From the NCBI GenBank assembly GCA_034185265.1, contig JAXFZD010000009.1, positions 3,558 through 67,557 of the forward strand: DNA of 64,000 nucleotides, given 5' to 3'. Positions 1 through 64,000 of this stretch are shown here, in pieces (the first letter of the stretch is position 1; each line of letters starts with the position of its first letter). The position numbers were made by a program, and so were the translations under genes. This DNA is from Bacilli bacterium. Its GTDB lineage: Bacteria; Bacillota_I; Bacilli_A; RFN20; CAG-826. The notes beneath the pieces were generated by a model. The model saw only the letters and a list, made by a program, of their open reading frames with translations, had not been told where the DNA came from and did not search any database.

Positions 1-1980
1 CATTAATTTGGCTTGTTCTTTGGCTTCTAATGTATCTTTATTGAAAAGACCGATGCTAACATTGCTGATGTTATTATTAGTTGGGGAGCTATTCGGCACT
101 TTAAATTTTAAGAATGATTCCAATACTCTTCTCATACAGTTTGGTAGATGGTAAATATCGCCATCATCTAAAGAATCCGCAGTTTTATTAGATACATCCA
201 ATAATTCAAAGAAGTCATGTTCGTAAGGGGTGATTGTCGGTTTACCTATTTCTACACTCGAAACGCCACTTTTATCTTTTTTTATTTCAAAACTGCCAAA
301 ACTATTTTTGTCTGTATTATACAAAAGTTGACAATAGGCATCCCAATCATGAGTAAAAACAAAAACTTGAACATTATTCTGTTTGAACAATAATTGCAAA
401 ATAGAAATTAAATAAGCGCGATTATTATCATCTAAACTGGAGAGAGGATCATCCACAATAACATACTGTATATCTTCTTTAAAATGAGTTTGTTTATCAT
501 CGTCGAACAACTCAAAATAAAAGAAAAGTAGCGACAAAAGATTCCTTTCACCTTCGCTAATTTCATCGATATCGATTTCAGTATCGCTTTTTAACGGAAT
601 AATGCGATAATCTTCTTCAATAATATCTAATTTAAACTTAAAATCTAAATCGAGCAAAATACCATTGATAAAAATTGCAAAATCACTAGTTACTTTAACT
701 TTATTTTTTAAATTTCTTATTTGACTATTAAGTAGCAAATTTGACTCCTCAATGGCTTTTAGTTTGACTATCATTTCATTTGTTTCCTTGGCTAGTTCAT
801 TAATTTTTTTATTGCTCAAAATCTTTAATGCAATCGATCCTTTTAACAAGTCATTAAGTTTGCTTTCTTCCTTGGTCAATCTCGTTATGGAATCAGAAAC
901 TATATGTTTAATTGTGAACAAAGCGCCAGATGCAGTGGTTCGTTTAATTTCAATATCACCAAAGTCAGCAGAAATAATAGACTCAAATTTTGACAGTTTA
1001 TCATTTATTCTTTCGCTACAAAAACAAAGCCATTTTTTATAATCATCAAGAACTTTTATTTGTGATGAGATATTAATACCACAATTTTCAAACTTTTGCT
1101 CACAGCCAATAAAATCCTGTAATTTAAGTATTTCTTTGTTCAATACTTCAGAAAAAATAAGTAGTATTCTTTCGTCTTTTTGTTTAGTGGAATTAATGAA
1201 TCCTTTAAAATGCTCTACAATTTCATCATAATTATTTAAATCAGATCCACAGAACAAACATTTTTTGCTGTCTTTATTTAACGATATTCCTTGTTCAATC
1301 CAGTCAAGCACTTTCGTGGCTGGGATATCCTCCACTTTATATGGGGTATTAACTATTTCTGATGCTGTATTTAGATCACCAGTTAAATTTAATAAATCAA
1401 TAGCTGGCAAGGATTCAAGATCTGATTTTGCTCTTTCGAAATCAAAATCTACATTGATGGTTTCAAGTTTGTCTTCGGTTGTGATTTTTAATGCCGCTTC
1501 TTTCATACTTTGAAAAGTTTTTTTAAAATTAGACAACTCCTCATAATTAGTCACAGAAACATGGCGAATCTTTTTGGGTCCTCTTATCCCATCCTCGATA
1601 GTTTTAATCAAAGAATCAATAGATTTTAAGTTTGAAATAATTTCATTGGATAAAATTGTTGTATCCTGTATTTTTTCTTTTAGTTGTTCAATCTCTTCAT
1701 CATTTTTTACATTTTTATTTCCAAAAACAGCCTTGACTCCTTTAATTCTTCTTTTATCATTGACTAACTTAAGTTTTAAATAATCTTTTGAAAAGATTCT
1801 AAAGTCATTGTCAGTAATGCCTCGTTGGTCTCTAATTTCTTTCTCAATCCCTTTGGCCAAAGATGATTTTCCTTTACCATTATAACCAAAGAACACATTA
1901 TTCTTTTTAAACAACATGTTGTTTGGCGTGGTATAATTTTGAAAAGATTTTAACGAAAAGTTATTAATTTTATATATCAT
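1..1980 (-). CDS. AAA_13-type (RloC/PrrC-like) SMC/ABC-fold ATPase; the C-terminus runs off the window start
   Basis: Absent from the ORF track because it has no stop in the window. My reverse translation from the ATG at 1980-1978 stays open to position 1: MIYKINNFSLKSF..FFGYNGKGKSSLAKGIE (Walker A), KKCLFCGSDL (CxxC), a long helical insert, DEISEGERN (signature-like), YVIVDDPLSSLDDNN (Walker B), VFVFTHDW. Confidence 0.7.
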   Translation of the reverse strand, partial: MIYKINNFSLKSFQNYTTPNNMLFKKNNVFFGYNGKGKSSLAKGIEKEIRDQRGITDNDFRIFSKDYLKLKLVNDKRRIKGVKAVFGNKNVKNDEEIEQLKEKIQDTTILSNEIISNLKSIDSLIKTIEDGIRGPKKIRHVSVTNYEELSNFKKTFQSMKEAALKITTEDKLETINVDFDFERAKSDLESLPAIDLLNLTGDLNTASEIVNTPYKVEDIPATKVLDWIEQGISLNKDSKKCLFCGSDLNNYDEIVEHFKGFINSTKQKDERILLIFSEVLNKEILKLQDFIGCEQKFENCGINISSQIKVLDDYKKWLCFCSERINDKLSKFESIISADFGDIEIKRTTASGALFTIKHIVSDSITRLTKEESKLNDLLKGSIALKILSNKKINELAKETNEMIVKLKAIEESNLLLNSQIRNLKNKVKVTSDFAIFINGILLDLDFKFKLDIIEEDYRIIPLKSDTEIDIDEISEGERNLLSLLFFYFELFDDDKQTHFKEDIQYVIVDDPLSSLDDNNRAYLISILQLLFKQNNVQVFVFTHDWDAYCQLLYNTDKNSFGSFEIKKDKSGVSSVEIGKPTITPYEHDFFELLDVSNKTADSLDDGDIYHLPNCMRRVLESFLKFKVPNSSPTNNNISNVSIGLFNKDTLEAKEQAKLM

Positions 1981-2000
1981 AAGTCATTCCTGTCTCAACA

Positions 2001-2029
2001 ATTATAGCAAAAGTATCTTAGATGCCTAA
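2001..2029 (-). promoter_or_regulatory. Candidate sigma-70-type promoter of the AAA_13 gene
   Basis: On the minus strand: TTAGGC (2029-2024), 17 nt, TATAAT (2006-2001), about 20 nt upstream of the ATG at 1980. Confidence 0.3.
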
Positions 2030-2293
2030 ATATATTTCTTTAGTAACAATTTTACAAGTTTCAAACCTAATCATAATTCTAGAATTTAAAAACTCGTTTT
2101 ATATTGGCATAACATTTTCTAATGGTCATTTCTTTAAATATAGGGTGTTTGGATGAGTTAAGTTATATTTTACAATTATGATAATGAGATTTACTTCTTT
2201 TTTGAAATATCTACCTTAAAAATTCTTATCGACACATAAGTGTATTTGAGAGCAGTCATTAGCCTATTTGATGGCTTCTTTGTTATTGCCTAA

Positions 2294-2413
2294 TCAGTTT
2301 TTCTTAATAAATATGAAATCATCATCAAACTCATATGCTTCTTCACCATAAGCATTAGCAACAGATACGCTGCGACCATTTTCTTCGACAAAACCACATA
2401 GCCAATATGCATG
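2294..2413 (-). pseudogene. Remnant (last ~35 codons) of a second AlbA_2/HATPase_c_4-family gene
   Basis: Positions 2303-2400 are about 80% identical to 2728-2828 inside the intact gene. The remnant frame reads ..LCGFVEENGRSVSVANAYGEEAYEFDDDFIFIKKN* against CGFVEESGHGVPTVVKAYGEEAYEFDGDFIFVKIP in the full gene. An in-frame stop lies just upstream and there is no start codon. Confidence 0.75.
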
Positions 2414-2462
2414 TTAATAAAAAGACCTCCCAAATTGAAAAGACAAATATAAATATATTTGG

Positions 2463-3851
2463 TTAATCAACTACTTCCCAGTAACCACCTTTATCAGGTC
2501 CATGACGTATTATTCTTCCAGCCTTTTTTAATTGATTAAGATTGTATTGAATGGTGTCTTCTTTAATATTCAAAGTTTTTGATAAATCATTTCTTGATAA
2601 ACGTGGATTTACTCTAAGTAGATCGATTATATTTTCCTTGGTAGTTTTCTTGGTAGTTTTCTTGGTAGTTTTATCGTTTTTCTTGGTAGTTTCTTGTGTT
2701 TCGCTTAATCCTGTTTTGTCAAACGGAATCTTAACAAATATGAAATCGCCATCAAACTCATATGCTTCTTCGCCATAAGCTTTAACGACAGTAGGTACAC
2801 CATGTCCGCTTTCTTCAACAAATCCGCATGTTTTAAAAATGTCGAACAACTTCTCATTAACTGGTTTACTTATACCTTTTAAGAATTTAGATTTAGTCAA
2901 ATTCTTTGGAATACCGCCGAAGGATTCAATTTCTAATCTATCTGAATAAATATAAATACCAGGGTTGCTAGCCTCACTCCATTTATAATGGACGCAGGCG
3001 TTATACCAAGCTTCTTTAAAAGCATCGAAATTAAACATAGCTTTTTCTCTTCTTGGCCTTACTTTTGTATCAACATAAACATGGTTAATTGCATCAATAT
3101 AATCCTTGGCTTGTTCCATCGCCAATAAAAGGCATTTACCACCAAACTCTTTTCTCTCTAAATACTCAGTTTTGTCAGTTGTTGCAAAAGTAGCAACATT
3201 AATAACAATATCGTTGGTGTCTGATAGTAATTCCGCCATCAAGTTATATTCACCTTTATCGTTTCTCAATTGAAGATTAGATTCAAATGTGGCGTCTTGA
3301 TAATGATAATTATGTGAAGATAGATAGTTTTTAAATATTTTAAAAGAAAGGCTCTTTCTATGCGAGGCAATTTGAGTGATATCATCACTTCTATTAAGAA
3401 CACTCCATAATTCAGCTTCGTGCTGAGGGAATTTTCTTAAAATAACCTTACTAGAACTAATCCTCAAATATCTTTCTTTATCAAATTCGGTTGGAACTTT
3501 TTCGGCTGCAGGAATAGAAAGCACCACAACTCTTTCATTGTTTAATTCAAATGTTTCAAAACTAAATACGATTCTTGGTTCAAGCTGTCTTGCTAAATAA
3601 TGTTCAAATACTTCACCATCAACTTCTACATCATTTTTAAAAGAAGAACCAACAATTTTACGTGTTCCATTTTCTACACCCCAAATTAAATAGGCATATT
3701 TTTGTTTATTACATGCTGCGGCGTTGCTTAAAGCAGAAATATATTCACCGATTTCATGTTTGTGATCTTTTGCAGAATAATTGGTTTTATATTCCACCCA
3801 TTCGCTTTCTTCTTTATCGTTAATAATTTCTAATAATTGTTCTTTTGTCAT
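2463..3851 (-). CDS. AlbA_2 (Schlafen-like) DNA-binding domain + HATPase_c_4-like domain + C-terminal winged-HTH protein
   Basis: 462-aa ORF. N-terminal ESEWVEYK..HEIGEYISALSNAA pattern, central GFVEESGHGVPTV, C-terminal wHTH LSRNDLSKTLNIKEDTIQYNLNQLKKAGRI. Own extended -10 (TGTGATAAAAT) just upstream. Confidence 0.7.
   Translation of the reverse strand: MTKEQLLEIINDKEESEWVEYKTNYSAKDHKHEIGEYISALSNAAACNKQKYAYLIWGVENGTRKIVGSSFKNDVEVDGEVFEHYLARQLEPRIVFSFETFELNNERVVVLSIPAAEKVPTEFDKERYLRISSSKVILRKFPQHEAELWSVLNRSDDITQIASHRKSLSFKIFKNYLSSHNYHYQDATFESNLQLRNDKGEYNLMAELLSDTNDIVINVATFATTDKTEYLERKEFGGKCLLLAMEQAKDYIDAINHVYVDTKVRPRREKAMFNFDAFKEAWYNACVHYKWSEASNPGIYIYSDRLEIESFGGIPKNLTKSKFLKGISKPVNEKLFDIFKTCGFVEESGHGVPTVVKAYGEEAYEFDGDFIFVKIPFDKTGLSETQETTKKNDKTTKKTTKKTTKENIIDLLRVNPRLSRNDLSKTLNIKEDTIQYNLNQLKKAGRIIRHGPDKGGYWEVVD
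2637..2692 (-). repeat. In-frame 12-nt tandem repeat (cttggtagtttt x3 plus a fourth degenerate copy) encoding a (TTKK)n linker
   Basis: Units at 2637-2648, 2649-2660 and 2661-2672, plus 2682-2692. Translates to TTKKNDKTTKKTTKKTTK between the HATPase-like domain and the wHTH. Confidence 0.9.
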
Positions 3852-3900
3852 CTTGATTTGATTTTATCACATAGTGAGCCGCTATTCACTTCTATTTTAT

Positions 3901-3924
3901 AAAAAATAAGAGGAATATCCTCTC
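3901..3924 (-). terminator. Rho-independent terminator closing the leftward phage-like operon
   Basis: Minus strand: AGAGGA-tat-TCCTCT followed by TATTTTTT. Confidence 0.6.
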
Positions 3925-4016
3925 CAGGACACCCCCTATTTTTAAATTTCCCAGAATCATTTTCAAAACTCGAAAATTTGGCCTCGCGTATTTCTGAGGT
4001 GGGCTCACCGGTACTC

Positions 4017-4400
4017 CTAAATAGGTAGTTGAAGATGACCGGGGGGAGGGTCATTCAGCATTTTTATTGAAAACATTGCTTCAAATTTATCTACAGTCTC
4101 GCCTCTACCTTGGATGGTTGCGTGTTCAATAGAATAATTTTTAACAACGCATAAGGAAGAAATAATTATTAACATATTTGCTTCCGCTTGATTATCATCA
4201 TCTACGTATTCTTTGTAATAATTGATGTAGAATTCATTAATGCCTCTTTTATTAGCTTTAAGAATTGTTTTATAAATACTTTCAATTACCGGAATCTTTT
4301 TAGTGGTACCTGTGTAAGGATTTTTAATTGTAAGAATCATATTGCTACCGCTTTTTCTTCTTCCGGTAATAACACCAATGGCATCTTTACTCTTTATCAT
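4017..4400 (-). CDS. Hypothetical phage-like protein (127 aa)
   Basis: ORF overlaps the upstream gene by 14 nt in an operon. No recognisable motif. The last ~12 codons (DPPPGHLQLPI) run into unusually GC-rich sequence. Confidence 0.45.
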   Translation of the reverse strand: MIKSKDAIGVITGRRKSGSNMILTIKNPYTGTTKKIPVIESIYKTILKANKRGINEFYINYYKEYVDDDNQAEANMLIIISSLCVVKNYSIEHATIQGRGETVDKFEAMFSIKMLNDPPPGHLQLPI

Positions 4401-4728
4401 CTTGGTACCTTCTTTCTAAATATTTATCAGGATCAAATAAGATCGCAAAGTCAGTAAGTTCGGCAATTTCTTTTAGATAGACTCCTCCCATAAATAGAGT
4501 GCCTAAATAAGCGATATAAATATCAGTAAGCTTCTTATCAGGAGTTACTACACCTTCTTTATCCACTAGCTTAGCTAATTCCACTAATTCACCGGCGTTT
4601 CTAGAATATGTAAACAAGGCAGAATTTAGCTTTTTCACATCTTTAGCGCTTCTTGTATAAAGTAGATGCTTTAATCTATCGTAGGTTTCTTTCGCTACTT
4701 TTTCGTCCATTTTAATAGTGTTGTTCAT
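4387..4728 (-). CDS. Hypothetical phage-like protein (113 aa)
   Basis: ORF in an operon with the terS-like gene. No recognisable motif. Confidence 0.5.
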   Translation of the reverse strand: MNNTIKMDEKVAKETYDRLKHLLYTRSAKDVKKLNSALFTYSRNAGELVELAKLVDKEGVVTPDKKLTDIYIAYLGTLFMGGVYLKEIAELTDFAILFDPDKYLERRYQDDKE

Positions 4729-4746
4729 TTTTCATTTCCTTTCATA

Positions 4747-5340
4747 TTAATCAGTATCTTCTGGAGGGAGAGGACCAACCTCCTTCTCTAGTAATTTCTT
4801 TTTATCCTTAAGGGCTCTAATTCTTTTTTTACCTTCTAAGGCTTCTATTTCATGGATTAGCTCTTCCTCTTCATCAGACATATCAATCCACTGTTCAGGT
4901 TCACTTTTCTTTTCCATGATGTTGATTTGATCTTTCTTTGGATTATATTTACGGCCAAATTTAGTCTGAAGTAGATAAATCGCGGCTTGAGTGTCTGGTG
5001 GTATTTCTTTTTTAGTTTTAACGATGCGTTGTTTCTTTCTAGAGCCACCACCATCAACCATTTCATAGGTTTGAACTTCATCTTCGATTTTCATCCCTCT
5101 AGCTCTTTTTAATATGGCGTTTTCTAGTTCCACTCTTAAGATGTCATCTCCTTCATCAAAAGCCGCTGCGACTTCTTTATGTTTTTGCTTCAGCGTTATT
5201 AATGTTTTTTCACTAATATGAAGGCTTTTAGCGATTTGCTTTTGTGTGGCGTTATCGCTTACCCATCTTCTTATAGAAGATAAATATGTATCAGCGGTTC
5301 CATTTTTTACCCACTCTTGAAAGGTATCTAATTTCTTCAT
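4747..5340 (-). CDS. Phage terminase small subunit-like protein
   Basis: N-terminal HTH (QKQIAKSLHISEKTLITLKQK). The C-terminal EIPPDTQAAIYLLQTKFGRKYNPKKD resembles the PPD..A..FWLKNR tail of small terminases. Confidence 0.55.
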   Translation of the reverse strand: MKKLDTFQEWVKNGTADTYLSSIRRWVSDNATQKQIAKSLHISEKTLITLKQKHKEVAAAFDEGDDILRVELENAILKRARGMKIEDEVQTYEMVDGGGSRKKQRIVKTKKEIPPDTQAAIYLLQTKFGRKYNPKKDQINIMEKKSEPEQWIDMSDEEEELIHEIEALEGKKRIRALKDKKKLLEKEVGPLPPEDTD

Positions 5341-5520
5341 GCTGTAGTTATTCCTCCTAAAAACTGTAATTATTAACTTTATTCATTTCTTAGATGAAAC
5401 TTTTCTTCATCTATCACTAACCATTTAAATCTATGATTTATAAGCTAGTTAATTGTCCTATAGTGTCTATCCCTAATAACCGATAATATACATTAGAGGT
5501 ATTAAGACTATTTCTTATGA

Positions 5521-6291
5521 CTAGAATGGAAGGTCATCATCGTTCACTTCCGTACTATCTAAGTGGCCACTATAGTTTGAATCTATACTGGGATTAATTA
5601 GGTTATTGAAGGTATTAACAAAGTATTGATATCTTTCTCCCTCAATATCATCTTCATCAAAATCATCACCGAAGAATTCATTGATGTAATTTTCTAGTTC
5701 TTTAGTTGTTATTCCTTTTTTAATCAAATCCATAAAGTGAGAAACATATGGATCGCGATTGTCATATGAATCATATCGATGGTTAAGTAATAACAAGAAT
5801 AAATATCCAGCATCGTTATAAACCTTATTAGAAGATTCATTATCCTTAACTAACGCTTCGCTAGACTGAACTAAACTATTCTTATCTAATCTATTCTCTT
5901 CTATTCTTTCCTTATCTGTGGTTCCATTTTGTATACAATTTGTATCCAATAAGTAATAGACCTTATTTTCATCTTTACCTAATTGCCTTAATTCCTTCTG
6001 ATGCTTGCTTGGATTATATCTATCTTTTTGGATGAGATTATTAATCCTCCAGTGTTTAACAACGATAATGCCGGTTTCTTCAAAAGGAATAACAAATTCT
6101 TTAGCGATTAATATCTTTAAATCATCAAGAGAAGCGCCTATGCATCTTTGAATAGTTTTAGGATTGTTAACTACTCCATCATCATCCGCGGCTAATCCAA
6201 GATGAAAATAGAATGCTTGAGTGGATAAAGGCATATCTCTAAAAGCATCAGATTCAGTTATTTCTTTAGAAAACATACGTCTAGTTGCCAT
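5521..6291 (-). CDS. Phage replisome organizer / DnaD-like replication protein
   Basis: MATRRMFSKEITESDAFRDMPLSTQAFYFHLGLAADDDGVV is the typical N-terminal replisome-organizer motif. I prefer the ATG at 6291 (GGAGG 9 nt upstream) over the TTG at 6309. Confidence 0.65.
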   Translation of the reverse strand: MATRRMFSKEITESDAFRDMPLSTQAFYFHLGLAADDDGVVNNPKTIQRCIGASLDDLKILIAKEFVIPFEETGIIVVKHWRINNLIQKDRYNPSKHQKELRQLGKDENKVYYLLDTNCIQNGTTDKERIEENRLDKNSLVQSSEALVKDNESSNKVYNDAGYLFLLLLNHRYDSYDNRDPYVSHFMDLIKKGITTKELENYINEFFGDDFDEDDIEGERYQYFVNTFNNLINPSIDSNYSGHLDSTEVNDDDLPF

Positions 6292-6463
6292 TAAACATAC
6301 CTCCTTCAATTAGCTTTTGAAGCGAGTCGCCAAAGACTCTCCACTGGGAGCCCACTTTAAAGGCATCGAGCTTCTTGGCTTTGATGTAGCGGATCACACT
6401 TCTACGGCATAGTCCAAGTATCTCCATTACTTCATTAACGGAATAAGTTACTTTGTAAACCAT
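6281..6463 (-). CDS. Excisionase-family / MerR-type HTH DNA-binding protein
   Basis: VMEILGLCRRSVIRYIKAKKLDAFKVGSQWRV matches the HTH_17 pattern. The ATG at 6463 overlaps the stop of the upstream gene; the alternative start is 6478. Confidence 0.55.
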   Translation of the reverse strand: MVYKVTYSVNEVMEILGLCRRSVIRYIKAKKLDAFKVGSQWRVFGDSLQKLIEGGMFNGN

Positions 6464-7197
6464 TAACAATACCCCCATTCTTTTAATAAGCGATGGATAT
6501 TTTCTAAACCGATAACAGTAACTTTGGTTGTGAATGAAACATGAGTGCCATAATTATCGGTATAATCACTTTCAACAGACTTAAACCAGCCGCGTTCAAT
6601 GTACTCGCGATATGGTTTATTCTCTTCGTTTAAGATTTGATGTTCTCTTAGTATCTTGAATAGATTATTTCTCCCTATTCCTGGTATTGCTAAAGTATCA
6701 GCGACATCTTTCATATAGATAAGACTTTTAGATCCTTTTAAAGCGCGATATTTACTAGCGTCATCAGTAATGACATCCACCACTCTATCACCAACTTTAT
6801 TAATAAAGTCTTGGTTAGTTGCTAATGCATCAATAGTTACAGGAAGAGCATTATTCTCAATGGCCATAAAAAATCTAGATTTAATCCATTCCTTAATTTG
6901 ATTCGCATTATCAAGTTTGCTTCCTTGGCATAAGTCATAAAATCCGTTGGCATTAATAAACATCATTTCTCTTCTTTGAGTTCTGAACCTGACTGTCAAT
7001 TTTTGACGGTCAGCTTCTTGAACGTGATATTTAATAGCGCGGTTAGGACTAGCGTAGCCTAAAACTTCAGCAGCATCTAATCCGCATAACCAGGTTTCAC
7101 CATTTAAAGTGATGGTTCTAACTAAACCGAAATCTTTGTTGAAGTTATCAACAGCGACAATATCGTTTTGATTTGCTTTTAATAATTTATTGGCCAT
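6463..7197 (-). CDS. Phage antirepressor (BRO-N + KilAC domains)
   Basis: N-terminal FGLVRTITLNGETWLCGLDAAEVLGYASPNRAIKYHV (BRO-N), C-terminal ..LFKILREHQILNE..PYREYIERGWF (KilAC-like). ATG at 7197 with GGAGG upstream. Confidence 0.65.
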   Translation of the reverse strand: MANKLLKANQNDIVAVDNFNKDFGLVRTITLNGETWLCGLDAAEVLGYASPNRAIKYHVQEADRQKLTVRFRTQRREMMFINANGFYDLCQGSKLDNANQIKEWIKSRFFMAIENNALPVTIDALATNQDFINKVGDRVVDVITDDASKYRALKGSKSLIYMKDVADTLAIPGIGRNNLFKILREHQILNEENKPYREYIERGWFKSVESDYTDNYGTHVSFTTKVTVIGLENIHRLLKEWGYC

Positions 7198-7198
7198 A

Positions 7199-8122
7199 TT
7201 ATTTGACCTCCTTATGAAATAGTTTTGATGAAACAACTAACTCAGAATCGTTCTCCTCGCGCTTGAGAGAATGATTGTAGATTTGTGTAGTTGATATATC
7301 CCTGTGACGTAGTACTTGTTGTGCTTCTTCTAAAGAACCACCACTACGAAGGATTTCGCTACAGACGAAATGTCTAAGTGAATGCGCGGACATATTTCTA
7401 TCTTCAAGTCCAGCTTCTAATAAGAAGTTTTTAATAACTTCTCTAATAGTCCTGGTTCTAATAGGATTTCCATATGAGTTATGCCCATGAGTGATAAACA
7501 ATGGCGCATATTCATCTCTACGATTAGCGAGATAAGTTTCGATGAAGTCAAAAACTTCATCTGATATCTTGACGTACTCAGATTTATCATCGCGGCCTTT
7601 ACCTCTTACATAGAGAATATGAGTATTGTTTATCTTTGATAAATCAGCAACTTCCGCTCTTTCAACTTCAATAGTTCTAAGGCCAGTAGTCGCGATAAGA
7701 GAGAGCATCGCATAGTTACGATAATCTTCTAATGAGCGATATGATTTCTCCTTAGCGATATTTATAAGCGCGGTAACATCATCTACATTAAGGACATCCC
7801 TTTTCATAACCTTAGTGGTTTTCATGGGATTTAATCCTCCAGAAATGTCTGGATAGATTTCTCTACCAGCTAGGTATCGGAAGAATCTATGAAGCACCAC
7901 TATGACCTTCTGAACCGAATTAGGTGACAGTCTTTTTGATAGCGATTCTTTATATTCGATTAAGTGTCTAGTCTTAGGCTTCATGATGTCATTAGCTCTA
8001 AGGTAGATAGAGAAATCCTTAAGGATTTGTTTATAAGATGATTTCGTTATCGCGGATCTATCGAGATCTAAGACGAATGAATCAATATCTTCTTCAAAGT
8101 AATCAATTACACCAGATTCCAT
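7199..8122 (-). CDS. Tyrosine recombinase/integrase (phage integrase family)
   Basis: SAM-like N-domain. Catalytic-domain motifs ATTGLRTIEV, HSLRHFVCSE and LRHRDISTTQIYNH (R..HxxR..H..Y). Confidence 0.85.
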   Translation of the reverse strand: MESGVIDYFEEDIDSFVLDLDRSAITKSSYKQILKDFSIYLRANDIMKPKTRHLIEYKESLSKRLSPNSVQKVIVVLHRFFRYLAGREIYPDISGGLNPMKTTKVMKRDVLNVDDVTALINIAKEKSYRSLEDYRNYAMLSLIATTGLRTIEVERAEVADLSKINNTHILYVRGKGRDDKSEYVKISDEVFDFIETYLANRRDEYAPLFITHGHNSYGNPIRTRTIREVIKNFLLEAGLEDRNMSAHSLRHFVCSEILRSGGSLEEAQQVLRHRDISTTQIYNHSLKREENDSELVVSSKLFHKEVK

Positions 8123-8292
8123 ATTTACCCTTTCCGGATATGAAGGGCGACTGGATTCAAATTAACAAGCTGAATAACATCTCCAATTTGCAAGTAAGGT
8201 TCGTCAACACTATTTGTTAAGTTCAAATTCATATCGTCACCTTCACACCCTTATACAAAGTTCATTAGATAGATAAGATTAAGATGAAGTAA

Positions 8293-8532
8293 TTAGTATT
8301 TTTCTTTATCCAGTTCTAATGAATCTTGGTATTCACATTCAAGTTTGTAAAAATCATCTAAAGAGATATCTAACGCTTTAGCGATTCTACCAACGATTAA
8401 GAAGGAAACCTTTCCACCTCTTTCACCACTTTCAATCATTGAGTAGTGTTGAAATGAGATACCAGCTTCCCTAGCAACCTTTCTTTGTGATAATCCTTTT
8501 TCAAGTCTTATATTTGACAAGTAAAGTCTCAT
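8293..8532 (-). CDS. XRE-family HTH transcriptional regulator (Cro/CI-like)
   Basis: MRLYLSNIRLEKGLSQRKVAREAGISFQHYSMIESGER. ATG at 8532 with GGAGG upstream; the ORF-track start at 8574 is less likely. Confidence 0.75.
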   Translation of the reverse strand: MRLYLSNIRLEKGLSQRKVAREAGISFQHYSMIESGERGGKVSFLIVGRIAKALDISLDDFYKLECEYQDSLELDKEKY

Positions 8533-8574
8533 AAAGTTACCTCCGTTTTTTTTCAGCCATTTTTCAACTGACAC

Positions 8575-8755
8575 CGCTATTTTAAATGGCTATATAAAAT
8601 GCGTAAATTTCACCCGAAAAAGTAAAAAATTACACACAAAGCTGGTGTGTGTTTATACAACAGTAACTATACAAAGTGGTCGATTTTGCAAAACATTAAA
8701 TGTTGTGTTTCTTTTCTTTTTGTTATAATTTTTATGAAAAAGATGGAGTAATTTT
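8575..8755. promoter_or_regulatory. Divergent (lysogeny-switch-like) control region between the two XRE genes
   Basis: Extended -10 TGTTATAAT (8721-8729) for the rightward gene. 13-bp palindrome AACATTAAATGTT (8692-8704). Inverted repeat ACACAC..GTGTGTG (8631-8653). Confidence 0.45.
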
Positions 8756-9712
8756 ATGAATGAAGATGAGAATTTAACTGGTAAAGTAGATGAACCAGTA
8801 GACGAAGCATCAAAGGAATCGGATTTAGGTTCTTTAATAAAACTAAGCGAAGAAGACATGAAAAAGATTATGTCTCCTATAATTGCCGCGATTAAATCTA
8901 TTAACGATACTGCGATAGAAGGCGATAAAATCATGTCTCCTATTATTGAATCTTCAAGAAAGATTAAAGACGCAATAGAAGCTATTAATTCTAGTGAAGG
9001 CATGAAAGCTTTAAGAGAAGCGATTAGGCCAATGTGCTATACAGGACTAAATTTAGATCCATATTGTAAGGCCTCTAAAATAACTAAAAAGACTCTAGCT
9101 CAAATAATGGATGTCAGTTATGAAACGCTTCGTAGATATGAAAACGCGATAAAAGTTCCTCAAATAGATTTTGTTATTAGATTATCTTTTATCTTAAACG
9201 CTCCACTAGATTCGCTTTTGAAAAGATCATCATCTTATGTCCTTCCTCAAAATGCAGGTGGATTTGAAATATATGGATATGATAAGGAAGACCGTTCTTA
9301 TAGAAAAACAGGGAGAATCGCGAGAATCGATGAGAACATCCCTAGCGATAAAGGTGCTTATAATGCGTTTGAATTAGCATCTGACTCTCCTTTACTAGGA
9401 GCGAAGAAAGGCGCGGTAGTTTTTCTAAAGAAATCTGATTGGTATCATGGAAAAGGTTTGTTCAATTCTGATAGACCTACATACGCTTTAATTGATAAGG
9501 AATATCAGAATAATAGGCTTGTCGCGATTGAGCCATGTTTTATAAAGATAGCTCCAGTAATTGATAGATCTGGCAATTTCCAAAACGAAAGTCATGGTAG
9601 TCGCTTCTTCAATTACATCAAACATATTGGAGGAGCGATATCCACTATTACTTATCGCGATTTAGAAGCCATGGTTTCATATATTGTAATTAAATCAGTT
9701 ACCGATTATTAA
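8756..9712 (+). CDS. XRE-HTH repressor-like protein with an extended N-terminus and a C-terminal CI/S24-like region
   Basis: HTH segment ITKKTLAQIMDVSYETLRRYENAIKVPQIDFVIRLSFIL. GGAG RBS. The N-terminus contains an internal ~20-aa duplication (KIMSPIIAAIKSINDTAIEG / KIMSPIIESSRKIKDAIEAI). Confidence 0.55.
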   Translation: MNEDENLTGKVDEPVDEASKESDLGSLIKLSEEDMKKIMSPIIAAIKSINDTAIEGDKIMSPIIESSRKIKDAIEAINSSEGMKALREAIRPMCYTGLNLDPYCKASKITKKTLAQIMDVSYETLRRYENAIKVPQIDFVIRLSFILNAPLDSLLKRSSSYVLPQNAGGFEIYGYDKEDRSYRKTGRIARIDENIPSDKGAYNAFELASDSPLLGAKKGAVVFLKKSDWYHGKGLFNSDRPTYALIDKEYQNNRLVAIEPCFIKIAPVIDRSGNFQNESHGSRFFNYIKHIGGAISTITYRDLEAMVSYIVIKSVTDY

Positions 9713-9845
9713 AAAAGAAAGACTTAGTCTTTAAAAAACGTCCACACTAGATAATTGCGAAAATCTATCCATGATGATAGTCTAGATTCGCAAGTAAGAT
9801 AACACTAAAGAATAACATCTCCTTGGAAACAGGGAGATTTTATTT

Positions 9846-10049
9846 GTGACAAAAGATACCAGCTACGAATTTGAAGTAGCGATATTAGATAAGCTATTAA
9901 AAGAAAAGAAAATCAGCTACCAGGAATGGTACGTTCTTTTAATTGAACTTTGTCATAAATATAACCTCCCTTGTATTAATAATATCAATTATATTGATAT
10001 TAAGTCAGTATTGAGGCAATATACACATGATGGCAAAGGAAGTAATTAA
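9846..10049 (+). CDS. Small hypothetical protein (67 aa) overlapping the start of the first serine recombinase
   Basis: GTG start with GGGAG upstream; 23-nt overlap with the next gene. No recognisable motif. Confidence 0.3.
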   Translation: MTKDTSYEFEVAILDKLLKEKKISYQEWYVLLIELCHKYNLPCINNINYIDIKSVLRQYTHDGKGSN

Positions 10050-11727
10050 AGTAGCGAGTCCCGCTCAATATATCGCCTCTACTGGTTTAGAAAATAAAAT
10101 GAAACGTGTAGCGGCATACGCACGAGTGTCTACTGATAGCGAGGATCAGATTCACTCTTTTAAAGCACAAATTGATGAATACACCTCTAAAATAACCAGT
10201 AATCCTAACTGGGAATTTGTTGGCATGTATTCTGATGAAGGTATCTCAGGTACTTCTTTAAAGAAAAGAGACGGACTTAATGCCTTATTAAAAGAAGTTA
10301 AGAAAGGTAATGTTGACCTAATTTTAGTGAAGTCTATTTCTAGATTAGGAAGAAATACGTTAGATATCCTCACCATTGTTAGAGAGCTTAGAGAAATTGG
10401 CGTGGAGATTAAATTTGAAAAGGAAAACCTTTCATCTTTAGATACCAGGACCGATATGGTCTTAACATTCCACTCCTCCATTGCTCAAGAAGAAGCAAAA
10501 AACATCTCCGATAACGTTAAATGGGGAATTAGAAAAAGGATGAGAGATGGTAACTGGAAAGTACCAACTGAGAAGTTCCTTGGTTATACCAAAGATGAAA
10601 ATGGGAACATGATAATTGATGAAACTCAAGCTGATATCGTTAGAGCCATCTTTAATCTTTATCTCGCTAATAAGTCAATAAAAGAAATAATCGCTTATTT
10701 AGAAGGTAACCACTACTTAACTGGTTCAGGTAAAGAAAAATGGAGCCGCCAAAACATCATGCAGATTCTCCAAAATGAGAAATACAAAGGTGACTTAATT
10801 CTTCAAAAGACTGTTGTTATTGATTATTTATCTCATGAGTCTAGAAGTAATAAAGATGGAAAATACGCGGACATGTGGTTAGTTAAAAACCACCACCCTG
10901 CCATTATTTCTAGAGAGGCCTTTGATTTAGTGCAAACCATCATTGAGTATAAAAAGAACGATAGATTCCTTAGACCTAATATAGGTGGCCCATTATCCAC
11001 CAAGCTTTATTGTGGCCTATGTGGGAGACCACTATTTTATCAATCAAGGTGTGATGGAAAGAACATGTTCAGTTGCAATGTGTCTAGAAGAAATCTCCAA
11101 AGGAACAAATGCGAACTATCGCCAATTCAAGAAGAAGATATAAATGCCATCTGCATCCAAGCGATGAAAGCATATTATTCTGATAATTCTCTTACCGCTA
11201 ATCTTTTAGATTGCTTAACTTCTCTTGGTGAGGCTTCTCACAAGCAAGAGGAACTTAACAGGGTTAAAGAAGAGATAACCACTACTGAAAATAGGCTCAA
11301 AGACATTATTGAGGAAAAGATGGAAACCGATTCTGAAGAAGACGATGAAAGATTATCTAACGAATATAAAGAAGCCAAGAAGCATTTAAATGATTTAAAG
11401 GCTAAATTAGACACTTTATCTGGTGAAACATATCAATCCTTTATCTCCGAAGCTAGAAACAAGGAAATCGCCTCTTTAATAACAAATATGGATAACGATG
11501 AATGCTACTTAAAACTTATCGATGAAGTAATCGTTAATGAAGATAACTCTATCATCATAATCGATAATGCTGGTCACCACGTTTCTAAAGAAAACATCAG
11601 CAAAAACATCAAAAAGATAAACGGCTTAGAAGAAGTCATGTATGGTTACTACACTTCTCCTATAACCACTAAAGTTTTTAAATACAAAATTGTAAGATTG
11701 GAGGATTACCCATGGCTCAAGAAATAA
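10027..11727 (+). CDS. Large serine recombinase (resolvase/invertase N-domain + recombinase domain + zinc ribbon + coiled coil)
   Basis: RVAAYARVSTDSEDQ..S (catalytic Ser region), LILVKSISRLGRN, zinc ribbon CGLCGRP..C..C, C-terminal coiled coil. Confidence 0.9.
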   Translation: MMAKEVIKVASPAQYIASTGLENKMKRVAAYARVSTDSEDQIHSFKAQIDEYTSKITSNPNWEFVGMYSDEGISGTSLKKRDGLNALLKEVKKGNVDLILVKSISRLGRNTLDILTIVRELREIGVEIKFEKENLSSLDTRTDMVLTFHSSIAQEEAKNISDNVKWGIRKRMRDGNWKVPTEKFLGYTKDENGNMIIDETQADIVRAIFNLYLANKSIKEIIAYLEGNHYLTGSGKEKWSRQNIMQILQNEKYKGDLILQKTVVIDYLSHESRSNKDGKYADMWLVKNHHPAIISREAFDLVQTIIEYKKNDRFLRPNIGGPLSTKLYCGLCGRPLFYQSRCDGKNMFSCNVSRRNLQRNKCELSPIQEEDINAICIQAMKAYYSDNSLTANLLDCLTSLGEASHKQEELNRVKEEITTTENRLKDIIEEKMETDSEEDDERLSNEYKEAKKHLNDLKAKLDTLSGETYQSFISEARNKEIASLITNMDNDECYLKLIDEVIVNEDNSIIIIDNAGHHVSKENISKNIKKINGLEEVMYGYYTSPITTKVFKYKIVRLEDYPWLKK

Positions 11728-13364
11728 TTCAAATTAATAAAGCTACCCCGGTTGGTAAAAGAAGAGTATGTGCTTATACACGCGTTTCTTCTAAAAGCGA
11801 AGACCAGGAGAATTCTCTCACTTATCAAATTGAAGCTTACACCAAGATGATCATGACAAATCCTAGCTATGAGTTCTGCGGTGTTTTCGTTGATGATGGA
11901 GTAACTGGTACTTCTATTTATAAAAGAAAAGAGTTCCAAAAGATGATAGATAAAGCCCTAAGTGGTCAAATTGATTTAATCATCACTAAATCCTTATCTA
12001 GATTCTCTAGAAATACTGAAGATGCGATTAATATCTTAAGAGTTCTTAGGAATAACAATGTGGAAGTCTATTTTGAAACAGAGAATGTTTCTTCCTTTAA
12101 TATGGATAGCGAATTAGTCATTAACGTATTAAGTGCTCATGCCGCTAATGAATCGAAAGTCATCAGTGATAATGTTAGGATGAGCTACGCTAAAAACTTT
12201 AAAGATAAAAAGGCCTACTTCAATCCTGAACAGCTATATGGTTATCATCGCGGTAATGATGGAAGCATTGTTATCGATGAAAAAGAAGCTGAGGCAGTTA
12301 GACTAATCTATGACCTTTATTTAAAGGATTACACTAGACAGGCAATTATTGATGAGCTAGATAGGAGAGGACTAAAACCTAGATTCACTAAGAAATGGAC
12401 ATTCCAGGCATTTAGAAAAATACTTCATAACGAGAAACACATGGGTGCCGCTTATCTTCAAAAAACATTTGTTAAAGGAGTAAGAGGAAAACGACTTAAA
12501 AACGATGGAACGCTACCTACTATTCTAATTGAGAACAATCATCCCGCGATAGTCAGTAAAGAAGTATGGATGGCTGCTAATGAAAAGCTCAAACAAAAAG
12601 CAATTAAATATCAAAGTCAGGTTCAATATGATGAAAAGCGAGAGGGTAAAATCTGTTTTAATAAGAGCATTTATTCTGGTCTATTTATGTGTGGAAAGTG
12701 TGGTAAAAACTATAATTTCAAAATAAACAATAGAGGCAAGGCATCAGAGTCAAGAATCTTCCACTGTGCATCAAATCGAGAAAGAAAGATTTGTGAGAAT
12801 GATGATCTTCCTTTAGATGTTATCGATATCATTACTCTTAAGGTTGTAAACAAGATTATCACCAATAAAAAGAACTTCTTTGACTTGCTAGAGGAATCAT
12901 TCAATTCTAAAAATGATGTAGAGAAAAAGAAGAAAGAAATACAGGAATTGCAAGAAAAAATAGATGTTTTACAGGCAAAATTCAAAAAGTACAAAGATAT
13001 CGATGATGAGTTTTATCGCGAGGTCAATAAGGCTTATAAGGAGAAGCTTAAACCTCTATGCATGAAGAAAGTAGCCCTTGAGAATTCAATAAACACCGCT
13101 ACTAGCGTTAACGATTATCTCTATCAATTTAAAAAAGTCCTATCACCATACGATAGAACCATTTCTTCTTTAATCGACTTTCCGCTTAATAAAGTATTTA
13201 GTAGGGTAATCATACACGATAGAGATCATATCACTTTTGTTCTTGGGGAAGCTGGTGATATTTCCACCATCACTTCTATGGATGATGACATCCTAATTCA
13301 AACAGAACCATACCTAATTAGAAAAACAAAACATCTGCTTAAATACGGAATCTATATCAACTAG
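11712..13364 (+). CDS. Large serine recombinase, second copy, translationally coupled to the first
   Basis: RRVCAYTRVSSKSEDQ, LIITKSLSRFSRN, zinc ribbon CGKCGKN..C..C, coiled coil. GGAGG RBS and 16-nt overlap with the upstream gene. Confidence 0.9.
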   Translation: MAQEIIQINKATPVGKRRVCAYTRVSSKSEDQENSLTYQIEAYTKMIMTNPSYEFCGVFVDDGVTGTSIYKRKEFQKMIDKALSGQIDLIITKSLSRFSRNTEDAINILRVLRNNNVEVYFETENVSSFNMDSELVINVLSAHAANESKVISDNVRMSYAKNFKDKKAYFNPEQLYGYHRGNDGSIVIDEKEAEAVRLIYDLYLKDYTRQAIIDELDRRGLKPRFTKKWTFQAFRKILHNEKHMGAAYLQKTFVKGVRGKRLKNDGTLPTILIENNHPAIVSKEVWMAANEKLKQKAIKYQSQVQYDEKREGKICFNKSIYSGLFMCGKCGKNYNFKINNRGKASESRIFHCASNRERKICENDDLPLDVIDIITLKVVNKIITNKKNFFDLLEESFNSKNDVEKKKKEIQELQEKIDVLQAKFKKYKDIDDEFYREVNKAYKEKLKPLCMKKVALENSINTATSVNDYLYQFKKVLSPYDRTISSLIDFPLNKVFSRVIIHDRDHITFVLGEAGDISTITSMDDDILIQTEPYLIRKTKHLLKYGIYIN

Positions 13365-13390
13365 GGGATAAACAATATCCTCTTTTTTTA
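13363..13390 (+). terminator. Rho-independent terminator after the recombinase pair
   Basis: AGGGGATA-aacaa-TATCCTCT followed by TTTTTTT. Confidence 0.6.
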
Positions 13391-13400
13391 TGAGAGCAAA

Positions 13401-13500
13401 TTCGTGTACGGACAATTGGACTTTAAAACATATTAGGGTGCCGACAATTGGAGACATCATCGATGAAATATCCCCAAGGATTTTGTCCAAGGGGATTTTT
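13401..13500 (+). repeat. Cassette-boundary repeat copy R1
   Basis: Box a GGACAATTGGA (13410-13420), box b CGACAATTGGAGACAT (13442-13457), 32 bp apart. Followed by hairpin TCCCCAAGG..CCAAGGGGA and a T-run (13471-13500). Confidence 0.9.
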
Positions 13501-14764
13501 AAATGCCAATCATATAAATTGGACAATACCAGTTGTCTGCATTTATTGGAAACAAATCTTCTCGAGAATCAATCACTATTCCTTTTGAAACTGGCTTTCC
13601 ATATTTTTTTAAGAAATTAAAGTTAAAATTATTGCTTACTGGATTGATGCCTTTTTTAATTTCGATCGGAGATATATGGTCCACATAATCAATGATTAAA
13701 TCAGCTTCTTTTTTATCCTTATCGCGATAATAATAGAAATTTCTTCTATAATCCACACCAGCATTTATGTAGCTTTTAATAATTTCACTAACAGCATATG
13801 TTTCGTAAAAAGCACCATTCATTACACCGTTTTCAAGCATTTCGACATTTGGCCATTTACATAAATATGCACACAAGCCAGTATCCATGAAGTAAAACTT
13901 AGGGGCTTTGGTTATTCTATCAGACATATTTTTTGCATATGGTTCTAACAAAATAGCAATTCCCGAAGTAACTAAAATAGAAATCCAGTTTTTAACAGTT
14001 CTCACATCAATACCTATATTTCTCGAAATATCATCATAATTGATTTGTTGGGCGGTTCTTAAAGCCATATAATCTAAAAATCTTAAGAAGTCACCTTCTT
14101 TATCTACATTAATTATCTTTTTGACATCTTTTTCGATATATGTGGCAATATAAGAACTAAAGAAAGTATCTCTGTTTAAATCTTTAGCAATATATTCAGG
14201 CATTCCACCTTTAAATATTCTTTCAAAGATTTCCTTGCGATTGCGATAAAGATTTTTGTCTTTGACTTTGGCGTATTTTTCTTTCAAACAATCTAAATCA
14301 GGGTTAAAAATGTTTCCGTCTATTTCTTCTTCTAACTCATTATTTGCTAGCGATGCCATATTCAATATTGCAGTACGACCTGCCAGTGATTCAGATACCA
14401 TGTTTTGTAATTCAAACTGATTGGAACCAGTTAAAACATACATGAGTGGAACTGGCACATTGTTTTGCAAACATTTATTCTTTTCGCTATCCACCACTAC
14501 TTTGATTGCATCTAAAAGAGGTGAGGCTTTTTGTATTTCGTCGATAATAATTGGCCAAGGATGTGCTTCTAAAAAGAGCTTTGGGTTTTTATTTGCCAGC
14601 GTTCTATTTTCCAAATCATCCAAAGAAACAATGCCCATTTCTTTTCCGAAAACTTTACCAGCAGTTGTTGTCTTTCCGACCTGTCTAGCACCATAAATAG
14701 TGATGACAGCATATTCGTTTTTTATCTCATTGAGTTTTCTTTCAATTGTTCTAATATATTCCAT
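13499..14764 (-). CDS. AAA ATPase with C-terminal DUF4143-like domain
   Basis: Walker A GARQVGKTT, Walker B PIIIDEIQ, C-terminal ..FYYYRDKDKKEADLII.. pattern typical of DUF4143 proteins. ATG at 14764 (GAGG upstream) preferred over the TTG at 14773. Confidence 0.75.
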   Translation of the reverse strand: MEYIRTIERKLNEIKNEYAVITIYGARQVGKTTTAGKVFGKEMGIVSLDDLENRTLANKNPKLFLEAHPWPIIIDEIQKASPLLDAIKVVVDSEKNKCLQNNVPVPLMYVLTGSNQFELQNMVSESLAGRTAILNMASLANNELEEEIDGNIFNPDLDCLKEKYAKVKDKNLYRNRKEIFERIFKGGMPEYIAKDLNRDTFFSSYIATYIEKDVKKIINVDKEGDFLRFLDYMALRTAQQINYDDISRNIGIDVRTVKNWISILVTSGIAILLEPYAKNMSDRITKAPKFYFMDTGLCAYLCKWPNVEMLENGVMNGAFYETYAVSEIIKSYINAGVDYRRNFYYYRDKDKKEADLIIDYVDHISPIEIKKGINPVSNNFNFNFLKKYGKPVSKGIVIDSREDLFPINADNWYCPIYMIGI

Positions 14765-14840
14765 ATGATTCAACCTCGATCATATAATACAACATATTTT
14801 CGACCAAAACAACAGTGCAATGCTATTTTAGTCGAAGTAG

Positions 14841-14960
14841 TATGTTTATCGACAATTGGATTTTGAAATGTATTCATTCATCGACAATTGGAGACATCGA
14901 TTTGAAACTTCCCCCAAAATTTCGCCCAAATCAGGGTAAAATGGAAGGGGGGTTTTATTT
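14841..14960 (+). repeat. Cassette-boundary repeat copy R2
   Basis: Box a CGACAATTGGA (14850-14860), box b CGACAATTGGAGACAT (14882-14897), 32 bp apart. Followed by a C5..G6 hairpin and TTTTATTT (14909-14960). Confidence 0.9.
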
Positions 14961-15046
14961 ATGCCAAACAATACTCTTAAATACACCCGAGCGGAAATTG
15001 TCAAGACACGTACAAATTGTATATGTCTTTTTTATCTTATATACGT

Positions 15047-15338
15047 AAATGTCGTTAAATAACACCCCAGTATGAAAAATCCCATCTATGATAGACGGCA
15101 GGTTCATTTCCCAAGGACAGCAAAAGACAGCTTTTAGGCTAATTTAGATATTTCTTTTGAATATGGAAGCAAGTCATCAATCGACTTATTTTTTATATTC
15201 TCTAAAACATATTTGATGTATCGATATGGATCTAACCCATTTGTAATCGCAGTTCTTATAATTGATAATAGTTTAACTGTGTAAATAGCCCCAGCCTCAC
15301 TTCCAGAAGTTTGAAATACTTTCCTATTGATGCGATAA
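15047..15338 (-). pseudogene. IS66-family transposase C-terminal remnant plus probable terminal inverted repeat
   Basis: Minus-strand frame 15338-15134 reads NRKVFQTSGSEAGAIYTVKLLSIIRTAITNGLDPYRYIKYVLENIKNKSIDDLLPYSKEISKLA*, the conserved IS66 Tnp C-terminus. GTAAATGTCGTTAAATAACACCCC at 15047 resembles the GTAAGCG-type IS66 end. There is no upstream coding sequence. Confidence 0.65.
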
Positions 15339-15359
15339 TTTTAAAAGAGGTATTTTGGT

Positions 15360-17177
15360 ATGAAAATAGAAGATATTAAGAAATATCAATTAGATGGATA
15401 TTTTACTTTAAACGAAGATGGAGAGGAACTTGAAGATTTTACAAAAATCAAGCTTATCGAATTTTGCGCACAAGATATCCAAACTATTATTCGTTATCGT
15501 TATGGCATGCCAGAATTATTAGCAAGGATCAAAAAAGATGATGATGAACTTCTGATGGCTAAATATAGTGAAAAATATCACATCACTCCAGAAGACTTCT
15601 TGGTTAGATTTGAATTTGAAAACAACAATGAAAATGGCTTTGATTACGACGACATCTATAGTTGGAGTTACTCAGTGAACATTAAAGGAGTTACATCTCC
15701 TAATCTTGATGATAAATCACTAGAAGATTATAAAGATGTAACTGATTATCTTTTTGAAAATGACGATCATTTGCTAAAACATTGTATTAGAAAAATTAGA
15801 ATCATGAATTCTGATAAACCACAAAAAGAGTGGGAAGAATTGAATTCATTTTTAAAAGATATTATTGAACAAAATAAATTGCCAAGAAATCAAAGAACAT
15901 ATAAAGATTCCACCTTATCTCAAATACTTTATGAAATGTCTGCTGCATCATCATTTAATATTAAAACAAATGATGAATTTAATAGTTTTTATCACACAAA
16001 TGTTGAAAGGCTTGCTAAACAGGGAAATTACACTTGTATGAGACTTCTCGGATATAACTATTATGAAGGAGATGGCGGATTCCCTCTTGACCCAAAACAA
16101 TCTTTATATTGGTTAGAAAAGGCTTATCAAATTTCTCAAGACCCTGATTTGGCTAGAACCATCGGTTATATTTATTATTATGGAAGAACTACAGATGGAG
16201 TGCCTCAAGGAGATAAAGCATTTCAATATTTTGCGATTGGGCATTTCGCCGGTGGTTATTATGAAGCCACTTATAAATTAGCAGATTGTTATTTGAAAGG
16301 ATATGGTACTCCAGTTAACGAACAGGCTGCGTTCAATTTGGTAAGCAGCATATTCAAAGCAACTCAAGATAATTATTTATCTGGTGAAGATAGTAAATTT
16401 GCCGATGTTGCTTTAAGAATTGGTTCATATTTCAAAGATGGAGTTTATGTTGATAAGGATTTAATTATTGCTCAAGGTTGCTTACTTCAAGCAAGAGACG
16501 CAATTAAGACTCGTTTAGAGAATATGGAATATGTTGGTGATAGAAGCGTTGCTCTTTCTATATCGAAAGCTCTAAATGAAGTAGAAAAAGAATTACATAT
16601 AAAAGATAGAACTATTGTTAATAAAGGTTATGAATTGTTTGACTTAAATAATACATTTAAAGACTATGAAATCAGATTAAAAAAGTTACCAGATAATAGC
16701 ATTGAAGTAACCATTAAACCAAAAAAAGAAGACAGTAAATACATAATACCTATTTGGGAAAATCTTTCATACACCGAAAGGGCTGAAAGTATAAAATTGG
16801 TTCTAAAAAATAATTATATAAACGATAAAACTTTCAAAGATCATTATGATAAGAAGTGGCAAGCAATAGATTTCTATGGTAAGGAGATCTATTTATCAAG
16901 AAGTAAAGATGACTTTGTAATGTTGAGAGCAGAGCATATCATTTACATTCCACAAAAAATCAAAAAGTTAGGTAAAGATTATAAGATGGTCTCGGTCGAG
17001 TTTTATCCTGGTTCCAAACAATATGATTATTATTGTGAATTTGAAACCAAAGTAGGAGATATCGTTAAAGTTTATTCAAATGGTGAAAAGAAAGAGGCTC
17101 GAATCGTTTCAATTAAGATAGTTTATGAAGATCAGCTTCCATTACCAATGCAAAAGCTTTCGAAAGTATATAGATAG
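15360..17177 (+). CDS. Sel1-like repeat (SLR/TPR-like) protein with unknown N- and C-terminal domains
   Basis: 605 aa. Central repeats LAKQGNYTCMRLLGYNYYEGDGGFPLDPKQSLYWLEKA, ..YYEATYKLADCYLKGYGTPVNEQAAFNLV. AGAGG RBS. Confidence 0.6.
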   Translation: MKIEDIKKYQLDGYFTLNEDGEELEDFTKIKLIEFCAQDIQTIIRYRYGMPELLARIKKDDDELLMAKYSEKYHITPEDFLVRFEFENNNENGFDYDDIYSWSYSVNIKGVTSPNLDDKSLEDYKDVTDYLFENDDHLLKHCIRKIRIMNSDKPQKEWEELNSFLKDIIEQNKLPRNQRTYKDSTLSQILYEMSAASSFNIKTNDEFNSFYHTNVERLAKQGNYTCMRLLGYNYYEGDGGFPLDPKQSLYWLEKAYQISQDPDLARTIGYIYYYGRTTDGVPQGDKAFQYFAIGHFAGGYYEATYKLADCYLKGYGTPVNEQAAFNLVSSIFKATQDNYLSGEDSKFADVALRIGSYFKDGVYVDKDLIIAQGCLLQARDAIKTRLENMEYVGDRSVALSISKALNEVEKELHIKDRTIVNKGYELFDLNNTFKDYEIRLKKLPDNSIEVTIKPKKEDSKYIIPIWENLSYTERAESIKLVLKNNYINDKTFKDHYDKKWQAIDFYGKEIYLSRSKDDFVMLRAEHIIYIPQKIKKLGKDYKMVSVEFYPGSKQYDYYCEFETKVGDIVKVYSNGEKKEARIVSIKIVYEDQLPLPMQKLSKVYR

Positions 17178-17225
17178 GCGTCGTATCTGCTGTAGATAAT
17201 TCCTCTATTCTACTAACCAACTTGT

Positions 17226-17313
17226 GTGTGCCGACAATGGACTTTGAAACAGTTCGTGTGCGCGGACAATTAAAGACAAATCAAATCAAATAGTCCCAAG
17301 AAATTGGGATTTT
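17226..17313 (+). repeat. Cassette-boundary repeat copy R3 (most degenerate)
   Basis: Box a CGACAATGGA (17232-17241), box b GGACAATTAAAGACA (17264-17278), 32 bp apart. Followed by hairpin TCCCAA-gaaa-TTGGGA and TTTT (17294-17313). Confidence 0.8.
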
Positions 17314-17390
17314 ACTTGAAAAAAACAACGCTTATATTATAATATACTCGAAAGTTAGTAACTTTAAAGTATATAAAGGAGGTTTTGACA

Positions 17391-18749
17391 ATGTTTGTTG
17401 GAAGAGAAAAAGAATTAAAACAACTAAATAGCGCTTTTTCATCACAAAATAAAGAATTAGGTATTATTTATGGTAGGCGTAGAATTGGAAAAACAAAACT
17501 CATCGATCAATTTGTGAAAGACAAACCGCATTTGTTTTATCAAGCGAAAGAGGACAGTTCGTATGGCAATCTACGCTCATTTTCTTATGAATTAAATAAA
17601 TTAATGTCTTTGCCTTTGGATTTCGTGTATTCAAGTTGGCAAGCTGCATTAGATGCTTTATCTAACTATTTTAATGGCTCTAGATTTATTTTATGTATTG
17701 ATGAATATCCATTTATCACTAAACAGGATAAGTCTTTCTCGTCTATTGTTGAAGAATTTTACGATCATTCAAATGATAATTTAATGCTATTAATCTCTGG
17801 CTCCGATGTATCTTTCCTCAAAAAAGAGATTAGAAACAAAAAATCACCATTATATAAAAGGAAGACATTTGAGATGAATGTTCAAAAACTTCCATTAGAG
17901 GAGGCTCTACAATTCTTTAATGGTGTTGATAAAGAAACAATATGTTCTTTTCTTTCAATAATGTCAACTTTCCCTTATTACTTATCTGCAATCAATACAA
18001 ATAATACTTTTGAAGATGAAATAAAAAGGTTAGTAATAAACGAATATGGCCCTTTTTTCAATCTTCCAGAAAACGTTTTATCAAAATCAAACAAACCAGA
18101 TATTTATAATGCTATTCTATTTGCAATCGCCAATAGAAAAACAAATATATCAAGCATCTCTTCATTCATTAAAGAAGAAACAGGAAAAGTATCTAAATAT
18201 TTAACAACTCTTTTGGAGTCAGAAGTAGTCGGAAAAAGAACAACATTTAATGGAAACAAAAAGAACAATTATTATGTAATAACAGATCCTCTTCTTAAAT
18301 TTTGGTATAAAGCAGTATACCCAAATCAAAGCAGAATTATTATCAATCCAGATATGATTTTTGATGAAATAAAAGTCGACTTAAAACAGGCTGTCGAATT
18401 TGGGTTTGAAGACGTATCTTTACTATATCTCAATAAACTTAATAGAACCGGAAAGCTTGGTCGCGTTTATCCAGAAATCCAAACATTCAAAGCAGATAAT
18501 ACGAGATTGGGCAGATTCGTAGAAATAGATGGTTTGGCCGAGCAGGATGGCCATTTATTAGTGGTCGAATGCAAATATAGAAAAGAAAAATTTACAATAG
18601 AAATGTTTGAGCACCTTAAAGAAAGCGATTCTATATTTAATAAGAACCTCATAAGGGAATACTATCTATTTTCCAAATCTGGTTTCGATGAACAATTAAA
18701 AGAATCAATTAACGTTAAGTTAATCGATTTAAGTATCTTGTTCTCATAA
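17391..18749 (+). CDS. ATPase of the archaeal-ATPase/DUF234 type (STAND-like)
   Basis: MFVGREKELKQL..GIIYGRRRIGKTKL (Walker A), FILCIDEYP (Walker B), C-terminal DUF234-like region (EIDGLAEQDGHLLVVECKYR). ATG at 17391 with AGGAGG 9 nt upstream. Confidence 0.7.
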   Translation: MFVGREKELKQLNSAFSSQNKELGIIYGRRRIGKTKLIDQFVKDKPHLFYQAKEDSSYGNLRSFSYELNKLMSLPLDFVYSSWQAALDALSNYFNGSRFILCIDEYPFITKQDKSFSSIVEEFYDHSNDNLMLLISGSDVSFLKKEIRNKKSPLYKRKTFEMNVQKLPLEEALQFFNGVDKETICSFLSIMSTFPYYLSAINTNNTFEDEIKRLVINEYGPFFNLPENVLSKSNKPDIYNAILFAIANRKTNISSISSFIKEETGKVSKYLTTLLESEVVGKRTTFNGNKKNNYYVITDPLLKFWYKAVYPNQSRIIINPDMIFDEIKVDLKQAVEFGFEDVSLLYLNKLNRTGKLGRVYPEIQTFKADNTRLGRFVEIDGLAEQDGHLLVVECKYRKEKFTIEMFEHLKESDSIFNKNLIREYYLFSKSGFDEQLKESINVKLIDLSILFS

Positions 18750-18752
18750 TTC

Positions 18753-18858
18753 ATTACTCGACAATTGGACATTAATTGTATTCATTCATCGACAATTGGA
18801 GAAACGATTGATTATCGAGACACCTACGTAAAAGTGCGTGTTTTTTTCTTTTTTTTGG
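18753..18858 (+). repeat. Cassette-boundary repeat copy R4 (includes a terminator-like hairpin)
   Basis: Box a CGACAATTGGA (18759-18769), box b CGACAATTGGAGAAAC (18790-18805), 31 bp apart. Imperfect hairpin CACCTACG..GTGCGTG followed by T7CT8 (18821-18856). Confidence 0.9.
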
Positions 18859-18913
18859 CATTATTTGCTATATTTGGTTTGTGAATTAAACTTTATTCAA
18901 TTTGTAACTGGAC

Positions 18914-18953
18914 ATATAAAAACCCCGTGAAAAACTGGACGGACACGAGGTTT
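18914..18953 (-). terminator. Rho-independent terminator of the DUF4417/toxin-like/immunity-like operon
   Basis: Minus strand: AAACCTCGTG..CACGGGGTTT followed by TTATAT. Confidence 0.55.
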
Positions 18954-19007
18954 AAACTTACATAGTTATTCTAGGCTTCGACAAACATGCAGAATCTGCT
19001 TGCAAGT

Positions 19008-19469
19008 TTATTTGTTCTCTTCAACAGCTGTTTTTAATTTCTCATCAGTATATGGGTTGGCATCGAAATATTCATCTTGCTTAACAATTCCAGCTTTAAT
19101 TAAAAGCTCAATATAAATTGAATCATATGTTTCAAACATCATTTCCTCATCTTTAGAAGCAGGATCGCTATCTAATGATAATTCTAATCTATTTAATAGT
19201 AGTCCAAGGAAAGGATATGGGTCTGATGCTTTTAAACAGTGACCATCAAAATTGTAAAACGCTATCATAAAATTCCATGCGTCACGTCTACCATTTATTG
19301 AATTCTTTAAATATTTAAACCACTCATCAAAGACAACTTGGTCACCATATTCTGCGATTAATTGCTTTGCAATTTCTAGTAAACGATCAACTTCATCGTC
19401 TGAATAGTCGCTTTGAAAATTAATACTAAATAATTCTTTATTAATATTTTCATCGTATTCGGTTTTCAT
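19008..19469 (-). CDS. Acidic 153-aa protein, immunity-protein-like
   Basis: ORF 2 nt downstream of the toxin-like gene. Acidic, helical, no signal peptide. The call is by context only. Confidence 0.4.
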   Translation of the reverse strand: MKTEYDENINKELFSINFQSDYSDDEVDRLLEIAKQLIAEYGDQVVFDEWFKYLKNSINGRRDAWNFMIAFYNFDGHCLKASDPYPFLGLLLNRLELSLDSDPASKDEEMMFETYDSIYIELLIKAGIVKQDEYFDANPYTDEKLKTAVEENK

Positions 19470-19471
19470 AA

Positions 19472-20017
19472 TTAATTACCTCCTTTAAAATTAGGTGATT
19501 TAGGATATTTTGCAAATGCTTCATGAGCCCATTTAATTGATTTTGAATTTGGTCGATAATGACCACTTCTATCATCATATGAGACAATTTGACCACGTTT
19601 TACAACTAGTATTCCTGCCATCCTCACTTTCGGGTCCGTACCACCTATCAAAGTAGGATGCGGAGTAGGAAGAGCACCTAGCGCACGGCCATTTCCATTT
19701 CTGTTTCCAATTATAACTTCACCTTTGGTTGTGATTACATATGGTAGAATCATAGATCCATTGCGACCTCCAATGTATTTACCATCATAAATGGACTCTA
19801 GTGTTTTTGCTGTCGGGTTCATCGAATATCCAATACCTGGCTTATAAACACCATATTTGATATCTTTTTTCATCATTTTGGCGTAAACGGAATACTCTTT
19901 TTGATAGGGCTGAGAGTTTCCGCCTAGGGGCGATAAAGAATAAAAGCTGCAACTTCCTCCAGAACCACCACCAGAGAAATTTGAGAATAAAGGACTACTA
20001 CCCTTCATCGTTATCAC
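19472..20017 (-). CDS. 181-aa protein with a Gly/Ser-rich N-terminus and a conserved-looking C-terminal domain (candidate toxin module)
   Basis: NFSGGGSGGSCS linker, then ..PTPHPTLIGGTDPKVRMAGILVVKRGQIVSYDDRSGHYRPN. Overlaps the upstream gene by 20 nt. The family was not identified. Confidence 0.4.
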   Translation of the reverse strand: MITMKGSSPLFSNFSGGGSGGSCSFYSLSPLGGNSQPYQKEYSVYAKMMKKDIKYGVYKPGIGYSMNPTAKTLESIYDGKYIGGRNGSMILPYVITTKGEVIIGNRNGNGRALGALPTPHPTLIGGTDPKVRMAGILVVKRGQIVSYDDRSGHYRPNSKSIKWAHEAFAKYPKSPNFKGGN

Positions 20018-20702
20018 CTTCAGAAAGTCTGCGCTCCCTATCTTTAGCGTTTTCTTTCATTGTGTAAGAATCATAAGGATAAATAGGAATTCCCTTTAAT
20101 CTTACATAAGCAAATATCTCATCAGGAACTGGCCCATACACACAAATTCCAGTAGGCTCTAATGTGTCTACTATTTTTTGAACTTGTTCCGCAAAGATGT
20201 TGCGATTATCAGTTCTTTTGATAAATCCATTAGTGCCAATAGCAATTAATGTATGATGAGGATATGCCTCGAGAGAAGATAATGTTCTGTTGTCACCTAG
20301 TCTAACATTTGGGACGACTTTAATACCTTGAGAACCATAATAATAGGTTATTCCTAGATTTAATCCTATTTGGCTCTTTTGAACCCAAAGTGGCATATTA
20401 TCGTAAGGACTTGCATCAACACCAATTATCAATCCATATTTTCTTAACTTTTCAGTATAAGCTTTTGGGTTACCTAAAATTGGTTGAAACGCTGGATCGT
20501 TGCAATAAAATGACATTCCAGTTTCAGATGGATTCGTAACATCGCATCTTCTATCCCACTGAATTATTTCTTTTGGAGGCTCAGTGGCAACCATCCATTC
20601 CTCAATTATTGCGAAACCATCGGTTTCGGTTCGTCCAGCTCCGTCAATGAGGTAGGCGAGATAGACGTCCCTGATATAGGGAGATTTTGGTTTTCGTAAC
20701 AT
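19998..20702 (-). CDS. DUF4417-like protein
   Basis: 234 aa. The FYCNDPAFQPILGNPKAYTEKLRKYGLIIGVDASPYDNMPLWVQKSQIGLNLGITYYYGSQGIKVVPNV pattern matches my recollection of DUF4417 proteins. Confidence 0.5.
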   Translation of the reverse strand: MLRKPKSPYIRDVYLAYLIDGAGRTETDGFAIIEEWMVATEPPKEIIQWDRRCDVTNPSETGMSFYCNDPAFQPILGNPKAYTEKLRKYGLIIGVDASPYDNMPLWVQKSQIGLNLGITYYYGSQGIKVVPNVRLGDNRTLSSLEAYPHHTLIAIGTNGFIKRTDNRNIFAEQVQKIVDTLEPTGICVYGPVPDEIFAYVRLKGIPIYPYDSYTMKENAKDRERRLSEGDNDEG

Positions 20703-20867
20703 AAATCAATTTTTACCTTTTTACGGTTTTGCCGTGTATTTAAAATTGAGATATGCTACTATTTATTTGGTGATTGCTAATTCAGCATATCTCTAATCGT
20801 AACCATTCGCACTGGTTGCGATTTTTTAGCAAATGTGTTCATTCTGTTCATACATCCTCCTTTTTTA

Positions 20868-21284
20868 CTATTCTCTCATATTCTCATACCTACCACCTCC
20901 ATTCAAAAACTCGTCTTCAACATCATTAGATGTTTTAACTTCAATATTGTTCATAACGCATTTCTTTTGTAATGTTTTATCATCAGTGATGAGGCAATAT
21001 CCGTCGATAAAAGCATATGCCATACATAAACAATCATAAGTAGATAAAGATTCGTATTTTAGAGCAAATTCACTTGTTTTGGCTATTATCTCATCTTTAT
21101 CATTTGTAATTACAGTTACTGATTTTCTGACAATTTCAGCCAATTCATCTGGCTTAATTAATTCGCCTATTATTTGAGTTTCAGAAATATAAAATTGGTC
21201 TTTATATTGCGATAAAGAACCAAGTTTGCCATCTTGGTAAAAAGTTATTAGAAAACATGAGTCGCAATATAAAAATTTCTTCAT
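20868..21284 (-). CDS. PIN-domain-like protein (putative toxin ribonuclease)
   Basis: 138 aa. N-terminal FLYCDSCFL (Asp), ..LSTYDCLCMAYAF.. and CLITDDKTLQKKC match PIN acidic-residue spacing. The start lies 1 nt after the stop of the upstream gene. Confidence 0.55.
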   Translation of the reverse strand: MKKFLYCDSCFLITFYQDGKLGSLSQYKDQFYISETQIIGELIKPDELAEIVRKSVTVITNDKDEIIAKTSEFALKYESLSTYDCLCMAYAFIDGYCLITDDKTLQKKCVMNNIEVKTSNDVEDEFLNGGGRYENMRE

Positions 21285-21285
21285 A

Positions 21286-22335
21286 TTATTCTGTCCTCAT
21301 ATTTTGCATTACATCATAAAGCGGAACATGCAAAAATTCTGCCGCTCTAGAAATTGTTATTAATTCTTCAGATAAAGCTAAATACACTTGTTGGGTAAAA
21401 ATTGTTGGCTTTTCAGAGTCCTTAACAGAATCTAAAAGTGTTTTTTCCATTTTTCTGCCACCATTTCTATTTAAGAAAATAAAGTAGTTTTTGTGGTACG
21501 TTTCCGTAATAACACCTGTTTCTAAAAGTCTATTTAATAAACAAGAAGGAGCAATTTTATATTGCTTAGCAATTTCATTTCTAAGATATGTTGTTATATT
21601 TCTATTTGTTTTACCAAATATAGAATAAATATCTTCATCGGGAATTAAAACATTACCTGCGACTTGGTTGATATATTTTTCAACATCTTTTTCCGACATG
21701 TTTTCTTCAGAATTATTAAAGAATAAATGACACGTTTCGTGAATTAAGGTGAATCTTTGTCTTTCAATTGTTCTAATTTTGGAATTGAAGAATATATAAG
21801 GAATGCCGTTTACCAATCCATTAATTCCGTCAATTTCATCAGAGCACTCAAAAGAAAGAATGATGATACCTGCATGTTCTAAAACATTAGTAACAGAATA
21901 AATTGGTCCAGAAGATGGGAGACCCAGAATAGATCTTATTATTTTGGCGTTATTAGAAGCAATATTATTAAAAGATAGTTTTTTAGCCTTAAAAATTTTA
22001 AAATTCAGCAAACCAACAATATTCATCAAAGCAACACGCTCAAAACATTTATTTTCAATTTCACTTTTTAAAAGTTCGATATCATTTTTTGAGGCTTTTT
22101 GTTTTTTTCTAAAACTGACATGATTAAAAACCAAATTACTATTATTTCTAGAAAGTAATTCAGTCCATGGAATATCTAAAGCATTAGCGATATTTTTGCA
22201 AATATCAATGTTTGGCTCCCTTTCTTCATTTTCATATAAAGAAATAGCAGCTTTAGTGCATCCAATTGCTTTAGCAAGCTCTTCAGTTGTCATTCCTTTT
22301 TTTAAACGGTAATACTTGATTTTTTTGCCAATCAT
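21286..22335 (-). CDS. Fused XRE-HTH / ImmA-IrrE (COG2856) zinc metallopeptidase
   Basis: MIGKKIKYYRLKKGMTTEELAKAIGCTKAAISLYENEER (HTH) and FTLIHETCHLFF (HExxH). ATG at 22335 with GAGGTG RBS; the ORF-track start at 22389 is unlikely. Confidence 0.8.
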   Translation of the reverse strand: MIGKKIKYYRLKKGMTTEELAKAIGCTKAAISLYENEEREPNIDICKNIANALDIPWTELLSRNNSNLVFNHVSFRKKQKASKNDIELLKSEIENKCFERVALMNIVGLLNFKIFKAKKLSFNNIASNNAKIIRSILGLPSSGPIYSVTNVLEHAGIIILSFECSDEIDGINGLVNGIPYIFFNSKIRTIERQRFTLIHETCHLFFNNSEENMSEKDVEKYINQVAGNVLIPDEDIYSIFGKTNRNITTYLRNEIAKQYKIAPSCLLNRLLETGVITETYHKNYFIFLNRNGGRKMEKTLLDSVKDSEKPTIFTQQVYLALSEELITISRAAEFLHVPLYDVMQNMRTE

Positions 22336-22359
22336 ATTCTTCACCTCTGTAAACATTTT

Positions 22360-22388
22360 ATCATATTTTTTTATTTTGTTAACAGTCA
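22360..22388 (-). promoter_or_regulatory. Candidate promoter of the XRE-ImmA/PIN operon
   Basis: Minus strand: TTGACT (22388-22383), 17 nt, TATGAT (22365-22360). Confidence 0.45.
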
Positions 22389-22410
22389 ATTATTGTGAGT
22401 GAAAAAAATT

Positions 22411-22475
22411 GTCCGTGAATCGACAGTTGACCTTAAAACCATGTCCGTGTATCGACAATTGGAGACATAGAGAGT
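22411..22475 (+). repeat. Cassette-boundary repeat copy R5 (last copy, abuts the core genes)
   Basis: Box a CGACAGTTGA (22421-22430), box b CGACAATTGGAGACAT (22453-22468), 32 bp apart. Both boxes are preceded by GTCCGTG. Confidence 0.9.
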
Positions 22476-22518
22476 AAGGGAGATTAGTGTATTGGCTTTT
22501 TGATTACTAATATAAAGA

Positions 22519-22552
22519 AGAAAAAAGCTCCTAGAATTATAACTCTAGGAGC
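22519..22552 (-). terminator. Rho-independent terminator of the surface-protein operon
   Basis: Minus strand: GCTCCTAGA-gttataat-TCTAGGAGC followed by TTTTTT. Confidence 0.8.
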
Positions 22553-22602
22553 AAGAGCTTTTTCTTATATCTTATATATATAATAGGATATAGAGTTAGA
22601 TA

Positions 22603-25600
22603 TTATTCGAGTTTTCTTTTTCCGCCACGAACAATGACAATAGAGACGATTATTGTAATTAAAGCTATTCCGCCAAAGATAGAACTGATAATTATAATTA
22701 CTGAAGTTGCGCTTTCAGTAATTGCTCTAGGAGTAAACATAGGTCCATTTTCAAATGGCTTAAGTCCGTCAAAGTGAACTACTTCAATCTCTACATATTT
22801 ATCTCTAAAGTCAATAAATGATTGTTCAGCGTTGCTATCTCTAAGAAGAGTTTGAGCTTCTTCAGATAATTTATTCCACATTTCTCTAAATGAAGTTCCA
22901 TCAGGAGTCTCTTTTTCGTTCCAAATTCCTTTTAATGCATTAACTATATTGCTTGATGCACCAGGTTGAGCTAAAGCATCTTCAACTTGGGCTAAGAAAT
23001 ATTTAGCGAAATATTCAGCTTCAGCAGAAACTAAGACGTTATGATTTTCTACTAAAAGCTTTTCTGCGTCTGAAAGAGCATCATAAGCAGTTTGCGCTAC
23101 TTTAATCTTGTTAGAGCTCTCTTCTGTAGGATAAACATCTCCAATAGCATCAATCTTATCCATTACATCTTGCCAAGAAGCAACTTTAATTACTGTATTG
23201 TTTAATAAATATAAGTTAAAGAGCATATTTCTTTCTTCGCTAGTTAAATCAATAGTTTCTTTTCCTAAGCGGTTAAGCTCTTCTACTCTTTCGGATTGAG
23301 AATAATCTAAGATGCTATTACAAACTCTTTCGATTTCTGCATCAAGCGCAGCTAATAATCCAAATCTTTCTTCAAATTCTCTTATAGCAGAATCTAAAAC
23401 ATAATCGTTAACAACTAAAGATTTATTTTCATCGCTTAGATTATCATAAGCTGTTTTAGCTTCTTCTATTGCATCGATACATTCTTGAGTATATTCAATT
23501 TCTCCGATTGCATCGATTAATTCAATTACATGTTCAACTTCTTCAACTCTTTCTTCTTCTCCAATAGCAACTAGAAGTACATCGAAGTTATTGTCTCCTA
23601 AATCAGAAATAGTGACTTCATATCCTTCTACTTCTAGAGCGATAGAGTATTCAATTTCTTTTTGTTTTCCTTCTGGATAAACATATTTACTTAATAAATA
23701 TTGTCCAATCCAACCTGAGAGACCATCTTCAACAGTTTCCGTGATTTCAGGAGATAAAACTTCTACTCCATCTCCTAAAATATGAAGATCTACTTTTTCA
23801 GGTCTAGAAGCAGTTCCGTCATCAACCCAACGTAACGAAACTGATAAATTAGTTTTGATTGTTTCATGGATTGCAACAAAGTTAAATCCAACTGGAGACA
23901 TAAAGTAAGCATCTTTATGTTCCCAAGTAGAAGTATCTTTTATAACTACTTGGTAAATAATTGGCTCGCCATCTTTATATTTAGGTAAGTTGTTACCTAA
24001 TGAATATGACCAATCTCCTCCAGAGAAAGTATGAGTATCAAGCTCTTCTCCGGTATTTCTATTTATTAAAGCGACAGTTAATTCACCGTCATTAGGTCTA
24101 AGATGATCATAATTATCTTCATCATTCCAGAAGATAGTTCCGGAAATATGTTCATAATTTTGTGCTGAGTTAGTGTGAATTAGAGTTAATACAAAGCCTT
24201 TTTTAACATCACCTGTTAATTCATAGCGATATTTATTTGCTGTATCACTTCCGCCAACTCCTTCTCCAATTCCATCCCAAGAAGGAACTAAAGTATCTAA
24301 GACTCCAGTATAAGTAGCATGCCAAGAATCTTCTTCTTTAACGTTAACTACTTCAGAACCATTAATTAATAAATCTAAAGAAGTTGGTCTAAGTCCGTCA
24401 ATATTATTACAATCATTAAATATGACTTGGATAGAAACATCTCTAGTCATCTCTTTATTTGACCAAGAAGCAACAAATGTTGTATCTTCAGTGACTTTAT
24501 AGGTTTCTCCTGGTTTATAGAGCTTTTCTCCAACTCTCCATCCTTCGAAATAGTTATTGTTAGCTTTTTCATCGTAGACATAGTTGAAGTCAGGAACTTT
24601 AATTTCTGAGTTAAGCTCTACAGCATAAGTTTTATCTTTATAGTTATCATCATTTAAATTAGGTTTAACTGTGATTTGTGCTGAAGCAGCAGAATCTTCA
24701 AAGTAATTAGATCTCCAGATCTTACTCCACTCTTTTCCAGTAGCGCCATCAGTTTTAATCCATCCAACATATTGACCTACGATATCGTAGAAGCATCCCT
24801 CTTTTTCCCAGAATAATTCGGGTAAAAGATGATCAGAATGGTAAATTGGAGTTTCATCTGGCATACCGAGTTTTCCCCATTTTTGAGGAGCACAGTTTAA
24901 TCCAATTTTAAATAAAGTATTTTTATGATCCCACTCTTGACCTGCTTTAGGAAGAGCAATTTTATGTGCAGGATCAGCAAAGAAAGCATTTACGTCATCT
25001 CTTTTCTTATCCCAGAAAACTTTATAACCTGTGCTTTGGCCAGCAGTATTCATTCCCGCATTTTTATAGTTACGGAATCCTCCTACAGACCATTCTTTTT
25101 CAGTTTCAAGAAGAATCATTCCACGAACGTCTTTAAGCTTAGGCATGAATGTATAATCTTTTGTGATGTCGTTATCTTGGAGATAGACAAAAGGTCTACC
25201 TGTTGAAGGATTAACTGGGTTTTCTTCAATAAATTTCTCTAAGATAACTTTTAAACGATCTCTAATAATTGGATTTTCTTCTGTTCTATAAGTTTCTTCG
25301 GTAAATCCTAAAATTAAACATTCACTTGGATTACGAATAAGGAAAGATTTAACCCAATCTAAAACCATATTTAAGTTAATTAGATTATCATTTTCATCTC
25401 CTGCCCAATATGTTCCGCCTTCTTTTTTCCCGTGGGTTTGCCACAAATTTTCCCCATCATCAATAAGTTCGTTTTTCTTAAATTTGTGTGTTTTTACTTT
25501 ACGGTTATGAAGTCTAATATCCATATAACGGACACCTTCTTCAAGTTGTTCTTTTATATAACGCTTTTGTGTAATTGCATATTGATCGCCAAATCCAAAA

Positions 25601-27321
25601 GAAGATAAAGCACCCGCATTTCCTGATACTCTACGCATAGAAGTATCGTGAGTTCCTGGAATATTTATCTCGTTTAATGTACGTTCTCCAGAAATTCCAG
25701 ACATCCAGTTATTACTTGCAACTTTTCTAGAATCTAAAGCGACTTGATCAGAAGTGTTGACAAATGGTTCCTCTAAATAAGGATCAGTTTTCTTAGCTTC
25801 TTCACTAATTACAACTTTATCTCCATCTAAAGCGATTCCCATTGAATCATCGCTTGAGAAGAAAACATTTGCAGGATCTTCGGTGTTAAATTCTTGATAT
25901 CCCTTAGCAACTGCTCCTGTTTTTCCAGATTTGCTTACTCCAATAGTAGAACCTTCTAATGAACCTACAACGTTAAGTAATTTACCATCTTTTAAATAAA
26001 TATCTGGTCCATAAGCAGCAGTATTATAATCAGCTTTAATTGTTCCTTGGATGTTAATTGATTTACCATCTTTATTAAAATAGATAGCTCCACCTTCTGC
26101 TCCCGCAATGTTTTCAATAAAGCTTGCACTATTGATATTTAAGACTGCATCGTCAGAAAGTTGAACAGCGCCACCATTATTTTTAGTAGCTTCATTTCCT
26201 TGGAAAAGAACATCATTAATTGTAGTCACGCCATCTTTAAGTCTAAGCGCTCCACCGGTTTTTTCTGCGATATTATTTATAAATTTAGCTGAAGAAATCT
26301 TAACTTCGCTATCTCTATTAAATAAAGCTCCACCATCTTTTCTAGCGTAATTTCCTTCAATAACTGTATTAGTTTCATAGCTGCAGATTTCAAAATGGTC
26401 ATCATCTCCGCCATCCATATAGATTGCGCCACCGTTACCAGCTATATTGTTTTTGATTGTACATCCGTAAAGTTCAACAGATCCATTTTCAACATCGATT
26501 GCGCCACCGTAATCTTCACATTCGTTGTCAGAAATAACAGTGTCATAGATCTTTAAAACTTCGCCATTAGTATCAAAACTAATTGCGCCACCATCTTCAG
26601 TTTTAGATTTATTATTAGTAATTGTAGATTCTCTAATTGTTAAAGCTTTATCTGCATGAGCATTAATTGCCCCACCATCATTTTTAGCGGTACAGTTAGT
26701 AATTGTTGTTTTTTCAATATTGAAGAAACCTTCATCTGTATTGTAAATAGCTCCAGCAGTATCAGAAGCTTCACAGTCTCTAATCTCGCAGGAAACCATA
26801 GTAAGTTCTCCGCGATTATAAATTGCTCCACCATCTTTACTTGCGTAATTTTTCTCAAAAACAATTTTATCTAGAGTTAAGAATGAACCTTCGTGAATAT
26901 TAATTGCACCACCATGAGTTGCGTATCCTCCAGAAATAATTGAATTTTTATCTTCGGCCCCGTTACGAATTGTTACGATTGCATCGCCTTTAATTTCAAT
27001 TGCGTGTCCGTTAGTCGCACTCTTTTTTCTATTACGATTGATGTTATGTCCATTAAGATCGATGATGAGTTCATTTCCATCAATAACGATTCTGTCATCG
27101 CTATCTCCGCTAGAAACAATATCTTCATCTAAATAAATAGCTGTTTGTTTTTCAGCTTCTTTAATCGCTTTCTTTAGACCTTTCCAGTCACTAACATGAA
27201 CATCAGTCGAAGCTTTAGTCTCATTTGAAGAAGAAGAGCTAACTTTATAAGCTGTAAAAGCTGAAGTTCCTGCTCCTAGAGCAACTAAAGCAACTAAACC
27301 AAGTTTTGAGAGAATTTTCAT
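22603..27321 (-). CDS. Giant multidomain surface protein: signal peptide, beta-helix (GGAIY-type) repeats, PI-PLC X-domain, B-repeat and Cna-B-like domains, helical repeats, C-terminal TM anchor
   Basis: 1572 aa. N-terminal signal KLGLVALVALGAGTSAFTA. More than 10 repeats of ..GGAI[YN].. NEINIPGTHDTSMRR and VRYMDIRLH (PI-PLC catalytic His motifs). FEGWRVGEKLYKPGETYKVTEDTTFVASW (Listeria-Bacteroides-type repeat). DGLRPTSLDLLINGSEV / HLRPNDGELTVALINR (Cna-B-like). C-terminal IIIISSIFGGIALITIIVSIVIVRGGKRKLE. Confidence 0.8.
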   Translation of the reverse strand: MKILSKLGLVALVALGAGTSAFTAYKVSSSSSNETKASTDVHVSDWKGLKKAIKEAEKQTAIYLDEDIVSSGDSDDRIVIDGNELIIDLNGHNINRNRKKSATNGHAIEIKGDAIVTIRNGAEDKNSIISGGYATHGGAINIHEGSFLTLDKIVFEKNYASKDGGAIYNRGELTMVSCEIRDCEASDTAGAIYNTDEGFFNIEKTTITNCTAKNDGGAINAHADKALTIRESTITNNKSKTEDGGAISFDTNGEVLKIYDTVISDNECEDYGGAIDVENGSVELYGCTIKNNIAGNGGAIYMDGGDDDHFEICSYETNTVIEGNYARKDGGALFNRDSEVKISSAKFINNIAEKTGGALRLKDGVTTINDVLFQGNEATKNNGGAVQLSDDAVLNINSASFIENIAGAEGGAIYFNKDGKSINIQGTIKADYNTAAYGPDIYLKDGKLLNVVGSLEGSTIGVSKSGKTGAVAKGYQEFNTEDPANVFFSSDDSMGIALDGDKVVISEEAKKTDPYLEEPFVNTSDQVALDSRKVASNNWMSGISGERTLNEINIPGTHDTSMRRVSGNAGALSSFGFGDQYAITQKRYIKEQLEEGVRYMDIRLHNRKVKTHKFKKNELIDDGENLWQTHGKKEGGTYWAGDENDNLINLNMVLDWVKSFLIRNPSECLILGFTEETYRTEENPIIRDRLKVILEKFIEENPVNPSTGRPFVYLQDNDITKDYTFMPKLKDVRGMILLETEKEWSVGGFRNYKNAGMNTAGQSTGYKVFWDKKRDDVNAFFADPAHKIALPKAGQEWDHKNTLFKIGLNCAPQKWGKLGMPDETPIYHSDHLLPELFWEKEGCFYDIVGQYVGWIKTDGATGKEWSKIWRSNYFEDSAASAQITVKPNLNDDNYKDKTYAVELNSEIKVPDFNYVYDEKANNNYFEGWRVGEKLYKPGETYKVTEDTTFVASWSNKEMTRDVSIQVIFNDCNNIDGLRPTSLDLLINGSEVVNVKEEDSWHATYTGVLDTLVPSWDGIGEGVGGSDTANKYRYELTGDVKKGFVLTLIHTNSAQNYEHISGTIFWNDEDNYDHLRPNDGELTVALINRNTGEELDTHTFSGGDWSYSLGNNLPKYKDGEPIIYQVVIKDTSTWEHKDAYFMSPVGFNFVAIHETIKTNLSVSLRWVDDGTASRPEKVDLHILGDGVEVLSPEITETVEDGLSGWIGQYLLSKYVYPEGKQKEIEYSIALEVEGYEVTISDLGDNNFDVLLVAIGEEERVEEVEHVIELIDAIGEIEYTQECIDAIEEAKTAYDNLSDENKSLVVNDYVLDSAIREFEERFGLLAALDAEIERVCNSILDYSQSERVEELNRLGKETIDLTSEERNMLFNLYLLNNTVIKVASWQDVMDKIDAIGDVYPTEESSNKIKVAQTAYDALSDAEKLLVENHNVLVSAEAEYFAKYFLAQVEDALAQPGASSNIVNALKGIWNEKETPDGTSFREMWNKLSEEAQTLLRDSNAEQSFIDFRDKYVEIEVVHFDGLKPFENGPMFTPRAITESATSVIIIISSIFGGIALITIIVSIVIVRGGKRKLE

Positions 27322-27351
27322 ATAATAGTTCCCTTTCTAATAATAAATAAA

Positions 27352-30300
27352 TTAATTAACCGCCACAGGTATGAAGTTAAGGTAATAAGCGAAAACTCCA
27401 TAGTTATACCAATCTTCATAGTCTAAACAACCAACATTAGTAACATCACCAATACCGGCATAATTTCCTAATGGAGTTCCTACTGCGTTATAAGTAATTG
27501 CACATAAGCCATTTACTGTATCAAAATCGGCAAATGAATAAGCTTTTCCTTTAAAAGCATATGTATAATGACGGTCTGTATCAATACTCCATCCTGCAGG
27601 GAATTTCATATCATCAATTGTATCATCGTCATCTGTAAACCCGCCCATAGAGATAATAACTCCAAGCGTAAATTCCATCTTATCTTGAGGAATTAAGCCA
27701 ATTTGACATAGATATTCGCCAAAATTATAGGCTGTTCCCTTTAAGTTATTGTAAAGTTTAACTTTTAAAGCCATAAGTCTAACTGAGGCTTCGTCAATAC
27801 TTACAAGTTCTGCAGGTTCATCATGATTATATCGATCGTAAGTTTCTCCTCTATTAATAAAGGCTTTTTCTTTCCAACCATGATCATAATCTCCAGTAAC
27901 ACGTACAGCGATTCCATAAGCTTGAATGTCATAAGTTAAATATCCACCAGTAGAATAGCAATAAATTGTCTTATCATCGATATTGTTATGATAGAAACGA
28001 GTATCTGTGAATTCTTTTGCTACTGTTTTATCTAATTCTGTGTAACGAGAAGAGACAATTTCTCCTGCATTAATAAATTGAACTAAATTAAGAATTGATC
28101 TTGCACAGTAATAAGTAGATTCAATTTTGGAAACAATTAAATTGAATTGAGGTTCTAATTCAAAACCAAAATTGTAGACAGTTTCAAGCATGATGCGGTA
28201 GCAATCTAACGGAGTAATTCCTGCGTTAATAGTTGTTCCAAATTCAGTAGAAGTAAATGCTTGAACAAAATTAGTGAAAGTTGCGCTAAAGCCATCTAAT
28301 TTTTCTGCATCAGAGAAATGAGTTTGCATAGCTTGGAAACGTAGAGTCTTGATGATATCTCTAATTGTCGCTTCATCTAGATTTCCATAAGAGAATAAAT
28401 CCACAATTACATCTTCTTCAATTTCTGGATAAACGTGTCCATTATTACCGAATAATCCAATTAAAGAATGATTAAGTTGAGGAATAACGATTGTTACAGT
28501 TTTACTTTTATCAATAGGTTTTCCGTCAATTGATAAAGCAGGATTTCTACTTGGGAAAACTAAATTTCCAGCTCTATCATAATTTAATGTAACTGTAGGT
28601 TCTTTTCCTGCATAAGGATCATAAGAATCAACTACTATGTTATAGAAATAACGGAAATAATCGTTTGAATAAGAAACAATTGCATCTTTTAGCGGCATAT
28701 AGAAATCAGTTGTAAAAGCTTTCCAAGCTGTATGAGCTGCTAAATAATTAGAGAGTAAAGATTGTTGACCAAGTTGCTCAAGTTCAGCTTGGATAACATC
28801 TAATTGATCAATAATTGAGTCTATTTTTTGTTCAATTTCTAATAATTTATCGTAAATAGATGCTAAAGCGGAGAGGATTTTTGTAGTTGGATCAGCGATT
28901 GCTTCAATTCCTAGAAGCTTACTTGCTCCAGCTCTAAGAGTTGCAAAATCTCCAGAATATAAGCCATATCCAATCATTCCGATATTTGTTGCAGCGTTAA
29001 CTAGAGTTTCTGCATCATTAACATCATCGTTCATTTGTGGATCAAAAGTGTTTACTTCGATTTCACTTTTTACACTTCTATAACTTTGATTGGCGCTTTG
29101 AGTAACTGTTCCAGTTCCTCCTCCTGGGTCGACAGATTTGTCCAATTCATATTCTACGACTTGCTTAATTGGAATAATGTCTTGATCTTTATACCAATTT
29201 TTAACAAAACAAGCTTTACTTCCATCTTCAAGTTCAAATTCTGTTAAATCAACATAAGCAATTCCTAATTCACTTAAGTCTTCTGCAGCAATTATAAATT
29301 CTCCTGTAATAGTTGTTACATCAGGAACACTTAAAGAGGTAAGCGAAACTGTGTAATCAGGCATCGTTACGATGAAATCAACATTTTTTGGATAAACTAA
29401 AAATTTATCTAAATTATCTTTAAATGTATTTGTAACTAAGCAATCATGAAGTTTGACGTTGAAAACACCTTTATAATTTACTTCGCTATATTTAAGAAGC
29501 TTTACAGAGATTTCAAGGGCTGGTTCGAATAAATTTATAGAAAAATCTTGTGCTTCGTTACTTGTTAAAGCTTCCTTTTCTACATGAATTTTTACGTTAT
29601 CTAAAAGATCTTTTGCGAGGGCTTCACTTAATGCTTCAGGAAGATGTAAGCGGAATCTAAAAGCAGTAAAATCATCGCTAATTGAGATCATTTCTAAAGA
29701 ATATTTATCGGAAGGAGAAACACTAAAATACTTAATTTCTCCTGCATTAACTTTTTTCATGTAGTCTTCTTTAGATAAATTATCTTCATTCACAAGCTTG
29801 ATATTTTTCATATTAATTGTGAAATCAAGCAATTTACGTTCTTCATCTAGACGGAAAGAAGAAGTATCGATTTCAGCTCTTCTATCTGCTACAGGAATAG
29901 TTGAAGTAACATAGATTCCTTCTTCGTTAGTTTCTCTTGCTAAAGCGATATATCCATTTCCTTCATATAGTTTGCCTTCAGTTTTAATAGAAAGTCTTCC
30001 AGAATTTGAAGTTACACTCTTAACTTTCAAATGAGAAAAATCTCCGTGTAAATAGACCATATTCGGGGAAATATCATCTTTTAAAGAAATTACGTCAGTG
30101 GAGAAATCAAATTCAACGTCTTTTTGTCCATTAAAGAATAATTCTTCGGTTTGTAAAGGAGAATATGCAGGAAGATAATCCTTGTTATATCCTTCAAAAT
30201 AATCTAAAGGTATAAATGAGGCGTAGAGAGATAAATTGCTATTTACTGGGAGAGAAAAATCATAGGCTGTAGTTAAATCTACATCTGTACACCACTCTTT

Positions 30301-30537
30301 AAAAGAATATTCTTCTTTTGTTGGGTCTGCAGGTTTATTAACTGCACGTCCTTCTTCTACTTCTATAGAATTTAATAGAGTTGCACCATCATAAAAGCTT
30401 ACTGTATAAGTTGCTATAGAGCTACTAGAAGCAGCACTAGAAGAACTTTCACTAATTACTTGGCCTCCCCTAGGAGAACTACAAGAAACTAAAGTAAGAG
30501 CAGCTAGAGTAGCAATAATTGAACGTTTTATCTTCAT
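27352..30537 (-). CDS. Large surface lipoprotein with an N-terminal Listeria-Bacteroides-type repeat; rest unknown
   Basis: MKIKRSIIATLAALTLVSCSS (lipobox), YTVSFYDGATLLNSIEVEEGRAVNKPADPTKEEYSFKEWCTD. ATG at 30537 with GGAGG 6 nt upstream; the GTG at 30552 is less likely. Confidence 0.75.
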   Translation of the reverse strand: MKIKRSIIATLAALTLVSCSSPRGGQVISESSSSAASSSSIATYTVSFYDGATLLNSIEVEEGRAVNKPADPTKEEYSFKEWCTDVDLTTAYDFSLPVNSNLSLYASFIPLDYFEGYNKDYLPAYSPLQTEELFFNGQKDVEFDFSTDVISLKDDISPNMVYLHGDFSHLKVKSVTSNSGRLSIKTEGKLYEGNGYIALARETNEEGIYVTSTIPVADRRAEIDTSSFRLDEERKLLDFTINMKNIKLVNEDNLSKEDYMKKVNAGEIKYFSVSPSDKYSLEMISISDDFTAFRFRLHLPEALSEALAKDLLDNVKIHVEKEALTSNEAQDFSINLFEPALEISVKLLKYSEVNYKGVFNVKLHDCLVTNTFKDNLDKFLVYPKNVDFIVTMPDYTVSLTSLSVPDVTTITGEFIIAAEDLSELGIAYVDLTEFELEDGSKACFVKNWYKDQDIIPIKQVVEYELDKSVDPGGGTGTVTQSANQSYRSVKSEIEVNTFDPQMNDDVNDAETLVNAATNIGMIGYGLYSGDFATLRAGASKLLGIEAIADPTTKILSALASIYDKLLEIEQKIDSIIDQLDVIQAELEQLGQQSLLSNYLAAHTAWKAFTTDFYMPLKDAIVSYSNDYFRYFYNIVVDSYDPYAGKEPTVTLNYDRAGNLVFPSRNPALSIDGKPIDKSKTVTIVIPQLNHSLIGLFGNNGHVYPEIEEDVIVDLFSYGNLDEATIRDIIKTLRFQAMQTHFSDAEKLDGFSATFTNFVQAFTSTEFGTTINAGITPLDCYRIMLETVYNFGFELEPQFNLIVSKIESTYYCARSILNLVQFINAGEIVSSRYTELDKTVAKEFTDTRFYHNNIDDKTIYCYSTGGYLTYDIQAYGIAVRVTGDYDHGWKEKAFINRGETYDRYNHDEPAELVSIDEASVRLMALKVKLYNNLKGTAYNFGEYLCQIGLIPQDKMEFTLGVIISMGGFTDDDDTIDDMKFPAGWSIDTDRHYTYAFKGKAYSFADFDTVNGLCAITYNAVGTPLGNYAGIGDVTNVGCLDYEDWYNYGVFAYYLNFIPVAVN

Positions 30538-30599
30538 AATTCCCTCCTTCACTACTTATTTATTAATAAAAAGCAGTATTTTTCTAATATAACTAGACC

Positions 30600-30636
30600 A
30601 TTATACACGCGTGCGTGTCACAAAAGTGTCACAAAT
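30600..30636 (-). promoter_or_regulatory. Direct-repeat operator plus -10 box upstream of the surface-protein operon
   Basis: Plus strand: GTGTCACA (30615-30622) and GTGTCACA (30626-30633), 11-bp period. Gene sense: TGTGACAC-ttt-TGTGACAC, 9 nt, TATAAT (30605-30600). Confidence 0.7.
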
Positions 30637-30655
30637 TACTGTTAAAATTTAAAAT

Positions 30656-32173
30656 TTATTCTTCAACAAGTTCGCTTTCGTTATCTCCAGTATCTTTTTT
30701 AATTGTATAGAGGAAATAAATTAGGATTAATAGACCAATACATGAGAGTCCAATAATCTCAATAATTAATCCATCTAAAGCAAATTTAGAGTTCGGGAAC
30801 ACGTTATCAATTAGACCAACTATATCAACTCCTAAAATTAGTAGCGGCGCAACATATTTAATCATAAAAGCAAAAATAGTCGTGATTTTCCCTAGTCCTA
30901 AACCATCTTCTTCAAGTTTTTTAGCTAAAAACTTAAAGCTAAATAGCTCTTCTTTATTCGATGGCTTATACATAAACAAGCCTACAGATAAAGCAATAAA
31001 TAGCGCGGAAATAGGAATAAAAACTGAAGTAACTATTTGATCTAAAATCTCTAATAAACTTCGATTTCCTATGACCATAGTTGAACTATTATTTAGCGAA
31101 TAGCCTAGCGACATTCCTATAGGAATCGATATTAAAAAGATAAATGTAGCAACAATTAAACAAACTTTCTTTCTTTGTAATTTGTAGCGTTGAATTATGT
31201 ATTGAGCGACAACTTCTATTAAAGAAATTAACGAGGTAATCGCCGCAATCGCTACCATTCCAAAGAACAAGAAGGAAACAATTTTTCCTCCAATTCCTAA
31301 AGTATCAAATATCATTGGCATAGATTGGAAAAGCAAAGCAATTCCATTAACCTGCAAAGTTTGTCCAGTTTCAGCTTGATAGTGATATATAGCTGGGAAA
31401 ATAGCAAGTCCAGCAAGGAGAGCAACTAAAGTATCAAAAAAAGCGACCCACATAACGCATTTTCCGATCTTTACTTCTTTTCCTGAATAAGATCCATAAG
31501 CAAGTAAAGCTCCGACTCCAATAGAAATAGAGAAGAAAGCTTGACTCATCGCACTTAATATTCCTTTAGCTCCTAGGGCAGAAAAATCAGGATTTAGATA
31601 ATAATTTAGTCCTTCCCCAACTCCGCTCCCTAAGCACAAGCAGTAAATAACTATTCCAACTAAAATTACAATTAATGTCGGCATCAAAATCTTACTAGCT
31701 TTCTCAATTCCTTTTTTAACTCCAGCAGAAATAATAACCATGACTAGAGCTAAAAATATCCCAGAATAAAGAATTACTTCTCCAACATTTCCTGAAAAAG
31801 ACAGTAAATTCGTTGGAGTATCTGAGAAAGAATTTAGCGTGTATTTAACCGTATATCCGCCAATTACAACGTAATAAAAAGCTATTAAAAGAGCGGCAAC
31901 TATCGTAACTAATCCAACCCAACCAAGTTTTTTATTTATTTTTTTATAAGAAGTTACGTTATTTGCTTGAGCTCGTTTTCCAATAAAAATTTCTGCTACA
32001 GCTAAAGCTAAACCTAAAACAATTACGCTTAAGATGTAGACAATTACAAAGGCTGCCCCACCATTTTGACTGGTTTTATATGGAAAACTCCAAAGATTCC
32101 CTAGTCCAACAGAACCTCCAGCCGTAGCTAAAATAAACCCTATTCCACTACTAAACCCGTTTTTCTTCTTCAT
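30656..32173 (-). CDS. Sodium-dependent transporter, NSS/SNF family
   Basis: GFILATAGGSVGLGNLWSFPYKTSQNGGAAFV hallmark; about 12 TM segments. Confidence 0.85.
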   Translation of the reverse strand: MKKKNGFSSGIGFILATAGGSVGLGNLWSFPYKTSQNGGAAFVIVYILSVIVLGLALAVAEIFIGKRAQANNVTSYKKINKKLGWVGLVTIVAALLIAFYYVVIGGYTVKYTLNSFSDTPTNLLSFSGNVGEVILYSGIFLALVMVIISAGVKKGIEKASKILMPTLIVILVGIVIYCLCLGSGVGEGLNYYLNPDFSALGAKGILSAMSQAFFSISIGVGALLAYGSYSGKEVKIGKCVMWVAFFDTLVALLAGLAIFPAIYHYQAETGQTLQVNGIALLFQSMPMIFDTLGIGGKIVSFLFFGMVAIAAITSLISLIEVVAQYIIQRYKLQRKKVCLIVATFIFLISIPIGMSLGYSLNNSSTMVIGNRSLLEILDQIVTSVFIPISALFIALSVGLFMYKPSNKEELFSFKFLAKKLEEDGLGLGKITTIFAFMIKYVAPLLILGVDIVGLIDNVFPNSKFALDGLIIEIIGLSCIGLLILIYFLYTIKKDTGDNESELVEE

Positions 32174-32202
32174 AAAATTAAATTTACTTTTTTAAAATTA
32201 TA

Positions 32203-32218
32203 TTCTTCTTAAGAAGAA
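32203..32218. promoter_or_regulatory. Perfect 16-bp palindrome upstream of the NSS transporter
   Basis: TTCTTCTTAAGAAGAA, 30-45 nt upstream of the ATG at 32173. Confidence 0.35.
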
Positions 32219-32297
32219 ATTACTAAAAAAACTAAAAACTATTAACTAAAAATAAAAAGCTCCGCCAAATTTAACTTTAGTAGAGCTAATTTTTTAT

Positions 32298-34154
32298 TTA
32301 TTCAAATCTTTTTTTCAAGACAAGAATATTCTTATCGTTAATTCGATCATAAGCATATTCACTCATGATTTTCTTAACAATTACTAATCCTAATCCGCCT
32401 TCTTCAAAAGCTTTTCCTTCATCAAAAGTAGGATTATTTACAGCTAGTTGGTTGAATTCCTTTGCGTGATCAATGATTGAAATAACAAATTCGTTTTTGC
32501 CTTCATTGAATAGAAGTCTAACAAAAATATCTCCGCCTTTGTTTTGATATCCATGTCTAACTATGTTAGAAAGAAGTTCGTCTCCAACAATTAAAAGTTG
32601 GGTTATAAATTCTTCTGGGAAATTATGAAGATGACCAAAATCATCTATAAAAGATAGCATTTCTTCGATATTTTCTTGTTTTGCGTTAAACTTTCTTTCT
32701 TTATAAGTGTAACTTGTCCCTTGATATTTCATTGTTACAAAGGTTATATCATCGCTTTGAGGAGCATCTTTAACAAATTCACTTATATGATCTTTTATGG
32801 AATGATGGAGCTCAACTGTACAGGTGTAATCTTGCTTATTAAAAACTTTAAGAAATCGCTCCTCACCAAAGAAATCTCCACTAGAATTCCTAGCTTCAGT
32901 AATTCCATCTGTATATAAAGTTAGAGATTCTCCAGGTTTTAAGATAACTTCTTCATCTTTTAAGAAAGAATCTTTAAAGCATCCAAGTAAAAATCCTGAT
33001 CCACATTCAAGAAATCTATAATTTTGATTAGACCCAACTACTGGAGGATTATGTCCAGCGTTGCAATAAGCTACTTTTCCATTTCTTTTATCTAAAATCG
33101 CTAGGAAACAAGTAACGAACATGCTCGCTTTATTTCCTTTAAAAATAGAAGAATTAACTTCTCTTAAGATTTGAGAAGGAGATTTATTTGGTGCAGCAAA
33201 GTCTCTAAAAGAAGTTATAGTTTTCATCATAAACATTGCTGCAGGAACTCCTTTTCCTGAAACATCTCCAATTAAAACCGCGACATGATCTTCATCAATA
33301 TCTAAATAATCATAAAGATCTCCACCAACTTCTTTAGCAGCTTTAAGTTCCCCTACAATCTCAACTTCTTCACTATCAGCAAATTCTTCTGGAAGCGTAT
33401 TAAGTTGAATTTCTTTTGCAACGCTTAGCTCAGTTTTAGATTTTTCTTGTTCGTCATGGATTTTTATTTCGCTATCAAGAAGTTTATAAGTTCTTTTATT
33501 AAGTAAATTAGAGACCATGAAGAATAGCGTTATGATCATTGCTCTAGGGAAGAAATAATAAATTAAGACTTTTATATAGCGGTTATTTCCTTGAGCTTTT
33601 AGTGTGGCTATTAAATCTAATCTTTCCTGAAAAGTTTCGACTGTTCCTATAGTTCCATCAGGTTTAATTACGCCTCCCCCGAATAAATTCTCATCGAATT
33701 CTCCAAAAAACATCCCTAAATATAGACAAATAAGCATCGCTACAATAGAGATTAAATAAACTACTCTTCCAAATGTTGGATTATAGTAATGAGTCGCGAT
33801 TAATACAGCAAAAGGCCAGAATAACAGACTATGTTTAGGCAGCGCAATATTTAGTGCTATGATGACAATTAGTAAAGAAAGCAAAATAAAATATTTATAT
33901 CCAGGTCTTCTAATTAAACTAGTTTTAACTAAAAAAACAGGAATAAGCATTAATATTGAAATAAGAGGGAACATTATATTCACAGCGAGGAAGAAGTGAT
34001 CTGGGATAGTAAAAACCTTTGTGAGATATAAAACCCACATGATTAAAGCTAAAATGCCAGCTGCCATATTTACATATGACATGCATTTATTAGCGTCAGC
34101 TTCGTTTTCGTAATAAGCTCGCTGATATTCATTTTCTTGATTTTTTGTTGCCAT
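32298..34154 (-). CDS. Membrane-bound SpoIIE/PP2C phosphatase fused to an RsbW/SpoIIAB-like HATPase (anti-sigma-type Ser kinase) domain
   Basis: 618 aa. About 6 N-terminal TM helices. PP2C motifs GDLYDY, VLIGDVSGKGVPAAMFM, LYTDGITEA, QSDDITFV. C-terminal LLIVGDELLSNIVRHG and GGLGLVIVKKI. Confidence 0.75.
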   Translation of the reverse strand: MATKNQENEYQRAYYENEADANKCMSYVNMAAGILALIMWVLYLTKVFTIPDHFFLAVNIMFPLISILMLIPVFLVKTSLIRRPGYKYFILLSLLIVIIALNIALPKHSLLFWPFAVLIATHYYNPTFGRVVYLISIVAMLICLYLGMFFGEFDENLFGGGVIKPDGTIGTVETFQERLDLIATLKAQGNNRYIKVLIYYFFPRAMIITLFFMVSNLLNKRTYKLLDSEIKIHDEQEKSKTELSVAKEIQLNTLPEEFADSEEVEIVGELKAAKEVGGDLYDYLDIDEDHVAVLIGDVSGKGVPAAMFMMKTITSFRDFAAPNKSPSQILREVNSSIFKGNKASMFVTCFLAILDKRNGKVAYCNAGHNPPVVGSNQNYRFLECGSGFLLGCFKDSFLKDEEVILKPGESLTLYTDGITEARNSSGDFFGEERFLKVFNKQDYTCTVELHHSIKDHISEFVKDAPQSDDITFVTMKYQGTSYTYKERKFNAKQENIEEMLSFIDDFGHLHNFPEEFITQLLIVGDELLSNIVRHGYQNKGGDIFVRLLFNEGKNEFVISIIDHAKEFNQLAVNNPTFDEGKAFEEGGLGLVIVKKIMSEYAYDRINDKNILVLKKRFE

Positions 34155-34159
34155 TTTAA

Positions 34160-34453
34160 TTATAAAGTTTCAATTTTGATCATGTTTTGGAATCCGACCA
34201 TCTTGAAAATCTCATAGACTGGTTTAGGAGTATTAACTAAACTTGTGTCGTCGTATCTTTGTTTAATTCTTACAATAATTCTTAATCCAGCAGAAGAAAT
34301 GTAGCGAAGATCTTTTAGATCTAAAACTACTTTGCTTGGATTATTTGCAGCTAAAATAGCATCAATTTCTTCTTCCACTGCTTTAGAAGAAGATGAATTT
34401 AGTTCCCCTTCTAAAAATATAGTTAGAACATTATTTTCAAAAACATGTTTCAT
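34160..34453 (-). CDS. STAS-domain anti-sigma-factor antagonist (SpoIIAA/RsbV-like)
   Basis: 97 aa. VVLDLKDLRYISSAGLRIIV contains the conserved phosphorylatable Ser context. Confidence 0.8.
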   Translation of the reverse strand: MKHVFENNVLTIFLEGELNSSSSKAVEEEIDAILAANNPSKVVLDLKDLRYISSAGLRIIVRIKQRYDDTSLVNTPKPVYEIFKMVGFQNMIKIETL

Positions 34454-34465
34454 TTTTTTCTCCTT

Positions 34466-36646
34466 TTAAGCGTTATTATCTAATCTTTGTCTTTCGACTA
34501 ATTCAGCAAATTTGCCTTTTTTAGCAATTAAAGTCTCGTAATTGCCTTCTTCAATAATTTTACCACCTTCGAGCATAATAATTCTATCTGCTTTCATAAT
34601 TGTAGATAATCTATGGGCAATGACAATTCTTGTGCAGTTAAGTTTATCTATAGATTCGGTAATGCTCTTTTGAGTTTTGTTATCTAGAGCGCTAGTAGCT
34701 TCATCAAAAATAAGGATTTTAGGCTTATGAACAATTGCTCTAGCGATCATAATTCTCTGCTTTTGTCCTCCAGAAATGCCACCTTGTCCTTCACTAATTA
34801 CAGTTTTCATTCCCATCGGCATTTCTCTAATATCCTTAGCAATATCTGCGATTTCTGCAGCTTTCCAAGCGTCTTCTTCAGTTAAAGAAGGAGAAGAAAT
34901 AATTATGTTAGAGAAAATATCCGCGTGGAAAAGAGTTCCATTTTGCATGACTGTTCCTATATTTCTTCTTAAAGAAGTCAAGTCAACTTTATCTATATCG
35001 ATATCATCAAAATAAACTTTTCCTTCCAAAGGTTTTTCAAAACCTAATAGGATTCTAACTAAAGTAGATTTTCCACAGCCAGTTTGACCAACTATCGCAA
35101 TATATTCTCCTTGTTTAATATTTAAAGATAGGTTATCTAAAATTAGAGGTCCACTTTCTAAATATTTAAAGGTTACGTTATCTAATTTAATGTTTCCTTT
35201 AACTCCCTCTAGATGAATTTTTCCTTGGCTAGTCTCCGCCTGAGTTTCTAAAATTGGTCTAGCCATGTTATAAACTGGAGAAATCATCGTAAAGATTCCT
35301 ACCATAGAGACTAAGGAAGTAAAAGCTCCAGTTAAAACGCCATAGCTACTGGTAAAAGCCATGTAATTAGAAGCAGTTACGTTATTTTTTGCTGCTAAAT
35401 AATATATTGCTATATTCCCTAACAAGGTAATAAATAAAGAAATAGTCGTAGATAAACGAAGGATCATTGGTGGCTGATATTGAATTTTAGCCGCTCTAGC
35501 ATAGGCATTTGCCCATTTAGCAAACACTCTTTTTTCTGATCCAGATAATCTAATTTTCTGTATTCCGTTAATCATTTCATAAGTTACGCCAGCTTCTTTA
35601 GAAGATAATCTAAGATTTTTTTCTGTATATTTCTTTTGAATAAAGGAAATTGTTATCGTAAATGAAGAAGAAATAATTAGGATAAGCGCGACTGGAAGAA
35701 TTAAAACTGGAGCGAAAGAAATAAGTTGGAATAAGTAAGCTAAAGACATAACTACCGTGATTAAAGTAGTTAAAACGCTACTAACTATCATATTAGCTAG
35801 GCTGCTTATGCTAGCAAATCTAGCCGCTAATTCTCCAGTATTATATTTTTTAAAGAATGAAGTTGGTAAAGAAAGTACCTTCATCATCGCAGCTTTTTGC
35901 ACTTCTTTTTCAATTCGTAGAGATATTCGATTATTTACGTAACTTTGCATAGCGTTAGCTAAAAGCAGTCCAGTTGCAGTAGAAACTACATAAATCGAAA
36001 CTAAAATGAATAGTTTCATATCTTGACTAGAAACTACATTTCCAGTTAACCATCTAGTTAAATAAGGAAGAATCATTCCAATTCCTGTAGCTAAAGCGGA
36101 AAATAGCGCCAAGAAAAGCAAGTCTAGAGGTCTAATTGATTTGCGTAAATATTTCCAATATTCCTTGATTCCTACTTTTGTATTAGGAAGAGGTCTATAG
36201 AAACTTAGCGCTTCAAGTTCAAATTTATTAACTAAAGCAGCTTCGATATATTCTTTTTTTCCTGTGCTATAGTTAATGTAATAATATTTATCTTTTTTAG
36301 GGAATAGCACTACAGGAACTTCACTTAAAAAAGTAAAAAATAGAAGCGGAGTTCCATCTTCATTATTATAAGATTCATTAAGTTCAACTTTATGATAATA
36401 GATGTCACACTGACTTAAAACATAGTTAAGTTTATCGTTAAAAGAAGTAATTCCTTTAGGAATATCTATATTTTGACAGCGGAAATAAGAAAGAATTTGG
36501 TGAATAACAAAAGTATCTCTAATTTCTTCATCGCTTAGATTCTTTTTGTTATCAACTTTTAATCCAGCAAGCGACAAGAAAGAATCTTCGAAGGTTTTTT
36601 CATCGAGAGATTTTCTTTTCTTTACTTGCTCTTCAAACCAGCCCAT
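34466..36646 (-). CDS. ABC transporter permease/ATPase (NHLM/NHPM bacteriocin-system type, no peptidase domain)
   Basis: 726 aa. About 160-aa N-terminal domain, 6 TM, GQTGCGKST Walker A, ISGGQKQR signature, ILIFDEATSALD. Confidence 0.8.
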   Translation of the reverse strand: MGWFEEQVKKRKSLDEKTFEDSFLSLAGLKVDNKKNLSDEEIRDTFVIHQILSYFRCQNIDIPKGITSFNDKLNYVLSQCDIYYHKVELNESYNNEDGTPLLFFTFLSEVPVVLFPKKDKYYYINYSTGKKEYIEAALVNKFELEALSFYRPLPNTKVGIKEYWKYLRKSIRPLDLLFLALFSALATGIGMILPYLTRWLTGNVVSSQDMKLFILVSIYVVSTATGLLLANAMQSYVNNRISLRIEKEVQKAAMMKVLSLPTSFFKKYNTGELAARFASISSLANMIVSSVLTTLITVVMSLAYLFQLISFAPVLILPVALILIISSSFTITISFIQKKYTEKNLRLSSKEAGVTYEMINGIQKIRLSGSEKRVFAKWANAYARAAKIQYQPPMILRLSTTISLFITLLGNIAIYYLAAKNNVTASNYMAFTSSYGVLTGAFTSLVSMVGIFTMISPVYNMARPILETQAETSQGKIHLEGVKGNIKLDNVTFKYLESGPLILDNLSLNIKQGEYIAIVGQTGCGKSTLVRILLGFEKPLEGKVYFDDIDIDKVDLTSLRRNIGTVMQNGTLFHADIFSNIIISSPSLTEEDAWKAAEIADIAKDIREMPMGMKTVISEGQGGISGGQKQRIMIARAIVHKPKILIFDEATSALDNKTQKSITESIDKLNCTRIVIAHRLSTIMKADRIIMLEGGKIIEEGNYETLIAKKGKFAELVERQRLDNNA

Positions 36647-36657
36647 CTATCCCTTTC

Positions 36658-38841
36658 CTATTCATTAGTAACTAACTCGTAATAATAGCCTTTTAAGCTC
36701 ATTAACTGCTCATGGTTTCCTTGTTCAACTATATGTCCTTTATTTAAAACTACGATTAAATCTGCATCTCTAATCGTAGAAAGTCTATGCGCTATGACAA
36801 TAGTTGTAATTCCTCTATGCTTAATTGCTTCAACTACATCAAATTCAGTTTTTGCATCTAGCGCACTAGTTGCTTCATCTAAAATTATTATGCTAGGATC
36901 GCTAGCTAAAGATCTAGCAATCTCTAATCTTTGCTTTTCTCCGCCAGAAAAATTCTTTCCTCCTTCTAGAACTGGAGCATTATATCCGCCATCTCTAGAT
37001 TCAATCATTTTATGAATTTGCGCATCGTTACAGGCTAAAATAACTTCGTAATCCTCGATGGTTTCATCCCACATCTTAAGATTATTCATGATTGTATCTT
37101 CGTATAAAGTTATGTCTTGATCGACTACAGCAATAGAAGAAGTAAATATCTCGTGATCAATTTCTTCTATTTTCTTTCCATCAAATATAATCTCGCCTTC
37201 CCAAGGAGAATATAAACCTGAAATTAACTTAGATAATGTTGATTTTCCGCTTCCTGTAGAGCCAACAATCGCTACTTTTTGACCTTGCTTAATCTCTAAA
37301 TTAAAGTTACTTAAAACAGGTTGATCTAATCTAGAATAACCAAAAGTAATGTTTTTTAAAATAAGGTTCCCACTTATTTTAGAAATCTCTCCTCCTTCAA
37401 TCACTCTAGTTACATTTTTATCTAAAGGATATTCTAAAACATCATCAACTCTTTCCATCGAAGTACGCATTTCTTGAAGAGTTTGTCCGCTGCTAATTAA
37501 AGTCATTGCTGGAGACATAAATGATCCTAATAAACCTTGGAAAGCTAAAATAGAACCGATTGTAAATTCGCCTTTTATTGTGTAATAAACTCCTAAAATT
37601 AAAACGCCATAATTAGCAAGTAAAGACACAAAAGCAGGTAAAAGACCTAGGAATTGATTAGTTTTTGCCATTTTTATTCTTTGAGTAAACACATTATCTT
37701 GAGCTTCACTCCAAGAATCAAAATAAGCTTCTTCAGCTCCGTTGGATTTAATTGTTTCAACCATTTCTATTCCTTTAGAAGTCATAGAAGCAAGTCTAGA
37801 TTTATCCCTAGCTTGAACTCTAGAAATGTTGACTCTAACTTTAGAAATATATTGAGAAAGTAAAGCATTTATCACGATAGTTACTACGCCAACTAAAGTT
37901 AAAATCCAGCTCTTGTTGATCATGACAACTAGATAAACAACAATCATTATTGTGTTAAATAGTAACGGAGCCAAGACATTGACTAAAGTTTCAGCAATCG
38001 AAGCATTCTCACTTCTTCTACCTTGCAAATCTCCTACCATTCTTTGAGAGAAGAACTCTATAGGAAGTCGTAAGATCCTCCACATATAAGTCGTGGAGCC
38101 TATTAAATCTAATTTTCCTTTAATCTTATACGAATATAAGGTTTGAACTAAGCTGACAAGAACTTGAAGTAAACCTATTCCAGCAAAAATCAAAATGAAA
38201 GGAAGCAGCCACTCAGGGTTTTTTCCTCCAAGAAGATGGTCGACAAAAACTTGGTTAATTACAGGAGAAATTATGCTAAATAAATAAGCAATGATTGTAG
38301 TTATTGCAAAGAAAGCTATTAAAGCAACCGCACCTTTGAGTCGTTTTCTTGCAAAGGTGAGAATTGATTTTCTTTTACCTCCAGGAACAAATCCTTCATC
38401 AGGAGTAATTTCAAGATAAACTCCAGTAAAAATCTTATCAAAAGTTTCTAAATCCACTTTAACTAGTCCTTTTGCTGGATCATTTAAGATAGCTTTATTA
38501 CCTCTAAAACCATTTAAAACTACGAAATGGCCTCCGCCCCAATGGATAATTGCAGGAAATTTTCCTAATTCCTTTAATTTTGTGATATTTCTTGCATATC
38601 CAGTTGCTTTAAATCCATATTTCCTTGCTGCAGCGCAGATATTTTTTGCATTAGCTCCGTTTCTAGAAACTCCGCAATCAACTCTAACTTGCTCTAAGGC
38701 AACCCATTTTCCATAGTAAGCCATGATCATAGCTAAAGAAGCCGCTCCACATTCAAGAGCTTCTAACTGCATGATTATCGGAGTATTCGCTACTCCTTTT
38801 CCTGTTTTTGGCTTCTTTATCTCGCTCATTTTATTTTCCAA
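36658..38841 (-). CDS. Bacteriocin/RiPP export ABC transporter with N-terminal C39 peptidase domain
   Basis: QLEALECGAASLAMIMAYYGKWV (C39 catalytic Cys region), 6 TM, GSTGSGKST, FSGGEKQR, IIILDEATSALD. Confidence 0.85.
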   Translation of the reverse strand: MENKMSEIKKPKTGKGVANTPIIMQLEALECGAASLAMIMAYYGKWVALEQVRVDCGVSRNGANAKNICAAARKYGFKATGYARNITKLKELGKFPAIIHWGGGHFVVLNGFRGNKAILNDPAKGLVKVDLETFDKIFTGVYLEITPDEGFVPGGKRKSILTFARKRLKGAVALIAFFAITTIIAYLFSIISPVINQVFVDHLLGGKNPEWLLPFILIFAGIGLLQVLVSLVQTLYSYKIKGKLDLIGSTTYMWRILRLPIEFFSQRMVGDLQGRRSENASIAETLVNVLAPLLFNTIMIVVYLVVMINKSWILTLVGVVTIVINALLSQYISKVRVNISRVQARDKSRLASMTSKGIEMVETIKSNGAEEAYFDSWSEAQDNVFTQRIKMAKTNQFLGLLPAFVSLLANYGVLILGVYYTIKGEFTIGSILAFQGLLGSFMSPAMTLISSGQTLQEMRTSMERVDDVLEYPLDKNVTRVIEGGEISKISGNLILKNITFGYSRLDQPVLSNFNLEIKQGQKVAIVGSTGSGKSTLSKLISGLYSPWEGEIIFDGKKIEEIDHEIFTSSIAVVDQDITLYEDTIMNNLKMWDETIEDYEVILACNDAQIHKMIESRDGGYNAPVLEGGKNFSGGEKQRLEIARSLASDPSIIILDEATSALDAKTEFDVVEAIKHRGITTIVIAHRLSTIRDADLIVVLNKGHIVEQGNHEQLMSLKGYYYELVTNE

Positions 38842-39220
38842 TTACAAAATCAAACGGCTTCATTTCCTTTATAACAACAGTGTAAACATATTCTCCATCG
38901 CTTAGTTCCATAGAAGAAACTATTGGAGATCCATCGTCTTTAAAAGAAAGGATTTCCCCTGCTTTATCAACAATATAAACTTTCTGCCCTACTGCTAACT
39001 GACTTCTAGAAGATTTATCCACATTTAACGTAACTTCGTTATTAGAAATTAAAGCAGTTCCAGTTATCTTAATTGCAATTTTATAAACCATAGACCAAAC
39101 AAAAAAAGAGATAAGAACAGCAGTTATCGCTCCTAAAACTATCCAAGTAACTGGAGAAGTATATTGCAGATGCTTATCTAATTCATCTGGACTAGAAATA
39201 GTTTTTGGTCGTTTTTTCAT
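38831..39220 (-). CDS. Short HlyD-like secretion adaptor (single TM + barrel-sandwich fragment)
   Basis: 129 aa. N-terminal TM TWIVLGAITAVLISFFVW. Overlaps the ABC gene by 11 nt. The position matches the adaptor gene of NHLM-type export systems. Confidence 0.5.
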   Translation of the reverse strand: MKKRPKTISSPDELDKHLQYTSPVTWIVLGAITAVLISFFVWSMVYKIAIKITGTALISNNEVTLNVDKSSRSQLAVGQKVYIVDKAGEILSFKDDGSPIVSSMELSDGEYVYTVVIKEMKPFDFVIGK

Positions 39221-39254
39221 AAAATATAGAAATAATTATATCATTGATATAATT
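39221..39254 (-). terminator. AT-only hairpin between the maturase and exporter genes (possible attenuator or processing site)
   Basis: AATTATATC-att-GATATAATT (39234-39254), followed on the minus strand by ATTATTTCTATATTTT. Confidence 0.25.
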
Positions 39255-39281
39255 TGAGAAAAGTTATTATCTTCTCTATTT

Positions 39282-40676
39282 TTATAAATCTAGAGGTTTA
39301 CTTAAGTGTAAAAAGTTTAAAGTAGAGGTAACTTTTTCATACCAGCCATTTTCAAAGAATATACATTTTGTAATATCTTCGTGATAGAAATTAATGTCTT
39401 TAGAATAAAGAAGCCCTAAAGCCGGGCAGCCTCCGTTACAAACTTTATAATATTTACAATTTGCACATTTATCATTCTCTACAATCTGCTTAAATAGTGG
39501 CGCCATCGCTAGATTTAGATATTCACTTTCTGTAACTAACTGCTTTAGCGGAGTCTTAGTTACATTCCCTAAACTTATTTTATGTTCTAAGAAATATCCT
39601 GACATTTGTAAACAAGGAACGACTTCTCCACTAGAAGAAACCGCGATCATTCCTCTATTTCCTTTACACATTGGAATTCTAATATTAAATTCATCTTTAG
39701 AACAAGCAATAGGAACTAGAGAATAAATTTTATGTTTAGGATCAAGTCTAATAAACTGCCAAATATCGACGGTCATTTTCATATTTGAAGAAGCATAGAA
39801 CTTAGAAAATTCCAGCATTCTTTCATAATATTCTTCTATAGGTAGAGTTGAATCAGGAGAATTCTTTTCCCATCTAGGTGCTTCTGTAGTTCTAATAATT
39901 CTCATTTCTAAAACTCCCATCTCATTTAATAAAGAGGCAGTTTTCATCATCACATCTACATTTTTACGGTTACATTGAACTTGAGCTTTTACATCAAATC
40001 CGTTATCTATACATAATTTAATAGCTTTTAAAGTAAGTTCTTCTGCTTTAGGATGCTGTCTAATAATGTTATGATAGCCGACTCCATCAAAAGATATTTT
40101 TATTAAAGGATTGCAGCCTAATCTTTTGAATTCATCTAACATTTTTTGAGTTAAAAGAAGTCCATTTGTATTTAACTCAAAAATCATCATTTCTCTTTCA
40201 TAAATAGCTCTAACTATATCTAAAAAGCGAGGATGAACTAAAGGTTCTCCTCCCGTAAGAGTAAAGGCATGAACTCCGATATCTCTAGCTTGATCTAGGA
40301 TATCTAGAATTTGTTCGTAAGTTAATTCACTATTAAGCGGAGCGTTATCTTTTGCATTGAAACAGTGCAGACAATTTAAGTTGCATTTTCCTGTAATCAT
40401 TAGATTCATTCGAGGAAAATAGTAGTTTTCGTATTCTTTTAATTTTGACCAAGAAGAGGGCTCTTCTCCTTGGTTACATTCTTCAATTACTCCTCTAGAA
40501 AGAAATTTAGAAAGAAGCTTCGAAGGTTCTAAGTCATGATTTCCGTCACATAGACAAAGTAATTCAAAATCTTCTTTAGGAATGCTAAAAGCGCGATCAT
40601 TACCTTTTACATAAATCGCGCGTTCAACGTACTTCCACTTTCGTAGAGCAATATGTTCATTTAATCTATAGTACAT
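39282..40676 (-). CDS. Radical SAM/SPASM-domain peptide maturase with N-terminal RRE-like (PqqD-like) region
   Basis: ITGKCNLNCLHCFN (CxxxCxxC), C-terminal Cys clusters ..PMCKG.. and CANCKYYKVCNGGCPA (SPASM), N-terminal FELLCLCDGNHDL..LSRGVIEE. Confidence 0.85.
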   Translation of the reverse strand: MYYRLNEHIALRKWKYVERAIYVKGNDRAFSIPKEDFELLCLCDGNHDLEPSKLLSKFLSRGVIEECNQGEEPSSWSKLKEYENYYFPRMNLMITGKCNLNCLHCFNAKDNAPLNSELTYEQILDILDQARDIGVHAFTLTGGEPLVHPRFLDIVRAIYEREMMIFELNTNGLLLTQKMLDEFKRLGCNPLIKISFDGVGYHNIIRQHPKAEELTLKAIKLCIDNGFDVKAQVQCNRKNVDVMMKTASLLNEMGVLEMRIIRTTEAPRWEKNSPDSTLPIEEYYERMLEFSKFYASSNMKMTVDIWQFIRLDPKHKIYSLVPIACSKDEFNIRIPMCKGNRGMIAVSSSGEVVPCLQMSGYFLEHKISLGNVTKTPLKQLVTESEYLNLAMAPLFKQIVENDKCANCKYYKVCNGGCPALGLLYSKDINFYHEDITKCIFFENGWYEKVTSTLNFLHLSKPLDL

Positions 40677-40679
40677 TTA

Positions 40680-40871
40680 TTAATTTTCAAGTTTTCTGCG
40701 ATTATTTTTAGTAGATGCACTGCAGCCTCCACCATTTACTGCATCGAGTTGCTCATCAGTTAAAGTTACATCTTCATCTTTTGCAAGTTGGATTAAGTCA
40801 CTTACGTTTTCACATGCTTTTGCTTTTTCAATTTGTTCTGGGGTTAAACCTTTAAATAAATCTTTTTTCAT
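40680..40871 (-). CDS. RiPP precursor peptide with a Nif11-type leader and double-glycine cleavage motif
   Basis: MKKDLFKGLTPEQIEKAKACENVSDLIQLAKDEDVTLTDEQLDAVNGG-GCSASTKNNRRKLEN. ATG at 40871 with AAGGAG RBS. The 20 extra N-terminal codons in the ORF track overlap the operator and promoter. Confidence 0.75.
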   Translation of the reverse strand: MKKDLFKGLTPEQIEKAKACENVSDLIQLAKDEDVTLTDEQLDAVNGGGCSASTKNNRRKLEN

Positions 40872-40896
40872 GATATTAGCTCCTTTACATGATTTT

Positions 40897-40930
40897 ATTT
40901 TATCAAAATGGGTGTCACAGAAGTGCCACA
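40897..40930 (-). promoter_or_regulatory. Direct-repeat operator plus -10 box upstream of the precursor/maturase/exporter operon
   Basis: Plus strand: GTGTCACA (40912-40919) and GTGCCACA (40923-40930), 11-bp period. Gene sense: TGTGGCAC-ttc-TGTGACAC, 9 nt, TAAAAT (40902-40897). Confidence 0.7.
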
Positions 40931-40939
40931 CTTATAATT

Positions 40940-42133
40940 TTATTTATTTTCTTTACTTGCTAATTTATCTAGAGAGGATTTTTGCTGAGCATAAATTTCC
41001 ATAGCAAAATCTAAAACATCATCTTTAAAGAACTCACTTTTCCCTAATATTTCTCTAATTGTAGATTCAAAACCTATTAAATTATCTTTGTTATACCACG
41101 AATAATCCCATTCCGGATCAAGGTTTCCATAAGCAAAATAAATTAAAAGAAGGGTAGATTTACCGCGATTTTGGATAAAATTCTTCGCAGTTCCACTAGT
41201 CCCAAAAGAACCTCCTAGATCATAAATAGGAGCAATTCTAAGTTCTCCACTATTCATATTTTTAATCATAGAAATGTTATCAAAATGAAGATCGTTAATA
41301 AAACATAGAGACCTTAAACACGCTATCTTAATAAAGAAAAGATAAAGATCTTTATAGCCTTGGTCTAATAGGTTACTTAAGAACTTTTTATGGTTATTCC
41401 TATCTAATTTAATATTTAAATATTGCTTATAAAATTCAAGAGGGAGAACGTTAGAAAGAGGAATTAAAACTTCATCTAACCCAATCATAGGAGAACTTAC
41501 TGAAGCATATTTGCCATAAATTACTTCTAAATCATGCCCAACTACTTCTTCTTCCTTTAATAATTTTTTAGCTAATTTAGAAGCTAAAACTTCTCCTAAA
41601 ACTTCATCAGAATTATTTTGTATACCTAATTTATATAATCTAGGACCTTTTTCTAAGTCATATAGCCAGCCTTTAACTCCCCAACCTGCTGTAGCAATAT
41701 CAGGAACTTCTAAGCTAACTTTAGATAAAGCTGCGTAATTTTCTTTTATAACTTCTCTAGCAAAAGAATCATCCCACTTATTAGAAAAGAAATTTATATC
41801 CTTATAAGATAAGTTTTCTCCTTCTTTTTTAAACCAGTAATGATTAGACAGCGATAATCCATGTCCTTTAAAAAGGAGATTAAATCCGCTTTTACAGTGA
41901 GTTGCTTTTAGAATTTCTCTATATCCTTTTCTAGTTACAGGAATGGCCTGCTTAGAAAAAAACCATTTTATTTTGTTATCTAAAGAATCTTCATTATCTA
42001 AAAATCCATAAGGAGCTTTGTCAAAATACTCTTTCTTTTCGATAAACTTGACTTCTTTTTTTCTTAAATCAACAGTAAAAGAAAGAACTTCGTAATCCTT
42101 ATACATTAAAATATAGATTGTTTTTTTGCTCAT
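40940..42133 (-). CDS. HipA-like Ser/Thr kinase-fold protein
   Basis: 397 aa. INDLHFDNISMI (DxHxxN catalytic-loop-like) and RIAPIYDLGGS (APxYD-like). Confidence 0.55.
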   Translation of the reverse strand: MSKKTIYILMYKDYEVLSFTVDLRKKEVKFIEKKEYFDKAPYGFLDNEDSLDNKIKWFFSKQAIPVTRKGYREILKATHCKSGFNLLFKGHGLSLSNHYWFKKEGENLSYKDINFFSNKWDDSFAREVIKENYAALSKVSLEVPDIATAGWGVKGWLYDLEKGPRLYKLGIQNNSDEVLGEVLASKLAKKLLKEEEVVGHDLEVIYGKYASVSSPMIGLDEVLIPLSNVLPLEFYKQYLNIKLDRNNHKKFLSNLLDQGYKDLYLFFIKIACLRSLCFINDLHFDNISMIKNMNSGELRIAPIYDLGGSFGTSGTAKNFIQNRGKSTLLLIYFAYGNLDPEWDYSWYNKDNLIGFESTIREILGKSEFFKDDVLDFAMEIYAQQKSSLDKLASKENK

Positions 42134-42164
42134 TAATTAAAAATAAAAATTCCTTTATAGGCTT

Positions 42165-42198
42165 AATTTAACATTATCGATGCCACAAAAGTGCCACA
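42165..42198 (-). promoter_or_regulatory. Direct-repeat operator plus -10 box upstream of the HipA-like gene
   Basis: Plus strand: ATGCCACA (42180-42187) and GTGCCACA (42191-42198), 11-bp period. Gene sense: TGTGGCAC-ttt-TGTGGCAT, 9 nt, TAAATT (42170-42165). Starts 3 nt after the RR stop codon. Confidence 0.65.
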
Positions 42199-42201
42199 AT
42201 A

Positions 42202-42963
42202 TTAATAATCTGCATCAAAAATAGGCCATGAATATTGCATCATGTATTCTCCTCGATACATTCTTATTGCATCAGGATTTCCTTTTTTATATTCATAAGC
42301 ATCGCAATCAACTTTTGATGTATCTATATAACATTCGTTATGCCTTTTAATAAATACATCAGGGAAACCAGCTTTATTTAAAGTATTTTGTATATCGGCG
42401 ATTAAATTTCTTAAATAGGATGGATGATCTTCTTCCCACAAAACAGCATTTAATTCATTTACATTAATTGCTGAACCTTCTCTATCTACCAAATAAGCGA
42501 AAGCCTCTTTTGATTTTTTATAAGAGAATTTTAAAGGCTCTCCATTACAGAAAACTTCAAAATTACCGAAACATTTTATTTGTAATTTATTAGATTGTTT
42601 AAGTTCAATTTTCTTTCCTAATTCATCAATTTCTTCTTTTATCTTAGATTCATTAACGGGTTTAGTAATGTATCCAGAAGCATGAACCTTAAAAGCTTCT
42701 AAAGCATATTCGTTATAAGCTGTTACGAAAATAATCTTAGTTAGTGGATTCAATTTTTTAAGTTTCTTTGCAAGCTGAATTCCATTTAACCCAGGCATTT
42801 CAATGTCTAGAAATGCCACATCAATTTTATTTTCTTTTGCTTCTTCAAACGCTTTAACTGGATTTGAAAAAGAAACTAATTCTGCATCAGGCAGCACTTT
42901 TTTGCAGGAATTAACAAGTCTTAGAAGCTGCAACTCTTCATCATCTACAAGTAAAATAGTCAT
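42202..42963 (-). CDS. Two-component response regulator: receiver domain + OmpR/SARP-type winged-helix DNA-binding domain
   Basis: ILLVDDE..AFLDIEMPGLNG..IIFVTAY (receiver). LQIKCFGNFEVFCNGEPLKFSYKKSKEAFAYLVDREGSAINVNELNAVLWEE (SARP/Trans_reg_C-like). Confidence 0.8.
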   Translation of the reverse strand: MTILLVDDEELQLLRLVNSCKKVLPDAELVSFSNPVKAFEEAKENKIDVAFLDIEMPGLNGIQLAKKLKKLNPLTKIIFVTAYNEYALEAFKVHASGYITKPVNESKIKEEIDELGKKIELKQSNKLQIKCFGNFEVFCNGEPLKFSYKKSKEAFAYLVDREGSAINVNELNAVLWEEDHPSYLRNLIADIQNTLNKAGFPDVFIKRHNECYIDTSKVDCDAYEYKKGNPDAIRMYRGEYMMQYSWPIFDADY

Positions 42964-42965
42964 AA

Positions 42966-44231
42966 TTATCCTTTATAAAATTTTATCACTGCTTTAGCTC
43001 CTTTTCCAACCTCACTAGTGATAATTAAATCTCCATGGCACATAGTATGCAATCTATGCTTTATATTATTTATTCCAAAATGTTTATTTTGTTCAAAACC
43101 AACATCATTCATATCAAAACCAACTCCGTCATCTGTGATTTCCACTACGTAAGCATCTGAGGTTTCGTATGTTTTAAAGGTAACTGTTCCGCCTTCTATT
43201 TTCTTTAAAACTCCATGTTTTATCGCATTTTCTACGACAGGTTGAATACTTAGAGGAGGAACATTAAAGTCTCTTATTTTTATGTCGTAAACTATATTAA
43301 CACGATCATTAAATCTCATTTTTTCTAATGAAACGTAGGTTTCAATATGTCTTAACTCATCTTCAAAAGGAATTAACTTTGTCTCGGTTAATGAAGATAA
43401 ATTGTGTCTTAAATATTCTGTGAAATCATCGAGTTCTTGCTGAGCTTTTTCTGGATCAAGAATTATTAAAGAAGAGATGGCAGACAAGGAATTATAGATA
43501 AAATGGGGTTGAATCTGGGACATCATAATTCTTATTTGGGCATCCTTATTTTTCTCTTGTTCTTCAGCTAACTGAATATTTTTAGATACATTAACAAAGA
43601 AGAAAAGTATTTCGATAGCAATAATAATCGATGTATAAGCAATTGCATAGCCTGGTAGACTAATTTGGACAATAATTGCAACTAAAGGAAGTAAACAATA
43701 ACAGACAAAAGCCACTTTTTCTCTAATTACCAATTTCTTATTAAATAAAGTTGTAAATAGAACTATCGTAAGCATGATAAATTGATATCCTTGCGCAATA
43801 AACATTATTTTAACACGTACGTATTCCCCGTTTTCTGCTGTAAAGAACATGCGAGTAAAAATGTTAATAATGCATAAAAGGACAGAAATTGAAAATAAAG
43901 AAACATTTATGAGTGATAATATTTTCTTAGTTTTTAAGGCTTGTTCGAGATAAGTTAACGTATATAAAGCAAATAGCAATACTTCAATATTATTAAATAT
44001 GTAAAAAATCGTATAAAAGCTCATTACATATGCATTGCTTGTATAAACAATTTTGATCAACGTAAAAGTTAAATATGTTGCTAAATGAAACGCAGTAAAA
44101 GAAAGAAATAGTAAAAGTCTGCTCTCGTCTTTTCTTTTATTTTTTTTGAGTAGCAAATTAACGATATGAATGAGGAATATTGCGATTCCTATTGTACAAA
44201 CTGTTATGTTGAATATTACGTTTTCTGGCAT
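42966..44231 (-). CDS. Polytopic sensor histidine kinase, LytS/YehU-type (His_kinase + HATPase_c)
   Basis: 6-7 N-terminal TM helices, QIQPHFIYNSLSAISSLI (PF06580-type H-box), VENAIKHG, DDGVGF, GINNIKHRL. Confidence 0.85.
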   Translation of the reverse strand: MPENVIFNITVCTIGIAIFLIHIVNLLLKKNKRKDESRLLLFLSFTAFHLATYLTFTLIKIVYTSNAYVMSFYTIFYIFNNIEVLLFALYTLTYLEQALKTKKILSLINVSLFSISVLLCIINIFTRMFFTAENGEYVRVKIMFIAQGYQFIMLTIVLFTTLFNKKLVIREKVAFVCYCLLPLVAIIVQISLPGYAIAYTSIIIAIEILFFFVNVSKNIQLAEEQEKNKDAQIRIMMSQIQPHFIYNSLSAISSLIILDPEKAQQELDDFTEYLRHNLSSLTETKLIPFEDELRHIETYVSLEKMRFNDRVNIVYDIKIRDFNVPPLSIQPVVENAIKHGVLKKIEGGTVTFKTYETSDAYVVEITDDGVGFDMNDVGFEQNKHFGINNIKHRLHTMCHGDLIITSEVGKGAKAVIKFYKG

Positions 44232-44255
44232 GTTTTTAACTAATTTAAATTTTAA

Positions 44256-44942
44256 TCAAATAAATTTAACTACAAAATTGCTTACACTGCTATTTTTATC
44301 TACTTCAATTTTACCTTTATTTAATATTTCAACTAGCCAGAGAGGAATAGAATGTTTAACCTTAATTTCTAAAATGGCTTCACCTTCTTCTAATAAAGGA
44401 TTTCCATCAAAAGAAGAATGGAGGTTTAAATCGTTAACTCTATAACGAGGATTCATATCTAGAGTTACTCTTATATCTGAATTTTCTTGATAGAAAGCCA
44501 TTCTATCGTAGATGATAAGGATTTTTGGTTCTAATTCACCGTATTTTTCCCTAAAGCCTTCAAGTTCTCTAGAGATTTGGCTTTGGTCGAAATTTACTCC
44601 ACTATCTAAGAATGAATATGCTTTTTCTTCACTCGTCATAATTCTTCTTTTATACACTATCTTGTCATTCTTTCTTTTAATTTCTAAGAAGACTGGAGAA
44701 TCTATCTTTGCTAAGCCATAGCTTCTTAGTCTAATTTTTTCTTTGAAGAATGGTTTTTCAATAGATTTTCTAATCAAAAAATAGTTAGGAGTATCGAAAT
44801 AAATGGAACTAATGGAAGTAAGACCATATTTATCTAACTTAAGGTAAGAAGATACTTCATTTAAGAAATATTGGACTTGTTCCTTATTTAAACAATACTT
44901 TAATTCGTATCTTTTCATTACGGATATGATTTCTTTTTTCAT
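44256..44942 (-). CDS. VTC-domain (CYTH-like, polyphosphate-polymerase-type) protein
   Basis: MKRYELKYCL..ISSIYFDTPNYFLIR..KIRLRSYG..LEIKRK pattern. Lies 24 nt upstream of the HK gene on the same strand. Confidence 0.65.
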   Translation of the reverse strand: MKKEIISVMKRYELKYCLNKEQVQYFLNEVSSYLKLDKYGLTSISSIYFDTPNYFLIRKSIEKPFFKEKIRLRSYGLAKIDSPVFLEIKRKNDKIVYKRRIMTSEEKAYSFLDSGVNFDQSQISRELEGFREKYGELEPKILIIYDRMAFYQENSDIRVTLDMNPRYRVNDLNLHSSFDGNPLLEEGEAILEIKVKHSIPLWLVEILNKGKIEVDKNSSVSNFVVKFI

Positions 44943-45083
44943 TTAATTTCTCCTCCTTTTCGAGAATATAGTAAAAGATGAACCTTAAATTAAACTTAAA
45001 TGAAATTAGATTTTTTATTTTTTCTTTATATATCTTTATTAAGAAATATAGACATTTAGCGAAAATATTTTAAAATATGCGCT

Positions 45084-45650
45084 ATGTCAGAAAAGGCTCG
45101 TATTAGGTATTTTTCGATAAAGTTCGTTATTTTTACTTTTCTAGGAATAATGATCCTTGTTTTTAGGGAATCACATGTTGGAAATTTAAGATACTTTATT
45201 GGTGGATTAATGCTTATTTACGGAGTAGAAGGAATTTTCTACGAATCCTTAGAGCACCACTTAAATTTCATGATGAAAAATAGGACTTATCTTGGAATAG
45301 TCGAAATAATTTTTGGTGTCACACTACTTGCTTCTAATATCTCATTCGAAAGTGTTTGCATAATATGGGCAACTTGGTCGATTATTAGAGAGTCGTATGA
45401 ACTAAAAGAAATTGTATGTGACTTTAAATGTTATACTCCTAGAATTCTAAGCTTACTCGAATCAATCGCAGCTATTGTCTTCTCAATTATGTTGATATTA
45501 GAGCCGGGTCGTCATCATGCTTTACTTCATATAATATTGTTAAATATTGAATTAATATGCTCTCCTCTTGTTGTTCTATTAGATGAAATAATCATCGCTA
45601 TTAAGAAGAAAAGAAAAAAAGCAATAGAAATCGAAAAAGAAGAAAAATAA
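45084..45650 (+). CDS. Integral membrane protein (about 5-6 TM), function unknown
   Basis: 188-aa hydrophobic ORF with a Lys/Glu-rich tail. Confidence 0.55.
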   Translation: MSEKARIRYFSIKFVIFTFLGIMILVFRESHVGNLRYFIGGLMLIYGVEGIFYESLEHHLNFMMKNRTYLGIVEIIFGVTLLASNISFESVCIIWATWSIIRESYELKEIVCDFKCYTPRILSLLESIAAIVFSIMLILEPGRHHALLHIILLNIELICSPLVVLLDEIIIAIKKKRKKAIEIEKEEK

Positions 45651-45682
45651 AAATCCCTGATTAATAAACAGGGAATTTTTTA
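45650..45682. terminator. Bidirectional rho-independent terminator
   Basis: A-run, TCCCTG-attaataaa-CAGGGA, then TTTTTT, between convergent genes. Confidence 0.75.
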
Positions 45683-45691
45683 TTAATAGTT

Positions 45692-46762
45692 TTACTCGTA
45701 AGAATAATAGGTCATCTCAGTTTTATGGACATTTTCGCCATAAATTGTTTTGAAGTCATCGTGCATTGAGAAGATGTTGTAATTGTTCTCTCTCCATTCT
45801 ATCTCACGATCTCGTGTTTTCTTTCTTGATGGATAATCATCGTCATAATCATCTGCTAAGACCATGAATACTTCAGTTTTATATTTTTCATTGCTCTTAC
45901 AGTAGTTATGCATTGCACAATCTCCATCAGAGTTTCCAAATGAGAGAACTGGGATTTTTCCAATTTCTTTTTCAATTGCTTTGCATTTATTAGTTTTTAG
46001 ATTCTTTATAAGTAAATTATTTGTTCTAACTAAAGTTTCATCACTGCCCATGGTGTAAGTTCTTCCGTCTTCATCACCTTGTTTAGAAGCTTTTAATTCA
46101 ACATCCATTCCAATAATTTGATTAGATGGAATGTTTAAATTCTCCACTAATGTTCTGCAAAGATAACGATCTGAGCCAGAAACAACATAGGTTTTGAAAC
46201 CATTATCTTGTAAATAATCAAATACTTCAAGCATTGGCTTATAGAAACTAGTTGCATATGTCATTCCGGTAAATCCAAAAGGAGTATTTTGTGCGTAAGA
46301 CCTAGTATATTCAGCAAATTGCTTGACTGTCATGCCAGAATAAGCTTCTGCAGCGGCTTCTGCGTGAATAAGATCAAAATCTGAAGGTAAGGATGTTCCT
46401 TTAGTAACCTTGTCGATAATTGCTTTTGCTGCATCAACAACAAATTCAGGAGCTTTATCTTTATAACCTGGATCAACGATAGCTCTATAGACAAGCATGT
46501 TGTATTCAAAATATGTAGGATATAGTTCACCAACGAAAGTTCCATCCATGTCAAAAGTGGCTATTCTATCTGCTTTTGGAATAAAGTTAGAAGATTTTTC
46601 GTTTGTGACATCTTTAACATAATTAACTAAGGTGTTTAAAGCTGAATTATCTCTTTTGTTCCAATTTTGGAAATAATCCTTTTCGGGCTGAGAATTTTTA
46701 TTACAGCCAAATAAAGAAAGTCCAATAGGCAAAATAGATAAAATAAGAACTTTTCTCTTCAT
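45692..46762 (-). CDS. HAD-superfamily hydrolase lipoprotein
   Basis: Lipobox LSLFGCNK; IATFDMDGTF (DxDxT); FGNSDGD. Confidence 0.7.
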   Translation of the reverse strand: MKRKVLILSILPIGLSLFGCNKNSQPEKDYFQNWNKRDNSALNTLVNYVKDVTNEKSSNFIPKADRIATFDMDGTFVGELYPTYFEYNMLVYRAIVDPGYKDKAPEFVVDAAKAIIDKVTKGTSLPSDFDLIHAEAAAEAYSGMTVKQFAEYTRSYAQNTPFGFTGMTYATSFYKPMLEVFDYLQDNGFKTYVVSGSDRYLCRTLVENLNIPSNQIIGMDVELKASKQGDEDGRTYTMGSDETLVRTNNLLIKNLKTNKCKAIEKEIGKIPVLSFGNSDGDCAMHNYCKSNEKYKTEVFMVLADDYDDDYPSRKKTRDREIEWRENNYNIFSMHDDFKTIYGENVHKTEMTYYSYE

Positions 46763-46845
46763 AATTCCCTCCTTATTTTGCAGGTTAAATTTTGAAAAAA
46801 CCCTGCAAATCCCATTTAAAATTTTAAAATTCGATATTTTTGTAT

Positions 46846-46868
46846 CAAAAAAGAGGACTAGTCCTCTG
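46846..46868 (-). terminator. Terminator overlapping the stop codon of the 124-aa membrane protein gene
   Basis: Minus strand: GAGGAC-ta-GTCCTC followed by TTTTTT. The TAG stop lies in the loop. Confidence 0.6.
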
Positions 46869-47232
46869 TTTTTTCTTCGTTAACTTCAACTTCAATTGGT
46901 TCAGCTTCAATTGCAAGTCTTTGAGCTCTTCTTTGAGCTCTTTCAGAGTCTCTATCACCTGCTCTAGCGAAGAATGTTCCAACAAGAGTAGTGACAACAA
47001 CTGCAACCGCAATAAGAATTAATCCCCAATAACGATATCCAAGTTTTGACCAAGGATTTAGCCAAACATCTTCAGATACAAGGATGAAGTTTTGATGTAA
47101 AGGAACTGGCAAATAATTTCCAATGATTCCAAAAATAACAAAAATTAAACCAACTAAGCCTAAAGCTCCACAGACTACATAGAATCCAAGTTCAACTTTT
47201 GAAATTTTTAATTTAGATTTTTTCTTTGCCAT
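46858..47232 (-). CDS. Small membrane protein (2-3 TM), function unknown
   Basis: 124-aa ORF with hydrophobic segments and a charged tail. Confidence 0.55.
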   Translation of the reverse strand: MAKKKSKLKISKVELGFYVVCGALGLVGLIFVIFGIIGNYLPVPLHQNFILVSEDVWLNPWSKLGYRYWGLILIAVAVVVTTLVGTFFARAGDRDSERAQRRAQRLAIEAEPIEVEVNEEKTED

Positions 47233-47247
47233 AGTAATTCCTCTTTA

Positions 47248-48165
47248 TTATGCAGATTTGGAAGTATCTGCAGTTCCGCCAGCGGAAGCAGTTTCGCCTG
47301 CAGCACGCTTTGCATCATCTTCTTTAACTTGAGCTAATAAAGCTTGAATAAGAGGTCCATAACCTGCTCTGAAAGCAGCTTCGGCATCTCTAACATATAA
47401 GTTAATTGTTTCAACAGCTTCCTTCATGACATCTGGGAATTTCTTTCCAGCTGGAAGATCTCTTCTACCTGTCATCATTTCCATTAAGGAATTGATCTTG
47501 TCTTCCATATTTTTGTAGATAGCATCGGTTTGTCCAGCGTTTTGTTCGACAAAACGGATGTTTTGGATAACTGAAGAAATGTCATTTCCAATGAACTTAG
47601 AAGCAGGAGTTTCTTCACCTTTTGCTTCGTTTCTTGCTTGATTATATTCGTTGAATAAACGATTTAAGTCACCGACTAAAGTTAAGAAGGCAACAGCTCT
47701 ATACATAGCATCGGCTGTTTTATAAACTTTTTCAGCTTCAGCAATGTCTAAATTCTTTGTGTGTCCATCTTTAATAACGCCTTTGAGCATGGAGTTGATG
47801 TTTTCATAAACTGGTAAAACATATTTATAAATAGCTAAATGTTGATTGTGGTCAACTCTAACTACTTCTTTAGTTTCACCATTGTCACCAGCTTCAGTTG
47901 CTAAAGAAAGAATTGTGGAAGAATCTCCATAAACTTCAGCATGAAAATCACGGATTAGTTTTTCTAACTTTTCACCATTTTCGCCAGAATGATCGATAAT
48001 ATCTTTTAATGGGGTATGTTGATCAACTTCGACTAAAATAGATCTTTTCTTCTCTTTGTAAAGTGGAACCTCATAATGGTCTTTACGGATACAATATTCA
48101 AGAGTGTCTCTAACTGCAACTCCGTAATGGATTAATGTTGTAATAACTTCACTAATTTGATTCAT
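47248..48165 (-). CDS. Hypothetical cytoplasmic protein (305 aa)
   Basis: ORF overlaps the upstream HAD gene by 14 nt. No motif recognised. Confidence 0.55.
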   Translation of the reverse strand: MNQISEVITTLIHYGVAVRDTLEYCIRKDHYEVPLYKEKKRSILVEVDQHTPLKDIIDHSGENGEKLEKLIRDFHAEVYGDSSTILSLATEAGDNGETKEVVRVDHNQHLAIYKYVLPVYENINSMLKGVIKDGHTKNLDIAEAEKVYKTADAMYRAVAFLTLVGDLNRLFNEYNQARNEAKGEETPASKFIGNDISSVIQNIRFVEQNAGQTDAIYKNMEDKINSLMEMMTGRRDLPAGKKFPDVMKEAVETINLYVRDAEAAFRAGYGPLIQALLAQVKEDDAKRAAGETASAGGTADTSKSA

Positions 48166-49027
48166 TTTTATCTCCCTTTTGTTTTGGTTGGCTATCCGCC
48201 GATGGGTATAGCAAGCCTTCTAAGTCAGATACTTGTTTAATTATATACTTAGCTTTTTTCTTAACAGAACTTTTAGAGTGTTCCATGCAGTAAGAGTTCT
48301 CGTAGAAACGTGTAAACATCGGGACGTCATTCCCCGAATCGCCTACAACTATCAAATTATCTTCCTTAATTCGATTATAATCAAGATAAAAAGATAAAGC
48401 TGAAGCTTTAGAGCATGCGCGAGGAGTAATTTCTATAAACTGTTGACAGTCTACAAAATTGAAATTCGGATAGGCAACTTGAAGAATACTTCTAAGTCTT
48501 CTAGTTCTTCTTTTGGACCAAGAAACCCAAACCATCATACGTTGAGCGTTACGTTTTTCTATTTGAGTGTAGAAAGTTTCATCATCTCTAATCCAAGGTT
48601 CTCTATATACTCCCTGAGTTAATTCGTAGGAGAAATAAAGAAATTTTGGAATTGGTCTAGAGCCGTATTTAAGGAAAATAGTAGGCATTCCCTTTGCATT
48701 AAGCATAATTAGTGGAGAATGGACACGATTATAAAGATCCTTAATCAATATTTTTACTTCCTCAGGAGAAAAAGTAATATCTTGAATTTGTTTTCCTCCA
48801 GAAGTGATATAAGCTCCGTTAGATCCAATCATGTCTAAAGGTAAACCTATTTTTTCTTTGACCTTATCTAAAAAAGAATTTCCTCTAGAAGAAACTAAAA
48901 CCCACTTACCGCCATCGGCGATAAATTTGGTCATAAAACTCTTCGTTTGTTTAGTAATCATCCTAATTTTTTTCTTAGGATAAAATAGAGTTCCGTCTAA
49001 ATCAGTTGCAATTACTTTCCCTTGCAT
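48152..49027 (-). CDS. Cof-type HAD-IIB hydrolase
   Basis: VIATDLDGTLF and VVGDSGNDVPMF. ATG at 49027 preferred over the TTG at 49045. Confidence 0.75.
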   Translation of the reverse strand: MQGKVIATDLDGTLFYPKKKIRMITKQTKSFMTKFIADGGKWVLVSSRGNSFLDKVKEKIGLPLDMIGSNGAYITSGGKQIQDITFSPEEVKILIKDLYNRVHSPLIMLNAKGMPTIFLKYGSRPIPKFLYFSYELTQGVYREPWIRDDETFYTQIEKRNAQRMMVWVSWSKRRTRRLRSILQVAYPNFNFVDCQQFIEITPRACSKASALSFYLDYNRIKEDNLIVVGDSGNDVPMFTRFYENSYCMEHSKSSVKKKAKYIIKQVSDLEGLLYPSADSQPKQKGDKNESN

Positions 49028-49073
49028 ACGCCATATTTTACACAATTTTCATCTATATAAAAGTTTTTTATAA

Positions 49074-49106
49074 AATAAAAAACGCTAGAAGTTAAATCCT
49101 AGCGCT
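49074..49106 (-). terminator. Rho-independent terminator after hpf
   Basis: Minus strand: GCGCTAG-gatttaactt-CTAGCG followed by TTTTTTA. Confidence 0.7.
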
Positions 49107-49124
49107 TAGATAAATAAGAATTTT

Positions 49125-49676
49125 CTATTTGAGTTGGTTCTCTACTTCGATGACTCCGTATCCACCATCTAATCTCTTATAAGCAACACAAACTTGGTTG
49201 TCATCACTATCAAGATAGATGAAGAATGAATGTCCAAGGGCTTCCATTCTTGTAATTGCACTATCTAAATCCATTGGATCAAGATAGATAGATTTTGTTC
49301 TAACTACTTCTTCAAGTTCTTCAGCAGCTTCTTCTTCCTCAATTTCTTCTAGGACAATTGCTTTTCCTAATGAATCGGCTTTATTTGAGCGATCCATTCT
49401 GGTTTTTAATTTTCTCATTTGATCTCTTAATTTATCGATTGCTAAATCAACAGCAGCATAAAGATCATTATTTCTTACTTCTGTTCTAAATGTAAATTCT
49501 TTTGTAAATATTGTAATTTCAACTTTTGCGCCAACTGTATAAGAACGCACAACGACTCTTGCAAGAACATCATCATTGATGACGAAGAATTTGTCCATTC
49601 TAGAAAGTTTCTTTTCAACTTCATGACGAATGGAGTCGGTGACTTCAATATTCTTTCCGATTATTTGATATTTCAT
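49125..49676 (-). CDS. hpf: Ribosome hibernation promoting factor (long form)
   Basis: MKYQIIGKNIEVTDSIRHEVEKKLSRMDKFF.. plus the C-terminal dimerisation domain ..PMDLDSAITRMEALGHSFFIYLD. Confidence 0.9.
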   Translation of the reverse strand: MKYQIIGKNIEVTDSIRHEVEKKLSRMDKFFVINDDVLARVVVRSYTVGAKVEITIFTKEFTFRTEVRNNDLYAAVDLAIDKLRDQMRKLKTRMDRSNKADSLGKAIVLEEIEEEEAAEELEEVVRTKSIYLDPMDLDSAITRMEALGHSFFIYLDSDDNQVCVAYKRLDGGYGVIEVENQLK

Positions 49677-49762
49677 TTTTGCCTCCTTTCAAGGCTTTTT
49701 TGTTATCTTAATTTTAAGATATTTTTGCCAAATCTTAAAGAGGTAAATAAATAATTATTTAA

Positions 49763-50935
49763 TTATTTGAAAAGTATTTTCTTCAATTCTTCTACCTTAT
49801 CTAACTTCTCCCATGGTAGATTTAAATCAGGTCTGCCAAAGCATCCATAAATAGATATATCTTTATATTTAAAAGGTGGTTTACGTAAACTTAAATTTTC
49901 AATGATTGCACCAGGTCTAGCATCGAAAACCTTGTAAATCGCGGATAAAATATCGTTTTTCTTTACTTTTTCTGTTCCAAAAGTCTCTATGGCAATAGAA
50001 ATTGGGTGAGGAATTCCAATCGCGTAAGAAAGCTGCACTTCTAGTTTAGAAGCAGCTCCAGCAGCGACTAAATTTTTGGCAATATATCTTGCATATAAAG
50101 AAGCACTTCTATCAACTTTAGAAGGATCTTTTCCACTAAAAGCTCCTCCGCCATGTCTAGCACTTCCGCCATAAGTATCAACAATGATCTTTCTTCCCGT
50201 TAATCCAGTATCTCCTTCAGGTCCGCCAATTACAAATCTTCCAGTAGGGTTAATCCAATACTTAAAATCGGTGTTAAAGCCAAAAGAAGCGATAACGGGT
50301 ATCATTATTTGAGTGTAAATCATCTTTTTGAAAGCATCAATGTCGACATCTTCATCGTGTTGAACAGACATTAAAACTGTATCAACTTTTATATTGTTTG
50401 GGTCTGTATAATCAATTGTAACTTGAGATTTCATATCAGGTCTTGCACCTTTAAGAAGACCTTGCTTCCTTAAATTTGATGCATATCTTACTAACTTATG
50501 AGCCATTACAATAGGCAATGGCATATAGCCTTCATTTTCTGCTGTAGCATAACCAAACATAATTCCTTGGTCTCCAGCACCCATATCAAGAATGTTTTCT
50601 CTTTCAACGCCTTGTGCAATATCCCTAGATTGTTGATTAACTTTAACTAAAATCTCTGCAGAATCTGCCCCAATACCAAGCTTTTTATCAGTATATCCAA
50701 TTTCTCTAATTACTTTTCTTGCTATTTCTTCATAGTCGATAGAAACTCCTGGCTTTAAGGTAATTTCTCCTCCAATAAGGACAAATTCTTTAGTGGCAAA
50801 TACTTCACAAGCAACGTGAGCTTTGCTATCAAGCTCTAGACATTTATCTAAAATAGCATCAGAAATTTGGTCACAAAGTTTATCTGGATGTCCTTCAGAT
50901 ACAGATTCACTAGTAAATAAAATTTTGTTTTCCAT
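49763..50935 (-). CDS. metK: S-adenosylmethionine synthetase
   Basis: FTSESVSEGHPDKLCDQISDAILD, GAGDQGIMFGYA, GGGAFSGKDPSKVDRS. ATG at 50935 with AGGAGC RBS. Confidence 0.95.
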   Translation of the reverse strand: MENKILFTSESVSEGHPDKLCDQISDAILDKCLELDSKAHVACEVFATKEFVLIGGEITLKPGVSIDYEEIARKVIREIGYTDKKLGIGADSAEILVKVNQQSRDIAQGVERENILDMGAGDQGIMFGYATAENEGYMPLPIVMAHKLVRYASNLRKQGLLKGARPDMKSQVTIDYTDPNNIKVDTVLMSVQHDEDVDIDAFKKMIYTQIMIPVIASFGFNTDFKYWINPTGRFVIGGPEGDTGLTGRKIIVDTYGGSARHGGGAFSGKDPSKVDRSASLYARYIAKNLVAAGAASKLEVQLSYAIGIPHPISIAIETFGTEKVKKNDILSAIYKVFDARPGAIIENLSLRKPPFKYKDISIYGCFGRPDLNLPWEKLDKVEELKKILFK

Positions 50936-50947
50936 GCTCTTGCTCCT

Positions 50948-51103
50948 AAAAAAATAATACCCCCACACAAATTGGAAGTATTAAGAACATCCTCGCACAT
51001 CGATCCTTTTGTGGGAAAAGGCTCTCAACAGCACTTACTATCTATATTTAGATAGAGTTGCTAGCATCCTGGTTAGTCGAGAATAGATGCTTCTTGATGT
51101 GGT
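50948..51103 (-). ncRNA. Candidate SAM-I-clan riboswitch leader of metK
   Basis: RNA sense: P1 CACAUC (51101-51096) pairs with GAUGUG (51001-50996). Junction AUCAAGA. P2 GCAUC..GAUGC followed by UAGCAAC. P3 UCUAUCUA-aaua-UAGAUAG. Junction GUGCU. P4 CCUUUU-cccac-AAAAGG. Then CCCACA..UGUGGG plus a U-run before the SD. The canonical GGAGGGA/GGCCC of P2 is missing. Confidence 0.45.
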
Positions 51104-51176
51104 GAGCGTATTCTACATTAAATAAATGTAAGAAAAAAGTGTTTCCTTTCAAGAAAACACTATTTCATATTTATTT

Positions 51177-51437
51177 CTATAAATAAGGTTCAATTGCTAG
51201 AGACAATTGGTCAGGACAAGAAGTTAATTTTGTTCTACTTCCTCTACAAGCGATTCCGTGAAGTCGTTTATATGCTTCTTCTAAAGTCATTCCGACAAGC
51301 AGTTTGCTAACTCCTGTTGTATTTCCTTGGCATCCATGAAGGAAAGTAACTTCTTTAATTATCTTATTTTCATCGAATATTATATCTATCTGAGTGCAGC
51401 AAACATTCGATGGCTTAAATGTAATGTGTTGATCCAT
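51177..51437 (-). CDS. TSCPD-domain protein (TIGR03905-like)
   Basis: 86 aa. ..VCCTQIDI..FLHGCQGNT..TSCPDQL. The ATG overlaps the pduL stop (TAATG). Confidence 0.75.
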   Translation of the reverse strand: MDQHITFKPSNVCCTQIDIIFDENKIIKEVTFLHGCQGNTTGVSKLLVGMTLEEAYKRLHGIACRGSRTKLTSCPDQLSLAIEPYL

Positions 51438-52117
51438 TATTTATTTTCACAGCAGCAATGTCCTTCTTCACAACCGCATTCTTCGTCTTCACAGCAACAT
51501 TCTTCATTTAAGATGTAACCTTTTGCGTTTCCAGAAATTCCAGCTGCATTAGCTTCATCAGTATCTAAATGCATGGCAAGAGAGAATTTTGGAGAAACCC
51601 TGATAACTACGTCATCAAAAATTAAGCTTCTATCCTCACTAGCAACACCAACTAAAACTACATCACCATCTTTAACTTTATAGTGTTCTGCATCGGCTGG
51701 AGTCATGTGAATATGACGTTTTGCAGCGATTGTTCCTTCTTCTAATTTGAGTTCTCTTCCATTAGCTGGGTTAACAATGCTAATTCCAGCACTTCCTTTG
51801 ATATCTCCAGAAAGTCTTACAGGAGCCTTAACTCCTAAAGTACGAGCATCAGTTAAACTAATTTCAACTTGGTTTTCAGGTCTAAAAGGTCCTAAAACTG
51901 AAACGCCTTTAATAACTCTTGGCTTTCCTGTTTTTTCATTGACTGGTCCGACTAAATCAAACTTTGAATCAGAGGCAAATTGTCCTGGCTGGGAAAGTTC
52001 TTTCTTAACATTTAATTGACCATGTTGTCCTTCTTCTAAGCCCATTAAGAAATCAAATGCTTCTTGAGTTAAATGCATGTGACGGGCGGAAATTTCTACT
52101 AATATTGCTTTATCCAT
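51437..52117 (-). CDS. pduL: Phosphate propanoyl/acetyl-transferase PduL with a Cys/Glu-rich C-terminal tail
   Basis: Duplicated ISARHMHLT / AAKRHIHMT motifs, LSQPGQFA, HLDTDEANAAGI. Tail NEECCCEDEECGCEEGHCCCENK. Confidence 0.85.
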   Translation of the reverse strand: MDKAILVEISARHMHLTQEAFDFLMGLEEGQHGQLNVKKELSQPGQFASDSKFDLVGPVNEKTGKPRVIKGVSVLGPFRPENQVEISLTDARTLGVKAPVRLSGDIKGSAGISIVNPANGRELKLEEGTIAAKRHIHMTPADAEHYKVKDGDVVLVGVASEDRSLIFDDVVIRVSPKFSLAMHLDTDEANAAGISGNAKGYILNEECCCEDEECGCEEGHCCCENK

Positions 52118-52141
52118 ATTTTGTGTCCTCCAAACAATATT

Positions 52142-53218
52142 TTACTCTTTGCTAACGTTTTTTCTACGGAAATGCTTATTAGCAAAGATAATAGCCAAAT
52201 TAATGAAATACTTAATAACTCCTAGGATGAAGTCTACTAACATTTTTACGTAGACAAGCATTCCAAGTCCAATACCCTTTAGATAATAGTTAAAGAACCA
52301 TATCAAACCCCACGATCCAAAAGCACTAACAAACGCCAAAATGAAATATTTGAAGGCATTTTCGCGGAGTTTTCCGCGTGTATGGAATACTAAATACCTT
52401 AAAAGGAAGAACTGATATGGTGCAGAAAAACTTCTTGCAATTAAGACCATATAGAGCAGTTCAAATAGGCCTGGACCAATAAAGGCAGTATGTTCTAGAA
52501 TTGCAAAAACAGCGCAGTCAATACCCCAAGCAGAAACAGAAACAAATAAATATAAAATCGGAGTAATTAAGAATCTTAACGAGTCAGCGACAGGTCTAAA
52601 GTGACTATCAGCATTATTGTTGAGATAAATAGTTTGGATTGGAAGTTCAATAATTGGAAAATTTCTCGCGATTTCCATCAAAAAGTTCATCTCATATTCA
52701 TAGCGACTTCCTACCGAATAAAGACAAGCCTCAAACATGTCTTTATGAATTGCTCTTAATCCAGTCTGGACGTCAGTTAATTTTTTTCCAGTTGCAAGCT
52801 TAAAATACCTAGCTGACCAGACATTTCCAGATTTAGATTTCTTAGGAATATTAGTGAAATCTCTAACTCCGATAACTAAATCCCCTTCATGTTCTTGAGC
52901 AGCTTCTCTAATTCTTATGATGTCTTCGTAACAATGTTGTCCATCACCATCAGCGGTAATAACATAGTCGACATCGAGATTTTCTTTTATGTATCTAAAA
53001 CCTGTTTTTAAAGCAAACCCTTTTCCTTTATTTCCCTTATAAGAAAGGACTTTGAATAAAGTTTCTTCTTCTACTTTTTTCCAAATATCATCATATTGCT
53101 CTTCAGATCCATCATTGACGCAGATAAATTCGTCAAAATCATCTTTAGAAAAAGACTTCAAAAATGGAAGAACTAATTCTGAAGGTTGATAGATAGGAAT
53201 GAGCAATGCAAAACGCAT
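52142..53218 (-). CDS. Family-2 glycosyltransferase fused to a GtrA-like membrane domain
   Basis: LLIPIYQPS..CVNDGS..ADGDGQH (GT2 DxD region). C-terminal 4-TM GtrA-like region. Confidence 0.75.
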   Translation of the reverse strand: MRFALLIPIYQPSELVLPFLKSFSKDDFDEFICVNDGSEEQYDDIWKKVEEETLFKVLSYKGNKGKGFALKTGFRYIKENLDVDYVITADGDGQHCYEDIIRIREAAQEHEGDLVIGVRDFTNIPKKSKSGNVWSARYFKLATGKKLTDVQTGLRAIHKDMFEACLYSVGSRYEYEMNFLMEIARNFPIIELPIQTIYLNNNADSHFRPVADSLRFLITPILYLFVSVSAWGIDCAVFAILEHTAFIGPGLFELLYMVLIARSFSAPYQFFLLRYLVFHTRGKLRENAFKYFILAFVSAFGSWGLIWFFNYYLKGIGLGMLVYVKMLVDFILGVIKYFINLAIIFANKHFRRKNVSKE

Positions 53219-53321
53219 GGATAAATTATCTTATTTATTTGCAAATTTAGAAAGAAAAAAATAAAAAAGTATTTTTTTATTATAAAAGCATTAAAATATA
53301 CGATATTCTTAAATAGGACTT

Positions 53322-54809
53322 ATGGAAAACGAGGAAAGAGAAGATTTATTGCCTAGTGTTGCAAAGATTACTGAGCAAGAACTAGAAGAAATGATTAAAG
53401 CAAAGAACGCCTCTGCTTTAAGAGAAGTTTTTATTAATGTTCCTACAATCGATATTGCTGATGCAGCAGATAATCTTGATCCAAAAGACTTGATTTATAT
53501 CTTTAGAACGGTTGAATCTTCTTATACCGCTGACTTCTTTGATGACCTATCTATAGAAACAAAAGAAGCTTTAATTTCCACTATGACTAACAAAGAATTA
53601 GTTGAAATTATCAATGCTTCTTATGCTGATGACATTGTAGACTTTTTAGTCGAAATGCCCGCAAATCTCGCCTCAAAAGTTTTAAAAGCTGCTGATAAAG
53701 AGATGCGTGCAGACATAAACAAACTATTAAAATACGAAGATGATACAGCTGGCTCAATCATGACCACCGAGTATCTAGAATTCCTTGATTCGACTACTGT
53801 AGAAAAAACAATTGATGTTATTAGAGAAAAAGGAAAAGACGCCGAAACTGTTTACACAATCTTTGTTAGAAATGCTTCTAGACATTTTGTTGGAACAGTA
53901 AACCTCGATGATTTAATTTTTGCTAAACCTACTCAAACTCTAGAAGAAATAATGAATAGAGACATTGTCTCTGTTAATACAAATACCGATCAGGAAGAAG
54001 TTGCTAAAACCTTCCGTAGATATGACTTAAACGCTCTTGCTGTTTTAAATAACGATGAAAGAATCGTTGGTATCATCACTATCGATGACGCTGTCGATGT
54101 TATGGAAGAAGAAAACACAGAAGACTTTGCTCGTATTTCCAAGATGGAAGCTATTGATAAACCTTACTTAGAAGTTTCTCCATGGCAAAACGCTAAAAAA
54201 TGTTTCCCTTGGTTAATTGTTCTTCTCGTTTTAGGAACGTTTACCACAATGGTCTTAAATAGATTAGAAAACCAAGCAATTTTCCTAATGATTCCACTTC
54301 TCATCGCCTTTATTCCAACTTTAATGGACACAAGCGGAAATGCTGGCGGGCAAACTACAGGTATGATGATTAGATCTCTCGCTTTAGGAGAAGTCACACC
54401 TAAAGACATAATTAAAGTTTTGTTTAAGGAACTTTGTTCAGCTCTGATTGTCGGATTATTTGTAGGATCTTTTGCTTTTATTTGGATAATTATTGAAGAA
54501 TACACCGGAGTTGTATCACTAGGACAAATAAAAGGCTACGATTTTGCAGGTGTAAATATTTGGAATGGAAACTGCTGGACACCTGAATTTGCCGGTATAG
54601 CAATAAGGACTGCCGGATTAACCGCGATAACAATGTTCTTTGCGATTGTTTTATCAAAATCTATCGGAACAATTCTTCCAATGTTTGCTGCTGCAATCAA
54701 AAAAGACCCAGCCCTTATTTCTCAACCTATGCTTACAACTATAATGGATGTTACTACTCTTATAGTTTATTTCGGTATTAGTTGTCTATTCTTTACAGAA
54801 TTTTTATAA
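53322..54809 (+). CDS. mgtE: Magnesium transporter MgtE
   Basis: MgtE N-domain, CBS pair (..IMTTEYLEF.., ..LAVLNNDERIVGIITIDD), 5-TM C-domain with PTLMDTSGNAGGQ. Confidence 0.9.
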   Translation: MENEEREDLLPSVAKITEQELEEMIKAKNASALREVFINVPTIDIADAADNLDPKDLIYIFRTVESSYTADFFDDLSIETKEALISTMTNKELVEIINASYADDIVDFLVEMPANLASKVLKAADKEMRADINKLLKYEDDTAGSIMTTEYLEFLDSTTVEKTIDVIREKGKDAETVYTIFVRNASRHFVGTVNLDDLIFAKPTQTLEEIMNRDIVSVNTNTDQEEVAKTFRRYDLNALAVLNNDERIVGIITIDDAVDVMEEENTEDFARISKMEAIDKPYLEVSPWQNAKKCFPWLIVLLVLGTFTTMVLNRLENQAIFLMIPLLIAFIPTLMDTSGNAGGQTTGMMIRSLALGEVTPKDIIKVLFKELCSALIVGLFVGSFAFIWIIIEEYTGVVSLGQIKGYDFAGVNIWNGNCWTPEFAGIAIRTAGLTAITMFFAIVLSKSIGTILPMFAAAIKKDPALISQPMLTTIMDVTTLIVYFGISCLFFTEFL

Positions 54810-54857
54810 AGAAAAATTATTGTAAAAGAATATTGCTCTTTGTATAATTCTCTCGCT

Positions 54858-54940
54858 GCGGAGGTGGCGGAATGGTAGACGCGTACGTTTGAGGGGCGTA
54901 TGGTTATGCCGTGTGGGTTCAAGTCCCATTCTCCGCACCA
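54858..54940 (+). tRNA. tRNA-Leu (anticodon GAG)
   Basis: Cloverleaf folded by hand: acceptor GCGGAGG/TCTCCGC, anticodon stem TACGT/GCGTA, loop TTGAGGG, long variable arm, GGTTCAAGTCC T-arm, encoded CCA. Confidence 0.95.
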
Positions 54941-54953
54941 ACTTGTCTAAAAG

Positions 54954-54976
54954 CTCGATGTAATCGAGTTTTTTTC
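54954..54976 (+). terminator. Rho-independent terminator after tRNA-Leu
   Basis: CTCGAT-gta-ATCGAG followed by TTTTTTT. Confidence 0.75.
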
Positions 54977-55038
54977 TTATTTATGCAAGTATCTATATTA
55001 TTTAAATATGATATAATAATCTTGTTAGATAAATTGAA

Positions 55039-56571
55039 ATGCCGCTAGTTGAATTAAAAAATGTAAACTTCAATTATGGAGATAAAGAGCTCTATAATAA
55101 TGTTAATCTCAAGATTAATCCAAAAGAGCACTGTTTTCTTGTTGGAGTTAATGGTTCAGGGAAAACTACACTATTTTCTCTTATTTCAAAAGAACTTAGA
55201 CCAGATTCAGGAGAAGTAATTCTTCAAGATAATTTGACTTTTTCTGTCCTAGATCAGCATTTAAAAATTCAAACAGACCAAACTGTAATCGACTATCTTT
55301 ACGGCGTTTATAAAGATCTCTTTGATAAAGAAAAAGAAATGAAAGATCTTTATGAAAAAGCCTCATATGACTTTGATAATTTCGAAAAAATACTAAATAA
55401 AGCCAACAATTTAAATGAATATCTAGTCGAGCAGGGTTTTTATGCTCTTCAGGAAAAAGTTGGAAAATTGATAAACGGATTAGGAATTTCCGACTTTCTT
55501 TTGGAAAGAAAACTTTCCACTCTTTCTTCTGGACAAAAAGAAAAAATCTATCTCGCTAAAATGCTCCTAGAAGACAACGATTTCTTATTGATGGACGAAC
55601 CAACAAACTTTTTGGATGCTAATCAAATCAAGTGGTTGTCTCAATTTTTGCAAAATTATCCAAACGCTTTCCTCATAATCTCTCACGATGTGGCGTTTAT
55701 GAAAACTGTCGGAGAAATCTTTTTCTCACTAGAAAACAAGACGCTCACTAGATATAAAGGGGATTACGACACATTTATAGAAGCTAAAAAATTAAATGAA
55801 GAACTTTATAAAAAGAACTACGCCGCACAACAACGTTACATTAAAAAAGAAGAAGATTTTATTCAAAAACATATTGTTAGAGCAACATCAGCAAAAGCTG
55901 CTAAATCACGAAGAGCTAGACTAGCTCACGTGACAAGATTAGCTCCTCCTGCTAAAGAAGAAGGACTCGTAAATTTTACGTTTCCATTTTCCAAATATGT
56001 TGGGGATGTTACAGTAAAAATAGAAGACTTAGAAATTGGCTATGACTTCCCACTTTTAGATCCAATTTCTCTTGAACTAAAAAAGAATGAAAAAATAGCA
56101 ATTATTGGCGAAAACGGAGTAGGAAAAACAACTCTAGTAAGAACTATATTGGGACAAATTCCTAAAATCGGAGGGAGTTTTGCGTTAATAAAAGACTTAA
56201 AGATCAATTATTTCAATCAAGATGAGCCTATTCCTTTCTCCCTTACTCCGTTTGATTATTTCAAGCAATTCTTTCCTAACTATTCCAATACAGAAGTTAG
56301 AACTGCCTTAGGTAATGTCGGGGTAAAAAAGGAGACAGCATTACGAAAAATGAGTGAACTTTCTGGAGGAGAAATTACTAAGACTAGATTAGCAATTCTT
56401 ACTAAAACTCCTTGCAACTTTTTAATCCTTGACGAACCTACAAACCATCTTGATCAAAAAGCAAAAATGTCCCTTTTTCAAGCAATCGCAGAGTTTCCAG
56501 GAACAGTAATTTTAATTTGCCATGAAAAAGATTTTTATGATGGCTTAGTTGATTATGAATTTAATATTTAA
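55039..56571 (+). CDS. ABC-F family ATPase (two tandem ABC domains, no TM domain)
   Basis: GVNGSGKTT / LSSGQKEK / LLMDEPTNFLD and GENGVGKTT / LSGGEITK / LILDEPTNHLD, with a charged linker between. Confidence 0.85.
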   Translation: MPLVELKNVNFNYGDKELYNNVNLKINPKEHCFLVGVNGSGKTTLFSLISKELRPDSGEVILQDNLTFSVLDQHLKIQTDQTVIDYLYGVYKDLFDKEKEMKDLYEKASYDFDNFEKILNKANNLNEYLVEQGFYALQEKVGKLINGLGISDFLLERKLSTLSSGQKEKIYLAKMLLEDNDFLLMDEPTNFLDANQIKWLSQFLQNYPNAFLIISHDVAFMKTVGEIFFSLENKTLTRYKGDYDTFIEAKKLNEELYKKNYAAQQRYIKKEEDFIQKHIVRATSAKAAKSRRARLAHVTRLAPPAKEEGLVNFTFPFSKYVGDVTVKIEDLEIGYDFPLLDPISLELKKNEKIAIIGENGVGKTTLVRTILGQIPKIGGSFALIKDLKINYFNQDEPIPFSLTPFDYFKQFFPNYSNTEVRTALGNVGVKKETALRKMSELSGGEITKTRLAILTKTPCNFLILDEPTNHLDQKAKMSLFQAIAEFPGTVILICHEKDFYDGLVDYEFNI

Positions 56572-57086
56572 GCAATTAATTGTTTTGGTTTAAGTTTGAA
56601 TAATATGCAAATATATTTAGTGTGTGGAATTTTAACCCAGTAGTTATATCCATTAACATCATAGTTATAAGCAATAATTGATTTGGAATATAGATTGTTA
56701 ATCTCTTTCAAGATAACTAGTTCCTTTTCGATTTCTTCATCATTTTCATTATCGAGAACGCCATAATTGACAGCTTGTTCCACTTTTCCAATTTTCTTAA
56801 CACATTCTTTAAACTTTGTAACGCTTGTAGAATCAAAATGCATTTCCTTCATTTCTTCAAGAATTTGAAGTTCGTTTTCCTGGAATGAGTAACCTTTTTT
56901 AAGCAAAAGATCAGATAATTTTTGTAATGTCTCAATTTTGTTAAGCATTACGACAGAAAGAGTTCTGACTCTATTTATTAAATTTTTCTTTATCTCTACA
57001 GCATAAGAGAGAACAACAATAATGTTGATCAAATACAAAAATACAAGAATGACAACAATAAGTAAAATAATCTGCCAAGGTTCCAT
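56568..57086 (-). CDS. N-terminally anchored hypothetical protein (172 aa)
   Basis: Single N-terminal TM (IILLIVVILVFLYLINIIVVL). No motif recognised. Confidence 0.5.
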   Translation of the reverse strand: MEPWQIILLIVVILVFLYLINIIVVLSYAVEIKKNLINRVRTLSVVMLNKIETLQKLSDLLLKKGYSFQENELQILEEMKEMHFDSTSVTKFKECVKKIGKVEQAVNYGVLDNENDEEIEKELVILKEINNLYSKSIIAYNYDVNGYNYWVKIPHTKYICILFKLKPKQLIA

Positions 57087-57212
57087 ACGTTAATTCTAAT
57101 TACTAAAGTAAAAGAAATAAATATTAAACTGGAATTTTTTATCGTTTTTTGCTGTTTTTCACCTTTTTTAATATTGTTAAATATATTAAAAACAACTAAA
57201 ATTACTACAACT

Positions 57213-58034
57213 ATGAATAAAAAACCAATTTGTGCGATTCTTTACGATTTCGATAGCACGCTTGCAATCACAGATATGCAAGCTTTTGATTTTATCCCTG
57301 CTTTAGGAATGGAACCTAAAGAATTTTGGGATGAGACAACTAAATTTTCTGAAGAAACAGGTTGCGAAAGAACTCTTTCCTACCTCTACACAATGAAGAA
57401 ACTTGCTAAAGAAAAAGGTATTAAAATTGACAAAGAATTCCTTAGAGCTTGTGGAAAAAACATCCAATTTTTCCCTGGCGTTACTACTTGGTTTAATAGA
57501 ATCAACGAATACGGAAAAGAGCACGGGGTTAGAGTTGAACATTACCTAGTTTCTTCTGGAAACAAAGAAATTGTAGAAGGCTGCTCTATTGCTAAAGAAT
57601 TCAAGGTTATGTACGCCTGTGAATATCTCTTTGATAAGAAAACAGGCGAGATTTACTGGCCAAAATTAGTTATAAATTACACACAAAAGACACAATACTT
57701 CTTTAGAATTTCTAAAGGTGTTTATGATGCAACTGACGATATTGGTGTAAATGAAAAGAAACCTGAAAGAAGGGTTCCTTACCAAAATATGATTTACATT
57801 GGAGATGGAATGACAGATATTCCTTCAATGATTATTGTTAAAAATAACGGCGGAAAATCTATCGCTGTTTATCCTAAAGGAAAAGAAGAAAAGATTAAAA
57901 GTTTAAAGCAAGATGGAAGAGTTAACTATGCTTGTTTAGCAGATTATTCTGCTGGAAAGAAACTCGAAAAAATCCTTCAATTTATTATTCAATCAATTCA
58001 AATTAATACAGCATTAAATAACGAAGAAAATTAA
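57213..58034 (+). CDS. HAD-superfamily hydrolase
   Basis: ICAILYDFDSTLA (DxDxT) and IYIGDGMTDIP. ATG at 57213 preferred over the TTG at 57174, but the start is uncertain. Confidence 0.7.
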   Translation: MNKKPICAILYDFDSTLAITDMQAFDFIPALGMEPKEFWDETTKFSEETGCERTLSYLYTMKKLAKEKGIKIDKEFLRACGKNIQFFPGVTTWFNRINEYGKEHGVRVEHYLVSSGNKEIVEGCSIAKEFKVMYACEYLFDKKTGEIYWPKLVINYTQKTQYFFRISKGVYDATDDIGVNEKKPERRVPYQNMIYIGDGMTDIPSMIIVKNNGGKSIAVYPKGKEEKIKSLKQDGRVNYACLADYSAGKKLEKILQFIIQSIQINTALNNEEN

Positions 58035-58045
58035 GAGGTCAACAT

Positions 58046-58750
58046 ATGAGCACTAGAAAGCAAATAGCTATTGTTTTATCTGGAGGAATAGGAAGTAGAT
58101 TTTCCGAAAGAACTCCAAAACAATTTATTATGATGGGCGATAAACCTCTTTTAATCCATACTCTTTATAAATTTTCTACCTCTATTGATGTTGATCGTAT
58201 TTATGTAGTTGCTCCAAAACAATATTTAGAAGAAACTAAAGAACTTATCGCGAAATATCATGTAAAGAAAGTTGCTTACGTTCTTCCTGGAGGACCAACT
58301 AGAGAAGAATCTACTCTTCATGCTTTAGATTTTATCTACAAAGAAGGAATAAATTTCTCTTCTCTTATCATGGTTCATGATGCTGATAGACCAAATGTTA
58401 CTCATAAAATAATTAAAGATAATTTCAGAATGGCATATAACACTGGAACTGCTGTTACAGCAGTTAATCCAGCCGATTCCATTGCTTATTCTAGAGAAGG
58501 TTTAATTTTGGATGCCTATTTAAATAGAAACCTAACTTATTTTATTCAAACTCCCCAAACATTTAGATTTGATATTCTTTATTCTTCAATGGTATCTTCA
58601 TTTAAGAAGGGGACTATTTACAAAATGACTGATGAAGCATCAATAGTAAAGGCAAACCACTACAAAATTAAAATAGTAGAAGGCGATCCAAATAACTTTA
58701 AAATCACCACTAGAGTCGATGCGGCAATCTTTATCGCGGGGCTAAAATAA
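58046..58750 (+). CDS. IspD/TarI-family sugar-phosphate cytidylyltransferase
   Basis: IAIVLSGGIGSRFSERTPKQFIMMGDKPLLIHTL N-terminal nucleotide-binding motif. Confidence 0.7.
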   Translation: MSTRKQIAIVLSGGIGSRFSERTPKQFIMMGDKPLLIHTLYKFSTSIDVDRIYVVAPKQYLEETKELIAKYHVKKVAYVLPGGPTREESTLHALDFIYKEGINFSSLIMVHDADRPNVTHKIIKDNFRMAYNTGTAVTAVNPADSIAYSREGLILDAYLNRNLTYFIQTPQTFRFDILYSSMVSSFKKGTIYKMTDEASIVKANHYKIKIVEGDPNNFKITTRVDAAIFIAGLK

Positions 58751-59116
58751 ATGTTTATTCCTGAAGTTGGAAAAATATACGAAGGAACTGTTGCAAAAGT
58801 CTTTTCAAACTACGCAATTTTAATATTTGAAGAGGGTTTTACGGGGTTATTGCATATTTCAGAGACTTCAGATAACTATATAAGAAGTTTTACTTCTTTA
58901 GTTAAAGTAGGAAAAATTTATAACTGCAAAGTAATTTCTTTAGATCCAAATGGACAAAATATTAAAGTTTCCATTAAGAAAATTACAGCTGAAGAAAGAA
59001 AGAATTATGAGAAATTTGTCGATGTTTCTCATCTAAAAACTGATTTCACATCATTGAGTTCGCATCTCGGTGGTTGGATAGATTCAAAAATTGGGAAGGA
59101 AGAAAAAAATGATTAA
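58751..59116 (+). CDS. S1 RNA-binding domain protein
   Basis: GKIYEGTVAKVFSNYAILIFEEGFTGLLHISE.. Confidence 0.75.
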   Translation: MFIPEVGKIYEGTVAKVFSNYAILIFEEGFTGLLHISETSDNYIRSFTSLVKVGKIYNCKVISLDPNGQNIKVSIKKITAEERKNYEKFVDVSHLKTDFTSLSSHLGGWIDSKIGKEEKND

Positions 59117-60380
59117 AGTTGATGACTCATTTATTTTGAACAAAATTGACTATGCGTCTTACTTAGACCAAGTTAAGCAAATCAACGAAGGAATAAACAA
59201 ACGTTCCTTAGTTGGTTCTGATTTCCTTGGCTGGGCAGATTATCCTTTAACTTATGATAAGGAAGAATTTGAAAAAATTAAGAAAGACGCTGAATATATT
59301 AGAAAGAACTTTGAAGTTCTTGTTGTTACTGGTATTGGCGGATCATATTTAGGAGCTAGAGCTGCAATTGAAGCATTAAACGGCTTATTCCCACAAAAAG
59401 ATATTGAAATTATCTATTTTGGACAAACTTTTGCACCTAGTTATGTTGCCCAAGTTCTTAAATATTTAGACAATAAAAAATTTGCTATTAATGTAATTTC
59501 TAAATCTGGTACCACTACTGAAACTGCAATCGCATTTAGATTATTAAAAGAAAAACTTGAAGCTAAAGTAGGCAAAGAAGAAGCCGCTAAAGCAATATTT
59601 GCTACTACAGATAAAGAAAAAGGTGCACTTTTAGAACTAACTAAGAAATATGGTTATTCTAAATATGTTCTTCCTGCTGATGTTGGAGGAAGATATAGTG
59701 TATTCACTGCTGTTGGTCTTCTTCCTATGGCTGTTGCTGGCATCAATATTGATGAATTCATGCTCGGAGCTAAATTAGCTAGAGAAGAATTCAGCAAAGG
59801 TGAAATTAATGAAGCTTATAAATATGCCATCATCCGTCACGAATTATATAAGAAATATCCAGTAGAAATGTTTGTTTCTTATGAACCAAGATTCGTTCAA
59901 TTAGGTGAATGGTGGAAACAATTATTTGGTGAAAGTGAAGGAAAAGAAAAGAAAGGTTTACTTCCAGATAGCGCCACATTCTCAACTGATTTACATTCCT
60001 TAGGTCAATTTATCCAAGATGGAACTCCAATCTTATTTGAAACGATTCTTGACATAGAAAAGCCAGCTATGGATGTAAATATCCCTCTAGATGAAGATAA
60101 TTTAGATAAACTTAACTATTTAGCCGGAAAAACTCTAGATTACGTAAATAAAAAAGCTGAAGAAGGTACATTAAAAGCTCACGTAGAAGACGGAAAAGTT
60201 CCTAACTTAGTCCTTAGATTAGAAGAAATGTCTCCAAAAGCTCTTGGATATCTCTTCTACTTCTTCATGAGAACATGTGCTATGTCAGCATACTTAAATA
60301 AAATAAATCCATTTAACCAACCAGGAGTTGAAATTTATAAAAAGAACATGTTTCATCTCCTAGGAAAGCCAGGCTATTAA
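59109..60380 (+). CDS. pgi: Glucose-6-phosphate isomerase
   Basis: VVTGIGGSYLGARA, ISKSGTTTET, GGRYSVFTAVGL, GESEGKE. ATG at 59109 preferred. Confidence 0.9.
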   Translation: MIKVDDSFILNKIDYASYLDQVKQINEGINKRSLVGSDFLGWADYPLTYDKEEFEKIKKDAEYIRKNFEVLVVTGIGGSYLGARAAIEALNGLFPQKDIEIIYFGQTFAPSYVAQVLKYLDNKKFAINVISKSGTTTETAIAFRLLKEKLEAKVGKEEAAKAIFATTDKEKGALLELTKKYGYSKYVLPADVGGRYSVFTAVGLLPMAVAGINIDEFMLGAKLAREEFSKGEINEAYKYAIIRHELYKKYPVEMFVSYEPRFVQLGEWWKQLFGESEGKEKKGLLPDSATFSTDLHSLGQFIQDGTPILFETILDIEKPAMDVNIPLDEDNLDKLNYLAGKTLDYVNKKAEEGTLKAHVEDGKVPNLVLRLEEMSPKALGYLFYFFMRTCAMSAYLNKINPFNQPGVEIYKKNMFHLLGKPGY

Positions 60381-60395
60381 TACCTAAAGACACAA

Positions 60396-60427
60396 CAAAA
60401 AGGTTCGAGATTGTCGAACCTTTTTTA
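60396..60427. terminator. Bidirectional terminator between pgi and htpG
   Basis: AAAAA-GGTTCGA-gatt-GTCGAACC-TTTTTT. Confidence 0.85.
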
Positions 60428-60438
60428 ATCCTAAATTA

Positions 60439-62358
60439 TTACTTTTTTACAATTAAAGAATTAATCTTTTTAACAAATCCAATCTTATCTTCAATCTCAA
60501 TTCCTTCTAACATAAGAGCTTCATCATAAAGTAGTGAGCCATATTCTTTAACTAAATCATCATCTTCAATAGAAATGATATTTTGAACTAATGGATGTTT
60601 TGGATTAAGCTCTAAGACCTTTTTAGAAGTTGGGAATGAAGCTTCTTCCTCAGATAATCTAGATTGATCTTTTAAGATTCTTTCCATGTTTAAAGACATT
60701 GAATCTTTAGAAGTTAGACAACATGGAGAATCAATTAATTTAGAAGAGAATATAACATCATCTACTTTAGAATTAAGAGATTCTTTTAAGTTATCTAAAG
60801 CGCGTTTATGTAAATTTGTTGCTTCTTCTATCGCTGCTTTTTCTTCATCAGATAAATCAGCTTCTGAATCCATTGAAATATTCTTAAATTCTTTATCTTT
60901 ATATGTATTCATCATGGATAAGACGAATTCATCAATAGCTTCAGAAAGAAGTAATACATTAATGCCTTTTTCTTTAAATTTCTCTAATTGAGGAAGATTA
61001 ACAACTTCATCATGGCTTCTTCCTGAGGCGAAATAGATATATTTTTGTTTCTTCTCCATAGATGAAACATAAGTATCTAAATCAATTAAATCTTCATCCT
61101 TAGTTGTGGAGAAAATTAATAGATCTTGGAGCAAGTCTTTCTTTTGTCCATAGCTTTCATAGATTCCGCCCTTAAGATAATTTCCATAAATCTTGAAGAA
61201 TTTCTTATATAAATCAAAGTTATTCTTCTTTGTTTCAGCTAGTTTATCTATCACTTTCTTTTCAATAGAAGATTGAACTCTATTCAAAAGAGAGGAGTTT
61301 TGCAGCATTTCTCTAGAAATATTAAGTGGGAAGTCCTCACTATCGACCACGCCTTTTACAAATTTAAGATAATCGGGAATTAACTCTTTGCAGTGATCTT
61401 TAATAAAGACACCTTTAGTATAAAGAGTTAAACCTTTCTCGTAATCATCTGAATAAATGTTATATGGAAGATGACTTGGGACAAATAATAAGGCTTTATA
61501 TGTAATAAATCCTTCAAGAGAAATATTTACATTTAGCATAGGATTCTCAAAGTCAGAAAATTTATCTTTATAGAAATTATTTAATTCTTCTTCAGTAATC
61601 TCTTTTGGATTCTTTTTCCATAAAGGAATCATTGAATTAAGAGTTTTAATTTCTTCTACATCTTCATATTTACCTTCGATTTCTTTTCCTTCTTTATCTA
61701 ATTTAGGTTTAGAAGTTTTAACTAACATCCTAATAGGATAACGGATGTAATCGGAATATTTCTTAATTAAAGACTCAATTTCATATTGTTCTAAAAATCT
61801 TGAATAATTAGTTTCCTTAGTATCGTCTTTTAAGAATAATGTAATTTCTGTTCCACTATCCATATCAGATTCAACGTCTTCAATTGTATATTTATCTTTA
61901 CCGACAGAAACAAATAAGTGAGCTTTTCCATCGATTGGTTTAGAAATAACTTCAACACGTTTAGCAACTATAAAAGCTGAATAGAAGCCAACGCCAAATT
62001 GACCAATAATGGATAAGTCGTTATTTTCTTTAAAGTCTTTATATTTCTTAATAAATTCACTAGATCCTGATTTTGCAATAGTGCCTAAATTCTTTTCAAT
62101 TTCTACTTTAGACATACCAATTCCGGTATCTCTAATAGTTAATGATTTCGCTTTTTTATCCACAGAAATGAAAATTTCATGGGACTTTTGCGGATATTTT
62201 TCAGAATTTGTTAAAGAAAGATAACGATATTTATCAATTGCATCTGACGCATTTGAAATAAGTTCTCTCAAGAAAATTTCTTGGTTTGAATAAATAGAAT
62301 TAATCATTAAATCCAGGAGCTGTTTCGATTCAGTTTGGAATTCTTTTTCTTCTCTCAT
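60439..62358 (-). CDS. htpG: Molecular chaperone HtpG (Hsp90)
   Basis: FLRELISNASDAIDK, IGQFGVGFYSAF. Confidence 0.95.
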   Translation of the reverse strand: MREEKEFQTESKQLLDLMINSIYSNQEIFLRELISNASDAIDKYRYLSLTNSEKYPQKSHEIFISVDKKAKSLTIRDTGIGMSKVEIEKNLGTIAKSGSSEFIKKYKDFKENNDLSIIGQFGVGFYSAFIVAKRVEVISKPIDGKAHLFVSVGKDKYTIEDVESDMDSGTEITLFLKDDTKETNYSRFLEQYEIESLIKKYSDYIRYPIRMLVKTSKPKLDKEGKEIEGKYEDVEEIKTLNSMIPLWKKNPKEITEEELNNFYKDKFSDFENPMLNVNISLEGFITYKALLFVPSHLPYNIYSDDYEKGLTLYTKGVFIKDHCKELIPDYLKFVKGVVDSEDFPLNISREMLQNSSLLNRVQSSIEKKVIDKLAETKKNNFDLYKKFFKIYGNYLKGGIYESYGQKKDLLQDLLIFSTTKDEDLIDLDTYVSSMEKKQKYIYFASGRSHDEVVNLPQLEKFKEKGINVLLLSEAIDEFVLSMMNTYKDKEFKNISMDSEADLSDEEKAAIEEATNLHKRALDNLKESLNSKVDDVIFSSKLIDSPCCLTSKDSMSLNMERILKDQSRLSEEEASFPTSKKVLELNPKHPLVQNIISIEDDDLVKEYGSLLYDEALMLEGIEIEDKIGFVKKINSLIVKK

Positions 62359-62495
62359 AAACTACCTCCATTATTTTCATGAAATACAATACTACTTTTT
62401 TTAGCAGTTGCAAGTCTTGAGTGCTAAAAATTATGAAAAAAGCCATAAAAAAAGACTTTCTGTTTGTCGAAAGTCAATTATCCCAATTTTTATGT

Positions 62496-62581
62496 TGGTG
62501 CCCGAGACCGGACTCGAACCGGTATGAGTTTGACCTCGAAGGATTTTAAGTCCTTTGCGTCTACCATTTCGCCACCCGGGC
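62496..62581 (-). tRNA. tRNA-Leu (anticodon TAA)
   Basis: Reverse complement GCCCGGGTGGCGAAATGGTAGACGCAAAGGACTTAAAATCCTT.. Long variable arm, GGTTCGAGTCC, CCA. Confidence 0.95.
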
Positions 62582-62587
62582 ATTTTT

Positions 62588-62662
62588 TGGTCCCTCGCGC
62601 GAGGCTCGAACTCGCGACCCCTTGATTAAAAGTCAAGTGCTCTACCACTGAGCTAGCGAAGG
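62588..62662 (-). tRNA. tRNA-Lys (anticodon TTT)
   Basis: Reverse complement CCTTCGCTAGCTCAGTGGTAGAGCACTTGACTTTTAATCAAGGGGTCGCGAGTTCGAGCCTCGCGCGAGGGACCA. Confidence 0.9.
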
Positions 62663-62664
62663 AT

Positions 62665-62739
62665 TGGCTGGGGTGGCTGGAATCGGACCAGCGCATCAGG
62701 GAGTCAAAGTCCCTTGCCTTACCGCTTGGCTACACCCCA
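62665..62739 (-). tRNA. tRNA-Gln (anticodon TTG)
   Basis: Reverse complement TGGGGTGTAGCCAAGCGGTAAGGCAAGGGACTTTGACTCCCT..CCACCCCAGCCA, with a U1-A72 pair. Confidence 0.95.
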
Positions 62740-62741
62740 AC

Positions 62742-62825
62742 TGGTGGGTGAAGATGGATTCGAACCACCGAACAATTAAGAGCTGATTTACAGTCAGCCG
62801 CGTTTGGCCACTTCGCTATTCACCC
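62742..62825 (-). tRNA. tRNA-Tyr (anticodon GTA)
   Basis: Reverse complement GGGTGAATAGCGAAGTGGCCAAACGCGGCTGACTGTAAATCAGC.. Long variable arm, CCA. Confidence 0.95.
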
Positions 62826-62854
62826 AATTTGCGCAACTTTTTCGCCAGTAGAGT

Positions 62855-62929
62855 TGGTGGATGCTACAGGGTTTGAACCTGTGACCCCCGCCGTGTAAAG
62901 GCGATGCTCTCCCGCTGAGCTAAGCATCC
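62855..62929 (-). tRNA. tRNA-Val (anticodon TAC)
   Basis: Reverse complement GGATGCTTAGCTCAGCGGGAGAGCATCGCCTTTACACGGCGG..GCATCCACCA. Confidence 0.95.
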
Positions 62930-63075
62930 GCGGTCGCACTAAATGCGCCTATGTATTATCTCATTATGACCTTGATAAGGCAAATACTTTTTTATTTTTT
63001 TATTTTCCTTAGATCTGGTCGAAGAAATACACGGATTTCTTAGCTAAAGTTGCAATTATATTAACGTATAAAAAA

Positions 63076-64000
63076 CTAGATATTATATGATTTTAGAACT
63101 TTTAATAAAGGTTTGACCGTTTTAGCAATAGTACCTTTAACAAATGGATCTTTCATCTTGTCCTTAGTTACTAAAGTTCTGAAAGGATATTTTCCACCCA
63201 TTGCACAAATCTTTAAGTAACGTTTCCAAGCTAAATCGTGGTTCTTTAAGTTCAAAAGTAAGAATTCAAATGCCATTACTTGTGCTAATGTGTAGTCAAT
63301 ATAATAGAATGGGCATTCAAAGATATGGGCTTGTAAGAGCCATCTTCTTCCACTATTCATATATTCACATTCTTTATAAACTTTAACTTTTTCTGGAGTG
63401 TATTTAAGCTCAAGTTCATGCCATTTTTGATTTCTTTCTTCTATTGTGGCATTAGGATTTTCATAAACCCAGTGTTGGAATTCATCAACTGTAACTCCAT
63501 AAGGAAGGAACATAATTGAATCAGAAAGGTGTAAATAACGATACTTCTCTGGATCATCGAAGAATAAATTCATCCAAGGATGTGCAAAGAATTCCATTGA
63601 CATAGAGTGAATTTCACAAGATTCTGCGGTAGGAGATCTATATTCAGGAATTTTGATATTTCTAGACATATAAGCTTGGAACGAATGTCCAAATTCATGA
63701 GTTAAAACATCTACGTCCCCACTAGTCCCATTAAAGTTAGAGAAGATAAATGGAATCTTATATTTCGGGAAATAAGTCATATATCCGCCAGATTGTTTTC
63801 CTGGTTTTGCTTCTAAATCTAAAACATGGTGATCGGCCATAAACCTGAAGAAATATGAAGTTTCTGGAGAAAGATCATCATACATTTTCTTAGCTTTTTC
63901 AATCTTTTCAGCAGTATCGCCTAAAGGCATTGGATTGCCGTCATTAAATTTAACTGCAATATCATAAATATGAGGGTCTTTAATTTGAGCTCTCTTAAAT
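63076..64000 (-). CDS. pepF: M3-family oligoendopeptidase (PepF-like); the N-terminus lies beyond the window end
   Basis: VLTHEFGHSF (HExxH). The frame stays open upstream of the ORF-track Met through 64000 (..FKRAQIKDPHIYDIAVKFNDGNPMPLGD..). Confidence 0.8.
   Translation of the reverse strand, partial: FKRAQIKDPHIYDIAVKFNDGNPMPLGDTAEKIEKAKKMYDDLSPETSYFFRFMADHHVLDLEAKPGKQSGGYMTYFPKYKIPFIFSNFNGTSGDVDVLTHEFGHSFQAYMSRNIKIPEYRSPTAESCEIHSMSMEFFAHPWMNLFFDDPEKYRYLHLSDSIMFLPYGVTVDEFQHWVYENPNATIEERNQKWHELELKYTPEKVKVYKECEYMNSGRRWLLQAHIFECPFYYIDYTLAQVMAFEFLLLNLKNHDLAWKRYLKICAMGGKYPFRTLVTKDKMKDPFVKGTIAKTVKPLLKVLKSYNI

Follow-up and report, generated by a model that had tools for sequence, protein, structure and literature searches.

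Three transcription units in the window (the whole 64-kb stretch of DNA analysed here) are preceded by the same direct repeat, and they lie beside genes for a sensor histidine kinase and a response regulator. This arrangement raises the question of which protein reads the repeats, which genes it controls and what signal it obeys.

Direct repeats at three predicted promoters

The three sites are as follows:

30600..30633, minus strand: operator/promoter 1, TGTGACAC-ttt-TGTGACAC-gcacgcgtg-TATAAT
40897..40930, minus strand: operator/promoter 2, TGTGGCAC-ttc-TGTGACAC-ccattttga-TAAAAT, with an N9 stretch ending in TGA
42165..42198, minus strand: operator/promoter 3, TGTGGCAC-ttt-TGTGGCAT-cgataatgt-TAAATT, with an N9 stretch ending in TGT

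Read on the minus strand, all three sites follow the consensus TGTGRCAY-N3-TGTGRCAY-N9-TAnnnT. The initial annotation had described their geometry as identical to the nucleotide, and this is borne out: the half-site is 8 nt, the spacer 3 nt and the gap to the -10 hexamer 9 nt in 3/3 sites. The repeat unit is 11 bp long (TGTGRCAY plus TTY), and its two direct copies span roughly -40 to -22. No TTGACA-like hexamer was found 16–18 nt 5′ of the -10 box at the window promoters, in agreement with the earlier view that the repeats replace a -35 box. An extended -10 element (TGn) is present in sites 2 and 3 and absent from site 1.

Operator 1 lies just upstream of a lipoprotein gene (ATG at 30537), operator 2 just upstream of the gene for a 63-aa precursor peptide (ATG at 40871) and operator 3 just upstream of a gene for a 397-aa protein (ATG at 42133), all on the minus strand. 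The corresponding transcription starts are predicted at ~30593, ~40890 and ~42158. Operator 3 begins 4 nt past the stop codon of the response regulator gene.

Chance likeness, or the recent duplication of a promoter cassette of no regulatory meaning, could in principle account for three such sites, since the window has no more than three of them and TGTGACA, the half-site, is a near-palindrome of moderate complexity. Set against this, a search with TGTGRCAYNNNTGTGRCAY allowing up to two mismatches returned exactly three matches in 64 kb, namely these sites, where shuffled sequences gave an expectation of 0.11 and 0/100 shuffles reached three; allowing three mismatches added matches at chance level only. 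The likeness between the sites is limited to the repeats and the -10 box, and the unrelated N9 stretches and flanks argue that no cassette was duplicated. Furthermore, a pattern scan of public genomes recovered at least 116 further copies of the full pattern, against an estimated ~3 by chance, and promoter features that were not selected for are conserved among them. The probability left to chance or duplication is negligible.

Nearly all hosts of these copies are rumen or gut Firmicutes. In a logo of 123 sites, positions -15 and -14, which the search left free, are T in 97/123 and G in 87/123, and a pyrimidine (95/123) followed by a purine (106/123) occurs 6–7 nt past the -10 box. As these positions were free in the search, the extended -10 TG and the pyrimidine–purine start indicate real sigma-A promoters that lack a -35 box. 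Repeats at an 11-bp period overlapping the -35 region, the geometry of SARP-type sites, are found in the window and across the 123 related sites. Some relatives carry three repeats instead of two (L037, L072 and L104), and a syntenic locus whose regulator is 81% identical keeps both operators in the same register.

The adjacent response regulator as the probable binding protein

Three genes form the operon next to operator 3:

42202..42963, minus strand: response regulator, 253 aa, with a receiver domain, an OmpR/PhoB-type winged helix and a ~30-aa BTAD-like stub
42966..44231, minus strand: sensor histidine kinase, 421 aa, with ~7 transmembrane segments, His_kinase (PF06580) and HATPase_c
44256..44942, minus strand: VTC-domain protein, first gene of the VTC-HK-RR operon, with no operator upstream

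The receiver domain of the regulator is recognised by Pfam Response_reg (E = 3.9e-24), is nearest to the receivers of BtsR/LytR and has residues D7, D8, D53, T81 and K101 invariant across 32 homologues. The initial annotation assigned the protein "exactly" a SARP/OmpR output domain, which goes too far at the level of profiles: residues 122–253 matched neither Trans_reg_C (PF00486) nor BTAD (PF03704) in Pfam even at E = 10, and the regulator gave no Pfam match to LytTR. Sequence-level hints of a winged helix came only from full-length alignments to the VanR-B model (residues 3–206) and to DrrB 1p2f (residues 2–195).

The winged helix itself emerges from structure prediction. The AlphaFold model (pLDDT 78) places strands at residues 127–143, helices at 149–160, 168–174 and 181–197, and a hairpin wing at 204–213. 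This β-sheet, three-helix and β-hairpin arrangement is a winged-helix fold spanning residues ~127–213, in which the predicted recognition helix (~181–197) carries R185-N186. Foldseek ranked full-length OmpR/PhoB regulators highest (DrrB, VanR, PhoP, PrrA, CosR and KdpE), over ~224 columns, with E-values of 1e-10 to 1e-7 for DrrB, VanR, PhoP, PrrA and KdpE. TM-scores to OmpR-family structures are low overall, about 0.4–0.5, which is taken to reflect domain orientation. Some 30 residues, modelled with low confidence, follow the wing, and this tail (CDAYEYKK...YRGEYM.QYSW) looks like the start of a BTAD. With a receiver, a winged helix and only a BTAD stub, lacking any BTAD match, the regulator is excluded as a canonical SARP. 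JGI labels a 79%-identical homologue (P0059) a "two-component SAPR family response regulator". No described function of this response-regulator family was found in the searchable literature.

The position of the repeats ties them to this regulator. In 16/18 distinct motif-selected loci with a regulator homologue, the operator lies 3–225 nt past the regulator stop codon on the same strand, and this placement is kept down to 41% regulator identity. An unselected test used 71 evaluable loci picked by regulator homology alone, blind to the motif, and scored an 8-mer direct repeat (at least 7/8) with an 11-bp period, N9 and TAnnnT from -20 to +300 of the stop codon. A repeat of the operator geometry occurred in 21/71 of these loci, against a control rate of 0.0065 per 320 nt, an enrichment of ~46-fold; relaxing the repeat to at least 6/8 gave 29/71, against 0.029. 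Some 60–70% of the unselected loci have no detectable repeat just 3′ of the regulator. The exact TGTGRCAY motif was present in just 3/73 unselected homologue loci, so that the link between regulator and operator rests on accepting variant half-sites.

These half-sites vary with the residue that follows the conserved arginine of the recognition helix: RN pairs with TGT[G/T]RCA, RV with TGTAGCA, RK with GGT[A/G]C-type (GGTAC-type) and RT with TTTGCG half-sites. The specificity classes partly overlap clades, which means that the co-variation counts do not represent independent events, and because G-type and T-type half-sites share one recognition-helix sequence, the specificity determinant is not wholly accounted for.

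The conserved operator position, the enrichment in homology-chosen loci and the co-variation of helix and half-site all point to the regulator as the binding protein. Comparative sequence evidence makes it very probable that the repeats serve the adjacent response regulator as its operator, as the initial annotation proposed. Were another transcription factor, encoded elsewhere, to bind the repeats, their adjacency to the regulator gene would be coincidental. [quoted passage not shown] Distant regulon members are expected for any regulator, though, so such far sites do not count against it, and coincidence would leave unexplained an operator that stays behind the regulator gene across diverged relatives, is enriched in loci chosen by regulator homology and shifts together with the recognition helix. 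Binding by another factor is very unlikely.

Occupancy by the regulator might block transcription rather than activate it, since the repeats overlap the -35 contact region of RNA polymerase. These promoters, though, have no -35 hexamer to block, and a fixed register to a good extended -10 over 123 sites is the signature of activators that substitute for a -35 box, as at PHO boxes and SARP sites. A repressor or roadblock role is highly improbable. Activator-dependent sigma-A promoters driven by the adjacent regulator are the best explanation, and probably the correct one.

Absence of an operator upstream of the VTC-HK-RR operon, reported in the initial annotation, was confirmed in the window, and among relatives an operator precedes the two-component operon in only 1/34. 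Lacking one, the kinase–regulator operon is predicted to be expressed independently of the operator. The two-component genes nisRK, without an operator of their own, show the same arrangement.

Predicted targets and input signal

The genes downstream of the three operators are:

40940..42133, minus strand: 397-aa protein from a narrow family, the first gene past the regulator to be preceded by an operator
40680..40871, minus strand: 63-aa precursor with a Nif11-like leader ending in GG and the predicted core GCSASTKNNRRKLEN
39282..40676, minus strand: radical SAM/SPASM peptide maturase, 464 aa
38831..39220, minus strand: 129-aa membrane protein whose match to the NHLP-system HlyD-type secretion protein is limited to the N-terminus of the latter
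36658..38841, minus strand: NHLP-type ABC exporter with a C39 peptidase domain (TIGR03796, 836 bits, just below the cut-off of 853)
34466..36646, minus strand: second NHLP-type ABC exporter subunit (TIGR03797, 665 bits, just below the cut-off of 709)
34160..34453, minus strand: STAS-domain protein of the anti-sigma-antagonist type, in the precursor operon
32298..34154, minus strand: membrane SpoIIE/PP2C phosphatase fused to an RsbW-like HATPase_c_2 kinase, pairing with the STAS protein in partner switching
30656..32173, minus strand: SNF (sodium:neurotransmitter symporter) family transporter, last gene before operator 1
27352..30537, minus strand: lipoprotein of ~1061 aa with lipobox LVSC and a Listeria-Bacteroides repeat, first gene 3′ of operator 1
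22603..27321, minus strand: surface protein, 1572 aa, with Chlamydia-PMP repeats, a Cna_B domain and a C-terminal membrane anchor

The call of a RiPP precursor is upheld. The 63-aa peptide adjoins the radical SAM/SPASM enzyme and the paired NHLP-type exporters, one of them with a C39 peptidase, and 11/18 members of its family match TIGR03798/PF07862 (best E = 4.6e-6); the window's own peptide falls short of E = 0.01 against these models. No terminator-like site was found between the end of the SNF gene and operator 1, and the SNF gene probably belongs to the operator 2 operon, with the precursor, radical SAM, exporter, STAS and SpoIIE/kinase genes.

Two labels of the initial annotation need to be weakened. 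The "HipA-like" 397-aa protein has only marginal matches: HipA_C at E = 0.014 (15.5 bits, against a cut-off of 30.5), and its family profile against CtkA 3akj at E = 0.026, spanning the D-x-H-x-x-N loop. PF07804 was found in 1/120 of its listed homologues, and all 241 members of the family are named "hypothetical". The phospholipase label for the surface genes was not sustained, as Pfam detected no phospholipase domain in the giant surface protein.

Among 115 unique first genes 3′ of the operators, 36 encode GG/Nif11-leader peptides and 49 encode signal-peptide proteins or lipoproteins. Paralogous peptides are numerous per genome, with three in L051 and three in L061, for example.

From domain content and adjacency, it is proposed that the polytopic LytS-type kinase (42966–44231) would phosphorylate the regulator (42202–42963). 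Once phosphorylated, the regulator would dimerise head to tail on the repeats, contacting them with its OmpR/PhoB-type winged helix, a step with strong comparative support, and, by analogy with PhoB and SARPs, may recruit RNA polymerase. Three units would be switched on: the gene for the putatively HipA/CtkA-like protein; the genes for the Nif11-leader peptide, the radical SAM maturase, the C39 ABC exporters and the STAS/SpoIIE partner-switching pair; and those for the lipoprotein and the 1572-aa surface protein.

The kinase is polytopic, as first described, and its class can now be specified as LytS/YehU-type His_kinase (PF06580). Kinases of this type usually partner LytTR regulators. A kinase homologue lies directly 5′ of the regulator in 42/61 homology-chosen loci. 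The loops between its ~7 transmembrane segments are very short, as is characteristic of kinases that sense peptides, AgrC and ComD among them.

The gene arrangement suggests that the input signal may be the exported, short, radical-SAM-modified peptide, in a quorum-sensing-like autoinduction, a reading given close to an even chance. The window, L004, L034, L072 and L120 each have a GG-leader precursor, a C39 ABC exporter and the kinase–regulator pair side by side. Many other kinase–regulator pairs precede a surface-protein gene rather than a peptide cluster. It is a serious possibility, if short of even, that the regulator binds the operators while the kinase responds to a cue from, for example, the host, the diet, the envelope or competitors, in which case there would be no autoinduction loop and the peptides and surface proteins would be outputs only. 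Consistent with such a cue, a large surface-protein gene directly follows the pair in six loci with no peptide cluster within 8 kb (L014, L018, L028, L044, L052 and L099), the two-component operon lies outside operator control, and no single peptide among a genome's numerous paralogues is recognisable as the dedicated signal. What speaks for a peptide instead is the peptide-sensing type of kinase topology, together with short-core precursors (63–68 aa, with a basic tail) found specifically beside a radical SAM enzyme and the kinase–regulator pair in the window, L004, L034 and L106. Such a short peptide beside a kinase–regulator pair resembles the induction peptides of three-component bacteriocin systems.

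More broadly, and only tentatively, this widespread, uncharacterised two-component family, in which a LytS-type kinase with 7 TM segments is paired with a short REC-winged-helix regulator (a "mini-SARP"), might act in Firmicutes of the rumen and gut as a master switch for quorum sensing by peptides, with a short Nif11-leader radical-SAM autoinducer, a simple code, open to evolution, that sets one recognition-helix residue against half-site position 4, and a secretome of zinc-ribbon mini-proteins and giant adhesins. If true, it would be a new class of RiPP-based cell–cell signalling with a specificity code predictable from sequence.

The repeat-plus-regulator module appears to recur across rumen Firmicutes, where it would switch on secreted peptides and large surface proteins. 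If the assignment is correct, a large response-regulator family (at least 520 relatives in one metagenome scan) gains an operator, a set of target genes and a likely input signal, and sequence would then suffice to predict the regulon in rumen and gut Firmicutes that have not been cultured. Such a regulon would be made up of very large surface proteins and of Nif11-leader peptides destined for secretion, some of them unusual zinc-ribbon mini-proteins; genes of this sort influence competition and attachment in the rumen. The correspondence between one recognition-helix residue and the half-site amounts to a small specificity code open to direct testing. The regulator gene, its operator and the target together form a compact unit that might be adopted in anaerobic Firmicutes as a peptide-inducible expression switch.

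Comparison with known systems

The PHO box consists of two 11-nt units, each with 7–8 conserved and 3–4 less conserved bases (PMC4415409). The operator described here likewise has two 11-bp direct-repeat units, which stand in for a -35 box and keep a constant distance to the -10 box, and its regulator, like PhoB, combines a receiver with a winged helix (by Foldseek), for which head-to-tail dimer binding is the expected mode. In contrast to PhoB, its DNA-binding domain is invisible to Pfam Trans_reg_C, the protein ends in a BTAD-like stub, its receiver is nearest to BtsR/LytR, its kinase is of the LytS/YehU type (PF06580) rather than the HisKA-type PhoR, and its predicted regulon comprises exported peptides and surface proteins rather than phosphate uptake.

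SARPs, exemplified by ActII-ORF4, DnrI, AfsR and PimR, bind heptamer repeats with 4-nt spacers on one helix face, normally overlapping the -35 region (PMC3367932). The relatives with three repeats recall the PimR site, and a natural-product cluster is likewise the predicted target. SARPs, though, are stand-alone proteins with a full BTAD and no receiver, whereas the present regulator has a receiver, no Pfam BTAD and ~30 residues past the wing. It also differs in its Firmicutes rather than actinobacterial hosts and in its predicted control by phosphorylation from a membrane kinase. The COG3947 "SAPR family" response regulators (REC-wHTH-BTAD) share its domain order; the present subfamily is short (~250 aa), with most of the BTAD missing. 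In the searchable literature, no paper was found on an operator, regulon or signal for any member of this family.

In the NisRK/nisin and SpaRK/subtilin systems, the mature RiPP is the signal for a kinase and an OmpR-type regulator, the precursor operon and one or more further operons have regulator-dependent promoters with short direct repeats spaced by 11 bp, and the two-component genes themselves are uninduced. The present system differs in kinase class and repeat sequence. Its RiPP would arise from a radical SAM/SPASM enzyme acting on a Nif11-leader peptide, rather than being a lanthipeptide, and is a candidate signal only; large surface proteins and numerous paralogous peptides are also among the predicted targets of the present system.

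In PlnABCD, CbnS/K/R, BlpRH, ComCDE and Agr, a short GG-leader induction peptide is encoded beside a polytopic kinase and a regulator and is exported by a C39-peptidase ABC transporter, and several GG-leader peptide operons share one direct-repeat promoter element. Their regulators carry LytTR domains and bind 9–10-bp repeats, about two helical turns apart, upstream of the -35 box. By contrast, the regulator described here has a predicted winged-helix output with 11-bp spacing over the -35 region, and its kinase–regulator operon lies upstream of the peptide gene and is predicted not to be autoinduced.

A probable direct-repeat operator at three promoters of the window

Three putative operators in the window each consist of two direct copies of an 8-nt half-site, TGTGRCAY, separated by 3 nt and followed after nine bases by a -10 box. 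Read on the minus strand, the three-site alignment proposed in the initial annotation is matched exactly.

Operators of the window
30600-30633, minus: operator 1, TGTGACAC-ttt-TGTGACAC-gcacgcgtg-TATAAT
40897-40930, minus: operator 2, TGTGGCAC-ttc-TGTGACAC-ccattttga-TAAAAT
42165-42198, minus: operator 3, TGTGGCAC-ttt-TGTGGCAT-cgataatgt-TAAATT

When up to two mismatches to the pattern TGTGRCAYNNNTGTGRCAY are allowed, these are the sole matches in the 64-kb window; 0.11 matches were expected from shuffles, and none of 100 shuffles reached three. A third mismatch adds further matches at chance level only. Beyond the repeats and the -10 box the three sites share nothing, their flanks and nine-base gaps being unrelated, which speaks against duplication of a cassette. 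Because TGTGACAC is nearly palindromic, operator 1 can also be read on the plus strand (30615-30648) as GTGTCACA-aaa-GTGTCACA-N9-TAAAAT, directed into the SNF gene from its 3′ end, in antisense. This second reading is probably fortuitous, as it would place C at half-site position 4; an antisense start is nevertheless possible.

All of the genes concerned lie on the minus strand and are transcribed from high to low coordinates.

Genes and operators in order of transcription
44256-44942, minus: VTC (polyphosphate-polymerase-like) domain protein, heading the kinase-regulator operon
42966-44231, minus: histidine kinase, approximately seven transmembrane segments followed by His_kinase (PF06580) and HATPase_c domains
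42202-42963, minus: response regulator, followed by operator 3
40940-42133, minus: 397-aa protein, followed by operator 2
40680-40871, minus: 63-aa precursor peptide, predicted core GCSASTKNNRRKLEN
39282-40676, minus: radical SAM/SPASM enzyme
minus, between the radical SAM/SPASM enzyme and the ABC exporters: 129-aa stub of an NHLP-type HlyD protein
minus: two ABC exporters of the NHLP type, of which the first has a C39 peptidase domain
minus, after the exporters: STAS protein
minus, after the STAS protein: membrane fusion of a SpoIIE phosphatase and an RsbW-like kinase
30656-32173, minus: SNF transporter, followed by operator 1
27352-30537, minus: lipoprotein
22603-27321, minus: 1572-aa surface protein with PMP repeats and Cna_B

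Operator 3 begins 4 nt past the regulator stop codon and, as first reported, no operator was found before the VTC-kinase-regulator operon in the window. Intergenic gaps downstream of operator 2 measure 3-124 nt. A consensus promoter/terminator scan found no convincing terminators between the units and marked none of the three promoters as sigma-70-like, which fits promoters lacking a -35 box and adds little else. An Rfam search of 22000-46000 gave no match.

The STAS protein and the SpoIIE/RsbW-like fusion form a conserved partner-switching set that occupies the 3′ end of this operon for peptide export (window 32298-34453; 18816-20759 in the syntenic comparison locus L004; also L015), and relatives add a STAS-APH kinase. 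L004 carries a second such set upstream of the kinase (4488-8725), including a MatE-HATPase_c_2 fusion. Directly downstream of the giant surface-protein gene of the window, a 367-aa protein (21286-22389, minus) combines HTH_3 with an ImmA/IrrE-like Peptidase_M78 domain, a pairing often found at mobile-element or prophage edges.

Promoter class and spread across genomes

Public genomes, one per species, were scanned with the pattern TGTGRCAYTTYTGTGRCAH-N9-TANNNT, which returned at least 116 stretches; approximately 3 would be expected by chance, as estimated for uniform base composition. The matches listed come nearly all from rumen or gut Firmicutes, and their hosts comprise Erysipelotrichaceae/'Bacilli' MAGs, Lachnospiraceae, Oscillospiraceae/Ruminococcaceae, Eubacterium and Pseudobutyrivibrio, with Oribacterium sp. 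P6A1 and Lachnospiraceae bacterium AC2029 among those named. Several genomes hold many operator copies, with at least seven in the Erysipelotrichaceae MAG RUG12224.

Positions left free in the search are also conserved in the resulting logo. An extended -10 element is apparent, with T in 97/123 and G in 87/123 sites at -15/-14. At 6 and 7 nt past the -10 box, a pyrimidine (95/123) is followed by a purine (106/123). Pyrimidine-purine is the usual start-site dinucleotide, and the predicted start 7 nt past the -10 box, which for the window would fall near 30593, 40890 and 42158, is thus supported statistically. A -35-like hexamer at the proper distance is absent from the sites, which are therefore predicted to be sigma-A promoters that depend on an activator, the repeats lying where a -35 box would be.

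Two other readings of the sites were considered and rejected. Against a CRP/FNR-type site (TGTGA-N6-TCACA), both half-sites run in one direction instead of facing each other, and the palindrome is lost in the G variant TGTGGCA. An alternative sigma-factor promoter tied to the STAS/SpoIIE module is disfavoured by a -10 box that is a standard extended sigma-A box and by an upstream element that is a tandem repeat.

A third repeat, upstream of the other two and again with the 11-bp period, is present at some sites (L037 4722-4771, L072 1494-1543 and L104), as in TGTGGCATTTC-TGTGGCACTTC-TGTGGCAA; three repeats are also known in some SARP operators. Two contigs labelled as non-Firmicutes, L081 ('Bacteroides sp.' MAG) and L086 ('Treponemataceae' MAG), combine the operator with an Oscillospiraceae-typical regulator homologue, to which L086 adds a kinase, and are probably mis-binned. 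L025 (Ignavibacteriales) and L069 (Terriglobia) hold no regulator or kinase genes and resemble the few chance matches expected.

The adjacent regulator and its link to the operator

Pfam recognised the receiver domain alone in the 253-aa regulator. The C-terminal 130 residues gave no Pfam match even at E = 10, nor did NCBIfam profiles identify the output domain; because sequence profiles had failed on this domain, the fold was predicted. The AlphaFold model (32 homologues, mean pLDDT 78) comprises the receiver, a small beta-sheet, three helices and a beta-hairpin wing. Its best Foldseek matches are the full-length OmpR/PhoB regulators DrrB, VanR, PhoP, PrrA, CosR and KdpE (E 1e-10 to 1e-7 over approximately 224 columns). 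Only some 30 residues, CDAYEYKKGNPDAIRMYRGEYMMQYSW, follow the wing, and we interpret these as the beginning of a BTAD whose remainder is missing. On the modelled structure, the regulator is a receiver joined to an OmpR/SARP-like winged helix. The original designation 'SARP/OmpR-type' is therefore borne out for the OmpR/PhoB winged helix by the model and Foldseek, but not for a canonical SARP, as a receiver is present and the BTAD is incomplete. A 79%-identical homologue is labelled 'two-component SAPR family response regulator' by JGI. The receiver itself is closest to those of BtsR/LytR, which fits a LytS/YehU-type kinase partner.

Among the matches listed, a regulator homologue lies within 8 kb of the operator at 22 of 116 motif-selected loci, and in 16 of the 18 distinct loci among these the operator sits 3-225 nt past the regulator stop codon on the same strand. 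Lachnospiraceae and Oscillospiraceae homologues of as little as 41% identity keep this position.

The reciprocal test used 80 metagenome loci selected by regulator homology alone. Exact TGTGRCAY repeats (≤1 mismatch) occurred directly downstream of the regulator in only 3/73 of the homology-chosen loci, which at first seemed to count against a regulator-operator link. Downstream of homologous regulators, however, variant half-sites occur in the same geometry (TGTTGCA, TGTAGCA, GGTAC[A/G], GGTGCGG and TTTGCG[G/C]), and the exact-motif test was therefore replaced by a motif-free detector. This required two 8-mers at least 7/8 identical with an 11-bp period, nine bases and TAnnnT, between -20 and +300 of the stop codon. 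It was positive in 21/71 evaluable loci, against a control rate of 0.0065 per 320 nt elsewhere in the same loci; relaxing the identity to at least 6/8 gave 29/71 loci versus 0.029. A kinase homologue lies directly upstream of the regulator in 42/61 homology-chosen loci.

The half-site varies with the residue that follows the conserved Arg in the predicted recognition helix, N186 in the window protein. R-N accompanies TGT[G/T]RCA, and this class makes up nearly all of approximately 54 half-sites; R-V accompanies TGTAGCA (2 loci), R-K accompanies GGT[A/G]C-type half-sites (several loci) and R-T accompanies TTTGCG (2 loci). In part the classes coincide with clades, so that they are not fully independent. 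G-type and T-type half-sites share one common helix sequence. Such co-variation is the pattern that a cognate regulator-operator pair should produce. Position, reciprocal enrichment and helix/half-site co-variation together uphold the initial assignment of the operator to the adjacent regulator, which is strongly supported at the level of comparative sequence data.

Regulon, proposed circuit and comparison with known systems

Among the matches listed, 115 unique first genes lie downstream of the operator: GG-leader peptides account for 36, signal-peptide proteins or lipoproteins for 49 (of which 36 are at least 300 aa or run off the contig) and other genes or miscalled ORFs for 30. Eighteen peptides, paralogues and orthologues of the precursor from the comparison loci, were scanned, and 11 matched Nif11-like leader models (TIGR03798, PF07862); with the 63-aa precursor itself as query, only three homologues were retrieved, none of them named. 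All peptide cores start with Cys directly past the GG site and continue with Ser/Thr-rich residues.

The short basic-tail precursors (63-68 aa) are those found beside a radical SAM enzyme and the kinase-regulator pair (window, L004, L034 and L106). Many other operator-driven products are mini-proteins of approximately 90-100 aa with a Nif11-like leader, GG, a conserved Cys-Ser/Thr motif and a CxxC...CxxC zinc-ribbon core (three sites each in L051 and L061; L013, L024, L038, L042, L083, L115 and others). Individual genomes encode several of them, every gene having a separate operator; among bacteriocin-like peptides, a GG leader followed by a zinc ribbon is an unusual combination.

L004 (81% regulator identity) retains both operators in the same register, one before a 386-aa homologue and the other before two precursors. 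At L004 10763-10810, only approximately 10 nt separate the predicted -10 box from an ATG that fits the N-terminus conserved in the 397-aa family (MSKRDIYILMYK), so that the transcript would be leaderless or nearly so; the gene caller took a later ATG. In L001 (10757-11062; also L002 and L003; 75% regulator identity), the whole peptide cluster is absent, and a gap past the regulator, with apparent remnants of the second ABC exporter (its 3′ end), leads straight into the STAS/SpoIIE genes. The arrangement resembles the outcome of a deletion that took both operators. The L001 regulator is preceded by a choline-kinase/APH gene in place of a histidine kinase.

In the Lachnospiraceae loci L017, L117 and L119, the first called ORF past the operator encodes approximately 490 aa and is preceded by a leader of 260-280 nt; the motif FEGWGAAGKG makes it a candidate polyphosphate kinase 2-like protein. 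Together with the VTC gene, these ORFs hint at a link between polyphosphate metabolism and the system. In Oscillospiraceae-type loci of 41-42% identity (L058 1391-, L084 3832- and L086 2674-), a small receiver-only-looking protein right after the regulator and operator would suggest a second phospho-acceptor under regulator control.

Sequence and comparison thus document a promoter architecture, its cross-genome spread, its linkage to a regulator family and a regulon of predicted exported products. In the proposed mechanism, the adjacent kinase would phosphorylate the regulator, which would bind the repeats as a head-to-tail dimer and recruit RNA polymerase as PhoB and SARPs do (architecture per PMC4415409 and PMC3367932). 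With less assurance, and with slightly more doubt than belief, the matured short peptide is put forward as the kinase ligand. This role is favoured by the polytopic nature of the kinase and by a three-component arrangement in which peptide and exporter accompany the kinase-regulator pair. Two observations count against it: the two-component operon lacks an operator in the window and in all but one of 34 relatives, and many relatives place a surface-protein gene, not a peptide, right after the regulator. By analogy, the missing autoregulation does not exclude autoinduction, as nisRK is likewise not autoregulated, and autoinduction by the peptide is plausible.

A literature search returned nothing on the regulator family or operator, and no description of the present combination: a kinase of the LytS type, a short REC-winged-helix regulator ending in a BTAD stub, an operator immediately past the regulator gene, and a regulon of Nif11-leader peptides and giant surface proteins. 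Only its fold places the regulator in the OmpR/PhoB family. It falls outside the LytTR quorum-sensing regulators, and outside the SARPs as well, since it has a receiver and lacks a full BTAD. The circuit would work like PhoB at PHO boxes and SARPs at heptamer repeats, with a logic similar to nisin/subtilin autoinduction and three-component bacteriocin regulation. The mechanism is conventional; the family, the regulon and the apparent specificity code are new and directly testable.

Follow-up and report, generated by a model that had tools for sequence, protein, structure and literature searches.

The window, i.e. the whole 64-kb stretch of DNA analysed here, carries on its minus strand a gene cluster for a 63-aa precursor peptide, a radical SAM (rSAM)/SPASM enzyme, a truncated HlyD, a C39-peptidase ABC exporter and a second ABC protein, in this order. 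About 40 related rumen loci share a longer conserved arrangement: histidine kinase–response regulator–HipA-like kinase–precursor–rSAM–HlyD–ABC1–ABC2–STAS–membrane PP2C phosphatase/RsbW-kinase fusion. An earlier note on this DNA had delimited the cluster at 34466-42133; judged by the synteny in related loci this span is too narrow, the functional unit continuing past both ends, and a 397-aa open reading frame inside it, the HipA-like kinase described below, had been left without comment. From the precursor to the PP2C gene the successive intergenic gaps are 3, 61, -11, 11, 12 and 5 nt. The literature that could be searched yielded no account of this cluster, which is real, uncharacterised and common in rumen bacteria.

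The precursor gene (40680..40871, minus strand), read from 40871 to 40680, translates as MKKDLFKGLTPEQIEKAKACENVSDLIQLAKDEDVTLTDEQLDAVNGG followed by GCSASTKNNRRKLEN: a 48-aa Nif11-like leader ending with the double-glycine cleavage motif (...AVNGG), and a core of 15 residues with a net charge of +3, one Cys and no aromatic residue, in keeping with the basic, non-aromatic core of 14-15 residues first noticed. A Shine-Dalgarno sequence, AAAGGAG, lies 8 nt 5' of its start codon, and exactly 3 nt (TAA) separate it from the start codon of the rSAM gene, as had been reported. The corresponding gaps are 2-31 nt in 16 related loci, and 2-4 nt in seven loci. Compared with each of seven orthologues, 10-17 of the 48 leader codons differ only synonymously, so that the precursor gene is under purifying selection at the protein level. 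The assignment of the leader to the Nif11 type stands for the family but not for the window peptide itself: the latter matches neither TIGR03798 nor PF07862 at E <= 1, whereas among 25 related precursors 17 match TIGR03798 (best 2e-8) and 18 match PF07862 (best 9e-5).

There is a single Cys in each of the 22 orthologous short cores, as the first or second residue behind the double glycine, and it is the only core residue invariant in all of them. A C-terminal motif, [KR][KR][ILFY][DE][SDNK], is found in 17 of the 22, the middle of the core being variable and hydrophilic; for example, two near-identical relatives with the same leader end in ...KKNRRKLES and ...SIKHRKIES. The distance between the Cys and this motif ranges from about 8 to 18 residues and the net charge from -2 to +4; most cores are devoid of aromatic residues. 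Among 143 parsed representatives of the wider leader family, 110 have their first Cys 0-2 residues behind the double glycine. Besides, an N-terminal xC[ST] start is common to the short cores and to co-located zinc-ribbon-type precursors; the rSAM enzyme may thus serve other substrates.

The enzyme itself (39282..40676, minus strand), assigned from motifs, Pfam and fold matches, is a radical SAM/SPASM peptide maturase with a putative RRE-like domain at its N-terminus. It matches PF04055 (1.8e-22) and the SPASM family PF13186 (2.2e-8), and its cluster motif C98-x3-C102-x2-C105, whose three Cys are invariant in 28 homologues, confirms the CxxxCxxC/SPASM enzyme originally proposed. Eight further Cys are invariant (C325, C337, C355, C404, C407, C413, C417 and C438); these post-barrel residues fit the pattern CX12GX4C...CX2CX5CX3C...C, and the presence of all eight would allow two auxiliary clusters to be fully ligated. 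For the “PqqD-like” element at the N-terminus the confirmation is only partial: none of 28 rSAM family members has a PqqD Pfam match, while the AF2 model displays a beta-beta-beta-alpha-alpha domain at residues 1-67. The best fold matches to the 464-residue query are SkfB (1.9e-15, 423 columns) and SuiB (7e-15, 475 columns); these alignments, being near full length, probably take in the N-domain. SkfB is the top match both by sequence and by fold, and anSME and the epimerase EpeE also appear among the fold matches. The identity to any solved maturase is 13-17 %.

The scores against known families say little about the chemistry. No curated NCBIfam family, those forming thioethers included, reached its cut-off with the rSAM enzyme, and the thioether formers (StsB 74.5 bits for a cut-off of 625, PapB 72.4 for 340, anSME 69.7) scored no better than AhbD, DynA and WgkB (104, 87 and 82 bits). 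Any statement on the chemistry is therefore a guess; the best that we can offer for the modification is one thioether starting from the invariant Cys, with a chance that we put slightly below even. The “at most one thioether” of the earlier note is plausible, but nowhere does the rSAM sequence favour a thioether over other radical SAM chemistries; moreover the variable distance from Cys to C-terminal motif is unusual for a fixed-ring crosslink and counts against this proposal.

Downstream, also on the minus strand, lies the export set. The truncated HlyD-like membrane protein (38831..39220, 129 aa) aligns with positions 2-65 of TIGR03794 (E = 3.9e-9; 36 bits versus a cut-off of 156) and has one transmembrane (TM) segment at residues 27-45. 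It is followed by an NHLM ABC1-type C39-peptidase/permease/ATPase exporter (36658..38841; PF03412, 5.5e-32), whose peptidase retains the catalytic Cys and His motifs, QLEALECGAASL and GGGHFVVL, then by an NHLM ABC2-type permease/ATPase (34466..36646). An export set of the NHLM type is thereby confirmed, with the reservation that HlyD is truncated and that both ABC proteins narrowly miss the equivalog cut-offs (836 versus 853 bits for TIGR03796; 665 versus 709 for TIGR03797). Ahead of these genes, the hairpin at 39234..39254 (minus strand) is an inverted repeat whose 9-bp stem has no mismatch and is closed by 3 nt, AATTATATC-AAT-GATATAATT; since it holds one C:G pair, it is not strictly “AT-only” as had been written. 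The 76-nt spacer folds no more than modestly better than shuffles (z = -2.28). The repeat overlaps a TGATATAAT box, likely an extended -10, which relatives carry at the equivalent place ahead of the export genes, so that promoter/operator DNA is more likely than an RNA structure. Eight relatives with TGATATAAT also have a different palindrome, TAGATTG-N-CAATCTA.

On the other side of the precursor, three minus-strand genes complete the unit. The sensor histidine kinase (42966..44231; PF06580 His_kinase, 2.5e-22, and PF02518 HATPase_c), syntenic in relatives, has by hydropathy about six N-terminal TM segments between residues 9 and 215. The response regulator (42202..42963) combines a receiver domain (PF00072, 3.9e-24) and a C-terminal DNA-binding domain, probably of the winged-helix type: NCBIfam VanR-B and PhoB-type alignments extend to residues 180-206 and residues 44-188 align with DrrB (1p2f), while the C-terminal 127 aa have no Pfam match, LytTR included. 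The 397-aa frame (40940..42133) encodes a HipA-like protein with a Ser/Thr kinase fold (AF2 pLDDT 88.7), for which the top Foldseek matches are HipA 4pu5 (9e-10) and 3dnt (TMq 0.59-0.60), then CtkA. It stays below the gathering score of Pfam HipA_C (15.5 versus 30.5 bits), and 25 of 30 homologues show a weak PF07804 match; D281, H283, N286 and D305, i.e. the catalytic D-x-H-x-x-N loop and the Mg-binding Asp, are invariant. No small HTH gene that might encode a HipB/HipS-type antitoxin partner lies beside it, the upstream gene being the response regulator.

Past ABC2, again on the minus strand, a STAS anti-sigma-antagonist-like protein (34160..34453; TIGR00377, 62.7 bits for a cut-off of 53.45; PF01740) starts after 12 nt. 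It follows ABC2 in most relatives and comes directly after rSAM in Clostridia loci, the rSAM-STAS adjacency being kept even in the distant ones. The last gene (32298..34154) encodes, as synteny also indicates, a membrane protein with about five TM segments that joins a PP2C (SpoIIE) phosphatase (PF07228, 2.5e-51) to an RsbW-like HATPase_c_2 kinase domain (PF13581, 2e-18).

A direct repeat, TGTGRCA-N4-TGTGRCA (7-nt unit, 11-bp period), precedes three transcription units, each time on the minus strand: the precursor (exact match TGTGGCACTTCTGTGACA, then TTTTGATAAAAT, at 40913..40930), the HipA-like gene (exact match TGTGGCACTTTTGTGGCA, then GATAAT, at 42181..42198) and a surface-protein operon (TGTGACACTTTTGTGACA, then TATAAT, at 30616..30633). 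The 64 kb thus contain three exact copies, where 0.45 would be expected even allowing two mismatches. The box also precedes the short-core precursor in ten related loci and the HipA-like gene in four; overall the related loci contain 29 more copies, 28 of them on the gene strand, ahead of precursors, HipA-like genes, HlyD-ABC and STAS genes. The presence of the box before three units and its recurrence at matching positions in relatives indicate, as far as sequence can tell, that the boxes mark one regulon with an autoregulated peptide gene.

Gene content, motifs, synteny, the shared promoter boxes and the way in which the cores are conserved are thus observed directly, and they can be assembled into a proposed mechanism. 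The N-terminal domain of the rSAM/SPASM enzyme would bind the 63-aa precursor through its Nif11-like leader and the enzyme would modify the 15-residue core, most likely by one thioether between the invariant Cys, two residues after the double glycine, and a carbon of another core residue, the conserved C-terminal RK[L/I]E[N/S] motif being the favoured acceptor region. The C39 domain of ABC1 would then cleave after the double glycine, and ABC1, ABC2 and the truncated HlyD would export the small hydrophilic product. Once outside, the peptide would most likely serve as a pheromone, with the polytopic histidine kinase as its sensor, and the phosphorylated response regulator would bind the direct-repeat boxes and switch on the precursor/maturase/export/STAS/PP2C operon—a positive feedback—together with the HipA-like kinase gene and the surface-protein operon. 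Both the sensing by the kinase of the locus and the binding of the boxes by its regulator are predicted. A single leader peptide is encoded across the window, which suggests that the export and sensing machinery serves here that small peptide; in related loci there are up to 5-12 additional leader-bearing peptides. The RiPP reading stands: the precursor bears a leader and is translationally coupled to an rSAM/SPASM enzyme that in fold comes nearest to RiPP maturases, and a C39-ABC export set lies behind them. We are confident that the peptide is an rSAM-modified, exported RiPP. Considered as a system, and not every step jointly, the locus would be an autoregulated and self-contained radical-SAM RiPP system that yields a signal, a reading to which we give a probability of about 50%.

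Several known systems share parts of this organization. In SKF a single thioether is formed; PapB and QhpD join Cys to Asp/Glu, a type of residue that the short cores also conserve close to their C-terminus. Like the sactipeptide/ranthipeptide systems (SkfB/SkfA, CteB/thermocellin, PapB/freyrasin, QhpD), the present locus has a maturase of the rSAM/SPASM (or twitch) kind, here with a putative leader-recognition domain at the N-terminus, beside a Cys-containing precursor; it differs by the remoteness of the enzyme from solved maturases and from every NCBIfam cut-off, StsB and PapB included, by the Nif11-type leader and, compared with SCIFF-like precursors, by a lone Cys right after the cleavage site at a variable spacing from the putative acceptor. 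The three-component regulons of class II bacteriocins and competence (pln, blp, com) associate an induction peptide, a histidine kinase and a response regulator. As in these, a C39-ABC protein would export a short GG-leader peptide here, a kinase and a regulator are adjacent, one direct repeat stands before the peptide gene and other operons, and relatives hold multiple co-regulated larger GG-leader peptides. Unlike them, the candidate pheromone comes with a coupled radical SAM enzyme, the repeat has 7-nt units at an 11-bp period, and the regulon includes the HipA-like kinase and the STAS/PP2C partner-switching pair; besides, the kinase is of the PF06580 (LytS) type and the regulator is not LytTR, at variance with known peptide-pheromone systems made of an HPK10-type kinase and a LytTR regulator.

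The leader ending with GG and the three-gene HlyD/C39-ABC/second ABC set recall the NHLP/Nif11 leader–NHLM export systems (Haft, Basu & Mitchell 2010, BMC Biol 8:70, as cited in PMC7268733). Here, however, the export proteins fall below the equivalog cut-offs with HlyD reduced to 129 aa, the leader is a short divergent Nif11 variant whose window copy is missed by the models, the partner enzyme is an unclassified rSAM and the hosts belong to the rumen Bacilli instead of the cyanobacteria or proteobacteria. The streptococcal quorum-sensing-linked RaS-RiPPs streptide, tryglysin and streptosactin (review PMC9389541) are likewise small rSAM-modified peptides of host-associated Firmicutes tied to cell-cell signalling, and SuiB is our second-best fold match; on the other hand precursor, leader and export types all differ, and there the RiPP is an output of shp/rgg signalling whereas here the modified peptide is the candidate signal of a two-component system.

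Whether the product signals or kills is the first point to be weighed. The adjacent two-component system and the conserved direct-repeat box ahead of the precursor gene give real support to the guess of the earlier note that it is a signal and not an antimicrobial, and we slightly favour a primarily signalling role. A bacteriocin-type RiPP, the two-component system merely regulating its production or immunity, would agree with the NHLM/C39-ABC export set and GG leader, typical of bacteriocins, with the arsenal-like 5-12 further leader peptides of related loci, and with SkfB, the closest fold match, which makes a killing factor. We hold it nonetheless to be unlikely: the core is fully hydrophilic, without any aromatic or amphipathic segment, its charge varies among orthologues, the operon has no immunity-like small membrane protein, no other leader peptide occurs in the 64 kb, and the regulator box at the precursor promoter is as in induction peptides.

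Concerning the reaction, the enzyme might instead epimerise the conserved Leu/Ile/Phe of RK[ILF]E, form a C-C or C-O crosslink, or convert Cys to formylglycine, the Cys then having a different role. The indifferent thioether scores, the fold matches to anSME and EpeE, the full complement of eight post-barrel Cys and the conserved hydrophobic residue of the C-terminal motif all suit such reactions; yet the single Cys is the one core residue invariant in 22/22 orthologues and is enriched family-wide, and most cores are missing the aromatic residues used by known C-C/C-O crosslinkers, so we rate this alternative as rather less probable than a thioether. It is quite unlikely that the short peptide is not the main substrate, being a truncated derivative or decoy while rSAM tailors larger leader peptides encoded elsewhere, zinc-ribbon type or LanM-modified. 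Eight related loci do have an intact rSAM without a short-core gene beside it, in Clostridia and Butyrivibrio proteoclasticus P18 the enzyme (51-56 % identical) follows LanM and long Nif11-leader precursors, and the shared xC[ST] start points the same way; but the short cores own a conserved C-terminal motif, their leader is under purifying selection, the coupling to rSAM is tight (2-4 nt) in seven loci, and the window has no second leader peptide. As for an rSAM enzyme maturing a protein of the adjacent STAS/PP2C signalling module, with the small ORF incidental, the persistence of rSAM-STAS adjacency in distant Clostridia speaks for it; the putative RRE-like domain, the whole-length fold similarity to RiPP maturases and the Nif11-type GG leader coupled to enzyme and C39 exporter make it hardly credible.

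The signalling RiPP that we favour could be part of something wider. It is a tentative idea, on balance improbable, that it represents a new and widespread type of rumen quorum sensing, in which an rSAM-crosslinked Nif11-leader pheromone acts through a LytS-type kinase and a winged-helix regulator. In this picture the regulon marked by the direct-repeat boxes would control zinc-ribbon GG-leader peptides or surface proteins, the HipA-like kinase, possibly for growth arrest, and the PP2C/STAS partner switch, and the enzyme would introduce an undescribed type of crosslink, from the Cys beside the cleavage site to the distant HRKI(E/D)(S/N) motif.

The rSAM enzyme family comprises more than 1,700 homologues and the leader family more than 2,100 clusters at 50 % identity; almost all are unnamed, most come from rumen metagenomes, and no member appears characterised. 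The promoter box offers an immediate and testable route to mapping the regulon. If the reading is true, radical SAM peptide chemistry would gain a new class of substrate and possibly a crosslink of a new type. RiPP biosynthesis would in addition be connected with three modules that to our knowledge are not normally seen in RiPP clusters: a kinase of the HipA-like type, a STAS/PP2C partner switch, and zinc-ribbon peptides that bear secretion leaders. Should the short peptide be an rSAM-modified pheromone, it would give chemical access to the signalling between cells of uncultured rumen Bacilli.

All the genes of interest here are on the minus strand. The precursor gene (40871 to 40680) has the product MKKDLFKGLTPEQIEKAKACENVSDLIQLAKDEDVTLTDEQLDAVNGG-GCSASTKNNRRKLEN; 8 nt 5' of its start is an AAAGGAG ribosome-binding site, and between its stop codon and the ATG of a 464-aa radical SAM (rSAM)/SPASM enzyme (39282-40676) stands TAA. 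Compared with each of seven orthologues, 10-17 of the 48 leader codons differ synonymously only; on this codon comparison the leader therefore shows selection at the protein level. A tblastn search with the leader as query found 22 short-core precursors adjoining rSAM genes. All 22 are single-Cys cores: the Cys is the first or second residue after GG, and the residue next to it is usually Ser, Thr or Asp. The middle of the core is hydrophilic and variable in both length and sequence, and the C-terminal end reads [KR][KR][ILFY][DE][SDNK] in 17 of them, e.g. RKIES, RKFDS and RRIDS, the form in the window being RKLEN. Two very close relatives share an identical leader with differing cores, GCSASTKKNRRKLES vs GCSGSTSIKHRKIES.

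A word-index protein search with the precursor returned only three proteins. A profile built from four sequences and searched against 1.84 billion representatives gathered 2,146 clusters at E ≤ 0.001. The best 150 of these gave 143 parsed members: the first Cys stands 0-2 residues past GG in 110, the core is zinc-ribbon-like in 69, and in 48 the core is shorter, has its Cys early and lacks a ribbon; many of these are of the short hydrophilic type, which ends in (G)H[RP]KI[ED][SN] or P[IV]xNP[FY]. The latter ending replaces HRKI[ED][SN] in the leader-family proteins P0281, P0314, P0327, P0351, P0356, P0361, P0372 and P0334; P0334 has the two endings one after the other, and P0376 (GGHPKILD) seems to be an intermediate form. 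A sub-branch of leaders of the form M.F.DLTPEQ.EKA.ACK... (P0312, P0346, P0371, P0326, P0384 and P0243) bears very short Trp/Tyr-rich cores (e.g. TWYDCMNETW, NWINCLNETW, FWDGCDLCDLGYGSGH), which are probably substrates of other enzymes. The leader had been called Nif11-like in an earlier note, and this is right at the level of the family, since Nif11 models match 17-18 of 25 members (best 2e-8), although the window precursor itself gives no match to them.

The enzyme displays the motif C98-x3-C102-x2-C105, a Radical_SAM domain (1.8e-22), a SPASM domain (2.2e-8) and eight more invariant Cys in the layout CX12GX4C...CX2CX5CX3C...C. Its best NCBIfam scores (AhbD 104 bits, ScmE 95, NirJ-type 89-90 and DynA 87 at the top, then WgkB 82, StsB 74.5, PapB 72 and anSME 70) are all far under the respective cut-offs; beyond the generic rSAM and SPASM domains, neither the enzyme nor the precursor reaches any NCBIfam or Pfam family cut-off, so that neither could be assigned to a known family. 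A sequence search of the PDB gave weak matches only, SkfB being the best with 36 bits. Structural alignment of the AF2 model (pLDDT 78.6) puts SkfB (1.9e-15 over 423 columns) and SuiB (7e-15 over 475 columns) first, followed by anSME, PqqE and TigE. Residues 1-67 form in this model three strands and two helices that resemble recognition elements, but no sequence signature of the PqqD/RRE kind is detectable in 28 members of the family; the N-terminal PqqD-like element proposed earlier is thus only partly confirmed. The protein is confidently a RiPP-type rSAM/SPASM maturase; which reaction it carries out cannot be read from the sequence alone.

Homologues of this maturase number more than 1,700, nearly all unnamed. 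In data with one genome per species it occurs in 59 loci, most of them in rumen MAGs labelled Bacilli, Erysipelotrichaceae or Bacillales (65-82 % identity), the remaining ones (51-57 %) in Ruminococcus, Lachnospiraceae, a Treponema bin and the cultured Butyrivibrio proteoclasticus P18. Near-identical loci of bacterial type were also seen in a bin labelled Methanomethylophilaceae archaeon (locus L027) and in Treponema sp. (L048), a placement that likely reflects binning contamination or horizontal transfer.

Downstream of the rSAM gene come a 129-aa single-TM protein (38831-39220), whose match to the NHLM HlyD model is confined to the first 65 positions of that model, a C39-peptidase ABC exporter (36658-38841; TIGR03796, 836 bits vs a cut-off of 853) and a second ABC protein (34466-36646; TIGR03797, 665 vs 709). 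The locus falls below the cut-offs of every curated maturase family, and the NHLM equivalogs are missed narrowly. The genes had been accurately described as a precursor, an rSAM/SPASM enzyme coupled at 3 nt, an HlyD-like protein, a C39-ABC exporter and a second ABC protein; the conserved unit extends past the stretch 34466-42133 to which that description was confined. About 40 Bacilli loci share the order histidine kinase, response regulator, 397-aa protein, precursor, rSAM, short HlyD, ABC1, ABC2, one or two STAS and a PP2C (SpoIIE) phosphatase, the latter being a membrane protein fused to an RsbW-like HATPase. The window has the histidine kinase at 42966-44231, the response regulator at 42202-42963, a STAS protein at 34160-34453 and the membrane PP2C/RsbW-kinase fusion at 32298-34154. 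These last two genes are apparently co-operonic with the exporter, as they follow the preceding gene at just 12 nt and 5 nt respectively; from the precursor through the PP2C gene the gaps are 3, 61, -11, 11, 12 and 5 nt, and no convincing terminator was found in this interval. No sigma factor gene was noticed beside the STAS/PP2C pair in the window. At the other end, a gene for a VTC-domain protein (44256-44942, minus strand; PF09359, 5e-38) ends 24 nt before the histidine kinase gene begins, and the two may share a transcript. As a test for pherotype-like divergence the sensor and catalytic halves were compared: identities are 59 vs 66 % in the kinase and 60 vs 71 % in the PP2C protein, a difference too small to be telling.

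The 397-aa protein (40940-42133, minus strand) lies inside the stretch covered by the earlier note and had been left undescribed. Alone, it has no Pfam or NCBIfam match. Its AF2 model (pLDDT 88.7) finds as best PDB fold matches HipA (4pu5, 9e-10; 3dnt, TMq 0.59-0.60), then CtkA; HipA_C is weakly matched in 25 of 30 homologues, and D281, H283, N286 and D305, which belong to the catalytic loop and the metal site, do not vary. The family counts about 240 homologues, all within the same clade. From these fold matches, weak HipA_C matches and invariant residues, the protein is, as modelled, a HipA-like kinase with the full HipA fold. A classical toxin-antitoxin pair is ruled out here, the antitoxin gene being absent.

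The precursor and the HipA-like gene each have upstream the same direct repeat, TGTGRCA-N4-TGTGRCA. The window contains three exact copies of this box, all on the minus strand, where 0.45 would be expected even allowing two mismatches: at 42181-42198 (5' of the HipA-like gene), at 40913-40930 (5' of the precursor) and at 30616-30633, the last one followed by TATAAT and lying 5' of two surface-protein genes; a -10-like hexamer occurs 2-10 nt after each copy. Related loci yield 29 further exact copies (28 in the orientation of the genes), found 5' of short-core precursors (10 loci) and of other leader-bearing precursors, mostly zinc-ribbon-type, but also of HipA-like genes, HlyD-ABC genes and a STAS gene. 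The two surface proteins, a 1066-aa lipoprotein (27352-30552, minus strand; lipobox LVSC, Listeria-Bacteroides repeat) and a 1572-aa protein (22603-27321, minus strand; Chlamydia-PMP and Cna-B repeats, C-terminal TM anchor), probably belong to the same regulon. A direct repeat with an 11-bp period overlapping the -35 region would be the target expected of a winged-helix response regulator; the adjacent regulator combines a receiver domain with a C-terminal domain only weakly similar to the OmpR/PhoB type, and we infer that it binds the box. When 30300-45200 was scanned with generic promoter and terminator patterns, matches were no more numerous than in shuffled sequence, and none of the sites was informative.

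The spacer of 76 nt between the rSAM and export genes, which folds at -13 kcal/mol (z = -2.28), had been noted for an AT-only hairpin. The inverted repeat is present at 39234-39254, AATTATATC-AAT-GATATAATT, with a 9-bp stem, but one pair is C:G. An attenuator or terminator is ruled out by the missing U-run, the weak stability and the overlap with the conserved TGATATAAT. The corresponding spacer of related loci usually contains, in this order, a clear terminator, a palindrome and, 5' of the HlyD gene, TGATATAAT; the window keeps AATGATATAAT, which is the right arm of the hairpin. An internal promoter or operator serving the export genes is thus a better reading of the feature than an RNA hairpin. 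The palindrome, TAGATTG-N(3-12)-CAATCTA, occurs once per locus in eight loci (L002 9427-9448; L007 9445-9466; L011 9446-9468; L012 8169-8192; L013 6242-6264; L016 2543-2565; L017 9777-9798; L033 9426-9446), always between the intrinsic terminator following rSAM and TGATATAAT. It may be a second operator; it is absent from the window.

Many related loci encode a second kind of precursor, in which the same leader and an early Cys precede a zinc-ribbon-like core of about 45 aa (CPxCG...CxxCG). Bacilli loci have up to five copies, and one Ruminococcus locus has twelve (examples: L012 485-2109; L005 4546-5826; L001 88-683 and 3667-3957; L036 846-4098 and 11661-13188), several with the same box upstream. 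No other leader peptide and no zinc-ribbon peptide was found in the 64-kb window, where the short one is the sole leader peptide. A different arrangement prevails in Clostridia and in B. proteoclasticus P18: an rSAM 51-56 % identical follows a LanM of about 900 aa and long Nif11-leader precursors, whose cores again begin GG-(x)-C, e.g. GG-KC-NGST..., and precedes genes for STAS, a membrane PP2C and an RsbW-like kinase, the last as a protein of its own (L056 4990-9413 in P18; L037, L038, L040, L041, L048). By their gene content these are lanthipeptide clusters that include an rSAM as tailoring enzyme together with a partner-switching module, and one of them is in a cultured strain. The rSAM clade thus occurs in two architectures, and partner-switching genes accompany it in both.

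Gene content, motifs, synteny, promoter boxes and core conservation are the observed ground of the following model. The leader would dock onto the N-terminal domain of the rSAM enzyme, which would modify the core, most probably with the invariant Cys taking part; the most parsimonious reaction would be the formation of a single thioether. PapB and QhpD link Cys to Asp/Glu; by analogy, the conserved acidic/hydrophobic motif at the C-terminal end of the core would be the most attractive acceptor. The C39 domain would then cut behind GG, and the product would leave the cell through the ABC pair and the short HlyD. In its workings the locus is like an rSAM RiPP system of the sacti- or ranthipeptide type with Nif11/NHLM export.

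The product is small and hydrophilic, and it is the only exported peptide encoded here. A shared regulator box, a small sole exported peptide and a flanking polytopic kinase with its regulator compose the layout of an induction peptide, and we give a signalling role a probability of roughly 0.55. The same layout is that of class II bacteriocin and competence regulons, the outputs here being zinc-ribbon peptides (in relatives) or surface proteins (in the window). Compared with three-component pheromone regulons the locus is alike in layout but unlike in protein families, and the difference of its kinase and regulator from known peptide-sensing pairs weighs against the model as a whole. So do eight loci with an intact rSAM but without the short-core gene, and the variable spacing between the Cys and the C-terminal motif. 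That the peptide is rather an antimicrobial seems to us improbable, and what is left falls to other roles.

In the searchable literature, whose coverage is incomplete so that an earlier description is possible, we found no account of this cluster, nor of HipA-like kinases in RiPP loci or of secreted zinc-ribbon GG-leader peptides. New rSAM RiPP families turn up often. This one stands out by its great abundance in the rumen, by an explicit and testable regulatory circuit, and by three partners that are out of the ordinary: a HipA-like kinase, a STAS/PP2C module and zinc-ribbon leader peptides.
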